From assembly GCA_964581115.1 (NCBI GenBank), contig CAZOMY010000001.1, positions 325,190 to 389,189 of the forward strand: a stretch of DNA of 64,000 bases, in the 5' to 3' direction. The position numbers were made by a program, and so were the translations under genes. Numbering within the stretch: position 1 is the stretch's first letter; each line of letters starts with the position of its first letter. Source of the stretch: an uncultured Ignavibacteriaceae bacterium. Its GTDB lineage: Bacteria; Bacteroidota; Ignavibacteria; UBA10030. Of the stretch, positions 1 through 64,000 are shown piece by piece. The notes under the pieces are model-generated. The model worked only from the letters and a program-made list of their open reading frames with translations, did not search any database and was not told where the DNA came from.

Positions 1-206
1 ATCTGCATCAGTTCTGCCGCCATCACGACGAATTCGCCCGCGATCTCGAGGTCGAGTTGCTGCATGTAGTGAATATAGCTGAGAAACTCCTTCGTGATCC
101 GTGCGATCGGAATGTCGTAGATATCCAACTCGTCCCGCTTGATGAAGAACAACAGCAGGTCGAGAGGGCCTTCGAAATCCTGGAGCTTGACGGCGTAAGT
201 GTTCAT
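1..206 (-). CDS. scpA: Segregation and condensation protein A (ScpA), N-terminal part; the gene continues off the left window edge
   Basis: Minus-strand translation from the ATG at 206..204 gives MNTYAVKLQDFEGPLDLLLFFIKRDELDIYDIPIARITKEFLSYIHYMQQLDLEIAGEFVVMAAELMQ. This matches the conserved ScpA N-terminus (FEGPLDLLL..I...ELDI.DIPIA.IT.QYL.Y...M..LDLE.AGE.LVMAA). It is absent from the ORF track because the window truncates it. It starts 14 bp downstream of the trpS stop. Confidence 0.8.
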   Translation of the reverse strand, partial: MNTYAVKLQDFEGPLDLLLFFIKRDELDIYDIPIARITKEFLSYIHYMQQLDLEIAGEFVVMAAELMQ

Positions 207-220
207 CGGTTCAATGCGTC

Positions 221-1171
221 TCAGCCGAGCTTCATGACCGCATGCACGCGGTCCATGGTCTCCGCGGCCACGACGCGTGCGCGCGACTCTCCGTCGCGCA
301 AGATCGCTCGGACCTCGTCGGGACTCGATTCGAAGCGCACCCGCCGTTCGCGGATGGGAGCGGTGGCCTCCACGATCCTTGCGGCGCAGCGCACCTTGCA
401 GTCGACACAGCCGAGCCGGCCCGACTCGCAACCCTCACGGATCTCGGCAACCTCGCCTGGATTGAACTTCTGATGATACGCAAAGACCAGGCAGACATCC
501 GGACGTCCGGGGTCGTTCCGTCGGACCTTTTGCGGGTCGGTCACAGCCGTGCGCATCTTCATCCGGATCTCTTCGGGGCCGTCGGAGAGCAAGATCGAAT
601 TGCCGAGCGACTTGCTCATCTTCTTGCCGTCGAGACCGGGGAGTCGCGGAAATCTCGTCACGCGTCCCTCGGGCTCGGGGAAGACCTCTCCGTACTGCGC
701 GTTGAACCGGCGGGCGATCTCGCGCGTGATCTCGATATGCGGCAGCTGGTCCTCTCCGACGGGCACCACCTCGCCGCGATAGAGCAGAATGTCCGCGGCC
801 TGGAGGACCGGATAGCCCAAGTGTCCATAGGCGATGGTTTCGAGCTCGAGGTCGCGCACCTGCTCTTTCAGGCTTGGGTTGCGCTCCAGACGCGCAGTCG
901 TGATGAGCATCGAGAAGAGCAGATGCAACTCGGCGTGTTGTTTCACCTGCGACTGGCGGAACACGGGGCTGCGAGCGGGGTCGATGCCTGCCGCAAGCCA
1001 GTCCACGACCATCTCGAACGAGTTCGCCTCGAGCGAACTCGAATCGGGGTCTGTGGTCAGCGCATGATAGTCGGCGATAAGATGGTAATTCTGAAACTCG
1101 TCCTGCAGGGCGACCCAATTCTCCAGGGCGCCGACGAGATGTCCGAGATGCAGCTTGCCCGTCGGGCGCAT
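221..1171 (-). CDS. trpS: Tryptophan--tRNA ligase (class I aaRS)
   Basis: 316 aa. The N-terminus GKLHLGHLVGAL carries a HIGH-like motif and the protein has a KMSKSLGNSI motif. Length and layout are typical of bacterial TrpRS. The ATG at 1171 was verified. The TGA stop is at 221. Confidence 0.92.
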   Translation of the reverse strand: MRPTGKLHLGHLVGALENWVALQDEFQNYHLIADYHALTTDPDSSSLEANSFEMVVDWLAAGIDPARSPVFRQSQVKQHAELHLLFSMLITTARLERNPSLKEQVRDLELETIAYGHLGYPVLQAADILLYRGEVVPVGEDQLPHIEITREIARRFNAQYGEVFPEPEGRVTRFPRLPGLDGKKMSKSLGNSILLSDGPEEIRMKMRTAVTDPQKVRRNDPGRPDVCLVFAYHQKFNPGEVAEIREGCESGRLGCVDCKVRCAARIVEATAPIRERRVRFESSPDEVRAILRDGESRARVVAAETMDRVHAVMKLG

Positions 1172-1275
1172 CCCGCTCAGAATGACCCGCTTCGTGGATG
1201 GTGTCAGGGGATTGATACTCCTTCGTGTGGATCCCGCCGACGGATCGCCTCACGGCGGCTGGCGACGGGGGTGTG

Positions 1276-1800
1276 TCAATTCATGAAGAGGTACGGCTTC
1301 CAGTGATCGTCGACGGACCCGACGAAGTGCCTCAGGAACATGACATGATTCGGCCGGATGGGCCGGCGGCGCAGGACCATGTTCGCCTCGTGAGGAGTCC
1401 GGTCCCCTTTTCGGTTGTTGCAGCCAACACAGGCGGCCACAAGGTTCTCCCACGTATCGTTACCCCCTCTTGCGCGTGGGATGATGTGGTCGACGGTCAA
1501 CGTCTGGTCGCTGCGCCCGCAGTATTGGCAGACATGCCCGTCGCGTCGAAGGACGTTCTTCCGCGAGAGCACGATCTTCTTGTACGGTACCCGCACATAA
1601 ACCGCCAACCGGACGACGCTGGGGAACGGCATCGAAGAAGAGACGGAGCGCAACCGTTTGCCGTCCGATGCGGCGATTAATTCAGCCTTTCCCAGCCAGA
1701 GCAGACCGATGGCCTTTCGGACGTTGCAGACGCTCAGCGGCTCGTAGTTGTGATTGAGCACGAGAACCTTACTACCCGAAAGCCCGACACTCCGATGCAT
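1276..1800 (-). CDS. HNH endonuclease family protein (conserved ~175-aa stand-alone HNH nuclease)
   Basis: HNH signature CQYCGR...LTVDHIIPRARGGNDTWENLVAACVGCNNRKGDR. The ORF-track start at 1911 is a TTG codon. The in-frame ATG at 1800 (MHRSVGLSGSKVLVLNHNYEPL) matches the usual N-terminus of this family. Confidence 0.7.
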   Translation of the reverse strand: MHRSVGLSGSKVLVLNHNYEPLSVCNVRKAIGLLWLGKAELIAASDGKRLRSVSSSMPFPSVVRLAVYVRVPYKKIVLSRKNVLRRDGHVCQYCGRSDQTLTVDHIIPRARGGNDTWENLVAACVGCNNRKGDRTPHEANMVLRRRPIRPNHVMFLRHFVGSVDDHWKPYLFMN

Positions 1801-1920
1801 CTCATATTTCGCGCTGAAGACCCTTCTCCTCCTGATGCAGGTTAGAGAACTTTGCTCAAACACTGGTTGAGGAACCTTTGGCTTCCTACGTAAAAAATAT
1901 AGCCCATTCAATCGCCAGAG

Positions 1921-3138
1921 TCAAGAATTCAGTCGTTTTTTGCGGTTTTTCTCATTCCTGATATCTCCGAGCGGTTGATACCTCTCACGGATCTCGGACA
2001 TGGAGTCTCCTCCGTACTTCTCAAGAAAGGAATTCCCCAAGACGGGAGCCACGACCGCTTCGGCAATGACGCCGGCGGCTGGGACTGCGCATGCATCGGA
2101 GCGCTCGTAACGCCCCTTCGAAGATCGGCCTGTTGCAATGTTCACCGAGGGCAGGGGTACCGCAAGCGTCGCGATCGGCTTCATGGCTCCGCGAAGTACG
2201 ATCGGTTCGCCATTCGTAACGCCACCCTCCAATCCTCCAGCGCGATTCGTGGCACGACCGATCCGGCCGGCACGAACGACGAAGGCGTCATGCACTTCCG
2301 AGCCGAGTCGTCGGGCATTCTCGAAAGCGTCTCCGAACTCCACACCTTTCACCGCAGGAATGGCCATGATCGCCTGCGCCAGGGCGCCATCCAGCTTTCG
2401 GTCGGCTTGGACATAACTACCGAGGCCGATCGGCAGGCCGGTCACGAGAACTTCGAAGATCCCTCCGAGCGTATCTCCCGCCTTGCGTGCGCGCCGAATG
2501 GCTGCGACGGCTTTGGCGGCAACGCCGGGGTCCAACATACGCACCTCCGAGCGGTCCGCCTCCTCCGTCACCTTGTACGCTCCGCATGAGGCGCGCGTGT
2601 ACTTCGCGATCTTCCGATCGACGGCCGACCGATCGTCAAGACGCACGGGGCCGATGGCCGTGACATGACTGCCGACGAAGATGCCGACGTCCTCGAGAAA
2701 CTTCCGCACGACCGTTGCACATGCCACGCGGATGGCCGTTTCCCGCGCGCTCGCCCGCTCGATGACGTTTCGAAGATCAAGATGCCGGTACTTGACGCTG
2801 CCGACATAGTCGGCATGCCCAGGCCGGGGAATGAGCACCGGCTCGACGCCCGCTCCGTCACCCTCCACTGCCAAGACACGGAGCCAATGCTCGTGATCGA
2901 TGTTCCGGATCTGCAGAACCACGGGAGCTCCGGTCGTGCGGCCGAACCGGACGCCTCCGGCGATTTCAACGCCGTCGGATTCGATGCGCATCCGACCGCC
3001 GCGTCCGTATCCCTGCTGACGACGCCTGAGCTGGTGGTCGATGTAACCCTTGGCGATCTCGAGGCCGGCCGGCAGACCATCGATGATCCCGGTCAGGACT
3101 CGACCGTGCGATTCACCACCGGTGAGAATGCGGATCAT
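1921..3138 (-). CDS. aroC: Chorismate synthase
   Basis: 405 aa. The N-terminus MIRILTGGESHG is followed by GRTTGAPV, GHADY and further chorismate-synthase signature regions. The ATG at 3138 was verified. Confidence 0.92.
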   Translation of the reverse strand: MIRILTGGESHGRVLTGIIDGLPAGLEIAKGYIDHQLRRRQQGYGRGGRMRIESDGVEIAGGVRFGRTTGAPVVLQIRNIDHEHWLRVLAVEGDGAGVEPVLIPRPGHADYVGSVKYRHLDLRNVIERASARETAIRVACATVVRKFLEDVGIFVGSHVTAIGPVRLDDRSAVDRKIAKYTRASCGAYKVTEEADRSEVRMLDPGVAAKAVAAIRRARKAGDTLGGIFEVLVTGLPIGLGSYVQADRKLDGALAQAIMAIPAVKGVEFGDAFENARRLGSEVHDAFVVRAGRIGRATNRAGGLEGGVTNGEPIVLRGAMKPIATLAVPLPSVNIATGRSSKGRYERSDACAVPAAGVIAEAVVAPVLGNSFLEKYGGDSMSEIRERYQPLGDIRNEKNRKKRLNS

Positions 3139-3240
3139 GTTCAGCGCTCCTTGCTCATTTCCTTCAGAGACCGTTCGTCGCTACCCGGCCCATCGGGAAC
3201 AACATACCGCGATTTCGATGCACTGGCAATCGCCGACATG

Positions 3241-3273
3241 AAAAAAGGCGCTCCGGAACCGAACCGGAGCGCC
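3241..3273 (-). terminator. Rho-independent terminator downstream of htrA
   Basis: On the minus strand: GGCGCTCCGG-ttcggtt-CCGGAGCGCC, a perfect 10-bp GC-rich stem, followed immediately by TTTTTT. It sits 30 bp after the htrA stop. Confidence 0.7.
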
Positions 3274-3302
3274 TTTGAGCATCGCCTTGGCCGCCTAAGC
3301 CG

Positions 3303-4841
3303 CTATCGAGGCTTCTCGACCGCGACAAAGCGGACGCGTTTATCCGTACCCTTGACACGCAGCATGACCGCATCACCAGCTTTCAGCCGGTCGACCGCCT
3401 CCTTGAATTCCGAAGGATCCTGGACGGCTCGGTCGCCGACCGATAGAATGACGTCTCCTTTTGCGAGTCCGCGTGCATTTGCGGGACCGAAGGGATCGAC
3501 CTCGTCGACAAGAACGCCCCGCTCCACGTCGTAGGTCTTGCGGCTGCGATCATCCAGTCCGCGCACCTTCATGCCCAACGAGGAGATCTCCTCAACGGAC
3601 GGCTTCGACTCGGCCGGTGCCGGCCGTCGCTCGGACGGCGCATCGCTTGCCGCCACGGTCGTCTCCTCGTCATCGCGCGGTTTGAGCGTCACCTTCTTTT
3701 CAAGCACCTTTTTGTTTCTGAAGAGCTTGAGCGTGACGGTCTCGCCCGGGTAACGACTCGCCACAACGCTCTGCAGGGCATTGGCCGTATTCACCTCGAC
3801 GCCGTCCACCGAAAGGATGATGTCGCCCAGCTGGAGTCCCGCCTCCTCACCCGCACTGTTCTTGTTGATGCCTTGGACGATGACCCCGCGGGCCTTCTCC
3901 AGTCCCGCCGCTTTGGCCGTCACGGCATCGACGTTCTGGATCTGCACACCGATGAAACCGCGTCGCACCTTGCCGTACTTGATCAGATCAGTAGCGACCT
4001 TCTTTGCCAGATTGATGGGGATGGCAAAGCTATAGCCCTGATAGCGGGCGTTCGTCGTGGCGATGGCCGTGTTGATGCCGATGACGCTGCCATTCACGTC
4101 GACCAAGGCACCGCCGCTGTTGCCCGGGTTGACGGCCGCGTCGGTCTGGATGAAGTTCTCGATCCCATATCCGGTGTTTTGATCGTCGATGATCCGGATC
4201 TGGCGGCCGAGGGCGCTCACGATGCCCTGCGTCATGGTCGAAGACAGGCCGAGCGGATTGCCGAACGCGAAGACGACGTGTCCGACCTCAACTTCGTCAG
4301 AATTGCCGAGCGCCGCGACGGGCAGATCGCTGGCCTGGACCTTGATCACGGCGAGGTCCGTGTACTGGTCTGTTCCCACCAACCGCGCCTGGAACTCCCT
4401 TGTGTCGGGCAAACGGACGGTGATGCCGTTCGCAGCCGCGTTCTCGATGACGTGATTGTTCGTCAGGATGTATCCGTCCGGCGTCAGAATAACGCCTGAG
4501 CCGGCGCCAAGCTCGGGTCCGCGACGAGGCATTCGGAACTCCGGTCCGAAGAAGCGGTGGAAGAACTGCCCGCCGCCATCTTCATCCGACTTCGCTTCCG
4601 GGTCCGTTTTGACCGTGATGTAGACGACGGTCGGATTCACATTCCGTGCGATCTCCTGGTAGGCATCGTTGAGTGCCTTCAGTGCCGCGCTAGCCTTCGG
4701 CGGTGCCTTCTGGCTGCCGATCGTGACGTCTTGTACGGCGAACGTCACGCCAACGCCCTTGATGCCTGATACGAGGATCACTCCAAAAACGATCCCGAGC
4801 GACACGAGAATGACCGCCAGGATCACCGAACGGGTCGACAT
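3303..4841 (-). CDS. htrA: HtrA/DegP-family periplasmic serine endoprotease with two PDZ domains
   Basis: Trypsin-like catalytic region with GNSGGALVDVNGSVIGINTAI, followed by two PDZ-like segments and an N-terminal TM/signal. The start was chosen at ATG 4841 (MSTRSVILAVIL). This ATG is preceded by GGAGGAAGCT, a Shine-Dalgarno sequence 5 nt upstream. The ORF extends to 4877 upstream. Confidence 0.9.
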   Translation of the reverse strand: MSTRSVILAVILVSLGIVFGVILVSGIKGVGVTFAVQDVTIGSQKAPPKASAALKALNDAYQEIARNVNPTVVYITVKTDPEAKSDEDGGGQFFHRFFGPEFRMPRRGPELGAGSGVILTPDGYILTNNHVIENAAANGITVRLPDTREFQARLVGTDQYTDLAVIKVQASDLPVAALGNSDEVEVGHVVFAFGNPLGLSSTMTQGIVSALGRQIRIIDDQNTGYGIENFIQTDAAVNPGNSGGALVDVNGSVIGINTAIATTNARYQGYSFAIPINLAKKVATDLIKYGKVRRGFIGVQIQNVDAVTAKAAGLEKARGVIVQGINKNSAGEEAGLQLGDIILSVDGVEVNTANALQSVVASRYPGETVTLKLFRNKKVLEKKVTLKPRDDEETTVAASDAPSERRPAPAESKPSVEEISSLGMKVRGLDDRSRKTYDVERGVLVDEVDPFGPANARGLAKGDVILSVGDRAVQDPSEFKEAVDRLKAGDAVMLRVKGTDKRVRFVAVEKPR

Positions 4842-4876
4842 AGCTTCCTCCATGACTGTACTTTTTGTGGCCCGCA

Positions 4877-5701
4877 TTATTCAGAATGTGCCACCTGTGA
4901 ATCGATCACTTCACGAACCAGTGAAGACGTACGCAACGGCGTCCGCTGTTCCAAGTGAAACCGCTCATACAAACGCAGGACGGTTTCCATTTCGTTCCGG
5001 GTGGCAGTGGGCGAGGGATCGCGGCCCGCCTCGGACAACGGACAGGATTGCAGTCGTTGCAGCACATCCAACGTTCCGCTCGAAATGAGCGTTTCAGACC
5101 AATCTTCACGGCCGCCGCTCCGCTGGAGAAGGGTGATCACGGCCTGTTCGCACTCACCGCACAGGGGACCGCCTTTCCTCACATGATATCGCAAACGGGT
5201 GGGCGCTGACGGAAGCACGTTCGTCCCGCAGCGGACGCATCGGGCGAACGACGGCGCGAATCCGAGTGCGCCGATGGACTTCCATCGAAAAGCGATCAGA
5301 ACATCCGCGAGGCCCTCGTCTTGTCGGTCAGCAGCACGGAGTCCGTCGATCAGGAGCTCATAGAGGTCCTGGTGCGGCTCTCCCGGATGCGTCGAAACGT
5401 TGACCACTTCGACCATCTGCAACATGGCCGCTGTGGCCGCGAGGGACGACGACAAGCGACGAAAACGCTCCACGAGGTCGGCCTGAGCCAGCGTCTGCAC
5501 TTCGCGCGTCTCGCGCGCATGGTACACCGCTACGATATGCGCACCGGGGTCGAGGGCAGATCCGAACCTTGCCTTTGCCGACCGGGCTCCTTTGGCTACG
5601 ACGGCGACCTTCCCATGGTCCCTTGTGAATAGGGTGACGATCTTGCTTGTGTCACCGTACCGGATTGCCCGAAGCACCACTGCCGGTGATTTGACGATCA
5701 T
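4877..5701 (-). CDS. recO: DNA repair protein RecO
   Basis: 274 aa. The N-terminal OB-fold region is MIVKSPAVVLRAIRYGDTSKIV. A C-terminal zinc motif, CVRCG...CGEC, is present. The ATG was verified. The gene overlaps the mtnA stop by 4 nt. Confidence 0.85.
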   Translation of the reverse strand: MIVKSPAVVLRAIRYGDTSKIVTLFTRDHGKVAVVAKGARSAKARFGSALDPGAHIVAVYHARETREVQTLAQADLVERFRRLSSSLAATAAMLQMVEVVNVSTHPGEPHQDLYELLIDGLRAADRQDEGLADVLIAFRWKSIGALGFAPSFARCVRCGTNVLPSAPTRLRYHVRKGGPLCGECEQAVITLLQRSGGREDWSETLISSGTLDVLQRLQSCPLSEAGRDPSPTATRNEMETVLRLYERFHLEQRTPLRTSSLVREVIDSQVAHSE

Positions 5702-6732
5702 CGTTGGGCTCCGGTTCCAGCCATGCTTTCGAGCTGCGATACGTCCGGCGGGCGAACCACGCCCCGGTCCGTTATGATCGCCGCAATGAGCGCCGCAGGG
5801 ACGACATCAAACGCCGGGTTATAGACCTCACTTCCCTCCGGCGCGACGCTGCGGCCACCGCATCCGCTCACCTCGGCAGCATGGCGCTCTTCAATGGGAA
5901 TGGCTGAAGCGTCGGCGGCAGTGCGATCGATCGTCGTACTCGGGGCAGCGACGATGAATGGAATACCATGAGCCCCGGCAAGGACGGCGAGCCCATAGGA
6001 GCCAACCTTGTTGGCCACATCGCCATTCAGGGCGATGCGATCGGCACCGACGATCACCGACCGGACCATTCGTCGCTGCATCAGCACGCCCGCCGTCGAA
6101 TCGGTGACCAGGGTATGCGGAACGCCCAGGCGCTTCAGCTCCCACGCGGTGAGTCGCGCTCCTTGGAGCAATGGCCTGGTCTCACCGACGTACACGCGGC
6201 TGATCCGTCCTTGTTCCCACGCCCGGAAGATGACCCCAAGGGCCGTTCCGATGCCTCCGGTCGCCAACATCCCCGTATTGCAGTGGGTCAGGACCGCTCC
6301 GCCTACCGGCAGCAGCGGCGCTCCCCGCTCTGCGATGCGCTCGCACGCCAGCCGCTCATCCTCGTGGATCGCGCGGGCCTCCCGTTCGAGATCCTCCACG
6401 TCGTTACGGGTCACGAGCGTGCCCGGTTGCACCGATCTGCGCATCCGGTCGATCGCCAAGGCCAGGTTGACGGCCGTCGGCCGCGCCGTGGCAATGGCTT
6501 CCCACTGCGTTTGCACCTGCTCCCACGGACGTCCGACGTTTCGCTGTGCGGCAAGCACCGCTGCGTAGGCGCCCGCGATACCGATGAGCGGCGCCCCGCG
6601 TATCGCCAGCTCTTGGATGGCACCAACGACGACCGACGGATCGTCGGTGTCGACCATGGCGGTCTCGTGCGGCAAACGCGTCTGGTCGAGAAAGCGGAGG
6701 TGCCGTTCATGCCATTCAAGCGGTTCGATCAT
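5698..6732 (-). CDS. mtnA: S-methyl-5-thioribose-1-phosphate isomerase (MtnA / eIF-2B alpha-beta-delta family)
   Basis: The start was chosen at ATG 6732 (MIEPLEWHERHLRFLDQTRLPHE). This is the typical MtnA start, following the pattern I.W....L.LLDQR.LP. GAPLIGIAGAY and other family regions are present. The ORF extends upstream to 6813. Confidence 0.8.
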   Translation of the reverse strand: MIEPLEWHERHLRFLDQTRLPHETAMVDTDDPSVVVGAIQELAIRGAPLIGIAGAYAAVLAAQRNVGRPWEQVQTQWEAIATARPTAVNLALAIDRMRRSVQPGTLVTRNDVEDLEREARAIHEDERLACERIAERGAPLLPVGGAVLTHCNTGMLATGGIGTALGVIFRAWEQGRISRVYVGETRPLLQGARLTAWELKRLGVPHTLVTDSTAGVLMQRRMVRSVIVGADRIALNGDVANKVGSYGLAVLAGAHGIPFIVAAPSTTIDRTAADASAIPIEERHAAEVSGCGGRSVAPEGSEVYNPAFDVVPAALIAAIITDRGVVRPPDVSQLESMAGTGAQR

Positions 6733-6825
6733 CGCTGGTCGCAGAGGTAGGCTGGAAGTTGAACCGGCCATTCTCCGCGCGAACAGAGAACGGCCGGCGT
6801 CGACAACGCTCAACGTCCGATCGGA

Positions 6826-7740
6826 TCATGCTTCATCGAACCGGGAGAGGTCCATGAACGCCCGGAACCGGTCCTGGATCTTGAGCGTCGATAGATCGCG
6901 CAGGCCGTCGACGCTGAAGCGCTCAACGCAGAAGGATGCCAGCGTGCTGCCGAAGATAACAGCGCGCTTCAAATTGGCATCGGACAGGTCATCTGTCTTG
7001 GCCAACCATCCAATGAACCCCCCGGCGAATGAATCGCCCGCGCCCGTCGGGTCGTACAGATTCTCGAGGGGATAGGCCGGCGCGGAGAAGATCGTCTCTT
7101 CGGTGACAAGCAGGGCACCGTGCTCGCCTTTTTTGATGATGACGATGCGCGGACCCATGCTCCGGATGACGCGGGCCGCTTTGGTGAGGTTCGGTTCGCG
7201 CGTCAATAAACGCGCCTCGGAATCATTTAGAATGAGGACGTCGATGACTTTGAGCGTTTCGCGCAACTCGTTCGGCGTCGACTCGATCCAGTAATTCATC
7301 GTGTCGCCGACAACGAGCCGCGGCTTGCTGATCTGGTCGAGGACCTTGCGCTGGAGACCCGGATGGATGTTGCCAAGACACACATACGCGCTGCGCCGAT
7401 AATTGTCGGGGATCTTCGGGTCGAAGGCGGAGAAGACGTTCAACTCGGTCAGAAGCGTGTCGCGGTTGTTCAGATCATAGTGGTAGCGTCCGGCCCAGCG
7501 AAAGGTCCTGCCCTCTTTCACCACCTGCAATCCGTCGAGGTCGATCCCCCGCTCCTCGAGAAAGCGCATATGCTCCTGAGGAAAGTCTCCGCCGACAACA
7601 CCGACACACCGGATGGGCTTGGTGAAGAAGGACGCCGCCGTCGAGATGTACACCGCCGAGCCGCCCAAGGCGTTCTCGACGCGACCGAACGGCGTCTCGA
7701 CGGAATCCAACGCGACAGAACCGACGACCAACAGACTCAC
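6826..7740 (-). CDS. PfkB-family (ribokinase-like) carbohydrate/nucleoside kinase
   Basis: 304 aa. It has the N-terminal GG-containing sugar-binding region and the C-terminal DPTGAGDSFAGGF motif of ribokinase/PfkB kinases. The start is GTG at 7740. Confidence 0.8.
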   Translation of the reverse strand: MSLLVVGSVALDSVETPFGRVENALGGSAVYISTAASFFTKPIRCVGVVGGDFPQEHMRFLEERGIDLDGLQVVKEGRTFRWAGRYHYDLNNRDTLLTELNVFSAFDPKIPDNYRRSAYVCLGNIHPGLQRKVLDQISKPRLVVGDTMNYWIESTPNELRETLKVIDVLILNDSEARLLTREPNLTKAARVIRSMGPRIVIIKKGEHGALLVTEETIFSAPAYPLENLYDPTGAGDSFAGGFIGWLAKTDDLSDANLKRAVIFGSTLASFCVERFSVDGLRDLSTLKIQDRFRAFMDLSRFDEA

Positions 7741-7759
7741 GGGCGATCCTTTCGAATAT

Positions 7760-8230
7760 TCAAGCTTCGGGCATCCGAGTGCGCTCGGCCAGGTCTGGCT
7801 GTGCCAGCAGGTCTTCTTCGAGATAGTCGATCAGTCTGCGATCGCCGGGCCACGCCACACAATGCCGGGCTTCGTCGGGGACGAGCCAGCGCGCGTCCTG
7901 ATGCTCCGAGGACAGCACGACGTCGGCGGACGGTTCGACCTCGGCGGCGAATTGCGGCGTCAGATGCACGGTGTCGGTCCGAGCGCCATAGAAACCGTTG
8001 ATGCCCGGAACGACCCACAACGCTCTGATCGGCAGTCCGGTCTCTTCGCGCACCTCGCGCCATGCCGCCGCGACCGCCGACTCGCCATCGCGGATCGTGC
8101 CAGTAACGAACTGCCAGAGGCCGGGATACAATTGTTCGTGGGCGGACCGCTGCACCAGGAGGATCTCGAGACGCGCCCCGCGATGACGGAACACGAGCAC
8201 TTCGACGAACGAGGACGCGATCGATGGCAT
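7760..8230 (-). CDS. Nudix hydrolase
   Basis: 156 aa. The Nudix box is GTIRDGESAVAAAWREVREETGL (G.....E.......REVREETG). The ATG was verified. Confidence 0.8.
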   Translation of the reverse strand: MPSIASSFVEVLVFRHRGARLEILLVQRSAHEQLYPGLWQFVTGTIRDGESAVAAAWREVREETGLPIRALWVVPGINGFYGARTDTVHLTPQFAAEVEPSADVVLSSEHQDARWLVPDEARHCVAWPGDRRLIDYLEEDLLAQPDLAERTRMPEA

Positions 8231-8274
8231 GGAAGATAGCCGAAATTGAGGCCGATTCCAATGAAGCGCGAGAT

Positions 8275-9222
8275 CTACCGATCACCGACCGCAGGGATCC
8301 CGAAGGCGGGCGTGGCCCGACGGACAGCATTGCGGACGGCCTCGGGGATCAGTCGTGCACCACACTCCGCGATGACGTCGAGGTCGGCCGTTTCGTGGCC
8401 GCACGACAGGGCGTAGGAAACGTCTCCGTCGTACGACGTATGCACCGGGGCGATCACACGTGCAAAACCGTCGTGCATGCGTTGCGCCACACGCAGGCAT
8501 TCCACTTTGCTGAGCCCGGCGTTGGTCATAAGGACGGCCAGTGTTGTGTTGGTACGGTCAAGGACGCGGCCACGCGCAAACGGCCGTAACGGGGACCGTG
8601 CGGCGGACCAGGATCCGTCCGGTTCTCGAGCTCCAGCCACGATCGTGCCTTGGTCATCGAGCACGTCGCCGACGGCATTCACGGCCACGACGACCTGCAC
8701 AACGAGCGCACCCTCGCGCCATTCAGCCGCTCCGAATCCGCCCCGCATGCGGCCTTCGAGCCCGTTCCATTTGCCGACCGTGGCACCGGTGCCGACACCG
8801 ATCGATCCTTGCACATCGACCACTGAGCGCGCCGCCTCGCACGCCAGACGCCCCTCTGCCGGCCCCGGCCGAATCTCCCGCGAACCGACGTTCAGGTCGA
8901 AGATCACGGCCGCCGGAACGATCGGCACGACTCCCCACGGCGTGCGGTAGCCCGTTTCGCGCTCCTCCAGCCATCGCATGACTCCATCCGCTGCGGCCAG
9001 TCCAAATGCACTTCCTCCGGTCAGGACAATGGCGTGCACCTGCTCCATCTTCTTGTCGACCGCCAGCAAGGACATCTCGCGCGAGCCGGGCGAGCTGCCG
9101 CGAACTTCGGCGCTGGCTATTGTCTGCGGTGGACAGAGTACGACGGTGCATCCGGTACCGTTCAAAGGGTCGGACCAATGGCCCACCCGGAATCCATCGA
9201 GAAGCTGGATCGTTTCAGGCAT
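8275..9222 (-). CDS. DmpA/OAT-family (peptidase S58, P1) L-aminopeptidase/D-esterase
   Basis: It resembles DmpA-type self-processing aminopeptidases (AIVLTGGSAFGLAAADGV, GVGTGATVGK). The start was chosen at ATG 9222 (MPETIQLLDG). The ORF extends upstream to 9270, where it would overlap trmH. Confidence 0.75.
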   Translation of the reverse strand: MPETIQLLDGFRVGHWSDPLNGTGCTVVLCPPQTIASAEVRGSSPGSREMSLLAVDKKMEQVHAIVLTGGSAFGLAAADGVMRWLEERETGYRTPWGVVPIVPAAVIFDLNVGSREIRPGPAEGRLACEAARSVVDVQGSIGVGTGATVGKWNGLEGRMRGGFGAAEWREGALVVQVVVAVNAVGDVLDDQGTIVAGAREPDGSWSAARSPLRPFARGRVLDRTNTTLAVLMTNAGLSKVECLRVAQRMHDGFARVIAPVHTSYDGDVSYALSCGHETADLDVIAECGARLIPEAVRNAVRRATPAFGIPAVGDR

Positions 9223-10018
9223 GACGTTGGTCGGAAAGCGAGGACAATAGGATCGCACCCGCCGCGGCAACGTTCAGGGATTCAGCACGTCCGCCGCGGG
9301 GGATGGACACCCGATGTGAGGCCAGTGCCCGGACCGCAGGACTCACGCCATGCGCTTCGCTGCCCACGATGACTGCCGCGCGGTTGCGCGGAGCCCAGCG
9401 GTGCCATGTTCCACCCTCCACCTCGGCGGATGCCAGCGCCACACCCTGGTCCGCCAGCCACCGGCAAGCCGTCGGAAGATCGTCGACCTCGACCGTCACA
9501 AGATGAAAGAGGGATCCCATCGTCGCGCGAACGACCTTCGGATTGCTGATAGAGGCACAACCGGGACCCAGCACAACGCAGGTCAGTCCGAACCAATCGG
9601 CCGTGCGGATGAGCGTACCGACATTGCCGGGGTCGGCGACCGCGTCGAGCACCAGCACATCCCCCCGGCTCGGGACGTCCTGCATCGTCGCACGCCGAAG
9701 GCGCGCAACGGCGAGGATCCCTTGATCCTCGTTGACGTCGCTGAGCGCACGAAGATCGGATGCCCGGCCAGCGCGGACCACGACGGAACGTTCGGTACAC
9801 CGCCGGAGCAGGGAAGGTCCTTGAGGCGGGAGTCGTTCAAGGTCGATGACGACGCGGTCGACGGTCCAAGTTGACGATAACAGCTCTTCTACCGACCTCC
9901 ACCCTTCGACGAGCAGGGTTCCCGACGTCTCACGGCCCTTCTTGGTCGTGAGCGAACGAAGGTGCTTTGTTTCTGACTTCGAAAGCGGACGGAGGTCCGC
10001 GGGCCGGCGATTGCTCAT
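9215..10018 (-). CDS. TrmH/SpoU-family RNA 2'-O-methyltransferase
   Basis: The N-terminus LSKSETKHLRSLTTKKGRE..LVEG and the C-terminal SpoU methylase region (AVIVGSEAHGVS, ESLNVAAAGAILL) are present. The start was chosen at ATG 10018. Position 10027 is a GTG codon. Confidence 0.8.
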   Translation of the reverse strand: MSNRRPADLRPLSKSETKHLRSLTTKKGRETSGTLLVEGWRSVEELLSSTWTVDRVVIDLERLPPQGPSLLRRCTERSVVVRAGRASDLRALSDVNEDQGILAVARLRRATMQDVPSRGDVLVLDAVADPGNVGTLIRTADWFGLTCVVLGPGCASISNPKVVRATMGSLFHLVTVEVDDLPTACRWLADQGVALASAEVEGGTWHRWAPRNRAAVIVGSEAHGVSPAVRALASHRVSIPRGGRAESLNVAAAGAILLSSLSDQRHA

Positions 10019-10038
10019 GGCGTGCACGCTTCGGAGGA

Positions 10039-11916
10039 CTAACGAACGAGGACCATTTTCTTCGTGCTCACGAAATCGCGCACTTGTGCGTTGTCAAGAG
10101 GGTGCGCTTCGAGCTTGAAGAGATAGACGCCGCTGGCCAGTGAACCTGCTTCATAGAGGGTCTCGTATTGTCCGGCTGCTCGTTCACCACTGACGATCGT
10201 GGCCAACCGTTCACCCAGCATGGTGTAAAGGGCGATATCGACCCGGCTTCGGTGCTCCAACGCATACCGGATGATCGTTTGGCCTCCCGTCGGGTCGGAC
10301 GTCGGCTGTTCGAGGGTGAACATCCGTGTCGCCGCGGGCTCCCGCGTGATGACGGGAACGACGGGCGCCGAGAGGAGGCGGAACGAGCCGGTGTCGGGGC
10401 TCCACACCTCCGCCAATCCGTCGCTCACGCTTGTCGTCCATGAGTAGACCTGCTCTAAAGCCAATCGATCACGGCCGAACAATGCGATGCTGGTGTCGGA
10501 GATGCCGGCGATGCTCGTATCGAGACTTCCGCCCCACAGCCGGAGCGTGTACCAAAGCACGTCATCATCATCCGGATCCTGCGCCCCGCGCCAGGCCAGG
10601 TCGACCAGCCGGCCGAACGTGATCCGCGCCGTATCGTGACGCAACGCCGGCGTCGGGTAGACCGGAGGGCGGTTTCGGTCGAGGACCGTGACACGCATGA
10701 CCTCTTCGCTGCTTTGACGTCCATCACCGGCAGAGACGATAATGAGATAGTTGCCTGACTGCTCGTACCCCGGAGTCCACTGCAACGCTCCTCTCACGTC
10801 AACGGCGACCCCTTCCGGAGCAAGTTCGAGGTGGTAGCGCACGGAGTCTCCATCGGGGTCGAGCGCAGGCAGATGGACGATCAGCGGCTCCATTTCGAAG
10901 ACGACGGTATCGCGAATGGTCCTGGAGAACACCGGAGGACGGTTCGTCTCCTCCACATGGATCTGGAACCGGTTCGAGGTGTCGGCAACAGCTCCGTCGG
11001 ACACGACGACCACGCATGAGTAGGCCCCGGCTGCATTGAACCCGGGTGTCCACTCGAACACTCCGGTGTTGGAGAAGAGTTGGAAGCGATAGGAAGCCTC
11101 CACGAGAAAGTAGCTCAGCGAATCGCGGTCAGGGTCTTCAGCCGGTACGGCAATGACCAGCGGGCGGCCTTCGGCTGTCGTCAGGTCCGGCGCCGTCCGG
11201 GAGATCCTTGGCGGCCGATTGATGTGCGCCACCCGGATCCGTCCCCGTTTCATGACGACCTCTTCCCGTCCGTCGGTCACCGCCACTTCCAATGGATAGA
11301 CGCCGGCATCATCATAAGTCGGTTGAAACGTGACGTAGCCTGTCAGCGGCTCGATCGATGCCCCGGTCGGGGCCTGAACGAGCCGATACCGCAGCGTATC
11401 TCCGTCAGCGTCGGTGGCCAGCACGCGGAACCGGAGCAGTTGGCGCTCGTTGATCGTGGTGTCGGGGAATGTGCGGCGTATTTGCGGGGCGTGATTCCTG
11501 AAGAGCAGGATCCGCGTCACCCCGGCTTCCGGCGGCCAACTTCCCCGATACACGAGAGGCCCCCCTACGGTCCTGGCTTCGAACGAATCCCGTCGGGACA
11601 ACACGACCCGAAATCCAAGGCGTTCGCCGTCCACGAGCGTCTCCTGCAATCCCAAGCGTACGCCGAACTGCGAAGGGTTGGAAGGGTAGTGAGCGACCGT
11701 CCGGACGATGCTGCCATCCTCCCGAAGGATACGGACGAAGGCACCGGCGGGCACCGCGGCTCCGTCGAGTTGAATGCTCCCTTCGATCACCATCCGTGGC
11801 CGCTGTGCATGGAGCTGGAACGCCCCGGCCGACGCCACGAGCACGGTCAGAAGTCGTTGAAATACGGTCCAAGGATATGTACGACGTAGCCGCATCACGG
11901 TCGACAGGCGCCGCAT
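10039..11916 (-). CDS. Secreted protein with cadherin-like/Ig-like repeats and a type-A T9SS C-terminal sorting domain
   Basis: It has a signal peptide (TVLVASAGAFQLHAQ). It carries several ~100-aa repeats of the form RFRVLATDADGD..RYRL and RIRVAH.NRPP. The C-terminus is ...GVYLFKLEAH....TKKMVLVR, typical of a T9SS CTD. The ATG overlaps the MCM stop (ATGA). Confidence 0.7.
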   Translation of the reverse strand: MRRLSTVMRLRRTYPWTVFQRLLTVLVASAGAFQLHAQRPRMVIEGSIQLDGAAVPAGAFVRILREDGSIVRTVAHYPSNPSQFGVRLGLQETLVDGERLGFRVVLSRRDSFEARTVGGPLVYRGSWPPEAGVTRILLFRNHAPQIRRTFPDTTINERQLLRFRVLATDADGDTLRYRLVQAPTGASIEPLTGYVTFQPTYDDAGVYPLEVAVTDGREEVVMKRGRIRVAHINRPPRISRTAPDLTTAEGRPLVIAVPAEDPDRDSLSYFLVEASYRFQLFSNTGVFEWTPGFNAAGAYSCVVVVSDGAVADTSNRFQIHVEETNRPPVFSRTIRDTVVFEMEPLIVHLPALDPDGDSVRYHLELAPEGVAVDVRGALQWTPGYEQSGNYLIIVSAGDGRQSSEEVMRVTVLDRNRPPVYPTPALRHDTARITFGRLVDLAWRGAQDPDDDDVLWYTLRLWGGSLDTSIAGISDTSIALFGRDRLALEQVYSWTTSVSDGLAEVWSPDTGSFRLLSAPVVPVITREPAATRMFTLEQPTSDPTGGQTIIRYALEHRSRVDIALYTMLGERLATIVSGERAAGQYETLYEAGSLASGVYLFKLEAHPLDNAQVRDFVSTKKMVLVR

Positions 11917-13571
11917 CAGCCTCCCTCGTACTCACCCCACACGCCGCGGAGGACATCAGAGATCTCGCCGACCGTGGCCTTGGCCTCGACGGCCTCAAGG
12001 ATCGACGGCATGAGGTTGCGATGTTCAACGGCAGCGGAACGAACGCCGGCCAGGGCCCGATGCACGGCCGCGACCTCCCGCGCCTGCTTCATCGCCTTGA
12101 GCGATGCCACCTGCCGGGCGCGCGCGCCTTCGTCGACCTTGAGAGTCTCCGGCTTGACCGTTTCTTCCTGCTGGAATCGGTTGACACCGACGATGACCTT
12201 GTCGCCCCGTTCGATGGCCTGTTGGTATTTGTATGCACTGGCGGCGATCTCGGCCTGCATGTAGCCCTGCTCGATCGCACGCACGGCCCCCCCCAACGCG
12301 TCGATGCGGTCCAGATATTCGCGCGCCTTCGTCTCGATCTGATCGGTCAGCGACTCGACGTAGTAGGACCCGCCCAACGGGTCGGGCGTTTCCGTCACGC
12401 CCGATTCAAACCCGATGACCTGCTGCGTGCGCAGCGCCAGACGTGCGGATTCGGCCGTGGGGAGCGCCAGCGCTTCGTCGCGACCGTTGGTGTGCAACGA
12501 CTGGCACCCGCCCAGGACCGCGGCGAGAGCCTGGACCGTCACGCGAACGACGTTGGTATCGATCTGCTGCGCCGCGAGGGTCGCGCCGCCGGTCTGAGCG
12601 TGGAAGCGCAGGCGCTGGCTTTCGGGCGATCTCGCGCCGAAGCGATCACGCATCAATCGCGCCCACAGTCTGCGGGCGGCGCGAAACTTCGCCACCTCCT
12701 CGAAGAAATGATTGTGTGCATTGAAAAAGAACGAGATCTGAGGCGCGATATCGTCTACGGCAAGCCCTCGGTCGACCGCGGCCTGCACGTACGCGACCGC
12801 GTTGGCGATCGTGAAAGCGAGTTCCTGCACCGCCGTCGAGCCCGCCTCGCGAATGTGGTACCCGCTGATGGAGATCGTGTTCCACTTCGGGAGCACGTCG
12901 CGACACCAAGCCATCAGGTCGGTCACGAGCCGAAGGGAGGGAGCGGGAGGATAAATGTACGTCCCGCGCGCCGCATATTCCTTCAGAATGTCGTTCTGCA
13001 CCGTACCGGAAAGCTTGCGGAGGTCGGCTCCCTGCTCTTTCGCAACGGCGACGTACAACGCCAGCAGGGTCGACGCCGTGGCATTGATCGTCATCGAAGT
13101 CGACACATCCTGCAGTCGTATTCCATTGAAGAGGACCCGCATGTCATCGATCGAATCGATCGCAACGCCCACCTTCCCCACTTCGCCCTCGGACATCGGA
13201 TGGTCGGAATCGTAGCCGATCTGCGTCGGCAGGTCGAATGCGACCGAGAGTCCCGTCGTGCCGCTCTGGATAAGATAGCGATAGCGCTCGTTCGATTCCT
13301 CAGCCGTCCCGAAGCCGGCATACTGCCGCATCGTCCACAAACGGCTCCGGTACATCGTCGGATAGACGCCTCGCGTGAAGGGGAACTCGCCGGGAAAACC
13401 CAGGTCCTCGAAGTACGATTGGTCCCGGGGGACATACACCGGATCGATCGGTATGCCGGAGTCGGTCGCGAACGCCGGCTTGCGTTCGCCGCCGCGCTTC
13501 ATTGATGGGCCGCGCGTTTCGCGCTCCCATCGTTCGATGTCGTGCGTTGTGATCTTGTCGATGCCGCTCAT
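11916..13571 (-). CDS. Methylmalonyl-CoA mutase family protein: catalytic (CoA-binding TIM-barrel) subunit with no fused B12-binding domain
   Basis: ~550 aa, with strong MCM N-domain similarity ([45 protein letters not shown]). The start was chosen at ATG 13571 ([15 protein letters not shown]). The ORF extends to 13655, where it would overlap comEC. Confidence 0.85.
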
Positions 13572-13587
13572 ACGCAGTGATCCTCTG

Positions 13588-15924
13588 TCAGTGGTCGAAC
13601 CGGCCCCAGACGTGCTTGCGCCAACGTCGGCCGTCCGTTGTGAGCCACGCCGCACCCTCCTCCATCGTCAGGGTGACAATGATCCGGCGCTCATGAAACA
13701 ACGACAATCGCGCCGGAGACGGGTGGCCGAACGAATTACCCCGTCCGACCGAGATCACGGCCTGCTCCGGCCGCACACGATCGAGCCACCGAGGCGTCGT
13801 TCCCGTATTACTGCCGTGATGGGCCACCTTCAGCACGTCGGAACGCACGAAATCGCCGTATCGCCGCAGGACCTCATCCTCACCATCTTCCTCCAAATCG
13901 CCGGTCAGGAGCATCGACGCTTCTCCGGCCAGCAGTCGGATGACTACTGACCGATCATTCGCCGATCGGCTCACGGGAACAGGCCCGGGATGGAGCACAT
14001 ACAGGCGCACGGACGGATCGACTGAGACCTGTTCGCCCCGCCGCACCGTTCGGACGCGGACACCTTTTGAACGTACGAGGCGAAGGATCTCCGGTCCGGC
14101 CTCAACGCTGTCGCTGAGGGTCAATGTACGCACCGGAAGACGGTCGAGCAACCGTCCCAATCCGCCCGCATGGTCGCGATGACCATGCGTGATCACAACC
14201 TCGTCCAACGCTTTGACACCGAGTCGCTGGAGCAGCGGTACGATCGTTCGGTCCGCTGCGAACTCCGAAGGACCGGTGTCGACGAGGATGTTCGCCCCGC
14301 CGAACGTCTTGATGAGGTGTGCATCCCCCTGTCCAACGTCGATGGTGATGACCTGCGCCAACGGACGATCTCCGGCAACGATGGGACGCCAGATCGCAAC
14401 GACGCTCAACGCGCATGCACACGCCAGCAGACCGCGCCGAAGACCCGGGAGCGTTCCGCTGGCAATGACCCCAAGGAAGGCATACAGCGTCGCCATGGTC
14501 CAGGGATCGGGACGAGTCGACCCAACGGCGGCCATCGGCACAGATGCTCCCGTGCGGACAATGCCGAGCAGCAGGTCCATCACCAGGTCGTTAACGCCGG
14601 CGTAGACCGACGCCGCCCAGGTAGAGAGCGGCATGACGAGCAGTTCGATCACGCCGAACACGAGCGCGGCGCCCGACAGCGGGACGACCGCGAGATTCGC
14701 CACGACCGAGACGAGCGATATCTGACCGAAGATCGACATCGTCAAGGGCAAGGTACCGACCTGGGCCGCGGCCGAAACCGCCAGCAGTTGTACAACAGCG
14801 CGAACGACGTCGTGATCGCGGAATTCTTCCGGCAGCCGGTTCAACCAGGGCTCCAACAACGGCGAACCGATCACGATCGCCAGGACCGAGATGAACGACA
14901 GCTGAAAGCCAACATCGAACAACGACCGCGGGTCGAGCAACAGCAGCAGAACGGCCGCCACTGCCAACGACTGAAAAACGTCGGCTCGACGGCCGGTCAC
15001 GCCCGACGTAAGGACGACGATGGCCATGATACTCGCCCGAACGACGGAGGGGCTCGATCCCGTAACCCAGGCATAGAACAGGACCGATATCACGGCCGCG
15101 CCGAAGGCCGCACGCCGGCGTAATCGCACCAAGCCTGCCGTCACCAGGGCAACAAGGGCGATCAGGGCCACATTGCCTCCCGACACGGCGAGAATGTGAA
15201 CGGTGCCAGTAGCCAGAAATGCCGACCTCAGGTCCTCCGCCAGGTCCGCTCGGTAACCCAAGATCACGCCCTTGAGAAAGGCGGCTCGGTCTCCGGCGTG
15301 TAGTCTGTCGATCGACGTATAAGCGAGAGATTGAACCCGTCCCAGCACGAGATGCGGGTGGAACCCCTCCGTTGTCGGCACGCGGACCGCCTCGCGGGCG
15401 CGGATCACGACGTCGATGCCCGACATCGACAATACGGACCCGTAGTCCATCTCCCCCGGATTTCGCGGACGCGGAAACGGCTCGACAGAGCCGCGAAGGA
15501 GCCAAACGTCGCCGACCTCGGGGTGCAACGACGCGGAACGGTCCCCCTCACGCGGCACCGAGATGCGGGCACGCACGACCGGACGATCGCACATCAATTC
15601 GTGCGGAAGGCGAACGTCGGCGATGCAACTCCACGAACGCTCACGCTGGACCGGAGGGTCGACGATACGCGCGGTGAATGGCAACTCGACACCGGGTCCC
15701 GTCGGTCCGGGTCGCGCCGCGCTGGCCGCGCGTGTCACGTCGGCGTACCAGGTCATGCCGCCGAAGCTCAGACTCACAAGCAAGGCGGCATCCGCGGCCG
15801 CCGAACCGGCCCGGCGCAGAACAAGAGCGGCAATGAATGAGAGGACGAGGAGGGCGTACGAGATGGACGGCGGCCATCCGAGCGCATCGGAGGCCGCGAT
15901 ACCCGCGGCAAGCACCACCGCCAT
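13588..15924 (-). CDS. comEC: DNA internalization-related competence protein ComEC/Rec2 (polytopic membrane domain plus a C-terminal MBL-fold domain)
   Basis: It has many TM segments and the ComEC core. The C-terminal metallo-beta-lactamase motif is [12 protein letters not shown]. The start was chosen at ATG 15924 ([17 protein letters not shown]), because the longer ORF (to 16248) would overlap the upstream gene by 290 bp. Confidence 0.85.
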
Positions 15925-15956
15925 CCGAACCGCAGGCCGTGGAGCGAGCCATCCCC

Positions 15957-16868
15957 CTAAGGTGCGATGTTCAGGAGTTCGAGGACACACGGTGACACGT
16001 GTGTCAGGTTGCGAATACGGTCGGCACACCTCCGATGTCCGTGGCCGAGCGCAAGGCAGGGCACGGGATTCCGGGTGTGCATCTTCGTGCTCAGATCTTC
16101 GACATTCCCGTGATCGCTGATGGCCATCAGGAGCGTCGATGTCGGATCGACCGCCTCGAGTAATCCGCCCAGGAATGCATCGAGCCGTTCCAGCGACGTC
16201 ACGGCCCGCGACATGTCTTGGGCGTGCCCGACGTGATCGGTGATCCAATAGTCGAACACGGTCAGATCGTGGTCGGCGATGATCTCCGCCGCGTGCTCTC
16301 CCGCGACCTCGGGCGTCACCGGTTCCACGTTGGTATGTCCCATCTCCTTCCAGCGGTCGCGTACGAGATCGGCCGAGACCGCCCGGCCGGCCGCGAGGTC
16401 TTCGGCGGTCCTGAGCGGGATCTCGGCAGCGAGCGAAGCCATCGTCGGAACATTCAGTCGTCTCGTTCCCGATGCCGTGTAATCAAAGAACCGCTGGGGA
16501 AAAGCGTTCGCCAGGACCGCGCGCTTTCCTGCATCGCGAACGCGCCGGAAGAGGCTGCGCTCGGCAATGATCGGACGAAGACTGGTGGGGGGATACGGGC
16601 CGAAGTGACGGCCAAAACGCCTTGCGCCGTTGACACCTGTGAAGATCGCCGTCTGTCCGGTACCGCTTTGCGGGAGCCCGGGCATGCGCAGGTTCGCATC
16701 AACGGGGTGGAGCGACGCAAGGCTTGTCTGACGACGGCGATCACGGAGATGGGGGATGTCTCCAAGCAAGGATCGAAGGACGGGGAGACGAGCGACGAAG
16801 AAGGGATTCCGATCGGGATCGGCGGGACCGATGCCCACCCCGTCCAGGAACAGCAGGAAGACCTTCAC
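15957..16868 (-). CDS. Metalloenzyme-superfamily protein (phosphopentomutase / cofactor-independent PGM-like, PF01676-type)
   Basis: 303 aa. The N-terminus [22 protein letters not shown] resembles the metal-binding start of DeoB/iPGM-like enzymes. The later region MAISDHGN looks like the conserved metal ligands. The start is GTG. The gene overlaps the dtd stop by 4 nt. Confidence 0.55.
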
Positions 16869-17329
16869 CCCCGACCTCCCCCGGGAAGGATCTCCAGTTG
16901 GACGGTGACGGGCCCGTCGTTCACGAGTTCCACTTGCATCATCGCGCCGAAGGTTCCTGACGGAACGGGTCGACCGCCGAGTTCGCGTCGGAGCGCTTCT
17001 ATGAACCGTTCGTACAGGCGCTCAGCCTTTTCCGGCGGCGCGGCATCGGTATAGCTGGGGCGTGTTCCTCGGCGCGTGTCGGCATACAGCGTGAACTGCG
17101 ACACGACCAGCGCATCGCCGCCGACATCGCGAACGGATCGATTCATTTTTCCTTCCTCATCCGGAAAGATCCGCAGGACCGCGCATCGTGCGGCCAACTC
17201 GTCAGCCGCCGATTCTGCGTCATCGCGGTGAACGCCTAAGAGGATGAGCAGGCCGGGTCCGATCGAGCCGACCACACGGCCATCGACGGATACGGAAGCC
17301 TGCGAGACCCTCTGCAAGACGGCCTTCAT
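16865..17329 (-). CDS. dtd: D-aminoacyl-tRNA deacylase
   Basis: 154 aa. [17 protein letters not shown]...[10 protein letters not shown] and [16 protein letters not shown] form a canonical DTD signature. The ATG was verified. Confidence 0.9.
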
Positions 17330-18231
17330 TCTTTGAGGTTCCGAGGTTCGAACCAGGCTGATACAACCCTTTCGATCTGCTGCAGGTCGCGATGAGAGCG
17401 GATCTGGGTCGCTCCCGACTCATCGCAGAGGCGCATTACCTCGTTGGCCTGATCGTGTCCAACCTCCATAACGAGCGGTCCAGGCCGATGAAGCAGATCG
17501 GGCATCGCTTCGATGATCCGGCGAATGCATCGAAATCCGTCAGCCCCGTCGGTCAAGGCGCGTTGCGGCTCCTGGTTGCGGATGTGTGGCTCGAGCGTTT
17601 CCCACTCGAGGAGCGGAATGTACGGCGGATTACTCGCAACGATATCGAAGCGTGACCGGAGCCATTCGGGCAGTGGCTCGAAGACGTCCCACTCGATCAT
17701 CTCGATTCGATCGGCCAATCCGTGGTCGTTGACGTTTGAGAGGGCGACCTCGAGTGAACCGGGATGAACATCGACTCCGACCGCCTGGAGCTCCTTGACA
17801 TACTTCACGGCGGCCACCGCGATGTTGCCGCTTCCGGTTCCCACGTCGAGCATTCGAAGCGTCTGCCCGGGTGGCTGTTCTTTCGCCCAGAGCATGATCC
17901 ACTCCACGAGCGTCTCGGTCTCGGGTCGGGGGATGAGGACGCGCGGATCGACCCGCAGCGAGAGACCCATGAAATGGGCGGAACCGACGATGTATTGCAC
18001 GGGCTCGCCCCGAAGGCGCCGCAGGAGGACCCTCCGGAAGGCCTCCAACTCGGCGGTCTGCACCGGGAGCTCGAAGCCGGTGTAAAGCTCGATTCGCGGA
18101 CGCCGGAGCACGTGCGCGAGCAACAACTCGACGGTCAGGCGAGCCTCGTCGAGGCCACGCTGCTGCAGGTGGTCGATCGTCACGCGCATGAGCTCCCGCA
18201 CCGTCCATTGACGGGTGGAAGAGTCGAACAT
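17326..18231 (-). CDS. prmC: Peptide chain release factor N5-glutamine methyltransferase PrmC/HemK
   Basis: It has an SAM-binding region ([11 protein letters not shown]) and the NPPY catalytic motif (VASNPPYIP). The start was chosen at ATG 18231. The ORF-track start at 18240 is a TTG codon. Confidence 0.88.
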
Positions 18232-18236
18232 GCGGA

Positions 18237-18692
18237 TCAACGTTTGCGCCGCTTTGAAGTCCGGGTCGCCGGCTTCGTAGCGGACGTCGTGCCCCTCGGT
18301 GGTCGGTGTGTACCGTTCGAGCCTCTTTTTGCGCCCACCGATCTTGTCTCGGACAGGTGGCGCAAGGACAGGCTCGGCATTTCGTCCTCATCGTCCTCCG
18401 GCTGTCGTACAAGACGGCGGAGTGAGACGGTCCAGGATGACCAGATCCCCATGTTGACCAGGTCATCTTCCCGCTCTTCTTCCCCGGTTTCTCCGTCCAC
18501 ATCGTCGGCGCGGTCAACGTGGAACCGGGGATCGCATTCGAGCATGGCCGCGAAGTCGGCAAGCGCGCACATTTCGAAGCCGTCGGCGCGCGACCGCTTC
18601 GAGACCGATTCCCAGAGCGAGCGGAGCGGAACAGGGGTCGATGAACCTGCGGCAAGCACCTGGGCCGCGGCATGGAGGGTTCGTTCGAACAC
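18237..18692 (-). CDS. Hypothetical acidic protein with a basic C-terminal tail; weakly supported
   Basis: A 151-aa ORF fills the otherwise empty 515-bp gap between prmC and the MFS gene. Its stop lies 5 nt before the prmC ATG. It has no in-frame ATG near its start (GTG at 18692). The composition is DDVDGETGEEEREDD plus a KRRKR tail. No family was recognised. Confidence 0.3.
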   Translation of the reverse strand: MFERTLHAAAQVLAAGSSTPVPLRSLWESVSKRSRADGFEMCALADFAAMLECDPRFHVDRADDVDGETGEEEREDDLVNMGIWSSWTVSLRRLVRQPEDDEDEMPSLSLRHLSETRSVGAKRGSNGTHRPPRGTTSATKPATRTSKRRKR

Positions 18693-18755
18693 GGGGCTGG
18701 CGGCCGGCCGTGTGGACCGGACCGCATGAAAAGGTAGGAGTTCTGCGGTGAACTG

Positions 18756-19976
18756 TCAAGCCGGGCCGGGCGAACGCACCCGTTGAAGCAACGCCAGGCC
18801 GAGCATGATCGACGCGATGGCGACGAGAAAGACCATCTCGTACCCCCAACGTTCTGCAACGGAGCCGGCGGCCACGGTCAACCCCTGCCACGGTGCAAGC
18901 CAAACGTTGATCAGTCCGATATAGAGAGCCCGCTCGTCGGGCGATGAGATCTCGGCCGCAAAATTGTAGCGAGCCATCATCTCGGCACCGAGCGGCACAC
19001 CAAGCGCAACGAATGCAACGACCATCCATTCCGGCGTCGTCGCCGCGCTCGCAATACCCAGGGCTACCGCCGAGCTGAGCCCGCAGATCGTCAACGGCAC
19101 GATGGCACCTCTCCGATCGGTCAACCATCCAAGAACGCCGCCGCCGAGCATCTGCGCTGCGACCACAACGACGGTGTAGATGCCTACGGCCGAACCATCA
19201 GCACCGAACCGTACCGCGGCCGAAGGCAGGACGAACACGACGGCACTCGCCCCAGCGGTGACGAGTCCCCAGGCCAACAAAAAGCGACGAAGCCGGCGAT
19301 CGGTCCGGACGATGCGCACGATGTCGGCGAACCGATGGCGCTCTTCCCGCTCCGCCCCGCTCATGCGCACCGTCTCTTCGACTCGCCACTGTACGACGAG
19401 CGACACCATCTGGAAGACGAACGCCACGACGAAGGCAGCCGACATTCCCCATGAGAATCCGAACACAGCCAGCGCAGCGGTCAGAAAGAACGAGTTCACA
19501 AACGAAAGCATTGCTCCTGTCGCGGAGCGCCATCCAAGCAGGCGGCCTCTCCCGTTGGGTGAGGTCGTGCGTGTGACCAAGTCGAACCAGAGCGGCGAAA
19601 CGAGACCAGCCCAAAACTGATTAAGGGCCAGCAGGATGAGGAAGGCGGCGAGCGGCCAGGCGGTCGCGTGGGCGGCGGCGAACGCGATGACGACCGCCAT
19701 GCCAAGGATGTGGAGACGCTGGACGAGGCCGCCGAGCACAACCCACGGCTTGAGGAAGGGGAGCGATCTCGCGCGAAGCGCTGAGAAGATCTGCGGCGCG
19801 TAGAACGCGAAGTACATGACCAGCGGCAGCAGGCCGACGACAGCGGCCGAGCCCCCCAGTTGCAGAACGATCGCCGGGATGACGGTCGGCCCCGCGATGA
19901 AGGCGCCGCTGGAGATGTAAAGGGTCCCCTCGACGAAATGGAGTCGGGCGTTACGTCGTTGTCGATCGTGTTCCAT
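18756..19976 (-). CDS. MFS transporter
   Basis: It has 12 predicted hydrophobic segments and MFS-like loop motifs. The start was chosen at the verified ATG 19976 (MEHDRQRRN). The ORF extends to 20024, where it would run into the upstream terminator. Confidence 0.8.
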   Translation of the reverse strand: MEHDRQRRNARLHFVEGTLYISSGAFIAGPTVIPAIVLQLGGSAAVVGLLPLVMYFAFYAPQIFSALRARSLPFLKPWVVLGGLVQRLHILGMAVVIAFAAAHATAWPLAAFLILLALNQFWAGLVSPLWFDLVTRTTSPNGRGRLLGWRSATGAMLSFVNSFFLTAALAVFGFSWGMSAAFVVAFVFQMVSLVVQWRVEETVRMSGAEREERHRFADIVRIVRTDRRLRRFLLAWGLVTAGASAVVFVLPSAAVRFGADGSAVGIYTVVVVAAQMLGGGVLGWLTDRRGAIVPLTICGLSSAVALGIASAATTPEWMVVAFVALGVPLGAEMMARYNFAAEISSPDERALYIGLINVWLAPWQGLTVAAGSVAERWGYEMVFLVAIASIMLGLALLQRVRSPGPA

Positions 19977-19983
19977 GGAACAC

Positions 19984-20008
19984 AAAAAAAGGCCGCCGAC
20001 GGCGGCCT
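19984..20008 (-). terminator. Rho-independent terminator after the response-regulator gene
   Basis: On the minus strand: GGCCGCCG-tc-GGCGGCC followed by TTTTTTT. It lies 26 bp after the 20034 stop and directly upstream of the MFS ATG. Confidence 0.6.
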
Positions 20009-20033
20009 CGGGGCATCCGTGCACCCGGATCGG

Positions 20034-20444
20034 TCATTTCTTCTTCTTCAACTTGTCGGCGAACAGCTGTGCCACTTTCTCGATATCGTATCCGACCTTG
20101 GGAAGATAGAACCCGCCGTGCTTTTCAACCATCGCCTTGAGTGTATCGTACGCGTCGGCACTGCAGAAGAAGGTGGGCGTTCCCCGGTTGGGCCCCTCCT
20201 TCTTGGCCAGTTGCAGCAGCGCAATGCCGGGAAGGTGGCCCTTGAGGTTCGTATCCTTGAAGTCGTTGTCCAGTATGATCAGGTCGAACGACTCCGACTT
20301 GATCTTGGCCCATGTCTCGACGCTGGTGGCCGTCTCAACGATGGCGATCTCATCTTCGATGATCGCCGTCGCCACCTCGAGCGCGAAGCCGTGAGATTTG
20401 CGCTGGCCTTCGTCGTCGTCGGCGATGAGTACTTTGTAGGGCAT
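20034..20444 (-). CDS. Single-domain response regulator (CheY-like receiver) with a lysine-rich tail
   Basis: 136 aa. MPYKVLIADDDE holds the acidic pocket. A phospho-acceptor-like D is present in LIILDNDF. A conserved K region is present. It ends in KLKKKK. No output domain follows the receiver. Confidence 0.8.
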   Translation of the reverse strand: MPYKVLIADDDEGQRKSHGFALEVATAIIEDEIAIVETATSVETWAKIKSESFDLIILDNDFKDTNLKGHLPGIALLQLAKKEGPNRGTPTFFCSADAYDTLKAMVEKHGGFYLPKVGYDIEKVAQLFADKLKKKK

Positions 20445-20544
20445 GGTCGCTGGTGCGTCGGGACGGACGGAATGAACCTACGAGAAAATACGGGCAAATA
20501 CAAACTGACCGCCTGTTCGCGTCGATGACAGACGTGCAACGCGT

Positions 20545-22293
20545 TCACGGCTTGGCGTAGACCCTGCGGCCACCGATGTAGGTCGACTCGACCTTCGTGT
20601 CGAGGATGCGCTGGGGCGTCCTCTCGTCAAACGCATCCGACAGCACGATGAAATCGGCAAGTTTTCCGGCCGTGAGACTTCCCTTCTGCGACTCCTCGAA
20701 CGCCGCGGTGGCTGCCCACGTCGTATAGCCCTTGAGCACCTCGGCCAGTGTCATGCGCTCGCCCGCGTACCAGCCTCCGTCGAACACCGATGGATCGACG
20801 ATCCCCGCGTCGGACAGCTCGAAACGTTCGCTCGTCAGGTCGGCCGCCGAGCGCGGCTTTCCTTCGGCATCGCGGCGGGTGATCGCTGCGTAGACCCCCA
20901 GTAGGGGATTCGGGTACTCGACCGGAAAATCGGAACCGCACGGAATGATGACGCCGGTCGAGAGGAGCGACCTCCACGCATAGGCGCCTTTGGACCGCCG
21001 GTGGCCGAGCCGGGCCTCTGCCCAGTACATGTCGGAGGTGCAATGCGTCGGCTGCATGGAAGGCAGTACGCGCAGCTTCGCAAACCTCCCGATATCGTCG
21101 GGATGCAGCACCTGGGCATGCTCGACCCGCAGGCGGTGGTCTCGTGCCCCCGTCGCATTGATCGCCCGCTCATAGACGTTGAGCACGATCGAGTTGGCGC
21201 GGTCGCCGATGGCATGCGTGCAGACCTGGAACCCATGCTGCAACGCTTCGGTCACCGAAACGGTCAATTCCTGCTCGTTCGTGACCGTCAGTCCTCGATT
21301 CGCCGGATCGTCGGCATACGGCTCGATCAATGCCGCTCCGCGAGACCCGAGTGCGCCGTCGGCGTACAACTTGAGCGCGCGGACCGTCAGACGGCTGCGC
21401 CCGAAGCCGATGAGCGGACCCTCGACCTTGAAGCGCTCCCAGGTCGGTCCAGGTCCTCCAATCGCGGCATAGATTCGCATCTGAAGACGGTCCGATTCGA
21501 TGAGCCGGCGGTAGGCCGCAAGGTCGGTCGAGTCCACTCCCATGTCATGCACGCCGGTCAGGCCGAGCGAAAGGCATTCCTGCTGTGCCGTCAGGATCGC
21601 CTCTTCGAGCTCAGCATCGCTCGGAGGCGGCACGTGTAGGGCGACAAGCGACTCTGCGTTGTCGATAAGGACGCCCGTCGGGTTGCCTTGCGCATCTCGG
21701 ACGATCTTCCCGCCATCCGGGTCGGGCGTGGCCCGAGTGATCCCCGCGATCTCGAGTGCCCGCTTGTTCACCCAAAGCGCATGGCCATCGATCCGGCTGA
21801 GGACGACCGGATGGTCGGAGGCGATCTTGTCGAGCGTTCGGTGGTGCGGGAAGGCCCTAGTCGGCCACAGGTTCTGGTTCCATCCGCGCCCTCGGATCCA
21901 TTGCCCCTTCGAAGAGCGCCGGACGCGTTCCGCCACCCGCTCGGCCGCAGCCTCAGCGCTCGGAGCCCCGACGAGGTCTACCGTCATCCGGGCGATGCCG
22001 AGCGAAATGAAATGCGCATGCGCATCGATCAGCCCGGGAAGCACGGTCTTCCCCTGCAGGTCCACTACACTCGGCGCGGTGAACCGGCGACGGATCTCGG
22101 TGGTCGTACCGACGCCGACAATGCGGTCACCGACAATGGCCAAGGCCTCGGCATCAGGCTGTTCGTCGTCCATGGTCAGCAGACGACCGTTCATGTAGAT
22201 AGCGTCGGCCTCTTGTGGTATCCACCACCAGACAGCAACCGCGACGAGCAAGAGTGCGATGAGAAGAACGACAATGCGGGATCGGTTGTTCAT
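20545..22293 (-). CDS. Amidohydrolase-family (Amidohydro_3-like) metal-dependent hydrolase with an N-terminal membrane anchor
   Basis: 582 aa. The N-terminal TM is IVVLLIALLLVAVAVWWW. The first metal-binding strand is the HxH motif LPGLIDAHAHF. The later HAIGDRA/HCT regions are typical of the amidohydrolase 3 family. Confidence 0.8.
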   Translation of the reverse strand: MNNRSRIVVLLIALLLVAVAVWWWIPQEADAIYMNGRLLTMDDEQPDAEALAIVGDRIVGVGTTTEIRRRFTAPSVVDLQGKTVLPGLIDAHAHFISLGIARMTVDLVGAPSAEAAAERVAERVRRSSKGQWIRGRGWNQNLWPTRAFPHHRTLDKIASDHPVVLSRIDGHALWVNKRALEIAGITRATPDPDGGKIVRDAQGNPTGVLIDNAESLVALHVPPPSDAELEEAILTAQQECLSLGLTGVHDMGVDSTDLAAYRRLIESDRLQMRIYAAIGGPGPTWERFKVEGPLIGFGRSRLTVRALKLYADGALGSRGAALIEPYADDPANRGLTVTNEQELTVSVTEALQHGFQVCTHAIGDRANSIVLNVYERAINATGARDHRLRVEHAQVLHPDDIGRFAKLRVLPSMQPTHCTSDMYWAEARLGHRRSKGAYAWRSLLSTGVIIPCGSDFPVEYPNPLLGVYAAITRRDAEGKPRSAADLTSERFELSDAGIVDPSVFDGGWYAGERMTLAEVLKGYTTWAATAAFEESQKGSLTAGKLADFIVLSDAFDERTPQRILDTKVESTYIGGRRVYAKP

Positions 22294-22347
22294 GACAGGT
22301 CGGTCGGAGTTGTGGTTTCCATGGCTACCCCCAGGTGGGCCTTTGAC

Positions 22348-24099
22348 TCACGCAATAAGGCGGATGCGGCCGACTCGACGGTTCAACCACCACGCAGCAA
22401 CAACGACAACCCCACCGAAGAGGGTCGCCCTCCACGCGTCGCCCAGAATGAGCGAACCGACACCGAACAACGCCCCATAGATCAAGACGACGCCGGCGAT
22501 CCAGCTCGACAGGAGGATGCCGTGATCTCGGTCGCCTTGCACGTCCGGCGCCAGCGCCTGGATCCGCTTCCACCCGGCCCCTCCGGGATGGACCCGGCGG
22601 TAGAATGCCAGCAGGTGTCGGTCGTCCACGGGTCGCGTGGCGAGCGTGACCGCCAGCCATACAGCCGTGGTAATGCCGACGATCACGAACAGGGATCCCG
22701 GGAACGCCATCGGCCACCAAAGCTTCAAGGCCCCAGTCACGACCAGCGGCGAGATCATCGCGGCGATCTCCGACCATGCGTTGATGCGCCACCAGAACCA
22801 ACGCAGAATAAGCACGAGTCCAAGACCGGCGCCCGCTTCGATGATAAATGACCACGCTCCCGAGATCGTGTCGATGACCTGCGTCACGACCACCGAGACG
22901 GCCATAATAACGAGCGTCGTGATGCGAGACACGGCGACGAGGTTGCGTTCAGTTGCATCGGGCCGCATGAACCGCTTGTAAAGGTCGTTGATGACATATG
23001 ATGCCCCCCAGTTCAACTGCGTTGCCAACGTGGACATGTACGCGGCGAAGAAGGAAGCCACCAGCAGGCCCTTCAGCCCCGTCGGCAGGAAGTCGCGCAT
23101 CGCATAGACGTATCCGAGCTTCTTGTCGGCGGGTGCGAGGTCAGGGTACAGGATCAAGGTCGCCAAGCCGACCAGGATCCAGGGCCACGGACGAACGCAG
23201 TAGTGGGCGATCGTGAACCAGAGCGTCGCGAACAGAGAGTGCCTTTCATCTTTCGCCGCCATCATGCGCTGGGCAATGTAGCCGCCGCCGCCAGGTTCGG
23301 CTCCCGGGTACCACGAAGCCCACCATTGGACGCCAATGAAGGCAATGAACGCCCCCGCACTCAAGGCCATGGCGCCCGCAACTCCTTCCTGCAATCCCAC
23401 GTCGGAAATGGAGGGCGTAAAGGCGAAGGCCCAATCGGGCAGTTGTCGCGTCAGTCCGTCGATCCCCCCGACCTGGGGAAGGTCAAGGACAATGACAGCC
23501 AGAACGATCGTGCCGGTCATGGCGAGAATGAACTGGATCGCGTCGGTCACGGCCACGCCCCACATGCCCGATGTCGCCGAGTAAACGGCGGTGATGAGCA
23601 TCGCACCGACGACGTACCAGATCACCTCCGTACGGGGAATCCCGAACATCCCTTCGATGATGGCAGCCATGGCAACGTTCACCCAGGCCATGATGACACA
23701 ATTCATGAAGATGCCCAGGTAAAGCGAACGAAAGCCTCGAAGGAAGGCCGCGGGCTTTCCAGTGTAGCGCAGTTCGGCGAATTCGACGTCGGTGAGGATA
23801 CCGGCCCGACGCCACAATCGTGCAAAGAAGAAGACAGTAAGGACCGAGCCGACGACGAAGTTCCACCAGAGCCAGTTGCCCGCAATGCCGTTGCGAGCGA
23901 CAAGCTCTGTGACGGCCAGCGGAGTATCCGCTGCGAAGGTCGTGGCGACCATGGATGTACCGGCCAGCCACCACGGAAGATTCCTCCCTGAAAGGAAGAA
24001 TTCATGGATATCTTTGCCCGCGCGCCGGGCATAGTAGAGACCGATCGCAGCGCTCAGGATAAAATACACGGCGAGGATCGTCCAATCGATGATATGCAT
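22348..24099 (-). CDS. Sodium:solute symporter (SSF) family transporter
   Basis: ~583 aa with ~13 TM segments. The N-terminus MHIIDWTILAVYFILSAAIGLYYARRAGKDIHEFFLSGRNLPWWLAG is the classic SSF start. The ATG at 24099 was verified. The ORF extends upstream to 24186. Confidence 0.85.
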   Translation of the reverse strand: MHIIDWTILAVYFILSAAIGLYYARRAGKDIHEFFLSGRNLPWWLAGTSMVATTFAADTPLAVTELVARNGIAGNWLWWNFVVGSVLTVFFFARLWRRAGILTDVEFAELRYTGKPAAFLRGFRSLYLGIFMNCVIMAWVNVAMAAIIEGMFGIPRTEVIWYVVGAMLITAVYSATSGMWGVAVTDAIQFILAMTGTIVLAVIVLDLPQVGGIDGLTRQLPDWAFAFTPSISDVGLQEGVAGAMALSAGAFIAFIGVQWWASWYPGAEPGGGGYIAQRMMAAKDERHSLFATLWFTIAHYCVRPWPWILVGLATLILYPDLAPADKKLGYVYAMRDFLPTGLKGLLVASFFAAYMSTLATQLNWGASYVINDLYKRFMRPDATERNLVAVSRITTLVIMAVSVVVTQVIDTISGAWSFIIEAGAGLGLVLILRWFWWRINAWSEIAAMISPLVVTGALKLWWPMAFPGSLFVIVGITTAVWLAVTLATRPVDDRHLLAFYRRVHPGGAGWKRIQALAPDVQGDRDHGILLSSWIAGVVLIYGALFGVGSLILGDAWRATLFGGVVVVAAWWLNRRVGRIRLIA

Positions 24100-24299
24100 G
24101 ACAGTATGCTGATTCGTCAGGGCGGATCGAACAGGAGGGTGCGGGGGCGAGCTTGGGCGTGCCGTCGGCGACGGCAGAATGTACATGATGGCCCCCCAAC
24201 AAGCAATGCGTGATTCTTCTCACGTTCTTTCTTGCCGATCAGCCATGAATTCCTTATCTTCCACACACTTTTTCCCAAGTTCCGTCATCCACTGACAAA
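24100..24299. promoter_or_regulatory. Divergent promoter region between the symporter gene (minus) and the GH38 gene (plus)
   Basis: A 200-bp noncoding, relatively AT-richer spacer lies between two divergently oriented starts. Individual -35/-10 or -33/-7 elements were not confidently assigned. Confidence 0.35.
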
Positions 24300-27200
24300 A
24301 TGGCAATCGAACTCCTCGATCAGATCCTTGGCCATGTAAGGAATGCGATCCATCGGCAGCGTTATCCCCTGCTCGATTGGCGCATGAAGGAAGGGATCAT
24401 TCCGGGTGCGGAGCGTCCCGACTTCAAGGAAAAGGGATGGACCGATATTCGCGTGCCATTCGAATGGGGACGGTATGACAAGACGGTCTGGTTTCGGAGC
24501 GTATGGACCGTTCCGGAGGGCTCGACCGGCAGGACGGTGGGCGTCCGTCTCTCGTTCCCGGAGGCCCAACTGTACGTGAACGGCGAGCCGTTTCACGGCC
24601 TCGACACGAATCACTGCGAAGTGATCCTTACGGAGAGGGCGAGGCGGAATCAACGTTTTCAGCTTGCGGTTGAAGCCTACAGCGGACGGACCGAACAGCA
24701 CCACCAGTTCTCCGTTGCCGAATGCGTCGAAATTGATACAACGGCGCGCACGCTCTATTACGGGTTGAAGTTGCTGCAGGAGCTGACGAAGACCCTTGAT
24801 CATTCGAGCGAAGAATTCGCCGCTGTCAAGGAACTCATCCGCCGGACGCTGATCTACCTCAAGTACTTCGCCCCTGACGGCGAGGAGTATCCCAACGCCA
24901 TCGGCCGCGCGCTCCAATTCCTTCGCTCGGCCATTGGCACGGAGTTCCGGACGTCTGTTCCGGGACTCATTCATCTCGCGGGCCAGTCGCACATCGACGT
25001 CGTCTGGCTCTGGAAGCTTGCGGAAACGGAACGGAAGAACGGACGAACCTTCTCGACGGTCCTGCGCCTGCTGGAGCAGCACCCCGCCTTCTCGTATTCC
25101 CAGAGCCAGCCATTCCTGTATCATCAGGTAAAGCGGCGAACACCGCGCTTGTTCAACGAGATCAAGACGCACGTCGCTTCCGGTCGGTGGGAAGCGGTCG
25201 GTCCCATGTGGGTGGAACCCGACTGCAACATCCCATCGGGTGAATCGCTCGTGCGTCAGCTGATCCACGGCAGTCGCTTCTACCGACAGGAGTTCGACCG
25301 CTCCTCTGAAGTGCTGTGGCTTCCCGACACTTTCGGGTACAGCTGGGCGCTTCCGCAGATCCTGAAGAAGTCGGGCGTGCCCTACTTCTTTACAACCAAG
25401 TTGCGCTGGAACGATACGACTGTCTTTCCGCACACGTCGTTCTGGTGGCAGGGGATCGACGGATCGCGCGTGCTCGCGCACATTCCGCCGCTCGGACTGG
25501 AAGCGCTTGTGACGCCGAAGGATCTGATCAGGACCGCCAAGGAGTTCGGCGACGATCCCGATCCGCGGCCCGTGATGCAAACCTTCGGCTACGGCGACGG
25601 CGGCGGCGGACCGACCACCGAACAGGTGGAGACGGCGCAGTTCCTGACGTCCATGCCAGGATTGCCGATGGCCCAGATGTCGACTCCCACGACCTTCTTC
25701 AAGGACCTCGAAACGCGGGCCGACGGGCTGCCGGTCTGGGAAAAAGAGTTGTATCTCGAAAAGCACCGAGGCACGTACACGACGCACGCGCGCGTGAAGA
25801 AGCTGCACCGACAAGCCGAGCGCGCGATGTATCTCGCGGAATTGACGGCCGTTTTGCGTTCGACGCTCCCCGGCATTGCGCCGGTGCCGTACCCGACCAA
25901 AGAGCTTGACGCCCTGTGGAAGTCGCTGCTGACGAACCAGTTCCACGACATCGTCCCCGGTACGGCGATCAAGGAGGCCATGGACGAGGCCACCGCCGAT
26001 CTCGAACGCATCACCACGAGCGCTACGGCCATGACGCTCAAGGCGCTTGGCGGTCTGATGGAGAAGCGCTCGGCAAAGGGACCTTCGACCTTCACGGCCT
26101 TCAACCCGCTCGCCTTCCATCGCTCAGCCTACGTCGAAGTTGACGTCGTCGGCTCCGCCCCGCACTGGACCGTCCGGTCGGCCTCGGGCGAGCAGCTTGA
26201 GTCGCAGGTCTTGGAACGCGCAAAGTCGCACGTGCGCCTCCTTGTCCATCTGCCTCACATCGCCCCATTGGGAGCCGTGGCATTTGTCGTCTCGCCGTCG
26301 GAAGAGCCGACGCAACCGACGGTCAACGGTTGGAAGTTCGCCCTGAAGACCGTCGAGACACCGCGATTGCGTTTGCGGTTTGACAACAAAGGTGGCATCA
26401 GCTCGATCTACGACAAGACCGCACGTCGTGAGTTCGTCCAAAAAGGCAAGAGGGCGAATGCCCTCATGACGGCCCGGGACCTTCCGAAAGAATGGGAGGC
26501 CTGGGACCTCGAAGGGGACTTCGACCGGCGACGGACCGACCTCTTCGCCTTCAAAGGGGCGAAGGTCGTCGAACAGGGCCCGCTACGTGCAACGATCCGG
26601 CACGAGTACCGTACCGAGAACGGCTCGGTGATCGCGCAATCGATCCGACTCTATCATCGCTCTCCGAGGATTGAAGTCGAGAATCACGTCAAGTGGAAGG
26701 AGCAGCACACGATGCTGAAAGTGGCCTTCCCCGTCGCCGCGAAGGCCACCTCGGCCACCTACGAGATCCAGTTCGGAGCCGTCGAACGCGCATCACGTTC
26801 GAAAGACCCGGCCGAGAAGGCAAAGTTCGAAGTGCCCGCTCAACAATGGGCCGCCGTCGGCGACGGCAAGACGGGTGTGGCGATCTTGAACGATTCGAAG
26901 TACGGCTACGACTGCCGGGACAATCATTTGCGGTTGACGCTACTTCGGTCTCCCAGATTTCCTCACCCTGTAACGCCTCACAATCAGACCGACACGCACT
27001 GGACGGACATCGGCGAGCATGATTTCACCTACGCCTTCTTCCCCTTTTCCGGAGACTGGCGGTCGGCGGGCATCACGGCCGAGGCCCGAGGGTTGAACGT
27101 CCCGGTCATCGTCCTGCCCGGGACGCCGGCCAGGGCGATCCCCTCGTTCGCGAGCCTCAACAAGCCGACGATCGTGCTTTCGGCCCTGAAGGGGGCCGAA

Positions 27201-27419
27201 GACGGCGACGGCATCGTGATGCGCTTGTACGAATCGACGGGCGTCGCGACCGATGCCACGGTCACATTTGGACGCTCCCCGTCCCAATGCGAAGAGACCG
27301 ACCTGCTCGAGCGTCCCACGAAGGACCTTCCGGTGAAGTCGGGAAAGCTCCCACTGCGATTCAAGCCTTTCGAGATCAAGACGGTTCGAGTACGATTCGC
27401 CGGTCGGAAGAAGAAGTGA
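24300..27419 (+). CDS. Glycoside hydrolase family 38 alpha-mannosidase
   Basis: 1039 aa. The GH38 N-terminal catalytic region has GQSHIDVVWLW and the later WLPDTFGYS. The central and C-terminal beta-sandwich domains are of a length typical for bacterial GH38 enzymes. The ATG was verified. Confidence 0.88.
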   Translation: MAIELLDQILGHVRNAIHRQRYPLLDWRMKEGIIPGAERPDFKEKGWTDIRVPFEWGRYDKTVWFRSVWTVPEGSTGRTVGVRLSFPEAQLYVNGEPFHGLDTNHCEVILTERARRNQRFQLAVEAYSGRTEQHHQFSVAECVEIDTTARTLYYGLKLLQELTKTLDHSSEEFAAVKELIRRTLIYLKYFAPDGEEYPNAIGRALQFLRSAIGTEFRTSVPGLIHLAGQSHIDVVWLWKLAETERKNGRTFSTVLRLLEQHPAFSYSQSQPFLYHQVKRRTPRLFNEIKTHVASGRWEAVGPMWVEPDCNIPSGESLVRQLIHGSRFYRQEFDRSSEVLWLPDTFGYSWALPQILKKSGVPYFFTTKLRWNDTTVFPHTSFWWQGIDGSRVLAHIPPLGLEALVTPKDLIRTAKEFGDDPDPRPVMQTFGYGDGGGGPTTEQVETAQFLTSMPGLPMAQMSTPTTFFKDLETRADGLPVWEKELYLEKHRGTYTTHARVKKLHRQAERAMYLAELTAVLRSTLPGIAPVPYPTKELDALWKSLLTNQFHDIVPGTAIKEAMDEATADLERITTSATAMTLKALGGLMEKRSAKGPSTFTAFNPLAFHRSAYVEVDVVGSAPHWTVRSASGEQLESQVLERAKSHVRLLVHLPHIAPLGAVAFVVSPSEEPTQPTVNGWKFALKTVETPRLRLRFDNKGGISSIYDKTARREFVQKGKRANALMTARDLPKEWEAWDLEGDFDRRRTDLFAFKGAKVVEQGPLRATIRHEYRTENGSVIAQSIRLYHRSPRIEVENHVKWKEQHTMLKVAFPVAAKATSATYEIQFGAVERASRSKDPAEKAKFEVPAQQWAAVGDGKTGVAILNDSKYGYDCRDNHLRLTLLRSPRFPHPVTPHNQTDTHWTDIGEHDFTYAFFPFSGDWRSAGITAEARGLNVPVIVLPGTPARAIPSFASLNKPTIVLSALKGAEDGDGIVMRLYESTGVATDATVTFGRSPSQCEETDLLERPTKDLPVKSGKLPLRFKPFEIKTVRVRFAGRKKK

Positions 27420-28099
27420 CCCCCGCCCCCTTGATCCCCCGCGGCCTTGTGGTCTCCTGCCAGGCCGAAGAGGGAAGTCCGTTCAACGCCCCGGATTTTA
27501 TCGTTGCTTTCGCCCGAGCGGCTGAGTTGGGCGGGGCTGTGGCCGTTCGACTGCGCGACGTCGAGAATGTCGCCGCGGTCCGATCGCGCATCTCCATCCC
27601 GATCATCGCCTTGACGAAGGGTTCGTTCGCCGACGGCAGCGTGCTCATCACTCCCGACGAGAGCGACGTGGCACGGCTTTTCGATGCCGGAGCCGACATG
27701 GTGGCCCTCGACGTGACGGACCGCACCGGCCCGGACGGTCGACACCGACTGGAGACGTTCCGGCGTGTGCGGGCGGATTTCCGCCGGCCCTTGATGGCAG
27801 ACATTGCGACGTACGAGGAAGGGATCAAGGCCGCCGAGGCAGGAGCCGACGTGGTGGGGACCACATTGTCGGGTTACACTCCGTCAACGGCGAAGGCGAG
27901 AAGGGATGTTCCCGACTTCGAGCTGATCGAACGGCTGGCCAAGGCGCTGCCGGGAAAGGTGGTGGCGGAGGGAAGGATCTGGACGCCCGAGCAAGCGGCG
28001 CTGGCGTTTCGTTTGGGTGCGGCGTCCGTCGTGGTGGGAACCGCCATCACGCGGCCCGTGGACATCGTGCGGCGCTTTGTTTCAGCGCTCAACCGCTGA
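27416..28099 (+). CDS. nanE: Putative N-acetylmannosamine-6-phosphate 2-epimerase (NanE family)
   Basis: VVSCQAEEGSPFNAP...VAVRL...IPIIALTK matches the NanE pattern (LIVSCQAL..EPL). The start was chosen at GTG 27416, which overlaps the GH38 TGA (GTGA). No in-frame ATG precedes the conserved N-terminus. Confidence 0.8.
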   Translation: MTPAPLIPRGLVVSCQAEEGSPFNAPDFIVAFARAAELGGAVAVRLRDVENVAAVRSRISIPIIALTKGSFADGSVLITPDESDVARLFDAGADMVALDVTDRTGPDGRHRLETFRRVRADFRRPLMADIATYEEGIKAAEAGADVVGTTLSGYTPSTAKARRDVPDFELIERLAKALPGKVVAEGRIWTPEQAALAFRLGAASVVVGTAITRPVDIVRRFVSALNR

Positions 28100-30142
28100 C
28101 CGGTCGAAGACCATCGCCGCCGCTCCTAAGAGTCCGGCCTCTTCGATCATTGAGAAGACCAGCCGTACCCCCGCGCGCTGGACGCGCATGGTCCGTTCCG
28201 CGAACGCCTTTTGGAGAGCCGCACCGAACGCCTCCCCGCTCTTCAGCACGTTCCCTCCCACGACGACAACCTCCGGATTGAGGGCATTCACAAGCCCGGC
28301 CAGCGCCGTACCGAGCGCCGCTCCCCCCCTTGTGAGGACCTCCAGAGCCGCGCGGTCTCCTTCGCCTGCCAATACTCCAAGCGCCGTCGCCGACGCCTCA
28401 AGACCCGCTTCCCTAGCCATGCGAGCCAGACCGGAACCGGAGGCGTAGAGCTCGACGCATCCCACATTGCCGCAGGAACATCGAGGACCCCGAGCATCGA
28501 CGCTGATGTGGCCGATCTCTCCGGCGGCATTCGACGTGCCGCGTACGAGTCTGCCATTCACGATCAGTCCACCGCCGATCCCCGTGCCGACGTGGACGAC
28601 GATGGCATGCGATGCGGCCCGGAGCAGGCCGAATCGGGTCTCCGCGACCGCCGCACACTTCCCGTCGTGATCGACCCACGCCCGGAGCCCCGTCTCGCGT
28701 GCGAGTAACATCGCCAGCGGTACATCGTGCCATCCCTCCAGGAGCGCGGTCGAGTCCACAACCACACCATTCTCATGGTCCACGCGCCCGCCGGTGCTCA
28801 CCCCCACCCCGCGTGATCGGCGGCTTCCTGCCCGACCTATGGCGTGTCGCACCAATCCAAGCAGCGCCGCAATGATCTCCTCCCTCGAACCCGGCGTCCT
28901 GACCGATTCCCGCTCGAGCACCTCGCCCTGAAGTGTCACAAGCGCCGCGCGGAGTTGAGTGCCGCCGAGGTCGACCGCGATGGCCACGTCGGATTGCAGC
29001 TCCTGAGCGACATTCATAGCTTTGGGCCGGATGGGCGGTTTCAGACGATAGTCGCCCTTGACGAAGTGATAGATGTCCTCGTAGAATTCCCGCTCTTGCG
29101 CATCTTCGTGACGAAACATCTTCTTGAGCGAGCCGACACCGTGGAAGTGGGCGCATGCCGCGTCGAGCATGTATCCATACGTCACGCCTCCGTTGAGATA
29201 ATCGCGGAAGCGTGAGTGGCGTTCTCCGGTGATCGCGATCGGCTCATCCAACTCGAGATAGTACTCCATCTCGATGCCGGCATAGCGTTCCATCGCAGCG
29301 CGCGCCGCTCCCTCGATCGTCTTGCCCGACCGGTAGAACATGTAGTTCGGCTGGAGGAAGGCAAGGTCGAAGTAGTACGAGCGATAGTCGTCCAGCAAGT
29401 GGAGGTTGTACATCGCCCAGAAAGGGATCCAACTAGTGATCAGTCCGTGTTGATGGACGTGTGGTCGGAGCTCCTTCAACAGCCAGTGGTCGTCCACGTC
29501 CCAGCTGCGGTAGACGGACTCGAACATCCAATACACGCCGAGCAGATGGACATGACGGTGGCTTTGGGATCTCCATCGACGCACGATCTCATCGACGAAC
29601 CATCGTACCGCGGTCAGCCGTTGTTGTGTGGCCCTCATCAGGTTCTGGCCGCCGATGCCGAAATCGAGATCCGGTCCGTCCGGCGTCAGTCGACCCCAAG
29701 CACGCTGCGAGATGTGCGGATACGGCAACATGAGGATGACATTGCGCTTGCGGTCGGGGACCGTTCCGATCTCCTTTGCGCATGCTTCGATCGCGCGATC
29801 CAGCGTCTCCACCGCGCCCTCAGGACCCAGGTAGAACTCCAGCAACTCCTCCCAATCGCGCTTTGTGGCCGGACGTGGAGAGACCATGGCGAAGAAGTCC
29901 CCTTCGCCCGACATCGACGTGCCGAGATTCACGTCGGCGCAGAAATCACGCTGTTCGGCCGCCTTGACGTTCAGAAAGAGGAACGAATCGAACAGCCAAT
30001 CGTCCGACCGGCCGCTGGCGTCCTGATGCGCAACGTAGTAGCGCAGATCGTCGACAGTCCAGGGACGCTCGAAGCCTCCGTACATCAGCATCAGATGCCG
30101 GAGGTAATTCGTCGAAGGGTGCGATGGAGGGAAATAGGGCAT
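28082..30142 (-). CDS. Fusion protein: an uncharacterised ~390-aa N-terminal domain plus a C-terminal ROK-family sugar kinase (NanK/glucokinase-like)
   Basis: The C-terminal ~300 aa have the ROK signature (IAVDLGGTQLRAALV, GTGIGGGLIVNGRL, CSCGNVGCVELYASG). The N-terminal domain (MPYFPPS...HLLGVYWMFESVY...GIEMEYYLELD) was not assignable to a named family. The ATG at 30142 was verified. The 3' end overlaps the convergent nanE by 18 bp. Confidence 0.8.
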   Translation of the reverse strand: MPYFPPSHPSTNYLRHLMLMYGGFERPWTVDDLRYYVAHQDASGRSDDWLFDSFLFLNVKAAEQRDFCADVNLGTSMSGEGDFFAMVSPRPATKRDWEELLEFYLGPEGAVETLDRAIEACAKEIGTVPDRKRNVILMLPYPHISQRAWGRLTPDGPDLDFGIGGQNLMRATQQRLTAVRWFVDEIVRRWRSQSHRHVHLLGVYWMFESVYRSWDVDDHWLLKELRPHVHQHGLITSWIPFWAMYNLHLLDDYRSYYFDLAFLQPNYMFYRSGKTIEGAARAAMERYAGIEMEYYLELDEPIAITGERHSRFRDYLNGGVTYGYMLDAACAHFHGVGSLKKMFRHEDAQEREFYEDIYHFVKGDYRLKPPIRPKAMNVAQELQSDVAIAVDLGGTQLRAALVTLQGEVLERESVRTPGSREEIIAALLGLVRHAIGRAGSRRSRGVGVSTGGRVDHENGVVVDSTALLEGWHDVPLAMLLARETGLRAWVDHDGKCAAVAETRFGLLRAASHAIVVHVGTGIGGGLIVNGRLVRGTSNAAGEIGHISVDARGPRCSCGNVGCVELYASGSGLARMAREAGLEASATALGVLAGEGDRAALEVLTRGGAALGTALAGLVNALNPEVVVVGGNVLKSGEAFGAALQKAFAERTMRVQRAGVRLVFSMIEEAGLLGAAAMVFDRSAVER

Positions 30143-30159
30143 GCCATCATTTGAAAAAG

Positions 30160-30265
30160 CGTTTCACAGAGGTCCACAGAGGAACACAGAGATCCACAGA
30201 GAGCATCTCGTTTGAGTACTCGAGCAATGTTCGGTGGATCTCTGTGTGATCTCAGTGTAACGCTT
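30160..30265. repeat. Heptamer-built palindromic intergenic element A
   Basis: Four direct CACAGAG copies at 9-10 bp spacing (CACAGAGgtCCACAGAGgaaCACAGAGatCCACAGAGag) are followed by a 37-bp spacer. The perfect inverted copy GTGGATCTCTGTG (reverse complement of CACAGAGATCCAC) follows. Then come further CACTGAG-like units. Confidence 0.6.
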
Positions 30266-30272
30266 CATGGTG

Positions 30273-32459
30273 TCATTTTGCGGCGATCACGATGACTGCC
30301 GGTTCCGAGCCCGGATGGCCGTCCGACTCCGCCCGCACCAGCGTCAGGATCTGGTCCTTCGTCGCGACGCCGCACAGATCGACGATGCGATTCGAGATCA
30401 AAACGAAAACGTCGGGCGTGAGGCCTCCTGCGTCGCCGTACACCGTCGCCGACTCGACGAGCGCGCCTACGCGCGAACTCAATGACTGCACCGCGGCGGC
30501 CTCGACGATCGCGTTCGACAGCTTCAGCCGGATGACGCCGTCCGTTCCGACCACGCGCACCGGATGCCGCTCCATCGTCACCCAGCCGAACAACCTTGCC
30601 CGGCGGTAGACCCCCCGAAAGACGCGCAAGAATTCCGTCGAGCCGACGGCCTCGACGGGCTCAGCGCCCTGGCCCATCGACAGCCCGGCTATCCTTGCGA
30701 TCTCTTCGTCCGGAAGCCGGCTGCGGGCCAGATCGCGAGTTCGAAGTTCAGGCACACCTGTCGCAACGGCGATTAGGCGCTTCTGCTTGGTATCGACCTC
30801 GACACGGACGTCAATGGAATCGGCCGAGGCGCCCATTGCTGCGACCGACGCCGCCGCGTCAGCACGTATGCGCAGCAGATCCGCCTCGGTCGGTGAGATC
30901 ATGCTGCGTTCGACGGTGTCACGGATCATGCCGAGCGCCGCTCCGATGGCGGAGATCACTTCGGCGTGCGCCGTGATGGTGTACGGAAGTCCGGATTGTC
31001 GGGCCGATTCCGGAACGACGGCCTCCGCCCCTCCACCACCCCCCACCAACGACAGGAGCTCTCGGTCGAGTTCGTATTCGCGGATGAACTGCTCGACGAC
31101 ACGAGAGACCTTGCGAGCCGCCACCGCGAGGACCGTTGCGGCCCACGTCGACGGTTCCTGACGCACGAACGGACGCAGGATCTCGCCAAGCCGCTTCACC
31201 GACTCGGCATGTCCTCTGGCGTATCCGGTCGGCGTTCCGGTCAGGTTGAGGGCGTCGGTGGTCGTCACCGCCAGTGACGGCTTCCGTCCATCCTTCGGTA
31301 CCAGCACCGCGTAGTCGCCCGGATCACCCGGCCGGGGTTGAAGGCTCTGCGGTTCGACATCGGCCAGGTGCTGAGGATCGCTGAAACTCGGATAGTGCAG
31401 ACCCGCGATGTGGGCGCTGCGAGGGCCCACATCAACCACCGCGCCTTGCTTCCAACGAACCATCGACCCTCCGCCGATGCCGACGGTGCGAATGTCCAGC
31501 GTCTTGACAAACAGCCGGTGACCGCCAACCTCCGAGGTGCGGACCATCGGCCGTCCATTCTTGATAATAGAGATGTCGGTACTCGTGCCGCCGACCTCGA
31601 GGAACAGTCCGTCGGAGACCCGGGCGTACATGAGTGCCGCGGCCACGCCCGCTGCCGGTCCGGAGAGCATCGTGAGAATGGGACGCCGGCGCATCTCCTG
31701 AATATCCATGATGCCGCCGTCGCTGCGCATGATCATCAGGGGCGTGGTGATGCCCGCCCGGCGGACCGACTGTTCCGTCATGTTCGCCGCCTCGAGCATC
31801 TTCGGCAACATTGAGGCATTGATCACGGCCGTTCGCGTGCGTGCCCTCAATCCGTAAAGCTGAGAGATGTCCGATGCCGCGGTGACCAGAAGCCCTCTCG
31901 CCTGTAGCGCCTCAGCAGCCGCGTGCTCGCGTGACCGGTCATCCACACCGAACGCCTCGCTTACGACGAAGACCTCAGCACCCTCACCGCGCAATTCTTC
32001 CGCCGCCTGCACGATCGCTTCAGGCCGTACGCCGTCGGTGACATCGCAGTAACGGTGGAGCGTCTCGAGGAATTTGCCGGGGGCCAATTCGATGCGACCC
32101 ACCTTCGTCTGGCGACGTGCCACCCAGCCGTCGCCGCTTCGTCCAAGACCGATGATCCCGACGCGAGCCACGTCTCCTTCCAGAAGCGCGTTCGTCGCCT
32201 GGGTCGTGCTGTGGGCGATCAGCGACACGTCCGACGGCCGGATCTTCGACTTCCGGAGCAATTCCTGCATGACCTCCACCACACCCCGAGCCACCCCCTC
32301 TTTGGCGGCGTGCGTCGTTGGGACGACAGCCGTTCCAAGCAGCTTCAACGTCGATGCCTCGAGCGCGACGGCGTGCGTGAACGTGCCGCCGACGTCGATG
32401 CCGATCTTCACCTGGCGGCGAGTACGCCTTGCTTTCCTGTTGATGGGCCTGGAGGTCAT
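30273..32459 (-). CDS. Hydantoinase/oxoprolinase-family protein (Hydantoinase_A-like ATPase)
   Basis: ~729 aa. The N-terminal ASKHA motif is KIGIDVGGTFTHAV, and a second motif is LFLEVGGTSTDISII. The start was chosen at the verified ATG 32459 (MTSRPINRKARRTRRQVKIGIDVGGT). The ORF-track start at 32495 is a GTG lying inside repeat element B. Confidence 0.85.
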   Translation of the reverse strand: MTSRPINRKARRTRRQVKIGIDVGGTFTHAVALEASTLKLLGTAVVPTTHAAKEGVARGVVEVMQELLRKSKIRPSDVSLIAHSTTQATNALLEGDVARVGIIGLGRSGDGWVARRQTKVGRIELAPGKFLETLHRYCDVTDGVRPEAIVQAAEELRGEGAEVFVVSEAFGVDDRSREHAAAEALQARGLLVTAASDISQLYGLRARTRTAVINASMLPKMLEAANMTEQSVRRAGITTPLMIMRSDGGIMDIQEMRRRPILTMLSGPAAGVAAALMYARVSDGLFLEVGGTSTDISIIKNGRPMVRTSEVGGHRLFVKTLDIRTVGIGGGSMVRWKQGAVVDVGPRSAHIAGLHYPSFSDPQHLADVEPQSLQPRPGDPGDYAVLVPKDGRKPSLAVTTTDALNLTGTPTGYARGHAESVKRLGEILRPFVRQEPSTWAATVLAVAARKVSRVVEQFIREYELDRELLSLVGGGGGAEAVVPESARQSGLPYTITAHAEVISAIGAALGMIRDTVERSMISPTEADLLRIRADAAASVAAMGASADSIDVRVEVDTKQKRLIAVATGVPELRTRDLARSRLPDEEIARIAGLSMGQGAEPVEAVGSTEFLRVFRGVYRRARLFGWVTMERHPVRVVGTDGVIRLKLSNAIVEAAAVQSLSSRVGALVESATVYGDAGGLTPDVFVLISNRIVDLCGVATKDQILTLVRAESDGHPGSEPAVIVIAAK

Positions 32460-32469
32460 TGGAGGAGAA

Positions 32470-32560
32470 TTTGCCACAAAGAGCACAAAGGGCACAAAGA
32501 AGTGGGAATTAGGCGATAGTTCAACTTATGGCCTTTTGTGCTCTCTGTGTTCCTTGTGGC
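32470..32560. repeat. Heptamer-built palindromic intergenic element B (related to element A)
   Basis: CCACAAAGagCACAAAGggCACAAAGaagtgg is followed by a 28-bp spacer. Then comes GCCTTTTGTGCTCTCTGTGTTCCTTGTGGC, which is the reverse complement of GCCACAAGGaaCACAGAGagCACAAAAGGC. These are the same CACARAG heptamers at helical-turn spacing, arranged as an imperfect long palindrome. Confidence 0.6.
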
Positions 32561-32575
32561 CAAGCTTGTCTTGTG

Positions 32576-34063
32576 TCAGTAGAACAGCGCTCCGGCGATC
32601 GACAGCCCCAGCAATGCCGCCACCCAGGCATACGGCAGCGTGCGCCACATGATCTCGTTCACGTCGATGCGGACCTCGTTCGCCACCCAGACGTTCTGCG
32701 TATTGGTCGGGTCGCTGATACCCTGGATGAGGCCGAGCGACATGAGGATCCCCATCACCGCTCCGGCAGGAACTCCCGTCGCCAGCAGGATGCCACCGAC
32801 GCCATAGCCCAATCCCCAGACGTTCAGCGGACCGCGGTAAAGCGCCAAAGGTCCGAGGAGGGTGAAGAGCAGCACATAGCTCCAGCCGGACGACGGCACG
32901 ATCAACGAGAGCAACGGCTTCATGTCGGTCATGACCGGCCATTCAACGATCGCTCGGGCCGCCGCGTCGACATACCATGCACGACCGGGGCCTGTCGTGG
33001 TCGGCCCGAGGATGGCGCTCAACAGCATACCGATCCCGACCATCAACACCACAGCCGGTATGACGCTCGAGCTTCCTTCGATCATCGCGCGCGTCACCAT
33101 GTTGAGCGTGCCCCGCCGCAAGGTCACGATGATGCCGTAGACGAACGCCGCTATGAACGCCGCAATGAACGGAACGTCGAACATGAGGATCAAGATCAGC
33201 GGAACGAGCGGCGTAGCATACGCCCAAGCCGTGACCGATGAGACTGGACCGGAGGCACGGGTCCGGAATGCGCGTACGATCGACGACAATATCGCGTATC
33301 CCAACAGCGCGAGGATCGTCCATCGGAGCGGTGTCATGAGCCACGCTGTACCAATGTCGTTGAACGTCCATGCCAGCGCTGCCATGGCGACGCCGGTTCC
33401 GATCAGGCCCAGCACAGACGTACGGATCGTCCGAAATCGAACAGACCCACTCCGGAGCAACTCGAGGGTCAGAAATCCCACGGCAACGACCGCCGTTGTT
33501 CCGAAGAGGGCCATGGCATAAGACGACACCGCAGCGTCATCTAACCGCAGCACCGACCGATAGACCGCCCAGTTGTTCGCGTTCAGAAGTCCGCCAAGAC
33601 TGATGCCGACCAGCAGGACCCCGGCCGCCACGTGCTCACGTACGCCTAGCGACAGCAGGATCGGCAGGATCACCGCTCCGACCATGATCACTGCCCCGAG
33701 GCCGCCGATCGTAGTGAAGAGCAGCGTGACGATCGACAACATCACCAGCGCAACAAGCAACGGATTGTCGCCGGCAAACTCGGCCCCGCGCCGCACGATC
33801 TGTTCGGCCACGCCGGATCGCTGCAACAATTGGCTGACCATCCCGCCGAAGAAGGAGATGACCATCGGTTCGGTCAGTCGGAGGGCGCCGTCCGCGAGGA
33901 TGCCGGCGCTGACATCGGTCCACCCGAGGTGCCCGCTGGCGACCTGGACCAGCCCGATGCCAAAGGCCATCAGCGGAAGCGCCAGAACCGCCGGAAGCTT
34001 CCGGAGGAACATGAGCGTCGCGGCGGCGACAAAGATCAGCAAAATGAGGAAGGCGTTGAGCAT
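32576..34063 (-). CDS. Polytopic membrane permease (family unassigned; TctA/DctM/GntP-like size and topology)
   Basis: 495 aa, almost entirely hydrophobic, with ~12-14 TM segments and Gly-rich re-entrant-like stretches. The ATG at 34063 was verified. A family-level assignment was not possible by eye. Confidence 0.6.
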   Translation of the reverse strand: MLNAFLILLIFVAAATLMFLRKLPAVLALPLMAFGIGLVQVASGHLGWTDVSAGILADGALRLTEPMVISFFGGMVSQLLQRSGVAEQIVRRGAEFAGDNPLLVALVMLSIVTLLFTTIGGLGAVIMVGAVILPILLSLGVREHVAAGVLLVGISLGGLLNANNWAVYRSVLRLDDAAVSSYAMALFGTTAVVAVGFLTLELLRSGSVRFRTIRTSVLGLIGTGVAMAALAWTFNDIGTAWLMTPLRWTILALLGYAILSSIVRAFRTRASGPVSSVTAWAYATPLVPLILILMFDVPFIAAFIAAFVYGIIVTLRRGTLNMVTRAMIEGSSSVIPAVVLMVGIGMLLSAILGPTTTGPGRAWYVDAAARAIVEWPVMTDMKPLLSLIVPSSGWSYVLLFTLLGPLALYRGPLNVWGLGYGVGGILLATGVPAGAVMGILMSLGLIQGISDPTNTQNVWVANEVRIDVNEIMWRTLPYAWVAALLGLSIAGALFY

Positions 34064-34068
34064 GAACG

Positions 34069-35460
34069 TCAGAGGCGGGCGCCGCGCTTGATGAGTTCGG
34101 CGCGCAATCGAATGCCGTCAACCTTTCGGAAGGCCACGCCGTCCCTGATCGACATGGCCGAAGCCACCGCAGCCGCTTCGCCCATCGCCCGGCAATTCGA
34201 TTGCACCCGTATCGAGCTCTGCGCCTCGAACGAAGCCGAGAGACATCGTCCGGCCACTAGCAGTCCGTCTATGCCTACCGGAACAAGGCATCGATAGGGA
34301 ACCTCATGGTATTCTCCAGGAGGGAGCTTCGTCACGCCGTTGCGGGGGTCGTTCGGATCTCGATGGACGTCGAGCGGATAGTTGTTGCGAAGAACGCCGT
34401 CGGGGAACTTGGCGCCGGCGAGGACCTCTTCGGTCGTCAGGTAGTATTCCCCCCGGATCCGCCTCGATTCGCGCACCCCGACCATGGGCGCCGACAGGAC
34501 GAGATACGATCGTTCACATCCGGGGAGATACCGGCGGCAGAAGGAGACGTAGCGTTGAATGATCTCGCGACCTTTGATCTGGGCTTGAGTGAGATGATCG
34601 GGGTTCGTGCCGTCTACGTTCTCGCGGATCCGCGGGCAGTTAAAGGCCAGTTCGCCCGGCCGTCCGGCCATGCTGAACACCTGGAAGTAGTCCCCGTCGC
34701 GCTCAAGCAGGACACCCTCTTCCACCGCTTTGCGGAAGACCGGCTCGAGCGTCCAACCCTTTCCCCAGACCATCGCGGTGTGGATGAGCATCACATCGGT
34801 GCCTTCGGCATTCTCTATCACTTCATGCCGGCCGAGTGAGCGAAGGTATTGTGCGAACCGGGCCAGGTCGACGTTGCCAAGATGGAACCGCACTGAAAAC
34901 GGCTGGTTGCGTCCGGTCTCGGGGTCCCCCTGTTCAACCATGACCCCGGCCCGCGAAGCAACGTCCCCGTCGCCGGATGCATCGATCGTTCGTCGCGCCC
35001 TGATGAATCCCCTTCCGGCCTTGTTCAGTATGACAGAGCCGACGACAGATCCATCGTCCACGACCACGTCCTCAAACATTGTGTAGTACAGGATACGGGC
35101 CCCCATTTCGACGACCATTTGTTCGAGGGTGTACTTGAGCATCTCAGGGTTGAACCATCCTCGATTCCCGTCCTTCCAGACGCCCGACTCGCGCGCCGCG
35201 TTCATGCGCCGGTTGATCTCGAAGTCGATGCCGCCGTTGAGCGGCTCGCCATCGATCTGGTTGGGCATCATGGGGGTTACGAGCGCCCCCGTCTGTGTGC
35301 CGCCGAGGAAGCCCAGCTGTTCGACCACGAGTGTACGAAGGCCTTCGCGGCCGCCGGCGATCGCCGCGACCGCACCGGCCGTGCCGCCTCCGACGATCAG
35401 CAGGTCGACGTCCGCGACCGTCGGGATCGACTGCTCTTGGACTGAGCGCAACGAAAGCAT
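34069..35460 (-). CDS. FAD-dependent oxidoreductase (PF12831-like, GIDA-type fold)
   Basis: The N-terminal dinucleotide-binding motif is DLLIVGGGTAGAVAAIAGGREG, followed by a long FAD_oxidored-like body. The start was chosen at ATG 35460. Position 35463 is a TTG codon. Confidence 0.75.
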   Translation of the reverse strand: MLSLRSVQEQSIPTVADVDLLIVGGGTAGAVAAIAGGREGLRTLVVEQLGFLGGTQTGALVTPMMPNQIDGEPLNGGIDFEINRRMNAARESGVWKDGNRGWFNPEMLKYTLEQMVVEMGARILYYTMFEDVVVDDGSVVGSVILNKAGRGFIRARRTIDASGDGDVASRAGVMVEQGDPETGRNQPFSVRFHLGNVDLARFAQYLRSLGRHEVIENAEGTDVMLIHTAMVWGKGWTLEPVFRKAVEEGVLLERDGDYFQVFSMAGRPGELAFNCPRIRENVDGTNPDHLTQAQIKGREIIQRYVSFCRRYLPGCERSYLVLSAPMVGVRESRRIRGEYYLTTEEVLAGAKFPDGVLRNNYPLDVHRDPNDPRNGVTKLPPGEYHEVPYRCLVPVGIDGLLVAGRCLSASFEAQSSIRVQSNCRAMGEAAAVASAMSIRDGVAFRKVDGIRLRAELIKRGARL

Positions 35461-35540
35461 CAAACGATCCGTGGAGTGTGCGACGAGGTGAGACCATTGA
35501 ACGACCCGACAAGGTCGCCAAGGAACAGCCCAACATCAAC

Positions 35541-36260
35541 TCACAGCCGCGCGTGGAAGCCCATCCGGACGTCGAGCATCTGCAGGCCGCTGACGTTCTC
35601 CATGTCGAGCGCAAGCGCGGGCCAGAGCTCGCCGATGATCATCGTGTATCGCGCGCCAAGCGAGAACCAGAGGGGTTCAAACACCCGCACGCGCACGTCG
35701 GCGCCGAGGTCGAATCCGCCGCTCCATTCTTGCTGTCGGTTCTCCGGAACGTTCAGGATCGCCAGAGTCACGGGAGTTCCCAGCGAATCGGCAACGAGCG
35801 TCCCCCGAAAGGCGCCACGCAGGCTCGTCCAACGGTAGAAGCCGAATCCGAAGGCGCCATCGGCTTCGACGAACTCGCCGGCGAACAGTGGGAATGTCCC
35901 TGTCGCAAGCAGTCCGACCGCCTGTACCGAGACCTCAAGCCCGGTGAGCGGCAGGCCGAAGACCTGTTCGACCCCGGCGATCTCCTTCTTCCTCTTCAGC
36001 GCCAGGGCCTCGCGGTTCTCCTCCGTGAACGAGAGCCACTCCAGACGAGCCCCCCAACGAGGCTTGTCATCAGTGGCAGGCTGGACCAGAAGCGCACCCG
36101 ACCATCCGGGCTTGACACGATCGGATAAGCCACCAAGCGGAATGGCGATGCCGCCTTCGATGCCAACCACGGACGGCGACAAGATGATCTGGGCCCGTCC
36201 GTCAGGAGACGCCAGAGCGAGCCACAAGAGCGTGGCGAGGGACCTCAAGAAAGTCTTCAA
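35541..36260 (-). CDS. Small outer-membrane beta-barrel protein (hypothetical)
   Basis: It has a signal peptide (MKTFLRSLATLLWLALASPDGRAQ) and alternating amphipathic beta-strand patterning. The start is TTG and overlaps the upstream TGA (TTGA). It is the last gene of the co-directional operon. Confidence 0.5.
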   Translation of the reverse strand: MKTFLRSLATLLWLALASPDGRAQIILSPSVVGIEGGIAIPLGGLSDRVKPGWSGALLVQPATDDKPRWGARLEWLSFTEENREALALKRKKEIAGVEQVFGLPLTGLEVSVQAVGLLATGTFPLFAGEFVEADGAFGFGFYRWTSLRGAFRGTLVADSLGTPVTLAILNVPENRQQEWSGGFDLGADVRVRVFEPLWFSLGARYTMIIGELWPALALDMENVSGLQMLDVRMGFHARL

Positions 36261-36991
36261 TACAGAAACTCCAGTGCGATGCGGCCGGTGACAGAGCGGT
36301 CGAACGGCATCTCGTCAAAACCCATGGAGCCCTCGGTCGGAATGATCTGGACCAAGCGCCCCCCCGCTCGTATGCGCAACAACTCCGAGACCCTTACCGA
36401 TACGTCGAGCGATGCCATGGCGAAAAGAGGATTGCCCGCCTTTGGGTTCGAGAACTGTTCGAAGGTGTAGCCAAAGGTGTGGTCGACGGAAGCGAAGTAG
36501 CGCGTCCACGTCTCCTGCAGGTACAGTTTTCGCACAAAGAAAATCATGCCGCCTCCGATGGACGGCGTGACCGACACGCCCTCATCAGCGAACACCGGAT
36601 AGTGCAGTGCTACGGTGATCGGAAAGGCCTGCATACGCTGGATGGGCACGAGCGAGGCCGTGACGATCGAGGAATCCGGCCCGCGAACGATCGATTGTAC
36701 AAGACCGGCGTAGCGATCGTTCCAGAACGTCCAGTTCCATTTCTCCAGGGCACTGTCCTGATCGACCTCGTAGCGCTCATAGCCGAGACCGACCGAGATC
36801 GACAGATCACCAACCAGGCCGATGCGCACATCAACGCCGGCGCTCAGCCCGAAAGCATCGCGCACACGGATCCGCTCCGCGATCGAACGTGCATACCCGC
36901 CCGTGAACTGGACCGATTCCACCTGCGCGGCCGCGGTCATGACCATCAGGGCTGTCAGTGCCGCGCACGACGCCGAACGAAGGCTCTTCAT
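36257..36991 (-). CDS. Small outer-membrane beta-barrel protein (hypothetical)
   Basis: It has a signal peptide (MKSLRSASCAALTALMVMTAAAQ), beta-strand periodicity and a C-terminal aromatic residue (…ALEFLY). The verified ATG overlaps the upstream stop (ATGA). Confidence 0.55.
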   Translation of the reverse strand: MKSLRSASCAALTALMVMTAAAQVESVQFTGGYARSIAERIRVRDAFGLSAGVDVRIGLVGDLSISVGLGYERYEVDQDSALEKWNWTFWNDRYAGLVQSIVRGPDSSIVTASLVPIQRMQAFPITVALHYPVFADEGVSVTPSIGGGMIFFVRKLYLQETWTRYFASVDHTFGYTFEQFSNPKAGNPLFAMASLDVSVRVSELLRIRAGGRLVQIIPTEGSMGFDEMPFDRSVTGRIALEFLY

Positions 36992-37920
36992 AGCGACACC
37001 TGTACGGACATGCGCATCACATTCCCCAGCCGGCCGAACAGCACGTAGGCAAAGTCGAGCTCTACCGGCAGGCCGATGTTCGAACGAAGTCCCACGCCGA
37101 AGCTGTGGTCCTCTTCGTCATAGCCGAACTTATGTCCATAACGCAGCATGATCGATTCCTGCCACGCCACTTCGACCCCGCCGTGGATCCGCTCGTCGTT
37201 GTCGCTCGGGTGGAGCGCCTCCGCCATGATCGTCAGGCGCAACGGTTCGCCCGAACCGCCTATCGCCTCCATCGCAGCGCCCATCCGGAGCGTCGACGGC
37301 ATTCGGAATTCGTCGTTCACGAATTTCGCGTTCGTCCCGAAGTTCTGGATGACGGCTGCCAACCGCAGCGTCTGGAAACCGGTGTGGTAGATCATACCGC
37401 CGTCGAGCAGCAGATTGCTGGCGGCATACACGTCAACCCGCTCTTCGACGTATTTCAACGTTGCGCCGAACGCGAACTTGTCCGTCAGTCGTCTGCCGTA
37501 GGAGACGCCCAACGCCATCGACCGGGCACTGAAGGTTCCGGCCGCCGTAAACTCGCGTGTACCCACCTGACGGACCGTGCGCTCCATCGACCCGTGGTCC
37601 ATGACGTTGGCCGACACGCCGACCAGGCCGAGATCGAGCGGAATGGCAAACGCGACGCCGTAATGGGCGATGTCGGCGATCCAGGGGGCGTACGACAGTC
37701 CGACCGCCTGTGTCTCCATTGCGAATGCCGGACCAGCCGGATTCGAGAAGAGCCCTAAAGGGCCGCCATCGGCCCCGGCGAGGCCCGTTTCGCCCAACGC
37801 TGCATCGCGCGCCGACATCGGGACCTGAAGGAACGTGAATCCGGATGTGCCGGTGCGCTTGAAGGTCTGAGCGGACAGCGAAGCGCTGAGCGCAACGAGG
37901 AGAACGAATGCCCGCTTCAT
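36988..37920 (-). CDS. Putative T9SS-associated outer-membrane beta-barrel protein (PorP/SprF-like or PorV/PorQ-like)
   Basis: 310 aa with a signal peptide (MKRAFVLLVALSASLSAQ). The N-terminal region SARDAALGETGLAGADGGPLGLFSNPAGPAF resembles the conserved ..ARs.alGg...A.aDd.sa...NPAgLA stretch of the PorV/PorQ/PorP families. It is translationally coupled (ATGA) directly downstream of a CTD-bearing cargo gene. This is the typical context of PorP/SprF partners. Confidence 0.5.
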   Translation of the reverse strand: MKRAFVLLVALSASLSAQTFKRTGTSGFTFLQVPMSARDAALGETGLAGADGGPLGLFSNPAGPAFAMETQAVGLSYAPWIADIAHYGVAFAIPLDLGLVGVSANVMDHGSMERTVRQVGTREFTAAGTFSARSMALGVSYGRRLTDKFAFGATLKYVEERVDVYAASNLLLDGGMIYHTGFQTLRLAAVIQNFGTNAKFVNDEFRMPSTLRMGAAMEAIGGSGEPLRLTIMAEALHPSDNDERIHGGVEVAWQESIMLRYGHKFGYDEEDHSFGVGLRSNIGLPVELDFAYVLFGRLGNVMRMSVQVSL

Positions 37921-40007
37921 CGGATGATCGCCAGTTTGCCGATCTTCGTGCCCAACGGAGATTCGACGTGATAGATGTAGATGCCGCTCTCAACGAACTG
38001 GCCGAAATCGGTCAGCTGGTCCCATGCAACAATGCCACCGAAGCCATCGGGCACTGTCAGCGTCTTGACAAGGTCTCCTCGGACGGTGTAGATACGGATC
38101 GCGGCAGGATTGGGGATGTTGACGAACTGGATCTCGTCACCCTGCGTCGGCTGGGAGAAGCCTTCGCCGATCACGTACGGGTTGGGGACGACGAGAATGC
38201 CGTCGAGCGATGCCGACGCCGGCAATGTCATTTTGAATGGCGCCGTGGTCCGGTTCGCGAAGATCGACGATTCCAGCGGAGGCACGCGATTGCTGCCGGT
38301 CTCCGGGAAGATGGCCGACGGATTCACCGGCCAGGAGGCTTTGCCCGTGTCGTAGGCCGTCACGGCATAGTAATAGCCGGTCCCGACGTCTCCCGTCGAA
38401 TCGATAAAGGCATAGCGTCCCGTCGTCCCCGTGTAGAATTGCGGATCGCCGCGGGCGACCGTTCCGATCGGTTCCCAGGGACCGATCGGGAGGTACGAAG
38501 AGCGATAGATTCGGTAGCCGGCGAGGTCGAACGTGCCGTCATCGGGGTCGGCCAGTGATTCGGTCTCCGTCCCCCACGAGATCGACGTGGCAGCAAACCC
38601 GGGCCGGTCGCGAAGATACTCGAGCGTGAATGAAGGCGCGGCCGGTGGATCCGGATGGTTCAGCCCGGGCCGGCTGGCGAGCCGCGATTGATCGTACGTG
38701 AACTGCGCTTTGCGGGCCGTCGTCTGGAAGATCGTCGAACCGGCTCCGATGCTCGCCTTCGAGGCTGACGGGTTGACGACGACGCTGTAGTCGACGCCGT
38801 CCACGACCTCGGCTAGAGCGATGACGACCGAGTCACCCGGCGCGAGATTCCACGGGCCGATCGACATCAGCGACCAGACGCGTGTCCTCCGCATTTGCAG
38901 GGTGTCGGAGGACGAAGCGATCGGATTCGTGGCGTTCGCCGGATCACGGAGGACGTCATACCTTGACTCGAACGTCGCCTTGCCAGTAAACGGGCCTCCC
39001 TGATCGATCGACGGACTGCCCCCCGACCACGCGATCTTGTTGACGCGCGAGGTCTGTCCGAACTTGTTCGGACTGGCATAAAGCAATTTGACACCCACAT
39101 GCCCGGGAGCAAGCCATTCGCCGGTCGGGTCGCCGTTCGCGCTGATGGGCCCCTGGGTGCGCGACCGCATGTACTCTTCATCCTCTGGCGTATCAAGATA
39201 ATCGCCCGAGCGGGCCCACATCATGTTGTAGGTCGGGTGGTTCGGGTTTGTGCTCAGGGGACCGAAATGGTACGTGCCACGGGCCCCGGAGGGCAGCGTC
39301 GGAAAGAGGACGGTCCATGCCCGGGAATTGACATGCAAGCCATAGACGGCCAGGGCGTAAAAGTCAAAGAGCGTGTCCTGCACGGCACGCGCCGTGTCGA
39401 GCAGGCGTATCTCAGCAGAGATGTTCTTGAAGCTGTATTCGTGAATGATGTAGTTCTCGTCGCGTTTTGACCCGCTCCATTGATGCGACAGCCGGCTCAC
39501 GCGCAACGGCAGCTGGCGCTCCCGGTCATCGACACGGTTGTAGTTGAGGTTGTACTCCCACGAGGTCTCGATGACCTCCTCCCCCGTCCGTCCCGACGTT
39601 TTCAGGTGGTGGTTCGCTCCCCCCGGATACAGGTGACGGTGCTTCGTCACGATGTACTTTGCACTCGCTTCGTTCGCGATGCTGCTGGCATAGATCGCCC
39701 AGTCCTCGACCGCGAAGACCGAGTCGGCGTCCTTCTTGGCACCGACGTAGAAACCGCCGGTCACGAGATGCGACGGCGGACCACCGATGTCGCGAGCGAT
39801 CCAGGTGTCGTCAAACCCGGGCCAGTCCAAGCCGATGCCCCGGCGTCCCCAGTTGCTGTAGACCGGGCCAACCTTGCCGGCCTGGAGACTGTGCCAAAGC
39901 ATCCCCCGGCGAAAGCTCAGAATGGGAGACTCCACCTGCGCGACGGCATCGGACATCGCAGACGCGGCCAGCAGACCCAAGATCAGATGACGGAGGTTCG
40001 TTTGCAT
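37917..40007 (-). CDS. Secreted protein with a variant T9SS C-terminal sorting domain (type-B-like or divergent type-A), encoded in the SusD position after a TonB-dependent transporter
   Basis: 696 aa. The SPI-type signal peptide is LILGLLAASAMSDAVAQ, with no lipobox cysteine. The C-terminal ~90 aa are VVPNPYV...IRIYTVRGDLVKTL...WDQLTDFGQFVESGIYIYHVE...GTKIGKLAIIR. This matches the T9SS CTD architecture (PN.F/Y, IY..RG.LV, WDG...G..V.SG.Y.Y, G.K.G.L.IIR). The ATG overlaps the TBDT stop. Confidence 0.65.
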   Translation of the reverse strand: MQTNLRHLILGLLAASAMSDAVAQVESPILSFRRGMLWHSLQAGKVGPVYSNWGRRGIGLDWPGFDDTWIARDIGGPPSHLVTGGFYVGAKKDADSVFAVEDWAIYASSIANEASAKYIVTKHRHLYPGGANHHLKTSGRTGEEVIETSWEYNLNYNRVDDRERQLPLRVSRLSHQWSGSKRDENYIIHEYSFKNISAEIRLLDTARAVQDTLFDFYALAVYGLHVNSRAWTVLFPTLPSGARGTYHFGPLSTNPNHPTYNMMWARSGDYLDTPEDEEYMRSRTQGPISANGDPTGEWLAPGHVGVKLLYASPNKFGQTSRVNKIAWSGGSPSIDQGGPFTGKATFESRYDVLRDPANATNPIASSSDTLQMRRTRVWSLMSIGPWNLAPGDSVVIALAEVVDGVDYSVVVNPSASKASIGAGSTIFQTTARKAQFTYDQSRLASRPGLNHPDPPAAPSFTLEYLRDRPGFAATSISWGTETESLADPDDGTFDLAGYRIYRSSYLPIGPWEPIGTVARGDPQFYTGTTGRYAFIDSTGDVGTGYYYAVTAYDTGKASWPVNPSAIFPETGSNRVPPLESSIFANRTTAPFKMTLPASASLDGILVVPNPYVIGEGFSQPTQGDEIQFVNIPNPAAIRIYTVRGDLVKTLTVPDGFGGIVAWDQLTDFGQFVESGIYIYHVESPLGTKIGKLAIIR

Positions 40008-43000
40008 CAGAAGGTGAACCCGACGGAAAGGAAGATCTGGCGTGGGATGTTCCGGTACGCCTTGTACGGCGCCGCGATGTAGCTGAGCCTGAGCGGATCA
40101 TCACCCGGGTCGGCGACCGTGAATCCGCGTTCGACCCAGTTATTCCGGTCCACTTGTCCGTCCATCGGCGTCAGCCATTGGTTGTTGAACAGGTTCATGA
40201 TGCGGGCCCCCAAGACGATGTCGCGGTCCAACAGGCGCAACGTCTTGACGATATTGACGTCGACGCTCGTTTCAAGTGGATACCGCCGGTTGTACAGCAC
40301 GTCCTGCACGTCGAAATCGGTCACGTAGGTGAACGGAAGTCCGGACTGTGCGGCGTACGTGAGGCTGACGGACGTGTTCGCGAACGGCCGGACGCCCGCG
40401 ATCTCGGCTCCTTCGTCGTGACCCAGCCGGTACTGCACGAGCGCCCGGAGCACATGTGTCCGGTCCGACGGCGACAGGAATTCACCCGTGAAGTTGCGCG
40501 ACGCGAAAGCGGTCACGCCCTCCGGGAACTGCTCCTGCGGACCGTAATTCCCTTCCGTCGTCTGCGAGAGGTTGTAGCTGATGCGATAGTGCCATCGCGA
40601 CGGCGAGATGCGCTCGAACGTGATCTCGAGACCGCGCGTCGAACCGAATGCATTGTTCGCGAAGGTCGTATACAGATAGAGCGGAGTATTGTCGGGCAGA
40701 ACGCCCCGCGGCCGGTCGGCGCTCCCCGTCAGGGCCGCCACGCGCAGCAGTCCCACCTGGCTGACGCGGTCGTTGTAATACAAGGCAACATCAAATCGAT
40801 GGTCCTCATTGACGACCTGCTGAACACCGAACTCGTAATTGATCGTCTTCTTGGGCTCGAGGTTCGGATTGCCCCGGCCGGTCCAACCGCTTTGTGTCCG
40901 CTGCGAGAGGCCGTGTGCGAAGATGGGCATCGATGCAAAGTGGCCGTATTGTACCCGGAACGCCGTGTTCTCGCCGATCGGGAACGAAAGACCCAATCGC
41001 GGCATAAGGACCGTACGGGTCGCCGACGGCTCGGTCGACGGGTCGCCGACGGTACTCGGACGAACGTTGTTGCTGAGCGTCCCCTGGTAGAACGGGTTGA
41101 AGAGGTCGACGGCGACGTCCTCCTGGAAATTGTATGCCTCCGCACGCAATCCGATGTTCGCCACGAGCCCTTCGTACTCCATCTTATCCTGGACATACGC
41201 CGACAGGAGCCACGGATAGGCCCTGTAGTATTCGGCAAATCCGGACCGGAAGAGATAGGAATTCGCCTGGAAGGAGGAGTTGACGCCGTTGTTGACCATG
41301 TCCCAGTAGTAGCCCCGGATGCCGACCTTAAAGAGGTTGGTGGACGTGGCCTGATCGGTATAGTCGACCGCGATCGAGGCGTGTTCCGTCCGGTTGTACT
41401 GGTAGTAGTTCGTACTGAAGTTGAAGGGCTCACGGAAATACGACCCGTCCCACCAGACGCCTTGCCGCAGCACCGTCCCCGAGGCGTCGTTCAGGCTGTC
41501 GAGGCGATCGCGAGCCGACTCATAACCGGCCAGGTATTCGTACGGCAGCTCATACGACTCCACTTGGTGTGAGGCCGTGAGTTCGATGAACGAATGCGTA
41601 TCGATCGTGTAGACCCAATTGAAACTCTGGGTAAAGGTCTCTTCCGTCCGGACGGGGTCGGTCTTGATGTAGTACTTCGTCGAGATGCCGGGAGGACTGA
41701 ATGCGAGGCCCGACCAACGGATGTCATCGGAACCCGACCAGATACCGCCGCGATACCGTTGGTACATGGCGAGCAGCTTGAATTTGTGCGCTCGTACCGG
41801 CGTGTAGATGACGTTCGTCAGATAGTTCTGGAACACGAGGTTCTGTTCGGCAGTCGGTAGTCGCGTCGGCGCGTTGCGGTACTCTCCCGAGAAGAAGAAG
41901 CGCAGGAGCTCCGGGTCGCGCGTCAAGGGTCCGCCGAATCCGATCAGATAGCGCGTATACATCCCTTTCCGGTAATCGTAGACGCCGAGCGCATTGTCGT
42001 CGGCGGGCGTATGGTTCTTGAGCCAGATGTCATATGCCCAAGCCGCTTCTTTGAGGACCACGTCGCTCCATGCCGCCGAGTCGGCTCCCGTCGCGGTTCC
42101 GGTCTGGTACATCTTGTTGTACAACGCCGACGCACGCGTGTTGAGGCCCAGCTGGTCGGCGATCAATCGAAGGTCGCGGATCCAGTAGTCGAAATCGCCC
42201 CATCGCTGCCACTCATAGCTGTTCCGGTCGTAGACATACGGGCCGAAGTGATACTGCCCCGGAGGCCGCATCTCAACGCGGAATTCGCCGTTGAAGCGCG
42301 GGCCACCCTCCTTGGAAACCACCTTCACGACGCCCGCCTGCGCGTTGCCGTACTCGGCCGAGAAGCCGCCCGAGATGAGCTGCACCTGCTGGACCGCCAG
42401 CGGGTTGACGTCAAATTTCCACGAGTTGTCCGCCTTGCTGGTTCCGAACGAGCCCGGGGCCGTCGTCGATGCATTGATCTGTTGGACGCCGTTGATCTGG
42501 TAGTTGACCTCGTAGGCCCCCGAGCCGCGCACGCTGTAGTTGCCTTGCGCGTCCTTCTGGAAGCCGGCGACGAGATCGAGCGCACCTCGAATGCCCTCCA
42601 TCGGCGCCGACTTCAGCTGGGTCTCGCTGATGCTCTGGGCGGTCGAGGTCTGATCGCGGATGATCTTCGGCCGCTCAGCCGTCACCACCACTTCCTTCGC
42701 CTCGATGGTGGCGTCTTCCATCTGCAGGTCGATGTTCGTCGTCCGGTCGATGTCGATCTCTACGCTCCGTACAGAGACGCGATTGTATCCAAGCATGGAG
42801 CCGATGACGGTGTACGTTCCCGGAGGAATGTTCAGGATCGTGTATCGACCCTCGAAATCCGTGGCCACGCCGAGCGTCGTTCCTTCGAGGAAGACGTTCG
42901 CTCCGATCAAAGGTTCTCGGGTCCGGGCATCGACGACGCTGCCCGACAGCTTTCCACGCTGGCCCTGGGCTTGCAGCGGCCCGAGGCACACGGCCAGCAC

Positions 43001-43048
43001 GGAAAGGGCGAGAAGAAGGCGGTGTCGCACGGTCAACTCACTTGACAA
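40007..43048 (-). CDS. TonB-dependent transporter, SusC/RagA-like (CarboxypepD_reg N-domain, plug, 22-strand barrel)
   Basis: 1013 aa. The signal peptide is followed by KLSGSVVDARTREPLIGANVFLEGTTLGVATDFEGRYTILNIPPGTYTV, a carboxypeptidase-regulatory-like domain. The plug region and a long barrel follow. The C-terminus is the typical ...SVGFTF. The start is TTG at 43048. Confidence 0.88.
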   Translation of the reverse strand: MSSELTVRHRLLLALSVLAVCLGPLQAQGQRGKLSGSVVDARTREPLIGANVFLEGTTLGVATDFEGRYTILNIPPGTYTVIGSMLGYNRVSVRSVEIDIDRTTNIDLQMEDATIEAKEVVVTAERPKIIRDQTSTAQSISETQLKSAPMEGIRGALDLVAGFQKDAQGNYSVRGSGAYEVNYQINGVQQINASTTAPGSFGTSKADNSWKFDVNPLAVQQVQLISGGFSAEYGNAQAGVVKVVSKEGGPRFNGEFRVEMRPPGQYHFGPYVYDRNSYEWQRWGDFDYWIRDLRLIADQLGLNTRASALYNKMYQTGTATGADSAAWSDVVLKEAAWAYDIWLKNHTPADDNALGVYDYRKGMYTRYLIGFGGPLTRDPELLRFFFSGEYRNAPTRLPTAEQNLVFQNYLTNVIYTPVRAHKFKLLAMYQRYRGGIWSGSDDIRWSGLAFSPPGISTKYYIKTDPVRTEETFTQSFNWVYTIDTHSFIELTASHQVESYELPYEYLAGYESARDRLDSLNDASGTVLRQGVWWDGSYFREPFNFSTNYYQYNRTEHASIAVDYTDQATSTNLFKVGIRGYYWDMVNNGVNSSFQANSYLFRSGFAEYYRAYPWLLSAYVQDKMEYEGLVANIGLRAEAYNFQEDVAVDLFNPFYQGTLSNNVRPSTVGDPSTEPSATRTVLMPRLGLSFPIGENTAFRVQYGHFASMPIFAHGLSQRTQSGWTGRGNPNLEPKKTINYEFGVQQVVNEDHRFDVALYYNDRVSQVGLLRVAALTGSADRPRGVLPDNTPLYLYTTFANNAFGSTRGLEITFERISPSRWHYRISYNLSQTTEGNYGPQEQFPEGVTAFASRNFTGEFLSPSDRTHVLRALVQYRLGHDEGAEIAGVRPFANTSVSLTYAAQSGLPFTYVTDFDVQDVLYNRRYPLETSVDVNIVKTLRLLDRDIVLGARIMNLFNNQWLTPMDGQVDRNNWVERGFTVADPGDDPLRLSYIAAPYKAYRNIPRQIFLSVGFTF

Positions 43049-44456
43049 GCATCATCGTACGCGACAAGACCCCTTCGCGGGTCGTAAGCGTGTACGTATA
43101 GGCGCCGCTGGCCAGGCCGCCGCCGTCAAAGAATCGATGGTGGATCCCGGCCGACAGATCGCCATCCACCAGCGCTGCCACGCGCTGTCCGATGACATTG
43201 AAGACCTCCAGTCGGACCGGACCGGCCGACCGCAACGTGAAGGCGATCATGGTCGTCGGGTTGAACGGATTCGGATAGTTCTGGTACAGCGCGAAGTCCA
43301 TCGGAGACTGGGAGGCCGATTCGACGGTGGTCGCGGTCGTGTACTTGAACTGGAAGACCTTCTGCGCCACCGCATCCGAGACATAGGCGGTCAGTCCGTC
43401 GGGCGTCAATCCGACATCGGTGGGGGCGATCATTGGAGCACCGTTCGGGTCTGCGCTGAAGCCATCCTGATTATTCACCGACGGCAGGTCGAACGTTTCC
43501 ATGGCAAGAATGCCGCCTACGTCGAAGGCCTTCACCCATCGCTTCGTCGAATCGATGCCGGCGACCCAGAGGAGGCCGTCCTTGTCCATCGTGATCCCGT
43601 AGCTCACAGCGCTCGAAAAGGTCAGGAGCCCGGTGGCATCGGAGATCCGCGTCCCGCGGTAGGTACCCATCGCCAGTTGCTTGCCGCCTTGCCAGGCCGT
43701 GATACCCCCGGTCGACGTCGAGGCCGCGGAATTGCGGGACGTATAGAAGACGGTGTTCGTATCGGCGTAGTCGCCGTTGGGACGGAGCGCGATGTCTCGA
43801 ATGACGTCCACGCCCCCCGTTTGTTGGCCGCCGGGGTCGAGTTGCGATTCCGACGACCATGCGCCCTTGATGGGAGCTGTGATCGTATTCGTGAAGTTGT
43901 ACGACCTCACCCGCGGACCTGGCACTCCGGCCCCTGCCGATACACCCGCAAATGCGATCGTGTCGCGCGTCAGTGTCACCCCATGGTGAAACGTACCATG
44001 ACCCGACTGGGACGGCAAATAGTAGCCGAATTTCTGCACCAGCATCGTGTCTCCGGTGGGATAGTAGTACATGACACCCACCGTTGCCGGCTTGGTCCGC
44101 TGATACGGTATCGAGGCATTGATGATGATATCTGAACCGATCGAACCGATCCCACGCAACTGGCCGATGTTGCCGGTCAGCGTGTCGGCGTCGCCGTTGA
44201 GGGTGAAGTCGACCAACTTCTTCATCTCAGAGTCATTCGAATCTGCGTACCAGATGGCGTTTCGAGCAGTGGCATTGGTCGCCGTGGTCGAGATCACGTA
44301 CACTCGGCCGGCCGATGTGACGGTCAACAGATATGGTTGCACGTAGGAGGAATCCGTCGCCGGGAACGGGATCGCCTTGATGAAACGCCACTGCGGCTGA
44401 GCTGACGCTGTCAGCACGCTCAACGCCGTGATCATGACTGTCGCAAGGATCTTCAT
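43038..44456 (-). CDS. Secreted hypothetical protein (probable beta-propeller-like fold) with a type-A T9SS C-terminal domain
   Basis: The start was chosen at the verified ATG 44456 (MKILATVMITALSVLTASAQ, a signal peptide). The C-terminus is YQNYPNPFNPTTMIAF...GAYTYTLTTREGVLSRTMMLVK, a canonical type-A CTD. The 3' end overlaps the TBDT start by 11 nt. Confidence 0.7.
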   Translation of the reverse strand: MKILATVMITALSVLTASAQPQWRFIKAIPFPATDSSYVQPYLLTVTSAGRVYVISTTATNATARNAIWYADSNDSEMKKLVDFTLNGDADTLTGNIGQLRGIGSIGSDIIINASIPYQRTKPATVGVMYYYPTGDTMLVQKFGYYLPSQSGHGTFHHGVTLTRDTIAFAGVSAGAGVPGPRVRSYNFTNTITAPIKGAWSSESQLDPGGQQTGGVDVIRDIALRPNGDYADTNTVFYTSRNSAASTSTGGITAWQGGKQLAMGTYRGTRISDATGLLTFSSAVSYGITMDKDGLLWVAGIDSTKRWVKAFDVGGILAMETFDLPSVNNQDGFSADPNGAPMIAPTDVGLTPDGLTAYVSDAVAQKVFQFKYTTATTVESASQSPMDFALYQNYPNPFNPTTMIAFTLRSAGPVRLEVFNVIGQRVAALVDGDLSAGIHHRFFDGGGLASGAYTYTLTTREGVLSRTMMLVK

Positions 44457-44557
44457 GGCACATCTCCTCTTGGATGTGTCACCACCCGACAACCCCGGTG
44501 GCCGACTGATGGTATGGATGGAGAATGACGACTCGTTGCCAGGACAATGTCTGAGGG

Positions 44558-46534
44558 TCATTTCACGAGCACAACACGCCGAAGCAACCGGCGCCCGCTG
44601 TCCGGGGTCGCATCGGCATCCGACACATGAAGTACGATCAGATACACCCCCGTCGCCAACGATCCGGCCTCCCACGTTCGTCGGTGCATTCCCGCTTCGA
44701 AGGTCCCTTCGGCGATGGTCGCGGCAGCCCGTCCAAGCAGATCATACGCCATGATCCGAACGAACGAACGCCGAGAGACATCGAATCGGATCGTCGTCGT
44801 CGAATTGAACGGGTTGGGAAATGGAGGATGCAACTCGAATGAGCGCGGCGCCTCCGGATCGGAGGTGGACATCGAGGTCGGCGTTCCCGGCGAGAGACGC
44901 CGATTGCGCAACAGCATCAGGTCGTCGCCGACCACGTTCTTCCCCGAGCCGATGCCGGCGTTCGTCAGGGTGGCGATGTGCGCCACGACGCCGCCGGGCA
45001 CATACACATCTCCGAGTTTCGTCCAGCCGGCATTCAAGGCGTTGGACTGGTCAACAACGACCGCCTTCGGTGAAGACGCCGTGTCGTGCAAGAGATAGGT
45101 CGCCGTGGGCGTCAGAGCGTTCAATCCTGTCGGGATGTACGCGTAGAGTTCGTAGATCCCCGGCTCGGGGACCGTCGCCGTGTATCGCATCGTATCGGCA
45201 CCCGCAGCGTCGGCGTAGAAGACCGACCCACCCCACGCAGAGACAAAACTGAGTCCGACGAAACCGGAGCGGATGGCCGCCGAGTCGCGCGCAAACACCG
45301 GCGACGGACGCCAGCCGGACGAACGGTGCGGAACGGGAACCTTCGTAGAGTAGACCTGGTCTCGTAGGGAGAACATGTAACCCGCATCGCGAAGGTCATT
45401 GTAATACCACCACGCATGCCCCGTCAGGCCTGCGTTCCGGCTCGTCTGGACGAGATTCACGCCCTCGCTGATCGAGAAGAGGGTCCCGCTCGGCTTGATG
45501 GCGATACCGGCGTTCACCCTCTGCTGCGATGACGAGGAGAGACCGTACAGCGCCGAAGGGATGTAGTTCTGGAGGATCGATGAGGATTGATACATCTGCA
45601 CTTGGGCGGCGTCAAGCTTGCCCTGACCAAGCCACGCCTTCCAATCCTGCAGGTAACTATCGTAGGCAGGATAGGATCCGAGCCCCGATGCATAGTGGCT
45701 CGGCGCGTTTGAAACAACGACGTTCGGGTTCACCGACTTGATCGAATCGTACACATTGGCGTGGAATGAATTCAGCTGGTCGGCGCGCCAACGCTTCCAC
45801 GCGGCATTGGAGCCGTCCGTCGGGGGCGCGCTGCCGGTGGCCGTGGTATACTTGACGACCGACGCGCTGTCATATCCGAAGTCTAAACCGGGGTATCGGA
45901 TGCGGTCGAGCTCGATGCCGTCAACGTCGTATCGTCGCGCGATCTCTTCATGCAATTCCAGCAGGAATGAGCGCGCTTCGTCGTTGTTGTGCGACAACCA
46001 GTAGAAGTAGATGCCTCCCTCTGGATTGCCGATGAGGTCGTTACCTGAGGCATCCTTGCCAAGCCATGACGGATACCGCCCGAATAAGGGACCCTTGGGG
46101 AACCCGGGAAGAGTATAGCCCGTCCACCAACCGGCAAAGCCGTACTCCATCCACGCTTCGATCTCGAGCCCGTTCCGGTGGGCCTCGGCGATGGCTTCCT
46201 GCAAGATGTCTCGACCACCCGCAGCGGGATCAGTTTCATAGCCGGTCTCTCGGAAGAAGATCTCACTCCGGAACAGCGGGAATCCCCGGCTCCAAGCGTT
46301 GAAATAGACGACGTTGAAGTTGGAGGCGGCGATGGTATCCATCGTCCGGGCGATCTCGGCCTTCGTCCAGAAACTACCGCCCGTCCGGGGCGTCACCCAG
46401 ATACCGCGCAACTCTTGTGCGGCCGACAGGTTCCAGAAGGAAGCGAGACTGAGGATGAGGGCCGTCCACGGGATCCGTTTCAAAGCCGGTCGCGGGGGGA
46501 TGCACTGCTTGGGTGACCGTGGAAAGTGCATCAT
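44558..46534 (-). CDS. Glycoside-hydrolase-like family 10 (GHL10, PF02638/YngK-like) secreted protein with a type-A T9SS C-terminal domain
   Basis: A signal peptide is followed by ELRGIWVTP...NFNVVYFNAWSRGFPLFRS, which forms the GHL10 TIM-barrel start. The EAWMEYGF and DVDGIELDRIRYP motifs are present. The C-terminus is HPPFPNPFNSTTTIRF...GVYLIVLH...RRVVLVK. The ATG was verified. The gene overlaps the ROK regulator stop (ATGA). Confidence 0.75.
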   Translation of the reverse strand: MMHFPRSPKQCIPPRPALKRIPWTALILSLASFWNLSAAQELRGIWVTPRTGGSFWTKAEIARTMDTIAASNFNVVYFNAWSRGFPLFRSEIFFRETGYETDPAAGGRDILQEAIAEAHRNGLEIEAWMEYGFAGWWTGYTLPGFPKGPLFGRYPSWLGKDASGNDLIGNPEGGIYFYWLSHNNDEARSFLLELHEEIARRYDVDGIELDRIRYPGLDFGYDSASVVKYTTATGSAPPTDGSNAAWKRWRADQLNSFHANVYDSIKSVNPNVVVSNAPSHYASGLGSYPAYDSYLQDWKAWLGQGKLDAAQVQMYQSSSILQNYIPSALYGLSSSSQQRVNAGIAIKPSGTLFSISEGVNLVQTSRNAGLTGHAWWYYNDLRDAGYMFSLRDQVYSTKVPVPHRSSGWRPSPVFARDSAAIRSGFVGLSFVSAWGGSVFYADAAGADTMRYTATVPEPGIYELYAYIPTGLNALTPTATYLLHDTASSPKAVVVDQSNALNAGWTKLGDVYVPGGVVAHIATLTNAGIGSGKNVVGDDLMLLRNRRLSPGTPTSMSTSDPEAPRSFELHPPFPNPFNSTTTIRFDVSRRSFVRIMAYDLLGRAAATIAEGTFEAGMHRRTWEAGSLATGVYLIVLHVSDADATPDSGRRLLRRVVLVK

Positions 46535-47757
46535 CCTTTCAGCTCCGGAATGACCCCGTTGACGCGCGCGGGCTTGAAGAGATCATATAGAACCAGGCCG
46601 ACAGCACCCAAAAGAACGCCGTCGCTCCGAAGCTGTGCCGAACGGACCGTCACCGCCTTGGCCGGCTCGGGAAGATGGTCACGGCTCAGCTTCTCCTGGA
46701 CGAGGGCGGCCACCTCCGGCTCGGCAGCGATCGAGCCGCCAAGAACGATCATGGCCGGATTCAGCAAGTTGATGATGCCGATGCAGACGGCGGCCACCGC
46801 CGAGGTGGCTTCCTCGATGATCTTCTTGGCGAGCCCATCTCCGGCTCGAACTGCCCGCACGATCGCCTCGACCGTGGCGACCTCCGGGGAGCCTCCATGC
46901 GATCGATAGGCCATCATGAGCGATGAGTCGCCGAGCAATGCTCCGAGATCATACTGACCGTGATACAGCAACGGGAATCGGTCGGGCCTGGCAAGCTCAT
47001 AACCCACTTCATTGTAGCCGATCTCTCCCGCACTCGAGGTGCGGCCGTGCAATATCTTTCCGTCGACGATGATTCCCGTGCCGATGCCGTCCCCCACCCA
47101 GAAGAAGACCTGGTCGGCGATCTGCCGTCCTGCGCCGAAGAGGTACTCGGCAAGCGTCATGGCTTTGACATCATTCTCGACAAAGACCGGCAGTCCAAGC
47201 GCATGTCCGAACACCGTCTTGAGGTTGGTTCCCTTCCACCCTTTCAGTGTGTCGGCCACTCTCAGAATGCCGGTCTCACGGTCGATGATACCAGGCAATC
47301 CGACACCCAACCCGACGCTTCGGTCAAAGAGGGTTGGAGATTCCTTGCGCCAGGTTTCGAGATGGTCCAGGATACGACCGATCACCGTCTTGGGCGGATC
47401 GCCGGGTGTGATGTCGAACGCATCGCGCTGCAGGATGTTCGCGTTCATGTCGGTCGCGACGATCTGGACAGAACGCATGCGAATGTCGACGCCAAGGACG
47501 GTGCCGGCTCTTGGATTGAAACGCAGGAGCTCACGCTTGCGTCCCCCTCGGCTTGTGGAGGTACCCTCGCCGACCGGCTCAAGGAACCCACCGTCCAGGA
47601 ATCTGCCGACGATCTCGGTGACTGTGGTCTTCGAGAGGGAGCAACGCTGGGAGATCTCGGTGCGCGAGATGGGACTCGAGTCCCGGACGAGTCGGAGAAT
47701 GCGGTACTCGTTCGGTTCGTCGAAGGCGCTTCTTCGTTCGGCCAGTCTACGCCACAC
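46531..47757 (-). CDS. ROK-family transcriptional regulator (NagC/Mlc/XylR-like: wHTH plus sugar-kinase-like sensor domain)
   Basis: The N-terminal wHTH is ILRLVRDSSPISRTEISQRCSLSKTTVTEIVGRFLDGGFL. The ROK body has LGVDI, GWKGTNL, GDGIGTGIIVDG and a C.C-lacking regulator-type tail. The start is GTG at 47757. Confidence 0.8.
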   Translation of the reverse strand: MWRRLAERRSAFDEPNEYRILRLVRDSSPISRTEISQRCSLSKTTVTEIVGRFLDGGFLEPVGEGTSTSRGGRKRELLRFNPRAGTVLGVDIRMRSVQIVATDMNANILQRDAFDITPGDPPKTVIGRILDHLETWRKESPTLFDRSVGLGVGLPGIIDRETGILRVADTLKGWKGTNLKTVFGHALGLPVFVENDVKAMTLAEYLFGAGRQIADQVFFWVGDGIGTGIIVDGKILHGRTSSAGEIGYNEVGYELARPDRFPLLYHGQYDLGALLGDSSLMMAYRSHGGSPEVATVEAIVRAVRAGDGLAKKIIEEATSAVAAVCIGIINLLNPAMIVLGGSIAAEPEVAALVQEKLSRDHLPEPAKAVTVRSAQLRSDGVLLGAVGLVLYDLFKPARVNGVIPELKG

Positions 47758-48225
47758 GGGTAGATCTGCAGGAGAAGTATTGGTTTGTCAACCTGACGAA
47801 CAAACCCAATTTGCCATCCTAACTTCAGTCTGTCAAGTTAATTCCTCTGAGTTCAATTCCCAATCATGAGACAGGTTGCACCTCATGACTGACCGACGCA
47901 GTCCGCCCTATACGATGCGTCCACACAAGTCCCTGCCATATTCCTGACCCAGAGCCACCTCGACGAAATGCCGCTGGATCGAGCCCATCGGCCGAGGAAC
48001 ATCTCGGCCAGGACGACCCCCGCACCACCCTTGCGCGTGGATGAACTCAGCAAGCATTTCTCCACTCCATCGCACTGTTCTCCCCCAGGTCCCCTCCAAG
48101 GATCATTCTCAGATCTGTTCCTCCTTCCCTCCACCTACGGTGCGCAGTGTGAACTTCATTTCTACCAACCGGGGTTCTCCACAGACACTCCTTCTCTTGT
48201 TGCTCTTCCGATCTCCCTCGATGCT
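47758..48225. promoter_or_regulatory. Long (468 bp), lower-GC, CT-rich intergenic region upstream of the ROK-regulator operon
   Basis: There is no convincing ORF with sensible codon bias. The composition differs noticeably from the coding flanks (long CT-rich tracts, TTGTCAACCTGACGAACAA). It presumably carries the promoter/operator of the ROK-GHL10-TonB operon. An ncRNA cannot be excluded. Confidence 0.4.
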
Positions 48226-50448
48226 CTATTGCTCCTCGATGACCATGATCGTGTTCGCTACCGCCCTCTCGCCAGTCCGGTCAGATGGACTGTTCACGAT
48301 CTGACCCTCCACCACCATCGTCGTCGAGCCTCCTCCGTCCAGATTCACCGCATTCCATGCGCCTATCGATCTCAGAAACCTGGCCATCTCCCTGAAATCC
48401 ATTCCGATGCTCGAGGCTTGCCGCCCGTCGACGGTGCCGAGGTAGAGCACCGACGAATCCTCACTCATGCCGACGAATGTCCGTGGATGTCGATCGGTCG
48501 TGAACTTGATACCGATCCCCTCGCGCCGATGCTCTTCGTTGTCGACGTTTCGTCCATCCCTCAGGATACGTCCACCGGCTCCGACGACCTCATCGAGCAT
48601 CTCCTCGTTCTCCCACAGTCGCAACGACACGAGCACGGTATCACCTTTCTGGAGGACCGGTTCGCCCCCCTTCATCGACGACCAGACCCATGAGTCCCCC
48701 GAGATCGCCGCATTGCCGTCCATGCCGACACGGTCGACGATGAACTTCCCCATTCCATTGGGCCTGGGTTCAGCCACGGGCCTCAACACCATCTCGCACG
48801 TTCCTTTGATCGTGCGTGTGCTCGGACCCCAACGAGCATTGTACATCACTGTTCCGGAAGAATCGAGCAGATCGTTGATCGCTCGCACCGGGACCATGAC
48901 GCCCCGCGACGTCGACACGCTGCCCTTGAAACTCATCGGGTCCATCACCGGCCGCCGAGCCGACGTCACTGCGAAATGACTCCGTCTGGACGGTAGTCCG
49001 ACGACCCATGCACCCCGCGATGCCTGGCTCCCGACGGGCCAGTGCGTCTTGAAGGAGAAAAAGTCGGCATTGACCGCACCGATGACCTTTGCTCCTTTCG
49101 CCTCCCGGCGACGCACTTGCTCTGTGGTGGTCCGCAAGCTATCGGCTCTGAACGTCTCAATGCGCACTCCCTTCTGCTTCAGGTCGACCTCGAGGACGTT
49201 CAGCGTGTACGGGCCTTCGAGCGTGATCGAATGGTGACGGACACCCTTGCGCACCATTCGCACGTCGAACCGGTCATTGTGCGCCAGTGGATAGAGAGCG
49301 CGACTCTGGTACACTTCCTTCTTCAAGGTCTGTAGGAGACCCGCATCCCGAAGGTCATTGAAGTACCAGAACGCATGTCCGGTCGGCGTGTATCGGCGGG
49401 CGATCTTCACCAACCGCATAACCTCATTGGAGGTCAAGGCTTTGCCTCCGGGCTTAACCGCCAGTCCCGATGTCGTACGCCTCCGCAGTGAATCCGCAAG
49501 CGGTCGAAGCGCTGAGGTCACCAATCGTTCGAATTCCTCAGGCTGCGCATACATTTGGATCTGGACGAGCTCGACCGAGCCGTCCTTCAACCACTGGCGC
49601 CAGTCCTGGAGGTATTCCTCGTACGAACCGTATTCATCGCCGGTCGTGTAGTGACCCGGCGCGTTCGAAACGACGATGCGGGGGTTGGCCCGCTTGATGC
49701 GCTGAAACGCGATCCGTTGAAACTCAACGATGCGGTCGGCTCGCCACCGCATCCACTCGAGTTCTGAAAAATCCATCGGCGGCTGCGCGCCAGCATGGCC
49801 TTGGGCGTACAACGTCACCGTGGTCGAATCGTATCCGCAGTCGTTCCTGGGATAGCGAATACGGTCGAGCTCGATGCCATCGACGTCGTACTCGTCTGCC
49901 ACCTCTGCGTGAAGGTCGGCCAGGAATGACTGCACCGCCGGCTGACTGTGGGCCATCCAGTAGAATGTTCCGACGTGACCGCTGACATATTCTGCGCTCC
50001 CCTTGGAATCGCGCGCCAGCCATTCAGGATGCCTTCGAAAGATCGGACCCAGCGGTAAGGAGTCGATGCCGTTGCCCGACCACCACCCTACAAAACCGTA
50101 TTCCATCCACGCCTCAATGTGCAGGCCGGCTTCGTGGGCCGCATCGACCGCCTCGGCCAGAATATCCCGTTCGCCGGCCGCAGGGTCCGTAGAAAACCCG
50201 AATTCGCTCTGGAACAACCGGCTCCGCCACAGCGGCCATCCGCGCGACCAGGCCAGGAAGTAAACAGTATTGAAATTCGCGTCGGCCGTCTGCTTCATCG
50301 CGATCCGGATCTCTTCGCGACTCCATAGTCGGGACCCTTCGCGGGGGGTCATCCAGAGGCCTCGCAGTTCTCGTTCCTGGGAATCAGCGACCCCGGCGAT
50401 CAGAACAAAGACGAGTGACAATCGGACGAAACGAGCTGCGGCGTTCAT
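48226..50448 (-). CDS. Fusion: GHL10 (PF02638-like) domain plus a C-terminal phosphodiester glycosidase (NAGPA-like, PF09992) domain; secreted
   Basis: The N-terminal half is a paralog of the 44558..46534 gene (ELRGLWMTP, NFNTVYFLAWSRGWPLWRS, EAWMEYGF, DVDGIELDRIRYP). The C-terminal ~300 aa end in FLRSIGAWNAVNLDGGGSTTMVV, the hallmark of phosphodiester alpha-GlcNAcase-like domains. The start was chosen at the verified ATG 50448 (signal peptide MNAAARFVRLSLVFVLIAGVADSQ). Confidence 0.75.
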   Translation of the reverse strand: MNAAARFVRLSLVFVLIAGVADSQERELRGLWMTPREGSRLWSREEIRIAMKQTADANFNTVYFLAWSRGWPLWRSRLFQSEFGFSTDPAAGERDILAEAVDAAHEAGLHIEAWMEYGFVGWWSGNGIDSLPLGPIFRRHPEWLARDSKGSAEYVSGHVGTFYWMAHSQPAVQSFLADLHAEVADEYDVDGIELDRIRYPRNDCGYDSTTVTLYAQGHAGAQPPMDFSELEWMRWRADRIVEFQRIAFQRIKRANPRIVVSNAPGHYTTGDEYGSYEEYLQDWRQWLKDGSVELVQIQMYAQPEEFERLVTSALRPLADSLRRRTTSGLAVKPGGKALTSNEVMRLVKIARRYTPTGHAFWYFNDLRDAGLLQTLKKEVYQSRALYPLAHNDRFDVRMVRKGVRHHSITLEGPYTLNVLEVDLKQKGVRIETFRADSLRTTTEQVRRREAKGAKVIGAVNADFFSFKTHWPVGSQASRGAWVVGLPSRRSHFAVTSARRPVMDPMSFKGSVSTSRGVMVPVRAINDLLDSSGTVMYNARWGPSTRTIKGTCEMVLRPVAEPRPNGMGKFIVDRVGMDGNAAISGDSWVWSSMKGGEPVLQKGDTVLVSLRLWENEEMLDEVVGAGGRILRDGRNVDNEEHRREGIGIKFTTDRHPRTFVGMSEDSSVLYLGTVDGRQASSIGMDFREMARFLRSIGAWNAVNLDGGGSTTMVVEGQIVNSPSDRTGERAVANTIMVIEEQ

Positions 50449-50574
50449 GGTTGTTCTTCGAATGTGTCGATGCGGTGACGGATGATACGTACAATTGCGA
50501 CCTGGTGAAAGACTGCGGTGGATGAACGGTCGAGGTTGTACATTCAAACAACCCTCTCTTCCAGGAGCCATCCC

Positions 50575-51051
50575 ATGCGAAGACCGTTTGTCTCCCTCTT
50601 CCTCCTCATGTCCATCGCGTCGGCACTGGCCGGCCAACCTGTCCGCTGCACGTCATTCAACGATCTTCTGACGTCGCTCAAGGATGGTTGGAGCGTTCGG
50701 ATGACCATCGAATACGCCAAATGCCGTCTCGTCATCGATTCCGTCGAACAACGGTCTCCTGAGGCGGTCGGTGGAATGACCATCGATACCTACGAGTACT
50801 TCGCCCGAGGAGTCGTCAGAAACGCCAAAGCGTATCTTGCAACATCCGAGACGCACCTTATCAGCCATCCACGTTACGGCTACGTCCTCAATTATGTCCG
50901 CCTCCGGATCTATGAGGACGATGCCGTTGAGATCGTCGCCCGCTATCTGAACCCGTCGTCATATGCCGTTGTGATGGACGAGACCTTCTTCGGAGCGATC
51001 TCCGACGGATCGGACAGCAACGGACTTCATCTCTACCGTTCTCAGCCGTGA
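50575..51051 (+). CDS. Small secreted hypothetical protein (~158 aa)
   Basis: The verified ATG at 50575 is preceded by AGGAG 8 nt upstream. The signal peptide is MRRPFVSLFLLMSIASALAGQ. The stop overlaps the GTG at 51048 of the downstream GH27 reading frame. No family was recognised. Confidence 0.5.
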   Translation: MRRPFVSLFLLMSIASALAGQPVRCTSFNDLLTSLKDGWSVRMTIEYAKCRLVIDSVEQRSPEAVGGMTIDTYEYFARGVVRNAKAYLATSETHLISHPRYGYVLNYVRLRIYEDDAVEIVARYLNPSSYAVVMDETFFGAISDGSDSNGLHLYRSQP

Positions 51052-51074
51052 ATCCCCGTTGGAGGAGCGACAGC

Positions 51075-53348
51075 ATGCGCACTCATTCCGTGACTGCGGC
51101 GATCGTTCTTCTTGCCGCGGGTCTGACAAGCCAGCCTATGACGGTCCCGATCTCCGGACCCTGGCGCTTCTCGCCGGTGGACCACCCCGACCACGCCGGC
51201 GCCGACCTCTCCGATGCCTCGTGGCCGCTGATCCGCACGGGAAGCAGTTGGGAGAGGCAGGGATTTGACAAGCTCGACGGCCATGTGTGGTATCGTACCC
51301 GCGTTGTCATTCCCACAACACTCCGCGACGGGGCAACGATCAAGGAGGCGATCCGATTAGAACTCGGCATGGTCGACGATATCGATCAAACTTTTCTGAA
51401 CGGAGCGCTCATCGGGGTGAATGGGAGCGACATGCCTCCCGGGACACCCGCCGATACCGGGTCGCTGTCTCCGTACGGCTCAAAATGGAACACCGCAAGG
51501 TCATACACCATCCGAATCGATGACCCGCGGATACGCTGGAATGCCGAGAACGTTCTCGCCGTCCGTGTTTATGATGGCGGAGGTCCTGGAGGCCTCTGGT
51601 CGGGACAGCCACACTTCCGCGCCATGACGCTCGCGGATGTGTTGCTGATCGGACATGCGGACGAGCCCTTCCGTGAGATCGACGGAGCCCTCCAGAAGAC
51701 GTTCAACATCCTCAATCGCTCATCATCGGTCCGCATGCATGGCTCGCTCGTCATTCGGGTCGTCGATGGTATCGACGGTGCGGAACTCTCGAGAACGACT
51801 CGGCCGATCGTGCTGGAGCCCGCGACATCGTTGCCGGTGACGACACAGCTGGCACAACCTGAACGATCGACACTCCTCGTGTATCAGGCTTCGGTGGAAG
51901 GATATGGCGAAACCGTTCGGTCCCAAGATGAAGTGCCGTACGTGATGACTCCCAGACCGGGCGACGCTCCCCGCATCAACGGGCCATCAGTCGTCGGCGC
52001 GCGGCCCGGACGACCCTTCGTGTTTCGCATTCCGGCAAGCGGCAAACGTCCGATGCTCTTCGGCGTCGACGGACTTCCAGTCGGCCTTTCTGTGGACAGT
52101 ACAAAAGGCGTTATCGCAGGCCGCACACCAGCGCGGGGTGTCTATGCATTGAAGATCAGCGCACAGAACGCTCACGGGCACGACAACCGCGTTCTAACGC
52201 TGAAGGTGGGCGACGAGCTGGCGCTGACTCCACCGATGGGCTGGAACAGTTGGAACGTTTGGGGTTTGACGGTCGACCAGGAGAAGGTGATCGCCTCGGC
52301 CCGCGTGTTCGAGGAGAAGGGCCTTGCCGATCACGGCTGGTCGTACATCAACATCGATGATGGATGGGAGATCAAGGGAGACGATCCGCGCCCCAAGCGT
52401 CATCCCGACGGCTTGATCGTCGTCAATGAGAAGTTTCCTGACATGAAGGCTCTCGGAGACAGTCTGCACGCACTAGGTCTGAAGTTCGGGATCTATTCGT
52501 CGCCGGGACCGCTGACGTGCGGGGGCTACACGGCCAGTTACGGCTACGAAGCGCACGACGCTCGATCATACGCCGCTTGGGGCATCGACTACCTCAAGTA
52601 CGATTGGTGTTCCTACGACCGCATCGCCAAGGACAGATCGCGGGCTGAGCTGATGAAGCCATACGCCCTGATGCGGAGCAACCTTGACTCCGTTGACCGA
52701 GACATCGTCTACAGCCTGTGTCAATATGGGATGGGTAATGTTTGGGAATGGGGCGCCCAGGTGGGAGGCAACCTGTGGCGCACGACGGGAGACATCGTCG
52801 ACACGTGGGAAAGCATGAGCGGCATCGGTTTCAACCAGGTGGCGAACGCACCCTTTGCCGGTCCAGGCCACTGGAATGACCCGGACATGCTCGTCGTGGG
52901 TTGGGTCGGCTGGGGTCCCCGTCTCCACCCGACGCGACTGACGCCCGATGAACAATACACGCACATCAGCCTCTGGAGCCTTCTGTCAGCCCCCTTATTG
53001 ATCGGTTGCGACCTGACGCGGGTCGATGCGTTCACGCTGAATCTGCTGACGAACGACGAGGTGCTGGCGATCGACCAGGATGCGTTGGGACGTCAGGCGA
53101 CGCCGGTCCTCGTTCGTGACAGCATCCAAATCTGGACGAAGCCGCTGGCCGACGGATCGGAGGCGGTAGGAGTGTTCAACCTTTCCTCGACAGGCCTTCA
53201 GGTCTCTTTCGACCTGCGCGATGTAGGTCTGCCTGAGAGCGTGACGCTAAGGGACCTCTGGCGTCAGCGGCTCGCCGGCACGTTCTCCCGGCGCGCAACA
53301 TTCGAGGTGCCCCGTCACGGGGTCGTACTGTTGAAGTCCGTTCGATGA
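51075..53348 (+). CDS. Glycoside hydrolase family 27 alpha-galactosidase / alpha-N-acetylgalactosaminidase-like enzyme with an N-terminal beta-sandwich and a cadherin-like Ig domain
   Basis: The GH27 core motifs are PPMGWNSWNVWG, YINIDDGWE and LKYDWC. The N-terminal domain resembles a GH2-type sugar-binding jelly roll (DGHVWYRTR). The start was chosen at the verified ATG 51075 (signal MRTHSVTAAIVLLAAGLTSQ), preceded by GGAGGAG 7 nt upstream. The ORF opens at GTG 51048. Confidence 0.85.
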   Translation: MRTHSVTAAIVLLAAGLTSQPMTVPISGPWRFSPVDHPDHAGADLSDASWPLIRTGSSWERQGFDKLDGHVWYRTRVVIPTTLRDGATIKEAIRLELGMVDDIDQTFLNGALIGVNGSDMPPGTPADTGSLSPYGSKWNTARSYTIRIDDPRIRWNAENVLAVRVYDGGGPGGLWSGQPHFRAMTLADVLLIGHADEPFREIDGALQKTFNILNRSSSVRMHGSLVIRVVDGIDGAELSRTTRPIVLEPATSLPVTTQLAQPERSTLLVYQASVEGYGETVRSQDEVPYVMTPRPGDAPRINGPSVVGARPGRPFVFRIPASGKRPMLFGVDGLPVGLSVDSTKGVIAGRTPARGVYALKISAQNAHGHDNRVLTLKVGDELALTPPMGWNSWNVWGLTVDQEKVIASARVFEEKGLADHGWSYINIDDGWEIKGDDPRPKRHPDGLIVVNEKFPDMKALGDSLHALGLKFGIYSSPGPLTCGGYTASYGYEAHDARSYAAWGIDYLKYDWCSYDRIAKDRSRAELMKPYALMRSNLDSVDRDIVYSLCQYGMGNVWEWGAQVGGNLWRTTGDIVDTWESMSGIGFNQVANAPFAGPGHWNDPDMLVVGWVGWGPRLHPTRLTPDEQYTHISLWSLLSAPLLIGCDLTRVDAFTLNLLTNDEVLAIDQDALGRQATPVLVRDSIQIWTKPLADGSEAVGVFNLSSTGLQVSFDLRDVGLPESVTLRDLWRQRLAGTFSRRATFEVPRHGVVLLKSVR

Positions 53349-53451
53349 GTCGACAGGGCATAGCGGAGGCTTCGCTGGCGACTTCTCTCATTCACCCATG
53401 AGCATGACCTGTGGGGTTAAACGAAGCGGGCCGGCGGGCGTCCAATGTTGT

Positions 53452-56331
53452 ATGGGCGTGATCCGATGGCGTGTTTCTCGAGTATTCTGGCTGGTCGCCG
53501 GCATGACAGCCATGGCATCGTCGCAAACGGCCGAAGTGCTGGGCCGGGTCGTCGACTCCACGACAGGGACGGGCATTCGGGATGTCTCTGTCATGTTGCG
53601 GCGAGATGATGGTCCTTCGTTGCCTCTCGGCACGATCACTGCACCCGACGGTTCGTACCGGTTCGGTTTCGTCGTATACGGCCGATACCGCCTCATCCTG
53701 AGCCATATCGCCTGTGACACGCTCCGTCGGTCGGTCTTCATCGGCGCGTCATCGGTGGACCTCGGAACGTCGCGGCTTCGGGAGAGAATGGTACCCGAGA
53801 GGGAGGTTGTGGTACGTGGTGTGCCGCCGCCGGTCGAGCAAATCGGAGACACGACGCAGTTTTACGCCGACGCTTTTGCAGTGAACAAGGATGCCAGCGC
53901 GGAGGATCTCGTCTCCAAGCTGCCAGGCTTAACGATGGAGGGCACGAGCGTGCGTTCGCAGGGTGAGGACATCCGGCAGGTGCTCGTTGATGGCAGGCAG
54001 TTCTTCAGCGACGATCCGATGATCGCCCTGCGCAACCTCCCCGCTGAGATCATCGAACGGGTGCAAGTTTACGACAAACTGAGCGATCAGGCGGAGCTTA
54101 CGGGCTTTGACGATGGCCAGTCGGTCCGGACGATGAACATCATTACCCGTCTGAATCGAAGACAGGGCATGTTCGGCAAGACATCGGGGGGCTACGGTAC
54201 CGATGCCCGGTACGCCACCGTGGGCACGGTGCACGACTTCGACAACGACAGGCGCCTCTCGTTGTTCGGGATCAGCAACAATGTCAACCAGCAGAACTTC
54301 ACGATGCAGGATATCCTGGGTGTTCTGCGAAGCAACACCGCCGGACGCGGCATGTTGGGCGGAGGCCGTTTCGGCGGAGGACTCGGAGGACAACGACCCG
54401 GCGGCGGACGGGTGCTGGAGATGCTCTCGAACGCGGCGGTCCTTCAGCGCGGAGCGGCGGGACTTGCCGACTTCCTTATCGGCGAGCAGGGCGGTCTCAA
54501 CACGACGCACTCGCTCGGCGCCACGTATGGCAATGCGTGGAACGGCGGCTTGGAGCTCAACGGCAACTACTTCGTCAACCGCGTCGAGCATCGCGCGTCG
54601 GAGACGCTTGAGCGGGTCACGGCAACCACCAACGCCGATTCGGCACGCGTCTACGCCGAAGAGAACGAGGCCCGCAACGCCAACACAAATCACCGTGCCA
54701 TGCTGCGCACCCAGGTCCCGATCGACGAGCTGACCACGCTCGTTGTGCATCCCCGGTTCAGCGTCCAGGTGAACGAGGCCTCTGACCTGACCTTTGGACG
54801 CAATGCGATCGGATCAGCGCTCCTGAACACGTCGGAGGTTTCGTCGAGCTCCCAGAACGACGGCTGGAACGGGTCGTTCACGGCGGTCATGCGGCGCCGG
54901 TCGGACATCCCCGGTCGATCCTTGTCGGTACAGGTCGCAGGATCCTTCTCCGATCGGGGCAGCGATCGTTCGATGGAGGCTTCGACAGCCTTCCCCGCTG
55001 CCGGCGGCGGCTCCGCGACGATCGTATCGCAGAAAAGCACCCGCGCCAGCTCCGGTTCGACAGTCCGCGGCTCCGTGACCCTGACCGAGCCGGTCATGGT
55101 CAACGGTCTGGTTCAGGCCACGTACGCGGCGTCGACCTCCGGATCGTCAAGCGAACGTCTCACGTATGCGCTCGATTCCGTCACGCAGACCTTCGCGATC
55201 CTGCGCAACGATCTCTCAAGTGAAGGAAAGAACCGGGAGACCTCGCACCGCGCCGGTTTCGGATTTCGCTACGGAAGCCCCGATGGCTTCCGGGCCATGG
55301 TATCCGCCGATGTGGAGTGGGCTCGTATGTCGGCCGATCTTCGGATCCCCGTCGCCGAGCGGGTCAATCGCCGTTTCCGCACATTCCTTCCGATCGCCTC
55401 CGTGAGCTATAGGTTCTCCGGACTCGCCTCGGTGCAGGCGCAGTTGCGGTCGTCCACGCAGACGCCCTCGGCTACTCAGCTTCAGCGGGGGGTTGACAAT
55501 ACCAATCCCGTTCAACTGACCACGGGGAATCCGAAACTGGCGCAATCGGTTGTCACCTCATTCATCGTGCGACTGGGCCTTCCAAATCCTCTCGCGATGA
55601 CCAGCGTCTTCGCGACGCTGATCGCTTCGGAGACGAACGACGCGATCGTGAATGACGTAACGCTTGCTTCGGCTGATACAACATTGCCGGGTGGCATCGT
55701 CCTCCACCCCGGGACTCAACTGACGCGGCCGGTCAATATCGATGGCCAGCGCTCACTTCGGGGATTCCTGACCTACGGATTCCCGGTCCACTGGCTTGGA
55801 AGCAACCTGAACTTGATCGCGGACATCACAGCCAGCAGAACGCCCGCCGTGCTGAATGGCGCCACCAATTGGGCGATGGGGACCACGTATTCCGGCGGGT
55901 TCACGCTCGTCAGCACGTTCAGCCAAGATGTCGACCTGACCTTATCGTATGCCGGCAACCACACCACAAACACCAACTCGCTGCTGACGGCCTACGACGA
56001 GGCGTACGACTCGCATCGCGCAGGACTTCGCGCATCGGTTACTTTGTGGGACAACGTTGTTCTGCGCACAGATGCCACATACCGTCAGTCCTCTGGTCGC
56101 CGTGCTTCGTACCGGCAGGAGTACCTCGTTTGGAACGGAGGCATCGGCATCCGACTTTTCAGCCGAGGTCAGGGTGAGATCACCTTAAGTGTATTTGACA
56201 TCCTCGAGCAGAATACCAACCTGAGTATCAATACGACGGACCTGTACACGGAGACCCAGTCGACCAACGCCCTTGGTCGGCATTTTCTGCTGACGTTCAG
56301 CTACACGTTAAGGGCCTTCGACAGTATGTAG
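53452..56331 (+). CDS. Large outer-membrane beta-barrel protein, TonB-dependent-receptor-like (CarboxypepD_reg N-domain; OMP_b-brl_3-type)
   Basis: ~960 aa. The signal peptide is followed by AEVLGRVVDSTTGTGIRDVSVML...APDGSYRFGFVVYGRYRL, a carboxypeptidase-regulatory-like domain. A plug-like region is present (DLVSKLPGLTMEG). A long Gly/Asn-rich barrel follows. The ATG at 53452 was verified. Confidence 0.7.
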   Translation: MGVIRWRVSRVFWLVAGMTAMASSQTAEVLGRVVDSTTGTGIRDVSVMLRRDDGPSLPLGTITAPDGSYRFGFVVYGRYRLILSHIACDTLRRSVFIGASSVDLGTSRLRERMVPEREVVVRGVPPPVEQIGDTTQFYADAFAVNKDASAEDLVSKLPGLTMEGTSVRSQGEDIRQVLVDGRQFFSDDPMIALRNLPAEIIERVQVYDKLSDQAELTGFDDGQSVRTMNIITRLNRRQGMFGKTSGGYGTDARYATVGTVHDFDNDRRLSLFGISNNVNQQNFTMQDILGVLRSNTAGRGMLGGGRFGGGLGGQRPGGGRVLEMLSNAAVLQRGAAGLADFLIGEQGGLNTTHSLGATYGNAWNGGLELNGNYFVNRVEHRASETLERVTATTNADSARVYAEENEARNANTNHRAMLRTQVPIDELTTLVVHPRFSVQVNEASDLTFGRNAIGSALLNTSEVSSSSQNDGWNGSFTAVMRRRSDIPGRSLSVQVAGSFSDRGSDRSMEASTAFPAAGGGSATIVSQKSTRASSGSTVRGSVTLTEPVMVNGLVQATYAASTSGSSSERLTYALDSVTQTFAILRNDLSSEGKNRETSHRAGFGFRYGSPDGFRAMVSADVEWARMSADLRIPVAERVNRRFRTFLPIASVSYRFSGLASVQAQLRSSTQTPSATQLQRGVDNTNPVQLTTGNPKLAQSVVTSFIVRLGLPNPLAMTSVFATLIASETNDAIVNDVTLASADTTLPGGIVLHPGTQLTRPVNIDGQRSLRGFLTYGFPVHWLGSNLNLIADITASRTPAVLNGATNWAMGTTYSGGFTLVSTFSQDVDLTLSYAGNHTTNTNSLLTAYDEAYDSHRAGLRASVTLWDNVVLRTDATYRQSSGRRASYRQEYLVWNGGIGIRLFSRGQGEITLSVFDILEQNTNLSINTTDLYTETQSTNALGRHFLLTFSYTLRAFDSM

Positions 56332-56372
56332 CTGCCTTCGAGGCACATAACGCCCCTTCCTCACAGCCGACA

Positions 56373-58631
56373 CTACATCCTCCAGCGCACTCCGCCATAC
56401 ATCATCCGCCCCTGCACCGGTCCCCAGATGATCGAACTGTCGAAGTAAGGACTGGATGGATCGGCGGCCGAGATGATCGGATCACCCTGCCGGAAGTCCA
56501 GGAGATTCTCGACGCCCACATACAGATCCAGGTTCAGCAACAGCGTTCGGGTCACCTGACCATTGACCAGGAAGTAGGAAGGCGATGACGAGGGCCGGCG
56601 ATACGGCAGCGGACTCGCCGACGTCTCCGGCAGCCGCTTCGGTCCGAACCACGAGACCGTCAGGTCGTAGGCCATACGTCCGGAACCGTCGTCGTCAGGT
56701 TGCGTGGTGTAGGCCAGATTGACGAACGCCCGATGTTTCGCCACGTACGGCCGATCGCGAAGCTGGCCGTCGATCGTCTGCCGCACGTCCAGAAAGCGGT
56801 ACGCGGTGCGCACTTCGAACCGCTCCAACGGCTGGATGTTCAATTCGGCCTGTGCGCTATTCGAGAACGAAGAACCCGTCAGCGGCTGGAAGACGACCAT
56901 GCGCGCATCGCGGTCGAGATTCACGACCAGTTGATCGTCAAACGTCGTCCGATGCAGGTCGATCGTGAACGTCCCTTCGCGGCCATTCACCGTCACATAG
57001 CGCGTGGCGCTGAGGCCGATATTCCAGCCCGTCTCTCGATGGTACGCCATGCCCGGAGCCATTCCTTCGAGCGCCGGCGTCCGGGAACTCGCAAACAACG
57101 CGATGTTCTCCGCATAGATGTTCGCCGTCCTCTGACCCCGCCCCGCCGATAGGCGAAGCGTCCAATTGATGTCGGGCGCATAGCGCACATGCAGACGCGG
57201 GGAGATGAACGAGCCGAACAGATTGTGCCGGTCGCCACGCAGACCCGCAACGACCGAAAGGTCCTCGCCATGCGAGTAGGTGTACTCGACGAAGGCACCG
57301 GGCACCCGTTCGATCCGTGCATGGTCGGATCCGAACACCCGCTCATCGTAGTCATCCACAAGCAGACTAAGGCCGCCTCGCACCCGCTGGACGCCGGGTT
57401 CGATCTCCGCGTCGTAGAGCAGATTCAGGTATCCCGTCCGTTCTCTCCCGGAATACTCGCGGTGCTGGAGCGAAGTGGAGGTCCGATGATCCGCGGTGGA
57501 CCACTGAAGTCCGATGCTTCGCCCTTCGCCCTCGAAGACGTAGCCGGTCTTGCCGGAGATCCGCAATTGGCTTCCCCGCATACGATAGCGATACTGCAGC
57601 GGATCGGCCCCAAGCGCCAGATGGTCCAGATCGATCCCATGCATGGTGCCATTGCGCTTCTCATCAGATGTGTACTGCACGATCATCTGGCCCTCGACAC
57701 CCTCGAAGTCGTGCAGAGAGAATCGCTGCAGGACATGCGCCGCAGTACCGATCGGGGCGTCCAGAAACCGGTCGCCGTTTCGGTCCATCGACACGCGGCG
57801 AGTGTCCATGTTCACCATGGTCAGCGAAGACAGGTGCTCGCTGATCGGAGTCCGGAGGTTTCCGTTCAGCTCGAATCGTTGGTCATCGGTGCCGAACATC
57901 GTCAGGTAGACGCGCTGCTCGGCCTCGTTCCACGGTTTCCGGTACTCGACGTTGATCTGCCCGGTGATCGATTCGTAGCCGTTGGCCACCGAACCGACCC
58001 CCTTCGACACCTGGATGTTCTCGATCCAAGAGCCCGGGATGTACGTGAGGCCCACGTTGGAGGCAAGCCCCCGCACCGCCGGCATGTTCTCCAGCGTGAT
58101 CTGCGAATAGGTTCCGGCAAGTCCAAGCATCTCGATCTGCCGGGTTCCGGTGACGGCGTCGGTGAACGAGACATCGACCGACGGGTTCGTCTCGAAGCTC
58201 TCGGAGAGATTGCAGCAGGCCGCCTTGAAGAGCTCCTTCTCCGTCATCACGACCGTATTCGTCGTCGCCCGGTATTCTATGAAACTGGGCGCCCGTTGTC
58301 CGACGACGTTGACGGCATCGACCTCCGTCGCCTCGGAGACAAGCGTGATCCGCAGGACGCGCGGCTCGGCCACGGTCAGCGTGTCGGGCCTGAACCCGAC
58401 GCTGCTGATGACCAGCCGACCGCCGCCATCTTGGAATGCCAACTCAAACCGTCCCGCCGTATCGACCATCGTCCCGACCCGCGAACCGAGCCAGTAGACC
58501 GACGCGCCGACAACCGGGCGGAGTTGCCCCTCCTCGGTCCGTTCCACCACTCTCCCCTGCACGATCCCTGTCGATTGGGCGAAGAGCAGCGCGGGCACGA
58601 GGAGAGCGCTGAACAACCATGCGCTTCTCAT
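56373..58631 (-). CDS. TonB-dependent receptor (CarboxypepD_reg N-domain, plug, barrel)
   Basis: 752 aa. The signal peptide is MRSAWLFSALLVPALLFAQS. It is followed by GIVQGRVVERTEEGQLRPVVGASVYWLG, a plug domain (DAVNVVGQRAPS) and a barrel. The ATG was verified. Confidence 0.88.
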   Translation of the reverse strand: MRSAWLFSALLVPALLFAQSTGIVQGRVVERTEEGQLRPVVGASVYWLGSRVGTMVDTAGRFELAFQDGGGRLVISSVGFRPDTLTVAEPRVLRITLVSEATEVDAVNVVGQRAPSFIEYRATTNTVVMTEKELFKAACCNLSESFETNPSVDVSFTDAVTGTRQIEMLGLAGTYSQITLENMPAVRGLASNVGLTYIPGSWIENIQVSKGVGSVANGYESITGQINVEYRKPWNEAEQRVYLTMFGTDDQRFELNGNLRTPISEHLSSLTMVNMDTRRVSMDRNGDRFLDAPIGTAAHVLQRFSLHDFEGVEGQMIVQYTSDEKRNGTMHGIDLDHLALGADPLQYRYRMRGSQLRISGKTGYVFEGEGRSIGLQWSTADHRTSTSLQHREYSGRERTGYLNLLYDAEIEPGVQRVRGGLSLLVDDYDERVFGSDHARIERVPGAFVEYTYSHGEDLSVVAGLRGDRHNLFGSFISPRLHVRYAPDINWTLRLSAGRGQRTANIYAENIALFASSRTPALEGMAPGMAYHRETGWNIGLSATRYVTVNGREGTFTIDLHRTTFDDQLVVNLDRDARMVVFQPLTGSSFSNSAQAELNIQPLERFEVRTAYRFLDVRQTIDGQLRDRPYVAKHRAFVNLAYTTQPDDDGSGRMAYDLTVSWFGPKRLPETSASPLPYRRPSSSPSYFLVNGQVTRTLLLNLDLYVGVENLLDFRQGDPIISAADPSSPYFDSSIIWGPVQGRMMYGGVRWRM

Positions 58632-58643
58632 GACCGTCGCTCC

Positions 58644-59003
58644 TTAGTGGGTGGAATCGTTGTCGCGATAGAGGCAGCACCCCGGCAACGCGTCATAGAC
58701 CGAGTCCGGGGCCGAGAATTTCGGCGTGTCGTGTCCGACGGCGGCCAGCCGTTGTTGCAGCGAATCGACGGTGATGGCCGACGGACGATACGAAACGGTG
58801 AGCATCTTGGTCTGTTTGTTCCAAGAGGCCTTGTCGACCTCCTTGATCTTCATCGTCTTCTCGATGCGGTTCTTGCACATATTGCAGTTGCCGAAGACTT
58901 TGAAGGATGTTTCGACGACCTTCGTCTCCTGGGCAGCAACGACGAACGAGGCAACGAGCAGGGCGACAGTGACAGAAAGGATCGTTCGCATGATATTCCT
59001 CAT
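58644..59003 (-). CDS. Secreted heavy-metal-associated (HMA) domain protein
   Basis: A signal peptide is followed by an HMA-like fold, FKVFGNCNMCKNRIEKTMKIKEVDKASWNKQTKMLTVSY (a ferredoxin-like metal-binding domain with a C..C pair). A C-terminal GCC cysteine pair follows. ATGs at 59003 and 58991 were both verified as possible starts. Confidence 0.6.
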   Translation of the reverse strand: MRNIMRTILSVTVALLVASFVVAAQETKVVETSFKVFGNCNMCKNRIEKTMKIKEVDKASWNKQTKMLTVSYRPSAITVDSLQQRLAAVGHDTPKFSAPDSVYDALPGCCLYRDNDSTH

Positions 59004-59081
59004 GTTGAGTTTGATCGTTTGAGAATAGCACAACGCGACACCGTGCGGACGCACGCTGCCCTCAGACACGATCGGGACGAC

Positions 59082-59462
59082 TCAATTGAGGAACGAGCAG
59101 AAGAGAATGGTGGCCGGTACGGCCCGTGGGGGCGGAGAATCGGCTTGGGTGAGGGAGACGAGCGCCGGTTCGATGGCTGGCGCCTTGTCGACGAACGGGT
59201 AGACGACGTGCGAGGCCTCCAGCGTCACCTTGGGAGCGACGGCTGAGGCGAGTTGACCGTCATCCAACTGAAAGGTGGCAAGGTCAACCGTGCAGCAGCG
59301 GTCGGCTGGGTCCATAAGGTCAGCGCAGCCGCATGGATCTTCCTGGGTGACCGGCGCAAAATTGGCGTCCGTCGTCCCGCCGCATGAATGATGCAGGACG
59401 TTGACACCGATCGCCAGCCCTAGATAGATGGCCAAGAACGCTATGGAGAAGACTCGCCGCAC
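59082..59462 (-). CDS. Small Cys/His-rich membrane-anchored hypothetical protein
   Basis: 126 aa. An N-terminal TM (IAFLAIYLGLAIGVNVL) is followed by HHSCGG...CGCAD...DRCC. The start is GTG at 59462. It is the first gene of the operon with the HMA protein and the TonB receptor. It is weakly supported as a real gene. Confidence 0.4.
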   Translation of the reverse strand: MRRVFSIAFLAIYLGLAIGVNVLHHSCGGTTDANFAPVTQEDPCGCADLMDPADRCCTVDLATFQLDDGQLASAVAPKVTLEASHVVYPFVDKAPAIEPALVSLTQADSPPPRAVPATILFCSFLN

Positions 59463-59667
59463 GGATGTAATGTACGTGCCACTGGCGAAGGATGCAATGA
59501 ATGCAGAACTTGCGCGCCTGGCGTTGAGTTCCTTCGGCCCCCAACGCAGAAGCCCCCGGGGGTTCCCGAGAGCTTCATTTTACATCTTTCGTCTTGAATC
59601 GTACATCTTCTCACGGAAATGTTGTTTGCTGCTTCGCAGCATTGGTATAGGGCCTCCGGCTATCTTT

Positions 59668-59730
59668 CATCTTACATCTTACATCTTACATCTTACATCT
59701 TACATCTCACATCTTACATCTTACATTTCT
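59668..59730. repeat. Heptanucleotide microsatellite (CATCTTA)n, about 8 copies with one CATCTCA variant
   Basis: Direct reading of the sequence: catcttacatcttacatcttacatcttacatcttacatctcacatcttacatcttacatttct. The repeat lies in the intergenic region between the BNR/T9SS gene end and the Cys-rich/HMA/TonB operon start. Confidence 0.9.
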
Positions 59731-59734
59731 CCCG

Positions 59735-62700
59735 CTATTTCATCAGAACCATCTTGTTCGTCCTGACAAACCTCACCCCATCCGCTCCGACCGCTTCGAT
59801 CCGGAAGATGTAGAGCCCCGACGCCATGCCCGATGCATCCCAGCGAATTTGATGCTGACCAGCGCTCAACGAACCGTTCACCAACGTCGCCACCTCGCGT
59901 CCCAGCTGGTCGTAGATCTTCAGGCTGACACGTCCCTCCAGTGGCAAGGAAAATCGGATCGTCGTTGAGGGATTGAACGGGTTGGGGTAGTTATGTGCCA
60001 ATTCGAAGTCCGTCGGTTGTGAGTGGTCGACCTGCTCCACCGACGTCACTCGATCGAGCTGGCGAGCATAGAGATCAGCTCCGTAGACACCATAGATCAC
60101 ATTGCCCGAGATCCGCAGGTCCGAGGCTCCGAACAGCGGAAGCCCTTCCCTGACATCGGTCCACGTGACCCCCTTGTTGTTTGTCCGCCAGGTCCCGTAG
60201 CGGTTCGACACGATGACGGCGTTATCACTGATGGCCATCGCCTTGACCGTTTCATACTGTATGCCCTCCCCGCGCTCCATCCAAGATTGACCGCCGTCCG
60301 TTGAGACATAGAATCCCCCAGAGCCCGAGAAAACGCCTTTTGAGCCGAATGCACCGACATAGATCGTGTCGGCACGGACGATGATCCCACCCCAAGCGGT
60401 CGTGGGGCCAGCACTCACGGCAAGTCCTGTCCAGCCTGTTTCACCAGGTGTCCAGCGGTAAACGCCGGATAGATACGCAAACAACGTCGAACCCGAAAGT
60501 GTCACGGCCTTGGCATCTCCGGTCGCGATACCATCGCTTGGGGTGGCTCCCCAAGTTAAACCGAGGTCGGTGGAACGTCGCACACCTCCTCCAACGGTCC
60601 CTGCCAGGACCGTTGAACCCGACACGGCCAGGTCGTTGACGTCGGCGTTGATGCCGTAGGTTTTCTCTTCCCACGTGACGCCGGCATCGCTCGAACGATA
60701 CACGCCAGAACTGGCTGTACCGACGAACCAGATCCCGCCCCCGGTCTCGACGTCCCTCACGACACGAGAGAAGCTACCGATCGATCCTTGATTTGTCAGA
60801 GCCCATGAGCCTCCACCATTTGTCGAACGGAACACTCCAAAGCCATCACTGCCGACCAAGATCGTCGAACCGTCGACCGACATTTTCGTGAGCTTGAGCG
60901 CTCTCAATCCCCTCGAAGAACGGCTCCAAGATGCTCCTCCGTCCGTCGAACGATAGACCCCACCGCGCTCCACTCCGCTCGTGGCCGCGTACCATATGCC
61001 GTCCTTCGATGTCAGTTGCTGGACATACTTGTCGACCAATCCCGCATCTGACTTCACCCATGTCGCCCCGTCATCCGTTGACCGAAAGACTCCCGAAGCC
61101 TCATAGCCGAGCAGGTACGATATTCCGTTCGACCGCAGATCGTTGACCGTCGCCCCTGACGCACCTGTACTGTTCTGCCAGCTTGATCCACCATCGGTGG
61201 AGTACTTTGGCGAGGAATCGCCTCTCACGAAAGTTGTCCCGTTCGATGCCAGGAATTTCACGGAGCTGGTTCCCACGCTCGTCACCTGCACCCACATCGA
61301 TGAGCCGGCTGACAATTGGTAGAGCCCGAATGCCGTGCCTGCAAAGATTTCTTGGCCGTACTTTGCGAGGGTGTAGACGATGTTCGCCGATCCGGCGGGG
61401 ATTCCGGTCGAGAATCCCGTCCAACTCGAGCCACCAGATATGCTGCGAAAGATGCCATTGCTCGTCGCAAGATAGATCGTATCGCCCGATGCCACCATGG
61501 CGTTGATGCCGGATGCCGTGATACCACTGTTCACCGACGTCCACGTCTCGCCATGGTCCGTCGAGCGGGCCAATGCATTCGACGTCGTCGAACCATGATA
61601 GAGATGGCTGTTGACGACGAAGAGCTTTCCCGGATACGTGATCGGGCCCTTCGGCAGGAGCTGCCACGATGCCCCTGCGTCGGTCGACCGATACAGGCCC
61701 CGCCACGTCGTTGCCACGACGGCCGACGCTGTGGAAACGATCCCGTCGATCTCGCCGGCATCCGGTCCCGCGATCAAGGTCCACGAAGTACCGGCAACGG
61801 GAGGCCCTGACGTTCCTCCACCATCACCAGTCTCTCCCCCTCCCGATCCAATGGCCTGGAAGCTGAACGTTGTGGAATAAGGGGAGAGAATCACGCCTTC
61901 TTTCGCCCGAACGCGCCAGTAGTAGGTCTCTCCGGCCGTGAAGGGCCCGAAGGATACCGTTCCGGAATTTCCCGGCCGATTTGTGTCAGCAAAGACCACG
62001 TTCTGGAACAGGGAATCACGCGCCACTTGGATCTCAAATCTTGTCGAGAGCAAGGAGCCAGGTGTCCAGTTGAAGGTCACGGATGCCGCTCCCGCCGTAT
62101 CGCCGTTCAGCGGACGAACCAGATTCGGTCGCGGGTAGAGGTACTCGTATACAACTCCCACAGGTGTTGTGGTACCCGACACGGTCTCTGTGCCGTTCGA
62201 GAGCATCCAGGCTTCCGTCGGTCCAGCGAAGGCGAGGGCGCGTGGAGCGAAGTTGTTTGGAGCGAGACTCATCTGATACCAGGTGCGACCAAAATCCATC
62301 GTTCGGTAGATCCGGGAGCCAATGGCCACACCAAGGCCGACGGACGAGAACGAGACCGCCGTCAGGTTGGTGGACGTGCTGTTGAGAGTCGCGGGCTGCC
62401 ACGATACCCCGCCATCGGTCGTTCTTAGGATCCTCCCCGAAGATGTGAGCACGATGCCGGAATCGGGATCGAGCACATGCACATCCGTGATATGGCCGGG
62501 AGTTGGCAACCGGGTCGTGCTCCAATTCGCTCCGCCGTCGGTTGTTCGGAGGATGATCGAAGTGTCGTTCAGCGACTGATCCGTAAGCCACACGTGCTGA
62601 TGATCGAATACGCTGACCCGGTAGGTTCGTGATCCCTGTGGCACCGACACGGCATCCCATGATGCACCCGCATTGGTGCTGCGATACAGGTATCCGATCG

Positions 62701-63157
62701 GCAATTGACTCGTACCGCCGTACCCCACGGCGAAGGCCACCGATGAGCTCGCACGGCTGAATTCGAGGTCGGTGATATTCATGATCTCCGCCTGAGTGCC
62801 CGCCGACCACGACTGACCACCGTTCGTCGAACGAAGGAATTTGGCCGTTCCATCCTGGAAGGCTATCAGGGTCCCTGGAGCCGCAGGATGCGATGCCACG
62901 GCGTTCCCTTGAGACAGACCTGTCAGGTTCTCGAATCCGGCACCGATCATCCAAGGAGGGTCCATCGGTGTGTTCCGGATCTGGACAGGATACGCAATGC
63001 CCGGCGTCGTTGCTCCGATGATGAGGTTCGTGCGAGCACCCGTAAACTCGATGTCAGAGAATGTGAGTCCATACTCTCTGTGACGTTCGGTGAATTGCGC
63101 CTGTGCAAAGGAGACAAGAAACAGCAGCACGACGAAAAGTTGGATTGTCTTCAGCAT
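59735..63157 (-). CDS. Large secreted BNR/Asp-box repeat protein (sialidase-like/Ycf48-like beta-propellers) with a type-A T9SS C-terminal domain
   Basis: 1140 aa. The signal peptide is MLKTIQLFVVLLFLVSFAQAQ. About 16 Asp-box motifs S/T-x-D/N-x-G-x-S/T-W are present (STNGGQSW, STNAGASW, TTDGGANW, STDAGASW, STDHGETW, STDGGSSW and others). The C-terminus is HNYPNPFNPSTTIRF...GLYIFRIEAVGADGVRFVRTNKMVLMK. Confidence 0.8.
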   Translation of the reverse strand: MLKTIQLFVVLLFLVSFAQAQFTERHREYGLTFSDIEFTGARTNLIIGATTPGIAYPVQIRNTPMDPPWMIGAGFENLTGLSQGNAVASHPAAPGTLIAFQDGTAKFLRSTNGGQSWSAGTQAEIMNITDLEFSRASSSVAFAVGYGGTSQLPIGYLYRSTNAGASWDAVSVPQGSRTYRVSVFDHQHVWLTDQSLNDTSIILRTTDGGANWSTTRLPTPGHITDVHVLDPDSGIVLTSSGRILRTTDGGVSWQPATLNSTSTNLTAVSFSSVGLGVAIGSRIYRTMDFGRTWYQMSLAPNNFAPRALAFAGPTEAWMLSNGTETVSGTTTPVGVVYEYLYPRPNLVRPLNGDTAGAASVTFNWTPGSLLSTRFEIQVARDSLFQNVVFADTNRPGNSGTVSFGPFTAGETYYWRVRAKEGVILSPYSTTFSFQAIGSGGGETGDGGGTSGPPVAGTSWTLIAGPDAGEIDGIVSTASAVVATTWRGLYRSTDAGASWQLLPKGPITYPGKLFVVNSHLYHGSTTSNALARSTDHGETWTSVNSGITASGINAMVASGDTIYLATSNGIFRSISGGSSWTGFSTGIPAGSANIVYTLAKYGQEIFAGTAFGLYQLSAGSSMWVQVTSVGTSSVKFLASNGTTFVRGDSSPKYSTDGGSSWQNSTGASGATVNDLRSNGISYLLGYEASGVFRSTDDGATWVKSDAGLVDKYVQQLTSKDGIWYAATSGVERGGVYRSTDGGASWSRSSRGLRALKLTKMSVDGSTILVGSDGFGVFRSTNGGGSWALTNQGSIGSFSRVVRDVETGGGIWFVGTASSGVYRSSDAGVTWEEKTYGINADVNDLAVSGSTVLAGTVGGGVRRSTDLGLTWGATPSDGIATGDAKAVTLSGSTLFAYLSGVYRWTPGETGWTGLAVSAGPTTAWGGIIVRADTIYVGAFGSKGVFSGSGGFYVSTDGGQSWMERGEGIQYETVKAMAISDNAVIVSNRYGTWRTNNKGVTWTDVREGLPLFGASDLRISGNVIYGVYGADLYARQLDRVTSVEQVDHSQPTDFELAHNYPNPFNPSTTIRFSLPLEGRVSLKIYDQLGREVATLVNGSLSAGQHQIRWDASGMASGLYIFRIEAVGADGVRFVRTNKMVLMK

Positions 63158-63247
63158 GATCGTTGGGTTCGATACGTTACTTACATATGATGCCGCTTGA
63201 TCGTCGATCTTGCACTACAACATCATATAGTGATGTACTTGTACGCA

Positions 63248-63278
63248 CTGAAGCCCCAGGCGTTCCCGAGGGCTTCAG
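63248..63278 (-). terminator. Stem-loop downstream of the partial T9SS gene; a possible terminator but lacking a U-tract
   Basis: CTGAAGCCC-(13-nt loop)-GGGCTTCAG is a perfect 9-bp stem. No T-run follows on the minus strand. A homologous but degenerate structure lies at about 59549..59576, after the paralog. Confidence 0.3.
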
Positions 63279-63318
63279 TCGCACATCTTTCATCTCCCCT
63301 CTTTCTTCTTTCCTCGGA

Positions 63319-64000
63319 CTACTTCATGAGAACCATCTTATTCGTCCTCACGAACCGAGCGCCATCCGCTCCGACCGCCTCGATGCGGAAGAAGTAGAGC
63401 CCCGATGCCATACCCGAGGCCTCCCAGCGGGCCTCGTGCATCCCCGCGCCCAGCGACCCGTTGACGAGCGTTGACACCTCACGCCCGAGCTGATCGTAGA
63501 TCGTCACGGACACACGGCTTTCCGTGGGCAGTCCGAACCGGATCACCGTCGACGGATTGAACGGATTCGGATAGTTCTGCGCAACATCGAACTCCGCCGG
63601 CACCGCCAGATCCAGTTCGGTGACCGATGTCGTAAAGTTACCCCAGACCGTCCGTGCCTGCTGGGCCGCGGACTGCAGTTGCGTGAGATCATCCGCCGCC
63701 AGGAAGGCGATGCCGAATCTCAACGTATCGCCCGGCGCCAGCGCGAACGGTCCGGCGGTCAGCTGATTGCGCGTGTCGCCAGCACCGACGGGGACCGCCG
63801 GAAAGCTTGTCACATTCGCCGTCGATCGGACAAACTGGTTGTCGTTCCCGATCAAGAAGACGGCATGACCCGCCACCGGATGACTCAACAGGGCAAAGCC
63901 ATAATAGGCGGGGTCCGAACCTCCGCCCTGCTCGAACGCGTACGTCAGACCGCGCGAAGCGTCATAACCACCCAGGTTTGCGCCCGAATTGCCGATGTCG
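63319..64000 (-). CDS. Secreted protein with a type-A T9SS C-terminal domain (paralog of the 59735..63157 CTD); 5' part lies beyond the window
   Basis: The C-terminus QNYPNPFNPSTVIRF...GLYFFRIEAVGADGARFVRTNKMVLMK is near-identical to the neighbouring gene CTD. I translated the minus-strand frame by hand and it remains open with no stop up to 64000 (…DIGNSGANLGGYDASRGLTYAFEQGGGSDPAYYGFALLSHPVAGH…). The gene therefore continues off-window. The track start at 63888 is only a TTG codon. Confidence 0.65.
   Translation of the reverse strand, partial: DIGNSGANLGGYDASRGLTYAFEQGGGSDPAYYGFALLSHPVAGHAVFLIGNDNQFVRSTANVTSFPAVPVGAGDTRNQLTAGPFALAPGDTLRFGIAFLAADDLTQLQSAAQQARTVWGNFTTSVTELDLAVPAEFDVAQNYPNPFNPSTVIRFGLPTESRVSVTIYDQLGREVSTLVNGSLGAGMHEARWEASGMASGLYFFRIEAVGADGARFVRTNKMVLMK

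Follow-up and report, generated by a model that had tools for sequence, protein, structure and literature searches.

The DUF4855-ROK fusion protein encoded in this DNA would, in the reading of the whole locus to which we give a probability of about 0.5, free N-acetylmannosamine (ManNAc) from an imported oligosaccharide for its own kinase domain and for the epimerase NanE. The original prediction had described a compact module at 24100-30142, and an open reading frame and Pfam search of the window (the whole 64-kb stretch analyzed, which comes from a metagenome-type assembly) recovered all of its genes where they had been placed. Instead of standing alone, the module forms the cytoplasmic end of a conserved PUL-like locus that spans about 30 kb (20545..50637) in an Ignavibacteriota/Bacteroidota-type bacterium, with the following features.

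20545..22293, minus strand: Amidohydro_3 metallo-hydrolase, downstream of SSF (PF07969, E=2.4e-110)
22348..24099 (open reading frame to 24186), minus strand: SSF sodium:solute symporter, an inner-membrane importer, from its likely start (PF00474, E=2e-39)
24100..24299, no strand: spacer of about 200 bp that separates the divergent SSF and GH38 starts
24300..27419, plus strand: GH38 α-mannosidase of the Ams1/MAN2C1 type, 1039 aa (Pfam GH38 domains)
27416..28099, plus strand: NanE, ManNAc-6-phosphate 2-epimerase, 227 aa (PF04131, NF002231)
28082..30142, minus strand: DUF4855-ROK fusion protein, 686 aa (PF16147 and PF00480)
29069..30091, minus strand: DUF4855 domain, fusion residues 18-358 (PF16147)
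28982..29068, minus strand: interdomain linker, residues about 359-387 (low pLDDT in the full-length model)
28082..28981, minus strand: ROK domain, residues 388-686 plus stop codon (Pfam match 388-679, 28106..28981)
30273..32495, minus strand: hydantoinase-A/oxoprolinase-like ASKHA ATPase, 740 aa (PF01968, PF05378)
32576..34063, minus strand: IT-superfamily (CitMHS/GntP-like) permease, 495 aa, polytopic (homologue names)
34069..35463, minus strand: cytoplasmic FAD-dependent oxidoreductase (PF12831, E=1.8e-107)
35541..43048, minus strand: outer-membrane and periplasmic uptake genes (Pfam, N-termini, synteny)
43038..47757, minus strand: 545-aa T9SS-tailed protein, GHL10 enzyme and ROK-family HTH regulator
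44558..46534, minus strand: secreted enzyme with GHL10, Golvesin_C and T9SS tail
46531..47757, minus strand: ROK-family HTH regulator, head of the minus-strand gene string
48226..50637, minus strand: GHL10 and NAGPA (phosphodiester glycosidase) protein (PF02638, PF09992)

The fusion protein joins a kinase to a catalogued domain. Its N-terminal ~390 aa, taken in the original prediction for an unrecognized family, belong to Pfam DUF4855 (PF16147, E=1.7e-59, residues 18-358), for which no solved structure and no functional paper were found in the literature. The prediction had also named, as an outcome that would count against it, a described domain routinely fused to ROK kinases; to the letter this is what the Pfam family and its 47 fused clusters represent, but not in spirit, because DUF4855 has only a catalogue entry, with function unknown. 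The AlphaFold model of the domain (pLDDT 88.5, pTM 0.90) is an eight-stranded barrel, which predicts a (β/α)8 glycosidase-like fold, and the positions of LLGVYWMFESVY and GIEMEYYLELD in it, at 198-205 (β4) and 289-293 (β7), bear out the earlier suggestion that the two form strands of a TIM barrel. The glutamates of β4 and β7 (E208; E291/E293) are invariant across 147 family representatives, and E208, after β4, and E291/E293, on β7, are predicted from the model to be the candidate catalytic residues. Invariant positions are acidic and aromatic, as in glycosidases, and relatives are fused to F5/8-type-C (CBM32-like), dockerin, SLH, FIMAH and GH3 modules. The cytoplasmic clade is marked by a conserved loop of 27 residues, in which D70, N72, E80 and D82 are invariant and which is missing from secreted Bacteroidales-type members, whereas every candidate catalytic residue is common to the secreted members too; an isolate of Fredinandcohnia humi encodes a signal-peptide paralogue and a cytoplasmic paralogue in one locus. 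The linker to the kinase is probably flexible, as modeled: the full-length fusion has a pTM of 0.73, with pLDDT below 50 at residues 376-380.

The C-terminal half is, as described, a ROK kinase convergent to the mannosidase and NanE genes (PF00480, E=3.6e-57, residues 388-679; includes CSCGNVGCVELYASG). Among PDB entries it matches the human GNE ManNAc kinase best (2YHW, 178 bits), compared with 142 bits for glucokinase and 100 bits for bacterial NanK, and it fails the NCBIfam NanK equivalog model (133 bits vs a 450-bit cut-off); the BglK family is also among the NCBIfam matches. The human kinase (hMNK) has six ManNAc-ligand residues (PMC5458393), five of which the window protein keeps, R477 included; the sixth, N516, is replaced by His, and 18 of 23 fusion proteins have Asn at this position. 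We take R477 to contact the anomeric end of the sugar. Furthermore, the GNE-specific STGGRV motif is present in fusion proteins and not in unfused Bacillota ROKs.

NanE is confirmed by profile (PF04131, E=1.8e-53; NF002231, 249 bits, above the curated cut-off of 189), it is most similar in the PDB to C. perfringens NanE (4UTT, 153 bits), and an independent gene call gives the identical 227-aa protein. The GTGA overlap reported between the mannosidase stop and the NanE start can be read directly at 27416-27419 (27410-27419 is gaagaaGTGA, with TGA at 27417-27419 and GTG at 27416-27418), and it is retained in the gene calls of the identical contig L001 and of the related locus L002. The 3' ends of the fusion gene and NanE overlap convergently by 18 bp. 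The GH38 protein matches four Pfam domains (N, mid, C and C2; E=3e-80, 8e-24, 3e-58 and 1e-17), is without a signal peptide on reading its N-terminus, and is a cytoplasmic α-mannosidase. The subfamily comparison that had been proposed places it in the Ams1/MAN2C1 type, as Ams1-type enzymes lead its PDB matches with 420-330 bits and a Streptococcus GH38 scores 46 bits; its homologues carry the Ams1-like_1st domain. Enzymes of this type act on free oligomannose glycans. Divergent transcription of the SSF gene from GH38 also stands, with the two starts about 200 bp apart; the symporter likely begins at an internal ATG at about 24099, and the gene call on the identical public contig L001 is 583 aa. 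Predicted sigma-70-type promoters and terminators do not exceed the number expected from shuffled sequence.

The fusion recurs well beyond this contig. PF16147 and PF00480 are joined in 47 protein clusters at 90% identity from several phyla, those with a named source being MAGs of Bacteroidota, Ignavibacteriota, Elusimicrobiota, Planctomycetota and Kryptoniota; in-frame fusions also occur in Brocadiaceae and Gloeomargaritaceae contigs, and the identical 686-aa protein was assembled independently from a public sequencing run, its cluster having four members. Bacillota carry DUF4855, NanE and ROK as separate genes next to one another, in that order in locus L041, and the F. humi locus holds NanE, ROK, an M55 D-aminopeptidase, a mandelate-racemase-family enzyme, an RpiR regulator, ABC transporters and GFO/IDH/MocA enzymes. 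A Bipolaricaulota locus (order FAD_oxidored, DUF4855, SIS_2, BadF-type kinase, NanE, NagA, NagB) represents a non-orthologous kinase replacement with the pathway logic retained. Neighborhoods were counted over 64 non-redundant loci of this DUF4855 clade, and synteny persists across phyla and at identities as low as 50-60%. Twenty of these loci have both ROK and NanE (odds ratio 23.6, p=2.6e-7, without correction for phylogeny), in agreement with the functional link proposed for the two, and 33 have neither within ±10 kb. Close standalone DUF4855 genes (64-69% identical) occupy this Ignavibacteria-type locus together with GH38 but lack ROK and NanE beside them; in such loci, either the two genes lie elsewhere in the genome or ManNAc is not the product in every case. 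Only 10 of the 64 loci link GH38 to DUF4855, and it is therefore a lineage-specific addition, so that the pairing of mannosidase and NanE does not hold as the defining feature it had been taken for. SSF is syntenic in only 6.

The strongest partners of DUF4855 lie further along the locus, namely the hydantoinase-A-like ATPase, the IT-superfamily permease, the PF12831 flavoprotein and the secreted GHL10/NAGPA enzymes. The ATPase (PF01968, E=1.5e-56; PF05378, E=3.8e-26) comes without a B subunit, matches N-methylhydantoinase and 5-oxoprolinase best in the PDB, though just across residues about 26-362, and is present in 17 of 64 loci, Planctomycetota included. The permease itself has no Pfam or NCBIfam match; its homologues bear names such as citrate transporter or H+/gluconate symporter-like, a few match PF03600 and one is fused to Hydant_A_N. 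It probably imports an anionic substrate. Eighteen of the 64 loci, among them some from Bipolaricaulota, Thermotogota, Bacillota and Planctomycetota, link the flavoprotein to DUF4855. Linkage of these three to DUF4855 is at least as tight as that of ROK and NanE, a point against the proposed ManNAc route, which does not account for their roles. The uptake genes encode signal-peptide proteins of 239 and 244 aa, a PorV-like protein of 310 aa, a TonB-dependent-type receptor of 1013 aa and a 696-aa protein whose function is unknown, and they are syntenic with L002, L008 and L009. The trio of T9SS-tailed protein, GHL10 enzyme and ROK-HTH regulator adjoins DUF4855-ROK in L003. The GHL10 and NAGPA protein (PF02638, E=1e-45; PF09992, E=1.4e-33) probably starts at an internal Met near 50448. 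GHL10 occurs in 15 of 64 loci, and the peptidoglycan-cleaving Cwp19 belongs to this family (PMC6016235). Among Bacteroidales-type DUF4855 loci, NAGPA is found in 9/17 and GDPD in 4/17. The Amidohydro_3 protein, with a membrane anchor or signal at its N-terminus, is encoded syntenically in L004, L008 and L009 and is missing from L002.

Profile searches and tblastn revealed no sialidase, NanA, NagA or NagB in the 64-kb window, the original prediction having noted that the module has a mannosidase in place of such a set; in homologous loci L049, L016 and L012 the absence does not extend to NagA/NagB, which accompany the module there, and the route would therefore end in ordinary amino-sugar catabolism. 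An approximate E. coli NanA query had no tblastn match in the window and one DHDPS-family match among 87 related loci, in L044, at 31% identity and some 8 kb away from DUF4855; Pfam added one further DHDPS-family ORF, adjoining DUF4855 in L035.

Among the alternatives, we give the most weight, while still judging it unlikely, to a free N-glycan-type route, in which the GH38 enzyme would trim imported Man(n)GlcNAc to Manβ1,4GlcNAc, DUF4855 would split this core as a β-mannosidase or hexosaminidase, and ROK would phosphorylate GlcNAc or mannose, with NanE peripheral. The Ams1/MAN2C1 affinity of GH38, its translational coupling to NanE here, and the standalone DUF4855 that keeps company with GH38 alone all fit such a route. 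However, kinase and NanE track DUF4855 across phyla even without the sparsely linked GH38, NanE would be left without a role, and the kinase is more like a ManNAc kinase than GlcNAc kinases or glucokinases. Next in plausibility, and quite unlikely, is that DUF4855 is not a hydrolase and instead makes or modifies the kinase substrate as a lyase/aldolase replacing NanA, an isomerase/epimerase, a phosphorylase or a sugar-1-phosphate phosphodiesterase. TIM barrels are catalytically versatile, Foldseek ranks tryptophan synthase α and psicose 3-epimerase among its top PDB matches (with poor TM scores), the F. humi locus resembles a nan cluster without nanA, L035 has its adjoining DHDPS-family ORF, and the phosphodiester-cleaving partners NAGPA and GDPD recur. 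Yet K223, the sole lysine invariant among close relatives, is conserved in only 44/147 family-wide, which argues against a class I aldolase, and both the accessory modules and the invariant residues are those typical of glycan-cleaving enzymes.

A reversed order of steps, which we consider improbable, would have ROK phosphorylate the non-reducing ManNAc O6 of an imported disaccharide, like the β-glucoside kinase BglK, and DUF4855 then act as a 6-phospho-glycosidase, like MupG, to deliver ManNAc-6-P to NanE. The fusion does not fix the order, ROK kinases acting on disaccharides exist, with the BglK family among the matches here, and the 27-residue loop of the cytoplasmic clade could form an extra subsite; against this, the ligand residues of a monosaccharide kinase are conserved, R477 included, and secreted members share the candidate catalytic residues and cannot meet kinase-phosphorylated substrates. 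That the genes have no joint function, through chance adjacency or a fusion created by misassembly or frameshift, would be in keeping with the metagenomic origin of the window and with the promoter and terminator scan, which gave no more sites than shuffled sequence. This reading is far less probable still and effectively refuted by the recurrence of the fusion (the independently assembled protein and 46 more in-frame clusters) and the synteny across phyla, and the stop-start overlap is conserved as well.

An uncharacterized ManNAc route, at which the original prediction had hinted, is thus the most economical reading of the NanE, ROK and DUF4855 context. Under this reading, secreted GHL10 and GHL10-NAGPA enzymes would cut an extracellular amino-sugar glycopolymer with phosphodiester links, and the fragments would enter through the TonB-type receptor and inner-membrane carriers (the IT-type permease and the SSF symporter). 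In the cytoplasm, DUF4855, predicted to be retaining glycosidase-like, E208 serving as acid/base and either E293 or E291 as the nucleophile, would hydrolyze the oligosaccharide to ManNAc, the fused GNE-like kinase would convert this to ManNAc-6-P, and NanE would yield GlcNAc-6-P for NagA/NagB. The Ams1-type GH38 and the SSF symporter would be lineage-specific additions for α-mannosyl parts of the substrate, although we know of no common glycan that holds both α-mannose and ManNAc. Further points against this reading are the 33 loci with neither ROK nor NanE nearby, the standalone DUF4855 genes, the missed NanK equivalog cut-off and the His at N516. The most plausible ManNAc source is a bacterial cell-wall glycopolymer, for example the wall teichoic acid linkage unit, which contains ManNAc-β1,4-GlcNAc-1-P, or related secondary cell-wall polymers; the GHL10, NAGPA and GDPD partners and the M55 D-aminopeptidase, mandelate-racemase-family enzyme and RpiR regulator of the F. 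humi locus fit such a source. The cluster thus suggests that ManNAc is used as food in an undescribed way that does not depend on sialic acid, probably from the cell walls of other bacteria.

The ORF map and profile searches recovered every gene that the original prediction had listed around the kinase fusion. What had been read as a compact mannose/ManNAc module is, instead, where a longer string of minus-strand genes ends. The features of the region are as follows.

48226..50637, minus strand: protein with GHL10 and NAGPA (phosphodiester glycosidase) domains, just upstream of the string
46531..47757, minus strand: ROK-type HTH regulator, head of the string
44558..46534, minus strand: secreted enzyme with GHL10, Golvesin_C and a T9SS tail, after the regulator
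After the secreted GHL10 enzyme, minus strand: T9SS-tailed protein of 545 aa
35541..43048, minus strand: TonB-type receptor and four signal-peptide proteins
34069..35463, minus strand: PF12831 flavoprotein
32576..34063, minus strand: IT-superfamily permease of 495 aa
30273..32495, minus strand: hydantoinase-A-like ATPase of 740 aa, without a B subunit, last before the fusion
28082..30142, minus strand: DUF4855-ROK fusion of 686 aa (ROK, residues 388-679, the domain spanning 28082..28981), convergent with NanE and overlapping its 3' end by 18 bp
24300..27419, plus strand: GH38 α-mannosidase of 1039 aa, with all four GH38 Pfam domains (N, middle, C and C2)
22348..24186, minus strand: SSF symporter ORF (PF00474, E=2e-39)

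Since an independent gene call on a public contig identical to the window gives a symporter of 583 aa, its start is placed near 24099; the divergent symporter and mannosidase starts lie about 200 bp apart. The public gene call also returns the same 227-aa NanE, whose GTG (27416) begins one base ahead of the mannosidase TGA (27417-27419) in the sequence gaagaaGTGA at 27410-27419. The GH38 domains were matched with E-values of 3e-80, 8e-24, 3e-58 and 1e-17, and the best PDB matches of the enzyme were Ams1 chains (7vqo, 6lz1, 7dd9 and 5jm0; 330 to 420 bits). Four further α-mannosidase chains (7ufr-7ufu) scored 363 to 391 bits, whereas the Streptococcus pyogenes GH38 scored just 46 bits. Domain content and PDB matches place the enzyme in the Ams1/MAN2C1 class of cytosolic α-mannosidases, to which yeast Ams1 belongs. 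No signal peptide was seen when the N-terminus was inspected, and an assignment as mannosylglycerate hydrolase (MngB) was rejected because NF007331 gave 131 bits against a cut-off of 1138. A promoter and terminator scan of 22000-31000, made with a tool whose models are not of the Bacteroidota type, found sites no more numerous than in shuffled sequence, and an Rfam scan of the whole window returned no RNA family.

Other genes of the window deserve mention in their own right. Directly downstream of the symporter lies a metallo-hydrolase of the Amidohydro_3 family whose N-terminus is a hydrophobic anchor (20545..22293, minus strand), and which may or may not take part in the pathway, for instance as a deacetylase or an amidase; it is syntenic in three related DUF4855 loci (L004, L008 and L009) and missing from another (L002). 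An apparent second glycan-uptake set occupies 51048..63888, with a GH27-type (Melibiase_2) enzyme carrying an Ig-like domain, two outer-membrane receptor-type proteins, and a T9SS-tailed BNR/sortilin-repeat protein of 1140 aa. At the other end, among genes that are otherwise housekeeping, an HNH endonuclease ORF (211 aa, 1276..1911, minus strand) has a tryptophanyl/tyrosyl-tRNA synthetase-type gene on one side and chorismate synthase on the other.

The N-terminal domain of the fusion, previously described as unrecognised, is already catalogued in Pfam. Residues 18-358 match DUF4855 (PF16147) at E=1.7e-59 and 202 bits, against a 27-bit cut-off, spanning profile positions 3-312 of 313. The family comprises about 1,360 clusters at 50% identity in a whole-library profile search; the literature searched contained no functional study of DUF4855, PF16147 or IPR032329, and no CAZy family or activity assigned to it was found. 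No PDB entry was retrieved below E=0.4 with the domain, either by sequence or by profile search. Its AlphaFold model, built from 19 sequences, is an eight-stranded (β/α)8 barrel (pLDDT 88.5, pTM 0.90) in which β4 (198-205) is followed by E208 and β7 (289-293) bears E291 and E293. The guess of a TIM barrel made from sequence alone agrees with this model, as both motifs then picked out correspond to strands β4 and β7. Foldseek against the PDB retrieved generic barrels only, with tryptophan synthase α on top (TM 0.34 to 0.44), and was judged uninformative; hhalign against the GHL10 protein of the window found no relationship (probability 1.9%). The modeled fold class is clear, yet without a close known family.

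Among 147 DUF4855 representatives, W97, G202, Y204, W238, P240, Q264, N266 and Y315 are near-invariant, and the glutamates are retained in 146 (E208), 144 (E291) and 146 (E293) sequences. Large relatives carry F5/8-type-C (CBM32-like), dockerin, SLH-repeat and FIMAH modules, and one carries a GH3 catalytic module. Taken together, the barrel model, the invariant residues and the accessory modules form the signature of a carbohydrate-active catalytic module, and DUF4855 is probably a retaining glycosidase whose glutamates occupy the β4 and β7 positions. An aldolase of class I, comparable to NanA and acting through K223, was also considered and rejected, since this lysine is kept in just 44 of the 147 representatives. 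Separately, an insertion of 27 residues following β2 (residues 66-92, window ~29867..29947, minus strand) sets the cytoplasmic DUF4855 clade apart from the Bacteroidales-type members, which lack it. Ten of its residues (A69, D70, N72, G74, E80, G81, D82, S88, P89 and P91) are invariant in 23/23 fusion proteins, and its modeling is of low confidence (pLDDT <50 at 76-81); the insertion might act as a lid or provide an additional subsite.

The C-terminal half of the fusion, which includes CSCGNVGCVELYASG, matches the ROK profile PF00480 with 194.6 bits over residues 388-679 and has both the ATP motif DxGxT (as DLGGT) and the zinc motif CxCGxxGC(x)E (as CSCGNVGCVE). Among solved structures the domain is closest to the human GNE kinase domain (2YHW, 178 bits), ahead of Enterococcus glucokinase (142 bits) and bacterial NanK (~100 bits), and the best database matches beyond the fusion clade are animal GNE proteins. 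In the human enzyme, ManNAc is coordinated by Arg477, Asn516, Asp517, Glu566, His569 and Glu588 (PMC5458393). The window protein keeps five of these six residues and has His in place of Asn516; across 23 fusion proteins the respective counts are R 22, N 18 (H in 4), D 22, E 22, H 23 and E 22. Furthermore, the GNE-type STGGRV motif is common to the fusion proteins and absent from the unfused Bacillota ROKs. The domain missed the NanK equivalog cut-offs (133.5 vs 450 bits for NF047821; 138.6 vs 283 bits for PRK05082) and consequently does not belong to the enterobacterial NanK equivalog, though it is predicted to be ManNAc-kinase-like. As a side observation, this GNE-like ROK clade may be near the bacterial source of the animal GNE kinase domain, or may reflect the reverse transfer.

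The identity of NanE was upheld by profile search, with Pfam and curated NCBIfam cut-offs both passed (PF04131, 181 vs 27 bits; NF002231, 249 vs 189 bits, residues 8-226 of 227). It aligns end to end with Clostridium perfringens NanE (4UTT, 153 bits), so that the Lys of IIGIIKRNY corresponds to the Lys of IIALTKGSF and the VSCQA, EGRI and AITRP motifs are retained; these we take to be the catalytic and the phosphate- and substrate-binding residues. With NanE identified by sequence beside a GNE-like kinase, the simplest flow would be ManNAc to ManNAc-6-P to GlcNAc-6-P. The scanned ORFs of the window include no NanA, sialidase, NagA or NagB, and tblastn with an E. coli NanA query gave no match in the window. 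NanA-like genes are not consistently found with the related loci either, the exceptions being a DapA-like match in one of them (L044) and a DHDPS-family ORF in another (L035). A conventional sialic-acid locus was rejected on this basis, as the window contains neither NanA nor sialidase and the related loci do not consistently carry them. Without them, ManNAc must stem from a source other than sialic acid, and the enzyme fused to the kinase becomes the obvious candidate supplier.

The fusion recurs well beyond this genome. A search of a 5.8-billion-protein collection returned 47 clusters of DUF4855 + ROK fusions at 90% identity, and those named by source come from MAGs of Bacteroidota, Ignavibacteriota, Elusimicrobiota, Planctomycetota and Kryptoniota. 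Standalone DUF4855 proteins of ~380 aa (43 to 68% identical) are present in the same collection. We then surveyed the neighborhoods of 80 genomic and several metagenomic loci, comparing them by tblastn with all the proteins encoded in the window's locus. Among the 64 non-redundant loci of the clade, a ROK gene was found in 27 (20 as an in-frame fusion), NanE within ±10 kb in 24, and both in 20, with an odds ratio of 23.6 for their co-occurrence (p=2.6e-7, not corrected for phylogeny). In Bacillota, DUF4855, NanE and ROK occur as separate adjoining genes, for example, in locus L041 (in the order DUF4855, NanE, ROK) and in L040, from the cultured isolate Fredinandcohnia humi. The latter (81..20398) encodes NanE, an MR/MLE-family (mandelate-racemase-family) enzyme, four GFO/IDH/MocA oxidoreductases, an M55 D-aminopeptidase, ROK, a cytoplasmic DUF4855, RpiR, two ABC systems, a signal-peptide F5/8C-DUF4855 protein and a CE7-type esterase; this isolate offers a system in which the family can readily be studied by experiment. 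A Bipolaricaulota contig reads ABC transporter, FAD_oxidored, DUF4855, SIS_2, BadF/BadG-type kinase, NanE, NagA and NagB; as judged from gene content, a kinase of another family would fill the same slot, and the pathway would continue into standard amino-sugar catabolism. In a Symbiobacteriaceae contig, the DHDPS-family (NanA/DapA-like) ORF of L035 (11784..13121) lies downstream of DUF4855 and has an N-terminal extension of ~145 aa; a ROK gene is upstream and no NanE is within reach, and this is the only locus hinting at a lyase partner.

Our main reading is that DUF4855 is a glycosidase supplying ManNAc to the fused kinase and to NanE, to which we give a probability of roughly 0.5. A chance arrangement of these genes appears highly improbable. 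An N-glycan-core route, which would bring in the mannosidase, is an unlikely alternative. The emphasis that the original prediction put on the mannosidase is not borne out: GH38 accompanies the DUF4855 clade in only 10/64 loci, and the SSF symporter in 6/64 (tblastn, non-redundant loci), so that both are lineage-specific additions and not core components. The main observation left unexplained by the ManNAc model also involves GH38: standalone DUF4855 genes, 64 to 69% identical, lie in the same Ignavibacteria-type locus with GH38 present and with ROK and NanE absent.

Two other alternatives concern the chemistry of the barrel. That DUF4855 is a non-hydrolytic barrel seems quite unlikely. The comparison with clan GH-A, which finds the invariant E208 after β4 and E291/E293 in β7, is made by predicted structure and strand counting, with no Asn preceding the putative acid/base and no sequence homology to any GH family. 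An order in which the kinase acts first and DUF4855 is a phospho-glycosidase is about as unlikely as the non-hydrolytic barrel. The model of the full-length fusion (pLDDT 87.1, pTM 0.73) shows two domains, each well folded, and between them a linker of low confidence; this pTM and the disordered linker give no support for a fixed interface or a channel between the two active sites. Under the reading of DUF4855 as supplier of ManNAc, the idea of an uncharacterised ManNAc route proposed from the sequence stands. Its novelty does not lie in the NanK/NanE amino-sugar pathway, which is known, but in an uncharacterised upstream enzyme fused to the kinase.

The genes preceding the fusion also travel with DUF4855. 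The ATPase, permease and flavoprotein occur with it in 16 to 18 of the 64 loci and across phyla, whether ROK and NanE are present or not, and a Planctomycetota contig repeats the set of GHL10, FAD_oxidored, permease, hydantoinase-like ATPase, DUF4855-ROK and NanE. Only the N-terminal ~360 aa of the ATPase resemble solved N-methylhydantoinase and 5-oxoprolinase structures. Annotations of the permease's homologues name citrate- or gluconate-type carriers, and one of these homologues (P0327) is fused to a Hydant_A_N domain. As a guess, the three proteins could act, at the cost of ATP, on an anionic sugar that has been imported. The uptake receptor combines CarboxypepD_reg, Plug and OMP_b-brl_3 domains. 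No SusD_RagB match was found in the uptake region; its place is taken by an adjoining 696-aa signal-peptide protein and two of ~240 aa, all three without a Pfam match, plus a PorV-like protein. These uptake genes (35541..43048) are kept with the locus in three related loci (L002, L008 and L009). By its gene content, the locus would be PUL-like in logic and not a canonical SusC/D PUL.

The substrate glycan can be approached through the neighboring genes. DigH of E. coli belongs to the GHL10 family, which accompanies the DUF4855 clade in 15/64 loci. The peptidoglycan lytic transglycosylase Cwp19 is a member of the same family (PMC6016235). NAGPA is found in the window and in 9/17 Bacteroidales-type DUF4855 loci, which also hold GDPD glycerophosphodiesterases (4/17), GH3-SGNH esterase proteins and DUF6259. 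The recurrence of NAGPA and GDPD suggests a phosphodiester-linked glycopolymer as substrate. Further pointers from neighbors are the M55 D-aminopeptidase, mandelate-racemase-family enzyme and RpiR regulator of the F. humi locus, with its secreted and cytoplasmic DUF4855 paralogues, and the GHL10 and calcineurin-like proteins near a DUF4855 gene of Bacteroides thetaiotaomicron (BT0442). Wall teichoic acid is attached to peptidoglycan through ManNAc-β1,4-GlcNAc-1-phosphate, and β-ManNAc also occurs in several secondary cell-wall polymers. A cell-wall glycopolymer would thus fit the amino-sugar end of the pathway together with its phosphodiester-cleaving and peptidoglycan-type partners. It offers no obvious account of the Ams1-type mannosidase, an enzyme that, in this lineage alone, may act on a mannosylated portion of the substrate. 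In the literature searched, no enzyme acting on ManNAc-glycosides was described, the term N-acetylmannosaminidase was absent, and no functional study of the degradation of the teichoic-acid linkage unit was retrieved.

Combining these strands, we tentatively propose, at odds well short of even, that DUF4855 is a new GH family whose kinase-fused cytoplasmic clade is an N-acetylmannosaminidase. Together with NanE and the GNE-like kinase, it would make up a widespread pathway independent of sialic acid, by which environmental and gut bacteria take ManNAc from the teichoic-acid linkage unit or secondary polymers of dead Gram-positive cells, while the ATPase, permease and flavoprotein would handle a further anionic sugar derived from the cell wall. 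To our knowledge, ManNAc catabolism is known almost solely as the tail of sialic-acid use. If the proposal is true, a function would be gained for a Pfam DUF of ~1,360 clusters, including genes in human-gut Bacteroides loci, as well as a missing step in the turnover of bacterial cell-wall glycopolymers. Such necromass is a large pool of carbon and nitrogen in soils, sediments and the gut. The fusion would also be a bacterial counterpart of animal GNE, where a ManNAc kinase is likewise joined to an enzyme that produces ManNAc. The locus also draws attention to the co-conserved hydantoinase-like ATPase, permease and PF12831 flavoprotein.

Compared with known systems, the locus resembles the canonical nanA-nanT-nanE-nanK cluster (of the E. 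coli, Staphylococcus and Clostridium type) in pairing a ROK-type ManNAc kinase with NanE toward GlcNAc-6-P, in having a Na+-solute symporter nearby and, in the Bacillota DUF4855 loci, in its RpiR-type regulators. It differs in lacking NanA and sialidase, the upstream enzyme being DUF4855 fused to the kinase. Between DUF4855 and clan GH-A-like hydrolases or GHL10 enzymes (Cwp19, DigH), a sequence relationship is not detectable. In Bacteroides thetaiotaomicron, the range BT0438-BT0454 includes BT0442, a DUF4855 protein, together with DUF5009, two GHL10 proteins, a calcineurin-like phosphoesterase, SusC/D pairs and an MFS transporter; BT0442 is named there in a transcriptome table, with no functional account (PMC10434189). 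This suite of uncharacterised families is the same as in loci of the L003 type. Unlike the fusion, the Bacteroidales-type relatives examined (26 to 31% identical) have signal-peptide-like N-termini and no fused kinase, and no NanE is listed in the BT0438-BT0454 range, unlike in the window.

We know of no enzyme described for the ManNAc-GlcNAc linkage disaccharide, the known teichoic acid route ending at the removal of the polyol-phosphate chain. The hydrolases of that route are GDPD (GlpQ) and calcineurin-like (PhoD) enzymes (bioRxiv paper). The likeness to GlpQ/PhoD degradation in Bacillus subtilis lies in the GDPD, NAGPA and calcineurin-like enzymes that accompany DUF4855 genes, and from this analogy we infer a link between the DUF4855 locus and teichoic-acid degradation. 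Finally, animal GNE (UDP-GlcNAc 2-epimerase/ManNAc kinase) has, like the fusion, two domains, an N-terminal one that produces ManNAc (a predicted role in the fusion) and a C-terminal ROK kinase; the kinase domains are 39% identical and have the STGGRV motif, the zinc-binding motifs and the ManNAc-ligand residues in common. The N-terminal domain of the fusion is, on the contrary, an unrelated TIM barrel, and its context is catabolic (NanE, transporters and secreted hydrolases), whereas GNE serves sialic-acid biosynthesis. Animal GNE is a formal parallel to the fusion.

Follow-up and report, generated by a model that had tools for sequence, protein, structure and literature searches.

The ends of Tn7, Mu, and plant CACTA/En-Spm elements are built from direct repeats of a short transposase-binding unit, with the two ends mutually inverted, and it is the units and not the spacers that are conserved. 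Such elements span kilobases and encode transposases of the DDE/RNase H type. The PD-(D/E)XK fold occurs in I-Ssp6803I, a free-standing homing endonuclease. Among short extragenic repeats, the REP and REPIN sequences of Pseudomonas and Enterobacteria flank the gene for a candidate enzyme, RAYT, which was the original argument linking RAYTs to REPs (PMC3116915, PMC3337134), and one end of a REP palindrome is marked by the tetranucleotide GTAG or CGTC (PMC3733652). Genes for GxxExxY, a small protein to which we return below, exist in multiple copies and have spread horizontally (PMC3424549); RAYTs, by contrast, are single-copy genes passed on vertically. Genes for the 23S rRNA IVS protein, or four-helix-bundle protein, have been found wedged between cas genes (PMC3936711).

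Two palindromic elements, here called A and B, lie on either side of a hydantoinase-family gene in a window of 64,000 nt, the whole stretch of DNA that was analyzed. Their parts and the adjoining genes, in window coordinates, are as follows.

30157..30266, no strand: element A, the whole inverted-repeat element, which fills the 130-nt gap from the hydantoinase stop codon (30273) to the downstream ATG (30142); its outer complementary flanks are AAGCGTTT and AACGCTT
30165..30201, plus strand: element A forward array, four copies of CACAGAG at 30165, 30175, 30185, and 30195, period 10
30202..30233, no strand: element A loop or spacer, 32 nt, without an open reading frame
30234..30257, plus strand: element A inverted array, GTGGAT-CTCTGTG-tgat-CTCAGTG, composed of GTGGATCTCTGTG at 30234-30246 plus CTCAGTG at 30251-30257
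32469..32564, no strand: element B, the whole inverted-repeat element, which fills the 116-nt gap from the stop codon of the 495-aa gene (32576) to the hydantoinase ATG (32459)
32473..32499, plus strand: element B forward array, GC followed by three copies of CACAAAG at 32475, 32484, and 32493, period 9
32500..32533, no strand: element B loop, 34 nt, without an open reading frame
32534..32560, plus strand: element B inverted array, TTTTGTG ct CTCTGTG tt CCTTGTG GC, with units at 32534-32558
30273..32459, minus strand: hydantoinase/oxoprolinase-family gene, 728 aa (Pfam Hydantoinase_A, 1.8e-56; Hydant_A_N, 3.6e-26), outside the elements
28082..30142, minus strand: downstream gene, a DUF4855-ROK fusion by Pfam, whose ATG is 22 nt past the last heptamer of element A
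32576..34063, minus strand: upstream 495-aa gene, without a family match, whose stop codon is 17 nt before element B

This arrangement is as the initial annotation described it. Palindromic heptamer-array elements flank the hydantoinase gene at 30157-30266 and 32469-32564, each with three or four direct heptamers at 9 to 10 bp (four at period 10 in A, three at period 9 in B) followed by the inverted array, and they sit in a co-directional context, the hydantoinase gene and both its neighbors being on the minus strand. The perfect 13-bp inverted pair described for element A is exact, CACAGAGATCCAC at 30185-30197 answering GTGGATCTCTGTG at 30234-30246. Read on the mRNA (minus) strand, the inverted array of element A is CACTGAG..CACAGAG..atccac, and the outer tips of element B are TTGGC...GCAAA. 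In element A the complementary flank is longer, AAGCGTT/AACGCTT, and the ends are ttaCAC...GTGaaa, as in the period-10 family members L322, L323, and L326.

Both elements stand out from their surroundings. Two-heptamer patterns matched the window three and four times, compared with 0.09 and 0.04 matches expected from dinucleotide shuffles, and an inverted-repeat search also recovered both elements (listed as I11 for A and I10 for B). That the same arrays are found nowhere else in the 64-kb window was also borne out, since pattern and covariance-model searches return A and B alone. STRR-type heptanucleotide tandem repeats, with a period of 7, were considered and rejected, as A and B have periods of 10 and 9 and variable spacers; the window does contain a genuine period-7 array, at 59662-59726. 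The predicted hairpins are far more stable than shuffled sequences, the intergenic stretches of A and B folding on the mRNA strand at -51.7 and -42.2 kcal/mol (z of about -6); on the two strands, z is -6.0/-7.1 for element A and -6.0/-4.7 for element B.

Elements A and B belong to a dispersed family of inverted heptamer arrays. A covariance model trained on 17 hairpins, all from other, unrelated genomes, recognized element B at 32469-32564 (55 bits, E 2e-12, both strands) and element A at 30159-30263 (28.3 bits, E 3.4e-5), with no match below E 0.5 in the remainder of the window. The same model matched the corresponding junctions in two relatives, L124 and L125, but not in a third, L126, and identified 6 sites in 50 kb of Gemmatirosa. 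Across at least nine phyla, family members consist of a TTNAC tip, three or four heptamer units (mostly three), a loop of 13 to 330 nt, and then the inverted array. The heptamer consensus is CACAGAG, with variants C[AG]C[AGT][AG]AG, and units recur every 9 to 10 bp (8 to 11 across the family), period 9 accounting for 592 intervals, period 8 for 86, and period 10 for 56. The 5-bp outer tips are TTCAC/GTGAA, with variants that include TTAGC/GCTAA and TTTGC/GCAAA, and partnered arrays run forward then inverted in 152 cases versus 11 with the opposite polarity. Elements A and B share with this family the class, count, and period of their units, their inverted polarity, their recognition by the model, and their complementary 5-nt tips.

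A three-heptamer pattern had at least 120 matches in genome contigs and at least 120 in viral contigs. Two control heptamers of the same composition likewise had at least 120 matches each, and both the viral-contig and the control matches fell mostly within long open frames. We therefore relied on inverted partners, the model search, and the association with GxxExxY instead of raw counts, of which about 9 would be expected by chance. Among the matches listed, an inverted partner lay within 400 nt of 56 of 139 arrays in genome loci and 19 of 151 in viral loci, compared with 1 of 129 and 0 of 136 for the two control heptamers. About half of the pattern matches had no partner array and fell within long open frames; the raw pattern "family" is therefore in part a set of unrelated coding repeats. 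The window carries 2 copies in its 64 kb, and Gemmatirosa carries the arrays at no fewer than 39 places on each of two megaplasmids. At 54 junctions holding the elements, the adjacent genes were co-directional in 35, convergent in 16, and divergent in only 3, with a median distance of about 18 nt from stop codon to first heptamer, a context typical of tolerated extragenic repeats.

Comparison with relatives identifies A and B as lineage-specific insertions into an older operon. The syntenic locus L126 (62% protein identity) has the same gene order as the window, including the hydantoinase gene, and lacks both elements, its genes overlapping by 4 nt at one element site and standing 14 nt apart at the other; the MPYF N terminus of the DUF4855-ROK protein is common to the window gene and its L126 ortholog. 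Because these genes overlap or abut where no elements are present, it is the elements that are insertions and not the hydantoinase gene, which refutes the earlier suggestion that the gene had itself been inserted between the elements. Inspection of the termini of A, B, and the Gemmatirosa copies showed no direct repeat indicative of target-site duplication; L126 is too diverged at the empty site for exact boundaries to be drawn.

In L125, the ortholog of element A scores 31.6 bits with the covariance model and has a loop about 72% identical to that of the window, and in L124 the loop of element A is longer by about 250 nt. The loop of element B is unalignable with the L124 and L125 loops at the same junction. 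The window and L125 share 83% identity over element A, compared with 64% at four-fold sites, and the arms are approximately 80 to 96% identical between the window and L124, compared with 49% at four-fold sites. Heptamer copy number varies between orthologs, and in element B of L125 all units in both arms have changed together (CACAAAG to CGCAAAG, CTTTGTG to CTTTGCG). Conservation of the arms well above neutral sites is a counterpoint to the idea of a decaying selfish insert, which would not be expected to behave in this way unless homogenization or host-level selection were ongoing.

Elsewhere, the same arrays flank genes for GxxExxY far above the rate in control windows. This protein of about 125 aa matches TIGR04256 (7e-45) and Pfam PDDEXK_3 (1.8e-43), a PD-(D/E)XK nuclease-fold family of uncharacterized function, and has the invariant D..E.K residues; a sequence search of solved structures returned no relatives. 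Using a three-sequence alignment, we located 79 distinct metagenomic GxxExxY loci, of which 57 (72%) had a forward array no more than 130 nt upstream of the gene, 51 (65%) had an inverted array downstream, 43 had both, and 71 had at least one. The same array tests were positive in 10 of 790 and 6 of 790 control windows (about 1%), making the association with GxxExxY roughly 50-fold higher. Annotated genomes with array-flanked GxxExxY genes include Bacteroides finegoldii, where the GxxExxY protein is WP_032839887.1 and the order is radA-[array-GxxExxY-array]-FAD gene, as well as Bernardetia and Gemmatirosa. GxxExxY and its neighbor genes were co-stranded in 84% of cases.

Gene-less hairpins are far commoner than the gene-bearing form. 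Among the matches listed, pattern-derived loci totaling 1.9 Mb contained two intact GxxExxY genes and one remnant (L094). No GxxExxY-like frame was present in L001, L124, or L126, and none was present in the window, which makes the window copies examples of the gene-less majority. Open reading frames within long loops had no family match, a single-protein scan found no GxxExxY in viral contigs, and among the 120 genome loci listed there was no recurrent small open reading frame or other recurrent gene beside the arrays.

The initial annotation had offered three functions for the elements, one of which was that of mRNA processing or stability hairpins. In this model, A and B would benefit the host from within a polycistronic mRNA, as sites for RNase III or other processing, as 3'-end stabilizers producing differential expression, or as stems that join stop to start and thereby preserve translational coupling. 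Their position inside a co-directional gene string, their strong folding, the distances of 15 to 17 nt from stop to stem and 15 to 22 nt from stem to start, the depletion of the family from divergent, promoter-containing gaps, the conservation of the arms and of the element A 3' flank above the neutral rate, and the concerted change of both element B arms in L125 are all consistent with such a role. Against it, the sense strand had no excess of G-U over A-C mismatches (48 G-U-type versus 55 A-C-type overall, and 10 versus 7 in the heptamers alone), and these mismatches were not polarized by strand, with or without known gene orientation. Spacers within elements were no more complementary than spacers shuffled between unrelated elements (0.368 versus 0.360 +/- 0.027), with no compensatory change found in them; the outer 5-nt tips did covary (0.756 versus 0.583, a value reached by 0 of 2,000 shuffles). 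Arms in L136 and L227 carry differing heptamer variants, and the opposite polarity is rare even though it should fold equally well. Consensus scans found no promoter-like or terminator-like site at A or B, whose stems run into aaacgc and gcaaat and not the U-tract that follows the GC-rich stem of an intrinsic terminator, and a permissive search of 29800-32900 with Rfam covariance models gave chance-level matches alone (E of 3 or more). The complementarity of the arms thus comes from the motif and not from selection for pairing, and pairing as such does not appear to be under selection. With no positive support from the mismatches or the spacers, we regard an RNA-level function as unlikely, though worth keeping in view.

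Another of the three functions, arrays of binding sites on one DNA face, was partly upheld. Conservation of the heptamers alone, with spacers not complementary beyond the shuffled level, fits a DNA-binding protein, as do inverted arrays at roughly helical-turn spacing, but a regulator of this operon cannot be the protein concerned, given that the arrays occur at hundreds of unrelated junctions and flank GxxExxY genes. An operator for a dimeric transcription factor controlling the hydantoinase gene or this sugar-utilization operon would also be hard to reconcile with the occurrence of the same arrays in viral contigs and in no fewer than nine phyla, with an orthologous operon in L126 that lacks them, and with a location in stop-to-start gaps and not at promoters, and is very improbable. 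Arbitrary heptamers often form period-9 tandem arrays in public contigs, as the two controls demonstrate, and copy-number differences between orthologs suggest slippage; yet chance low-complexity sequence or local slippage would not produce motif-specific inverted partners, recognition of A and B by a model built from unrelated genomes, or the 50-fold association with GxxExxY, and this explanation is refuted to the point of being scarcely credible. The arrays could instead be generic landing sites spread by another factor, with GxxExxY genes as homing-endonuclease-like passengers of the loops that do not mobilize gene-less copies. GxxExxY genes are far fewer than hairpins, in Gemmatirosa, L269, and L260 the gene lies between two complete hairpins and not inside one, variants just 57% identical at one Bacteroides radA junction suggest cassette replacement at a fixed site, and some GxxExxY genes in Prevotella and Fusobacteria are surrounded by other types of flanking repeat. 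No other recurrent gene accompanies the arrays among the matches listed, however, and gene-less hairpins share their polarity with the arrays flanking GxxExxY, which would follow from descent of one form from the other. We consider the landing-site explanation improbable, if anything slightly more so than an RNA-level function.

The remaining option of the initial annotation, REP/MITE-like mobile repeats, is the best supported of the three, given dispersal across phyla and absence from the syntenic L126. As gene-less copies of the multi-phylum repeat by which GxxExxY genes are usually enclosed, A and B look like inserted mobile-element ends and not operon regulators. With confidence slightly better than even, we interpret them as copies of a GxxExxY cassette that are non-autonomous, in the manner of REPINs and MITEs, and whose heptamers serve as units of protein recognition. 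Under this interpretation, a small inverted-repeat cassette would colonize the short gaps that separate co-directional genes, its full-length form encoding the GxxExxY protein between the two arrays. The heptamers would be recognized by a DNA-binding protein, for which the most plausible candidate is the GxxExxY nuclease, working in trans; a possible model for such dependence is that of REPINs on the RAYT transposase, itself REP-flanked. Window copies would persist because, occupying precisely the gap from one stop codon to the following start, they probably do little harm. The hairpin of about 100 nt in the polycistronic mRNA would then be a by-product of the inverted arrays and not the selected trait, although it may still influence processing or translational coupling. 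It is genomic association that points to this role for GxxExxY, a putative nuclease.

A broader proposal, which we advance tentatively as possible but short of probable, is that GxxExxY (PDDEXK_3) proteins act in trans as the enzymes of a minimal mobile system not described before. Such a system would comprise an array-enclosed gene together with a larger population of gene-less hairpins that GxxExxY maintains, spreading horizontally over at least nine phyla and settling precisely in operon junctions, much as REPINs and RAYTs do but with an enzyme of another fold. The initial annotation had also allowed that the elements might be a widespread, already-catalogued REP family. They are widespread, but no catalogue entry was found, nor did Rfam or the searchable literature yield a description of the arrays, the sole literature trace being a primer for B. 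fragilis, upstream of BF2782, in which CTCTGTGTTCTCTGTGGTG occurs.

For the locus itself, the implications are small: the palindromes provide no evidence of a mobile or specially regulated hydantoinase gene and are best annotated as repeat insertions. More generally, GxxExxY/PDDEXK_3, an uncharacterized family found in very many genomes, is now tied to a defined DNA motif and architecture, and thereby gains a testable candidate substrate. The arrays also define a class of REP-like repeat in which one 7-bp unit is common to several phyla. Experiments on binding, cleavage, and mobility are feasible, since the arrays are carried by cultured organisms, namely Gemmatirosa kalamazoonensis, Bacteroides finegoldii, and probably B. 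fragilis. The arrays may mislead gene callers, yielding HR/TE-rich N-terminal extensions, and may also mislead repeat or CRISPR finders.

Placed beside the systems described at the outset, the heptamer elements resemble each in part. Compared with Tn7, Mu, and CACTA elements, a gene-less heptamer element is about 100 bp in all, and the sole associated gene encodes about 125 aa. Like MITEs, A and B have terminal inverted repeats on either side of a short core without coding sequence, and family members far outnumber the gene-bearing form and vary in presence between relatives. No target-site duplication is visible, however, and the ends are built from sub-repeats; and whereas a MITE arises by deletion, as a non-autonomous derivative, from a transposase-encoding insertion sequence, here no DDE-transposase-encoding parent is known, the only gene-bearing relatives carrying GxxExxY, which is not a known transposase. 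The open reading frames of 23S IVSs are likewise small, uncharacterized, co-directional genes enclosed by inverted repeats, lying between host genes or in a stem, but they encode another protein family, and the window elements have no open reading frame and lie outside rRNA. I-Ssp6803I offers the parallel of a small PD-(D/E)XK protein encoded inside its would-be target, together with indications that cassettes are exchanged at a fixed position; GxxExxY has no intron or intein context, its cleavage activity is putative, and numerous gene-less copies would be unexpected under classical homing. As with REPs and REPINs, these are short extragenic inverted repeats, mostly gene-less and, in Gemmatirosa, of high copy number, that follow genes in co-directional or convergent gaps. 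The arms of REPs and REPINs are a single palindrome of 20 to 40 bp, whereas the heptamer family has arrays of a 7-bp unit at a 9- to 10-bp period that recurs across phyla, unlike known REP families, and the GTAG or CGTC end tag is absent from A, B, and the 17-member alignment, in which the ends are TTNAC-CACAGAG. A further likeness to the REP/RAYT system is that the repeats surround the gene of a candidate enzyme, the REP-flanked gene being RAYT, a Y1 HUH transposase, and the array-flanked gene being GxxExxY (PDDEXK_3/TIGR04256), of the PD-(D/E)XK fold.

Two palindromes built of CACAGAG or CACAAAG heptamers flank the hydantoinase-family gene, and reading the sequence found them as the initial annotation described. 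The genes bordering these elements, A and B, all lie on the minus strand.

~30157-30266: element A, whole palindrome, outer flanks AAGCGTT/AACGCTT complementary
30165, 30175, 30185, 30195: element A, four forward CACAGAG units
30234-30246, then 30251-30257: element A, inverted arm, GTGGATCTCTGTG, then CTCAGTG
32475, 32484, 32493: element B, three forward CACAAAG units
32534-32558: element B, inverted units TTTTGTG, CTCTGTG, CCTTGTG, with GC/GGC tips
Minus strand: upstream gene, 495 aa, without a family match
Minus strand: hydantoinase/oxoprolinase-family gene, 728 aa
Minus strand: downstream gene, DUF4855-ROK fusion

The arrays are separated by 32 nt in element A and 34 nt in element B. Two-unit patterns occur three and four times in the window versus 0.09 and 0.04 times in shuffles, and are confined to sites A and B, bearing out the claim that such arrays lie nowhere else in the stretch. 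In the suggested RNA folding, both gaps folded more stably than shuffled sequence, by about six standard deviations. Element B is polymorphic: a metagenome contig, L001, which is otherwise identical, reads CTTTATG (9960-9970) where one unit in the window reads CTTTGTG (32493-32499), a population-level polymorphism within an arm. Convergent genes 57189-59246 (plus) and 59735-63157 (minus) are separated by a gap that holds a seemingly perfect heptanucleotide tandem repeat, (ATCTTAC) x 9.3 (59662-59726; TRF score 116); this repeat resembles cyanobacterial STRR-type period-7 repeats and has no relation to the CACAGAG arrays.

The wider locus includes SusC-like (TonB receptor), PorV-like, GH38 (mannosidase), NanE, and SSF-transporter genes, along with FAD oxidoreductase and amidohydrolase genes, and the region 24285-40007 resembles a locus for glycan or amino-sugar utilization in an FCB-group-like bacterium. 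For the DUF4855-ROK (kinase) fusion, the publicly annotated start is 51 nt further downstream than the ATG at 30142 (window 30091-30142; L001 12188-12369). Because the ortholog in a syntenic relative, L126, starts MPYF, as does the longer window version, the longer start is probably correct, with a true gap of 130 nt.

Three syntenic loci (L124, L125, and L126) were reached through homologs of the hydantoinase gene. L126, at 62% protein identity, has a gene order identical to that of the window; the upstream gene there extends 4 nt into the hydantoinase gene, the downstream gene starts 14 nt past the hydantoinase stop, and neither sequence reading nor a covariance model of the family detected arrays in L126. 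Elements occupy both junctions in L125 (91%) and L124 (87%). By this comparison, the elements are insertions in an older operon; the hydantoinase gene is not itself an insertion delimited by them, as L126 keeps the gene order without the elements. Four-fold site identity to the window is 0.64 in L125, 0.49 in L124, and 0.36 in L126, while element A is 83% identical between the window and L125 and the arms are ~80 to 96% identical to those of L124. Arms are kept better than four-fold sites, beyond neutral expectation, and are therefore either constrained or repeatedly homogenized. In L125, all units in both arms of element B read CGCAAAG/CTTTGCG in place of CACAAAG/CTTTGTG, which may reflect either concerted change or substitution by a different family member. 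The element B loops of the three relatives allowed no alignment, and in L124 (12140-12503) the element A loop contains ~250 nt extra with nested repeats. The added sequence carries more CGCAAAG units together with GC-rich palindromes and resembles a second small element lodged in the loop.

A three-unit pattern scan returned at least 120 genome loci, but two controls, heptamers of identical composition, each likewise gave at least 120 matches, so raw match counts prove nothing. Long open frames hold most viral matches, as with the control heptamers. The family-specific feature is the inverted partner, present within 400 nt of 56 of 139 genome arrays and 19 of 151 viral arrays; the control heptamers had such a partner in 1 of 129 and 0 of 136 arrays. 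Scans of viral contigs (L337-L575) revealed that arbitrary heptamers recur very often with a 9-nt period in viral and giant-virus contigs, nearly always within long open frames and presumably as three-residue peptide repeats; because of this frequency, naive chance calculations for such patterns are badly wrong.

Many loci share one plan: a 5-nt tip (TTCAC, or TTAAC, TTAGC, TGAAC), three or four units, a loop of 13 to 330 nt, an inverted array, and a complementary tip. Units are mainly CACAGAG, with CACAAAG, CACGGAG, CACGAAG, CGCAGAG, and CGCGGAG also found, and their period is predominantly 9, with 10 occurring chiefly in Bacteroidota-like loci of low GC. The hairpin type is represented in Acidobacteriota, Bacteroidota, Chloroflexota, Planctomycetota, Gemmatimonadota, beta- and gamma-Proteobacteria, delta-proteobacterial lineages, Kiritimatiellae, Binatia, and one archaeal MAG. 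The covariance model, built from 17 hairpins from genomes other than the window's, recovered element B at 55 bits (E 2e-12) and element A at 28 bits (E 3e-5), and across the window nothing else below E 0.5.

Frames between the arms, degenerate in one locus (L094) and intact in another (L086), encode a GxxExxY protein (TIGR04256, 7e-45; Pfam PDDEXK_3, 1.8e-43). D, E, and K are invariant in the GxxExxY alignment, arranged as a PD-(D/E)XK motif; the family is listed as having unknown function and multiple horizontal transfers (PMC3424549). In Bacteroides finegoldii, radA is followed by ttcac-CACAGAG ga CGCAGAG ga CACGGAG and the GxxExxY gene, then by CTCTGTG ac CTCTGTG tc CTCTGTG-gtgaa and the next gene. 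Annotated replicons of Bernardetia and Gemmatirosa have a similar arrangement, and the Sphingomonas GxxExxY gene is placed between fabD and fabG. A metagenome scan yielded 571 GxxExxY relatives, from which 80 loci, 79 of them distinct, were retained. A forward array lies within 130 nt upstream of the gene in 57 of the 79 and an inverted array downstream in 51, with both in 43 and at least one in 71; control windows within the same loci contained arrays in 10/790 and 6/790 cases. The gene is co-directional with its neighbors in 84% of determinable cases, and arrays like element A (period 10, four units) flank it in L322, L323, and L326. Judged from gene and array positions, the arrays appear to be the ends of GxxExxY cassettes.

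At the Bacteroides junction of radA and a FAD-dependent gene (L255-L257 versus L263, L264, L267, and L271), flanking genes are ~80 to 85% identical by eye and GxxExxY proteins just 57%, and array spacing differs among the variants, a pattern that points to either replacement of the cassette or very rapid evolution at one fixed site. A minority of GxxExxY genes have other flanking repeats. Because long direct repeats or CACGGAT/CACAGAT-type units flank the gene in L250 (Prevotella nigrescens), L252 (Fusobacteria), and L253 (Treponema), the association may be broader than the CACAGAG class.

In the 17-member alignment, heptamer positions nearly always pair, and spacer positions do so in roughly half of the sequences. 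Among 68 non-redundant elements whose arms are 3x3 with period 9, two-base spacer complementarity was 36.8%, versus 36.0 ± 2.7% after spacers were exchanged between elements; tip complementarity was 75.6% against 58.3% expected, a level reached in 0 of 2,000 shuffles. Cassettes of known sense strand had no G-U excess (48 G-U-type versus 55 A-C-type; 10 versus 7 counting only mismatches inside heptamers), and elements without known orientation had no such polarization either. Arms can carry unlike unit variants, as in L136 (12011-12089) and L227 (7697-7775), where three CACGAAG units face three CTCTGTG units. Conservation across these alignments lies at the motif level, not the pairing level. 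Polarity was forward-then-inverted in 152 cases and opposite in 11, a bias that points away from pairing, since pairing alone would not produce it. With motif-level conservation and strong polarity, the hairpin is best read as a by-product of inverted arrays of a recognized sequence, the same logic as terminal inverted repeats with several binding units.

Copies can be numerous. In cultured Gemmatirosa kalamazoonensis, one hairpin query matched at least 39 places on each of two megaplasmids, and the covariance model found six copies in one 50-kb stretch and none in another. Hairpins with a common loop occur at nearly every gene junction of a viral-classified contig, L178 (IMGVR_UViG_3300005936_000040, 400-13800; loop aaaagatttataaattagaaa, flanks gtctct/agagaaaatcttttaaa). 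A separate small GC-rich palindrome breaks one array there, and the gaps also hold other short-period arrays (cgcagcaggaacggcgaagg; aataac/cagtatc units). Another viral contig, L157 (9556-13341), carries partnerless single CACAGAG arrays on the sense strand of successive genes, immediately before the ribosome-binding site or ATG, and an ORF of 151 aa, without a family match, sits inside one array pair.

Beyond the family membership, dispersal, insertion, and GxxExxY association documented here, we infer that a DNA-binding protein would recognize the heptamers and would maintain or spread the elements, with the GxxExxY nuclease supplied in trans as the most plausible candidate; REPINs likewise rely on a RAYT gene itself flanked by REPs (PMC3116915, PMC3337134). 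In 1.9 Mb of pattern-derived loci we found just two GxxExxY genes that were intact, plus one remnant, and no other recurrent gene beside the arrays, so gene-less hairpins are the majority form. A homing-type model, in which the GxxExxY gene invades existing hairpins, is possible; some of these genes lie between two full hairpins, not within one. Neither target duplication nor movement was observed. The elements occupy the gap from a stop codon to the following start (family median stop-to-first-heptamer distance ~18 nt; 35 co-directional, 16 convergent, and 3 divergent junctions). We speculate that arms in the mRNA would bring the upstream stop and downstream start together, which may explain tolerance of inserts where the ancestor had overlapping genes.

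The possibility of a widespread, already-catalogued REP family was half right: the elements are widespread across phyla, but no Rfam family matched them and the literature searched does not describe the arrays, although an earlier description elsewhere is possible; the single trace was a primer for B. fragilis in which the motif occurs. For the hydantoinase operon the finding is ordinary; its value lies in the lead it offers on GxxExxY proteins. Among known systems, REP/REPIN-RAYT and MITEs come nearest. Unlike REPs, these elements lack a GTAG or CGTC tag (PMC3733652), and the gene that the arrays flank is not a Y1 transposase; unlike MITEs, they show no visible target duplication and have no known transposase parent. 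Of the readings first proposed, REP/MITE-like mobile repeats is the best supported, as these are dispersed, inserted repeats.

What the first reader, a model, noticed from the sequence alone, without database searches (positions are those of the whole stretch)
35541..44456. Six-gene translationally coupled operon mixing a TonB-dependent transporter, T9SS cargo proteins and a PorP/SprF-like barrel
Six genes lie on the minus strand. Five of the six junctions between them show overlapping or abutting stop and start codons: 43038/43048, 40007 ATGA, 37917/37920 ATGA, 36988/36991 ATGA and 36257/36260 TTGA. A sixth gene (a FAD oxidoreductase) follows about 80 bp downstream. 

The genes are: (1) a beta-propeller-like type-A CTD cargo; (2) a SusC-like TonB-dependent transporter; (3) a 696-aa protein in the SusD position, carrying an SPI signal and a T9SS-type CTD instead of a lipoprotein lipobox; (4) a ~300-aa PorP/SprF- or PorV-like beta-barrel; (5, 6) two small OMP barrels. 

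In classical Sus-like loci the TBDT partner is a SusD lipoprotein. Here the partner appears to be a T9SS-secreted, surface-attached protein with its own dedicated PorP-like barrel. The locus is directly downstream of the ROK regulator and GHL10 genes. 

This looks like an undescribed architecture that couples TonB-dependent import to T9SS-anchored surface proteins.
Basis: partly seen in the sequence, partly recalled or inferred. Interest (0 to 1): 0.72.

Follow-up and report, generated by a model that had tools for sequence, protein, structure and literature searches.

The report
TonB transporter with T9SS-tethered partner
This conserved operon pairs a TonB-dependent outer-membrane importer with an all-beta surface protein carrying a PorZ-like secretion tail, a PorV/PorQ-family barrel next to it and two small barrels, instead of a SusD lipoprotein; the same module recurs in at least three bacterial phylum-level lineages and I found no description of it.

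Summary
Six minus-strand genes (35541-44456) are tightly packed and lie inside a longer sugar-utilisation gene run.

Gene identities:
- g1: beta-propeller with a canonical type-A T9SS tail.
- g2: TonB-dependent transporter (CarboxypepD_reg domain, Plug, barrel). It fails the SusC family model.
- g3 (696 aa): not SusD. It has a signal peptide without a lipobox, a beta-supersandwich of the kind found at the N-terminus of GH15/GH94/GH65 enzymes, an FN3 domain, and a tail closest to the retained tails of PorZ and PorU.
- g4: a PorV/PorQ-family barrel, not PorP/SprF.
- g5, g6: distant paralogues. g6 models as an 8-stranded OmpA/NspA-like barrel.

The g2-g6 order is conserved in about 80 sampled Ignavibacteria species (202 carry g3). 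All 10 sampled distant g3 relatives sit beside a CarboxypepD_reg transporter and a PorV-family barrel, with varied regulators and enzymes. Source labels place some of them in KSB1 and Handelsmanbacteria.

Best reading: a modular, PUL-like glycan-import unit. A T9SS-exported binding protein is tethered by its uncleaved tail to a cognate PorQ-like barrel next to the transporter.

Physical association, tail retention and the substrate are all inferred. Seven full-text searches found no description of the module.

The parts
46531..47757 (-). ROK-family transcriptional regulator (wHTH plus ROK; NagC/Mlc-like). Its stop overlaps the GHL10 start (ATGA).
   Evidence: Pfam ROK 139.7 bits and HTH_24. 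NagC 145 bits and Mlc 143 bits, both below their equivalog cut-offs. Junction.
44558..46534 (-). Secreted GHL10 hydrolase-like protein with a Golvesin_C domain and a type-A-like T9SS tail.
   Evidence: GHL10 146.8 bits; Golvesin_C 36.3 bits; Por_Secre_tail 20.3 bits, below cut-off. GHL10 genes flank the core in most relatives.
43038..44456 (-). g1: 472-aa beta-propeller-type protein with a canonical type-A T9SS C-terminal domain.
   Evidence: TIGR04183 27.4 bits against a cut-off of 23. Of 34 family members, 34 hit PF18962, 14 SGL, 9 Reg_prop and 4 NHL. Signal peptide ends SA|Q.
40007..43048 (-). g2: TonB-dependent transporter, 1013 aa from the TTG start (1007 aa if the GTG at 43030 is used). 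Domains: N-terminal CarboxypepD_reg-like domain, Plug, large barrel.
   Evidence: CarbopepD_reg_2 82 bits, Plug 38.3 bits, OMP_b-brl_3 39.4 bits. SusC model TIGR04056 scores 68.5 against 368, N-terminus only. It is closer to the module transporters of other phyla than to the two other transporter-like genes in the window.
37917..40007 (-). g3: 696-aa secreted surface protein with a signal-peptidase-I signal (no lipobox). Family-specific; occupies the SusD position.
   Evidence: No Pfam hit. More than 180 full-length homologues at 50-94% identity, all annotated hypothetical. AF2 pLDDT 84, pTM 0.82.
38688..39935 (-). g3 residues ~25-440: beta-supersandwich (galactose-mutarotase-like) domain; putative glycan-binding module.
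38343..38645 (-). g3 residues ~455-555: fibronectin type III-like spacer domain.
37920..38216 (-). g3 residues ~598-696: PorZ/PorU-like T9SS C-terminal domain, a subtype distinct from the type-A tails elsewhere in the window.
36988..37920 (-). g4: 310-aa PorV/PorQ-family (FadL-like) outer-membrane barrel; proposed cognate anchor for the g3 tail.
   Evidence: NF033709 181.2 bits (cut-off 90); PorQ 120.9 (<220); PorV 75.7 (<250); no PorP/SprF hit. PDB PorV 6h3i_F at E 5.7e-10.
36257..36991 (-). g5: 244-aa small outer-membrane barrel, a distant paralogue of g6. Ends in ...EFLY.
   Evidence: hhalign g5 family against g6 family: probability 96%, E 1.8e-9, full length. Of 44 orthologues, 16 hit PF13505 OMP_b-brl, best E 2.4e-6.
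35541..36260 (-). g6: 239-aa 8-stranded OmpA/NspA/OmpW-like outer-membrane barrel.
34069..35463 (-). FAD-dependent oxidoreductase (PF12831), 77 nt downstream of g6. A cytoplasmic or periplasmic catabolic step is presumed.
   Evidence: FAD_oxidored 360.7 bits. Conserved directly after g6 in the closest relatives and some more distant ones.
32576..34063 (-). 495-aa polytopic membrane protein with no family assignment; candidate inner-membrane permease.
   Evidence: No Pfam or NCBIfam hit. Co-conserved with the Hydantoinase_A gene in many Ignavibacteria loci.
28082..32495 (-). Downstream catabolic genes: Hydantoinase_A-type ATPase (30273-32495) and a DUF4855-ROK kinase fusion (28082-30142).
   Evidence: Pfam. 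Same order in relatives L003-L006.
48226..50637 (-). GHL10-NAGPA (phosphodiester glycosidase) protein upstream of the regulator.
   Evidence: GHL10 156.6 bits, NAGPA 116.9 bits. Conserved upstream in close relatives.

Best explanation
The locus encodes a PUL-like outer-membrane nutrient-uptake module of a type not built on SusC/SusD.

Proposed mechanism:
1. A ROK repressor controls the gene run.
2. T9SS-secreted GHL10-type enzymes, and the g1 propeller, act on an extracellular glycan. The substrate is a low-confidence guess: an amino-sugar or phosphodiester-linked, cell-wall-type polymer.
3. g3 crosses the inner membrane by Sec and the outer membrane by the T9SS.
4. Its PorZ/PorU-like C-terminal domain is not cleaved. 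It stays bound to the cognate PorV/PorQ-family barrel g4, as PorZ does on PorQ and PorU on PorV.
5. This holds the g3 beta-supersandwich glycan-binding domain, on its FN3 stalk, next to the TonB-dependent transporter g2. g2 then imports the oligosaccharides.
6. The 8-stranded barrels g5 and g6 are further membrane subunits of unknown role. Scaffolding or stabilising is my guess.

What is shown: the gene identities, the folds, the distinct tail subtype, and the tight, conserved and recurrent co-occurrence of transporter, g3-type protein and PorV-family barrel.

What is inferred: tail retention, g3-g4 binding, g4-g2 docking, glycan binding by g3, and the substrate.
For: - Gene identities.
- Tail subtype: the g3 family hits the PorZ C-terminus in 35 of 48 members, the PorU C-terminus in 25 and TIGR04183 in 31. 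In the g1 family, 34 of 34 members hit PF18962. The g3-tail HMM hits nothing else in the window.
- g4: PorV/PorQ family, scoring highest on PorQ among the three curated equivalog models (PorQ, PorV, PorV2). It also matches PorV 6h3i.
- Published precedent: the PorZ tail is retained and binds PorQ, and the PorU tail stays on PorV. Type-B cargo genes cluster with their cognate PorP/SprF genes. Cognate PorV-like barrels are proposed to protect tails from cleavage (PMC10202324; PMC10947112).
- Conservation: g3 relatives occur in 202 species genomes. The g2-g3-g4-g5-g6 order and strand are invariant in the ~80 loci examined, wherever the contig is complete. Median gaps are 4-20 nt.
- Generality: all 10 sampled distant relatives lie beside a CarboxypepD_reg transporter and a PorV-family barrel. 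This includes proteins that share only the tail. Upstream regulators include LacI and GntR types. Downstream enzymes include sulfatase, GFO_IDH_MocA, GH98+NPCBM and GHL10. That is the pattern expected of substrate-specific PULs.
- Partner barrels in those loci all pass NF033709 (161-228 bits).
- g2 is closer to those transporters than to the window's own other transporter-like genes.
- Two paralogous modules occur in one genome: P0203 and P0337 lie on the same 3.28-Mb contig.
- GHL10 includes E. coli DigH (453 bits), a hydrolase specific for denuded peptidoglycan glycans (PMC12288456).
Against: - There is no direct evidence for any protein-protein contact, or for retention of the g3 tail.
- The window copy of g3 fails PF18962 and TIGR04183 at E <= 0.01. 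All PorZ, PorQ and PorV equivalog scores lie far below their cut-offs.
- T9SS core genes are not in the window. Their presence in this genome is assumed from the many tail-bearing proteins here and from Por sorting domains reported on Melioribacter CAZymes (PMC3534657).
- The g3 N-domain fold also occurs in enzymes (aldose epimerase) and in YidC, so a binding role is not proven.
- The 10 distant contexts were picked from the top 150 hits, not at random.
- Taxon labels come from MAG annotations.
- The g5/g6 role is unknown, and g6-like genes were detected in only 3 of 9 distant loci scanned.
- The substrate proposal rests on one characterised GHL10 member.
Confidence: 0.6

Rival explanations
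1. Dedicated export shuttle only. g4 is a private PorV-like shuttle needed to pull g3 out of the T9SS translocon. The tail is then cleaved, and g3 is LPS-anchored or released. It acts as a free or loosely surface-bound binding protein or enzyme, with no stable g3-g4-g2 complex.
For: PorV is a shuttle for type-A cargo (PMC5562754, listed; PMC10202324). Of 48 g3 family members, 31 still score on the type-A model. Gene clustering alone cannot separate 'needed for export' from 'permanent anchor'.
Against: The tail subtype is closest to the two known retained tails, PorZ and PorU. It is distinct from the ordinary type-A tails in the same operon. Those ordinary tails evidently manage without a private barrel. 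The strict three-way linkage with a transporter, even for proteins that share only the tail, is not explained by export needs.
Confidence: 0.2
2. g4 is a FadL-type substrate channel, not a tail receptor. It imports a hydrophobic or amphipathic product in parallel with the TonB-dependent transporter. Its adjacency to g3 reflects a shared substrate, not binding.
For: PorV-family barrels are FadL homologues (PMC12578637). Weak Toluene_X/FadL and UPF0164 Pfam marks appear on some partner barrels.
Against: All partner barrels pass the curated PorV/PorQ family model. They always sit beside a protein with a PorZ-like tail (10 of 10 contexts). The linked enzymes are carbohydrate-active, not lipid-active.
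Confidence: 0.08
3. The genes are T9SS machinery. g3 and g4 would be the Ignavibacteria orthologues of PorZ and PorQ (the attachment complex), and the transporter-like barrel an accessory T9SS outer-membrane component.
For: The best equivalog-level hits are PorZ for the g3 tail and PorQ for g4. g3 is highly conserved, about 50% identity across the class.
Against: - g3 lacks the PorZ beta-propellers; its model is supersandwich plus FN3.
- Scores are 23 against a cut-off of 260, and 121 against 220.
- Several paralogous modules with different N-terminal domains occur, two of them in one genome.
- The modules are linked to LacI, GntR or ROK regulators and to varied catabolic enzymes.
- g2 has a Plug domain.
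Confidence: 0.05
4. It is an ordinary SusC/SusD polysaccharide utilisation locus whose SusD is too divergent to recognise.
For: The order of regulator, enzymes, a transporter with a CarboxypepD_reg N-terminus and a ~700-aa partner resembles a PUL. Ignavibacteria do carry classical SusCD pairs (PMC3534657; PMC5753385).
Against: The partner is all-beta, has no lipobox and carries a T9SS tail. It has no SusD Pfam or NCBIfam hit. g2 fails TIGR04056 (68.5 against 368 bits).
Confidence: 0.02

Closest known systems
SusC/SusD (RagA/RagB) pairs of Bacteroidota polysaccharide utilisation loci
   Same: A TonB-dependent transporter with an N-terminal CarboxypepD_reg-like domain and Plug. The next gene encodes a ~600-800-aa surface partner. 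Both are embedded among a regulator, secreted glycan-active enzymes and catabolic genes. Modules are paralogous, with different enzyme sets.
   Different: - The partner is not a TPR lipoprotein. It is an all-beta supersandwich-FN3 protein with a signal-peptidase-I signal and a T9SS tail.
- A PorV/PorQ-family barrel, and often a small 8-stranded barrel, are additional fixed components.
- The transporter fails the SusC subfamily model.
PorZ-PorQ and PorU-PorV sub-complexes of the T9SS attachment complex (Porphyromonas gingivalis)
   Same: A T9SS-exported protein whose C-terminal domain resembles the retained PorZ and PorU tails, paired with a PorV/PorQ-family barrel. This offers a precedent for non-covalent surface tethering through an uncleaved tail.
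   Different: - Here the two genes are adjacent and sit next to a TonB-dependent transporter.
- The passenger is a supersandwich-FN3 protein, not the PorZ double propeller or the PorU sortase.
- There are many paralogous pairs with PUL-like contexts.
- Equivalog thresholds are not met.
Type-B CTD cargo with cognate PorP/SprF barrels (for example SprB-SprF in Flavobacterium johnsoniae, PG1035-PorP)
   Same: The principle of a cargo gene clustered with a private PorV-like barrel gene that is proposed to anchor it on the cell surface.
   Different: The barrel is PorV/PorQ family, not PorP/SprF. The tail is not type B. The functional context is nutrient import, not gliding adhesins.
BamG-BamH in the Bacteroidota BAM complex
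   Same: A FadL/PorV-like barrel that packs against a larger barrel (BamA) and holds a surface-exposed protein through its extracellular loops. This is a structural precedent for a FadL-like barrel acting as an adaptor.
   Different: The machinery is unrelated (outer-membrane protein biogenesis). The bound partner is a lipoprotein, not T9SS cargo. Only one partner barrel here gave a weak BamG hit (E 4.6e-4).

Membership tests
SusC/RagA TonB-linked outer membrane protein (TIGR04056) | Whole-protein score at or above the curated cut-off (368 bits), with the match spanning the barrel | tested here: not met
   68.5 bits. The match covers only residues 33-165, the N-terminal domain.
SusC/RagA TonB-linked outer membrane protein (TIGR04056) | Adjacent SusD/RagB-family lipoprotein gene | tested here: not met
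   The downstream gene g3 has no SusD hit, is all-beta and has no lipobox Cys.
TonB-dependent transporter (generic) | Plug domain followed by a large beta-barrel, with a signal peptide | tested here: met
   Plug 38.3 bits (cut-off 23.9). OMP_b-brl_3 39.4 bits (cut-off 27). Signal peptide ...LQA|Q. The barrel ends ...VGFTF.
TonB-dependent transporter (generic) | TonB box, and energy dependence on TonB-ExbBD | not testable with these tools
   A TonB-box-like 'KEVVVTAE' lies between the N-terminal domain and the Plug. This was read by eye from the translation. No TonB/ExbBD genes were looked for outside the window.
SusD/RagB | TPR-based all-alpha fold, lipoprotein signal with Cys, and a Pfam SusD-like model hit | tested here: not met
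T9SS type-A C-terminal sorting domain (TIGR04183 / PF18962), tested on g3 | Score above the curated cut-off on the C-terminal ~70-100 residues | tested here: inconclusive
   The window g3 has no hit at E <= 0.01. Of 48 orthologues, 31 hit TIGR04183 at E <= 0.01 (best 3.7e-5) and 1 hits PF18962. Two homologues are named 'T9SS type A sorting domain-containing' by NCBI. The predicted fold is a 7-strand beta-sandwich that matches the PorZ tail.
T9SS type-A C-terminal sorting domain (TIGR04183 / PF18962), tested on g1 | Score above the curated cut-off | tested here: met
   TIGR04183 27.4 bits against 23. All 34 orthologues hit PF18962, best E 7e-12.
PorZ (NF052228) | Two beta-propeller domains plus a tail, with a whole-protein score of at least 260 bits | tested here: not met
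   23.3 bits, tail region only. The model has no propeller.
PorV/PorQ family (NF033709), tested on g4 | Whole-protein score of at least 90 bits on the family model, full length | tested here: met
   181.2 bits, residues 25-309 against model positions 1-325 of 326. PDB PorV 6h3i_F at E 5.7e-10.
PorQ (NF033711) and PorV (NF033710) equivalogs, tested on g4 | Score above the equivalog cut-off (220 for PorQ, 250 for PorV) | tested here: not met
   PorQ 120.9 bits; PorV 75.7 bits. The partner barrels of distant loci also fall below these cut-offs.
PorP/SprF (PF11751 / TIGR03519) | A hit to the family model on g4, g5 or g6 | tested here: not met
   No such family is listed for g4, g5 or g6 at E <= 0.01 in Pfam or NCBIfam.
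Small 8-stranded outer-membrane barrels (OmpA transmembrane domain / NspA / OmpW; PF13505) | Signal peptide, an 8-stranded antiparallel barrel, and a Pfam OMP_b-brl hit | tested here: met
GHL10 (PF02638), tested on the flanking enzymes | Pfam score above the gathering threshold; a characterised member for functional transfer | tested here: met
   146.8 and 156.6 bits. E. coli DigH scores 453 bits on the same model. The substrate of the window enzymes was not tested.

The most novel reading that the evidence does not exclude
A widespread, unrecognised class of TonB-dependent glycan importers exists in FCB-group and neighbouring candidate phyla: Ignavibacteria, KSB1 (Zhuqueibacterota) and Handelsmanbacteria. 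In this class the surface binding subunit is not a lipoprotein. It is T9SS cargo held permanently by its uncleaved PorZ-like tail on a private PorQ-like barrel, and that barrel is itself a subunit of the transporter complex. Assembly of nutrient-uptake machines would then depend on the T9SS. The PorZ-PorQ and PorU-PorV pairs of the secretion system would be specialised members of a much larger family of 'tail plus cognate barrel' tethers.
Probability: 0.4. Interest if true: 0.85.

Novelty: new variant of a known kind. Interest (0 to 1): 0.74.

Why it matters
- PUL prediction tools such as PULDB define loci by the susC-susD tandem. A transporter class whose partner is T9SS cargo plus a PorV-family barrel is invisible to them. 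The glycan-foraging capacity of Ignavibacteria, KSB1 and related uncultured lineages would therefore be under-called. These groups are common in sediments, bioreactors and groundwater.
- Mechanistically, the module would extend the 'cognate PorV-like barrel protects and anchors a tail' idea from the secretion machinery to nutrient uptake. It would also give a natural, many-membered family in which to study what determines tail cleavage versus retention.
- It supplies functional context for four families with no functional annotation in these libraries (g3, g5, g6 and the 495-aa membrane protein), and for the many surplus PorV/PorQ paralogues annotated in FCB genomes.
- The orthologous locus is found in a MAG labelled Ignavibacterium album and in Melioribacteraceae MAGs. 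If the cultured type strains of I. album and Melioribacter roseus carry it, which I did not check, the model is experimentally testable.

Tried and rejected
- Sequence searches of PDB with the g3, g5 and g6 family profiles and with g1 found nothing useful. g2 matched only an isolated N-terminal domain.
- The word-indexed homology search with g5 alone found only 4 close relatives, because the family diverges fast. I rebuilt the g5 and g6 families from the fetched loci instead.
- Sigma-70 promoter and intrinsic terminator scans did not exceed the shuffled expectation. A search for the Bacteroidetes-type TAnnTTTG motif found none on the minus strand of 32000-51000. No transcript boundaries could be inferred.
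- A barrel-side test of the module's generality could not be done. The 14-sequence alignment was too divergent. The 4-sequence alignment failed with 'unexpected contig name', which consumed the only metagenome scan.
- Seven full-text literature searches found no paper describing a transporter plus tail-bearing protein plus PorV-family barrel module (for GHL10/DigH). This is absence within a partial library, not proof of novelty.
- I considered and rejected the idea that Ignavibacteria simply lack SusD. Melioribacter roseus has a SusCDE operon, and PULDB predicts susCD PULs in Ignavibacteriae.

Full report
OBSERVATION

The six minus-strand ORFs are present as described.

Junctions:
- g1/g2: -11 nt with a TTG start at 43048.
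- g2/g3: -1 nt (TGATG, not ATGA).
- g3/g4: -4 nt (ATGA).
- g4/g5: -4 nt (ATGA).
- g5/g6: -4 nt (TTGA).
- g6 to the FAD oxidoreductase: +77 nt.

An in-frame GTG at 43030 would turn the g1/g2 overlap into a 7-nt gap, as in the two closest relatives. That junction is therefore uncertain.

The run is longer than six genes. The ROK regulator overlaps the upstream GHL10 gene (ATGA). The FAD oxidoreductase is followed after 5 nt by a 495-aa membrane protein. After that come a Hydantoinase_A-type gene and a DUF4855-ROK fusion.

All of g1-g6 have signal-peptidase-I-type signal peptides ending A|Q. None has a lipobox.

Promoter and terminator scans gave nothing beyond the shuffled expectation.

WHAT THE GENES ARE

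- g1 (472 aa) carries a canonical type-A T9SS tail: TIGR04183 27.4 bits against a cut-off of 23. All 34 orthologues hit PF18962. SGL, Reg_prop, NHL and SBBP hits across the family support a beta-propeller body.
- g2 (1013 aa) is a TonB-dependent transporter with a CarboxypepD_reg-like N-terminal domain, a Plug and a barrel. It scores 68.5 bits against 368 on the SusC/RagA model, and only over its N-terminus. Against PDB sequences only an isolated N-terminal domain matches.
- g3 (696 aa) has no Pfam hit.
- g4 (310 aa) is a PorV/PorQ-family barrel: NF033709 181 bits against a cut-off of 90. It scores 121 on PorQ (<220) and 76 on PorV (<250), with no PorP/SprF hit. It matches Flavobacterium johnsoniae PorV (6h3i_F) at E 6e-10.

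THE 696-AA PROTEIN

More than 180 full-length homologues at 50-94% identity exist. Those that carry an organism label are almost all from Ignavibacteria MAGs, and nearly all are annotated as hypothetical.

An AF2 model built on 48 of them is confident (pLDDT 84, pTM 0.82). It shows four parts:
- a signal peptide;
- a large beta-sandwich (residues ~25-440);
- an FN3-like domain (~455-555);
- a C-terminal beta-sandwich (~600-696).

So g3 is not SusD. It has the architecture of a stalked carbohydrate-binding surface protein.

The tail is T9SS-like but of a particular subtype:
- The window copy matches only the C-terminal region of the PorZ model (E 1.9e-5).
- Of 48 orthologues, 35 hit PorZ, 31 hit TIGR04183, 25 hit the C-terminus of the PorU sortase, and only 1 hits PF18962.
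- An HMM of this tail finds only g3 in a six-frame scan of the window. It misses the type-A tails of g1, of the GHL10 protein and of the BNR protein at 59735-63157.

PorZ and PorU are the two T9SS proteins whose tails are reported not to be cleaved. They stay bound to PorQ and PorV respectively (PMC10947112; PMC10202324).

CONSERVATION

A scan of one genome per GTDB species found g3 relatives in 202 genomes. Nearly all of the 80 fetched loci are labelled Ignavibacteria/Ignavibacteriales, Melioribacteraceae or generic Bacteroidota; a few carry other labels.

In those 80 loci the order and strand g2-g3-g4-g5-g6 is invariant wherever the contig is complete. GHL10 genes, often with tails, sit next to the core in most loci. 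g1 lies directly upstream or a few kb downstream. Median intergenic gaps are 20, 19, 7 and 4 nt. The window's stop/start overlaps are therefore a lineage-specific extreme of a conserved tight operon.

GENERALITY

An exhaustive profile search with the g3 family found 7758 proteins at E <= 1e-3 and 126 at E <= 1e-30. Many are 600-1250 aa and share only the FN3-plus-tail region, or only the tail.

I looked up the genomic context of ten of them: P0196, P0195, P0203, P0258, P0188, P0232, P0282, P0222, P0363 and P0184. Every one lies next to a CarboxypepD_reg TonB-dependent transporter and a PorV-family barrel. The truncated neighbour in L087 is 36% identical to g4.

Further features of these loci:
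- The order is usually transporter, tail-bearing protein, barrel. Once it is transporter, barrel, tail-bearing protein.
- Upstream regulators are LacI, GntR or sigma-54 types.
- Neighbouring enzymes differ: GFO_IDH_MocA, sulfatase, MR_MLE, GH98+NPCBM, FGE-sulfatase, GHL10-CTD.
- A g6-like small barrel sits just upstream of the transporter in three of nine loci scanned.
- Four partner barrels tested all pass NF033709 (161-228 bits) and fail the PorQ and PorV equivalog cut-offs.
- g2 is more similar to these transporters (147-165 bits over the N-terminal 300 aa, plus barrel segments) than to the two other transporter-like genes in its own window (30 and 21 bits).
- Source labels place members in candidate division KSB1 (= Ca. 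Zhuqueibacterota, FCB group) and Ca. Handelsmanbacteria.
- Two paralogous modules occur on one 3.28-Mb contig.

This is the pattern of a modular, substrate-specific uptake system. It is analogous to SusCD PULs but built from different parts.

MECHANISM PROPOSED

Shown:
- the parts and their folds;
- the distinct tail subtype;
- the invariant linkage of transporter, tail-bearing protein and PorV-family barrel.

Inferred:
- g3 is exported by Sec and the T9SS.
- Its tail is retained and bound by g4, as PorZ is on PorQ.
- This places the supersandwich domain over or beside g2, where it captures oligosaccharides for TonB-powered import.
- g5 and g6 are extra membrane subunits.

A FadL/PorV-like barrel that packs on a larger barrel and holds a surface protein has a structural precedent in BamG-BamH of the Bacteroidota BAM complex (PMC12578637).

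SUBSTRATE (LOW CONFIDENCE)

The locus and its orthologues are dominated by the following:
- GHL10 proteins;
- a GHL10-NAGPA phosphodiester glycosidase;
- DUF4855-ROK;
- a NagC/Mlc-like ROK regulator;
- a PF12831 flavoprotein;
- a Hydantoinase_A-type ATPase.

E. coli DigH, a hydrolase specific for denuded peptidoglycan glycans (PMC12288456), scores 453 bits on the GHL10 model. An amino-sugar or cell-wall-type glycan is therefore a reasonable guess, and no more than that.

RIVALS

- g4 may be only a private export shuttle, with the tail cleaved afterwards (0.2).
- g4 may be a FadL-type channel unrelated to the tail (0.08).
- g3 and g4 may be true PorZ/PorQ orthologues (0.05). Counting against this are the absence of propellers, the far sub-threshold scores, and the multiple paralogous PUL-like modules.
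- It may be an ordinary SusCD locus (0.02). This is contradicted by fold, signal peptide and HMMs.

COMPARISON AND NOVELTY

The system works like a SusCD PUL and borrows the PorZ-PorQ tethering principle. It is a member of neither family:
- The SusC, SusD, PorZ, PorQ, PorV and PorP/SprF membership tests all fail.
- The generic TonB-dependent transporter and PorV/PorQ-family tests pass.

Ignavibacteria also possess classical SusCD pairs, so this is an additional system and not a replacement.

Seven full-text searches found no description of the module. The library is partial, so prior description elsewhere cannot be excluded.

I rate it a new variant of a known kind, with interest 0.74. The reasons are that it is widespread, that it links T9SS surface anchoring to TonB-dependent import, that susCD-based PUL predictors cannot see it, and that it is testable if cultured relatives carry the locus.

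LIMITS

- No protein-protein interaction was predicted or measured.
- T9SS core genes were not sought outside the window.
- The ten distant contexts were chosen from the strongest 150 hits.
- The barrel-side metagenome test failed for technical reasons.

Noticed in passing
window 47782-47806: Inverted repeat GGTTTGT-N11-ACAAACC, 25-50 nt upstream of the ROK regulator start codon. It is the only such site between 28000 and 51000. It is a candidate operator for autoregulation of the gene run.
   Followed up: partly
window 56373-58631 and 59735-63157 (minus strand): A second pair of a T9SS tail-bearing protein followed by a TonB-dependent transporter. The first is a 1140-aa Sortilin/BNR protein with Por_Secre_tail (32 bits) and FlgD_ig; the second is a CarbopepD_reg-Plug-barrel transporter. 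No g3-type tail accompanies it and no PorV-family gene was noted there. It may represent a simpler arrangement.
   Followed up: partly
window 32576-34063 (minus) with 30273-32495: A 495-aa polytopic membrane protein with no Pfam or NCBIfam family is co-conserved with a Hydantoinase_A-type gene in more than 15 Ignavibacteria loci. In many of them the pair is divergently oriented upstream of g1. It may be an uncharacterised transporter family paired with an ASKHA-type ATPase.
   Followed up: no
window 35541-44456, N-termini of g1-g6: All six predicted signal peptides end in Ala followed by Gln at position +1. The g3 orthologues mostly begin their mature form with Q-V-E-S or a close variant. From my own knowledge, this fits the Bacteroidetes 'Q-rule' of pyroglutamate N-termini.
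   Followed up: no
window 28082-30142 (minus): A fusion of DUF4855 (202 bits) with a complete ROK sugar-kinase domain (195 bits) in one 686-aa protein. It is conserved in close relatives. This suggests that DUF4855 acts on the same sugar the kinase phosphorylates.
   Followed up: no
L087:912-1661, L089:4958-5698, L094:3834-4610: In modules from other lineages the g6-like 8-stranded barrel sits immediately upstream of the transporter, instead of after the PorV-family barrel. No g5-like gene was detected in any of those loci.
   Followed up: partly
window 24285-26120 (minus) against 24300-27419 (plus): A 611-aa minus-strand ORF lies entirely inside the GH38 alpha-mannosidase gene on the opposite strand and has no family hit. 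It is most likely a spurious high-GC shadow ORF, one of many in this 62% GC window.
   Followed up: no
window 35541-36260: P0149 is 100% identical to g6 and is recorded on a 454,522-bp NCBI/Logan contig. The closest labelled genomes are 'Bacteroidetes bacterium Prado081' and an uncultured Ignavibacteriaceae MAG, at 89-90% g3 identity. The window therefore comes from a high-GC Ignavibacteria lineage.
   Followed up: partly
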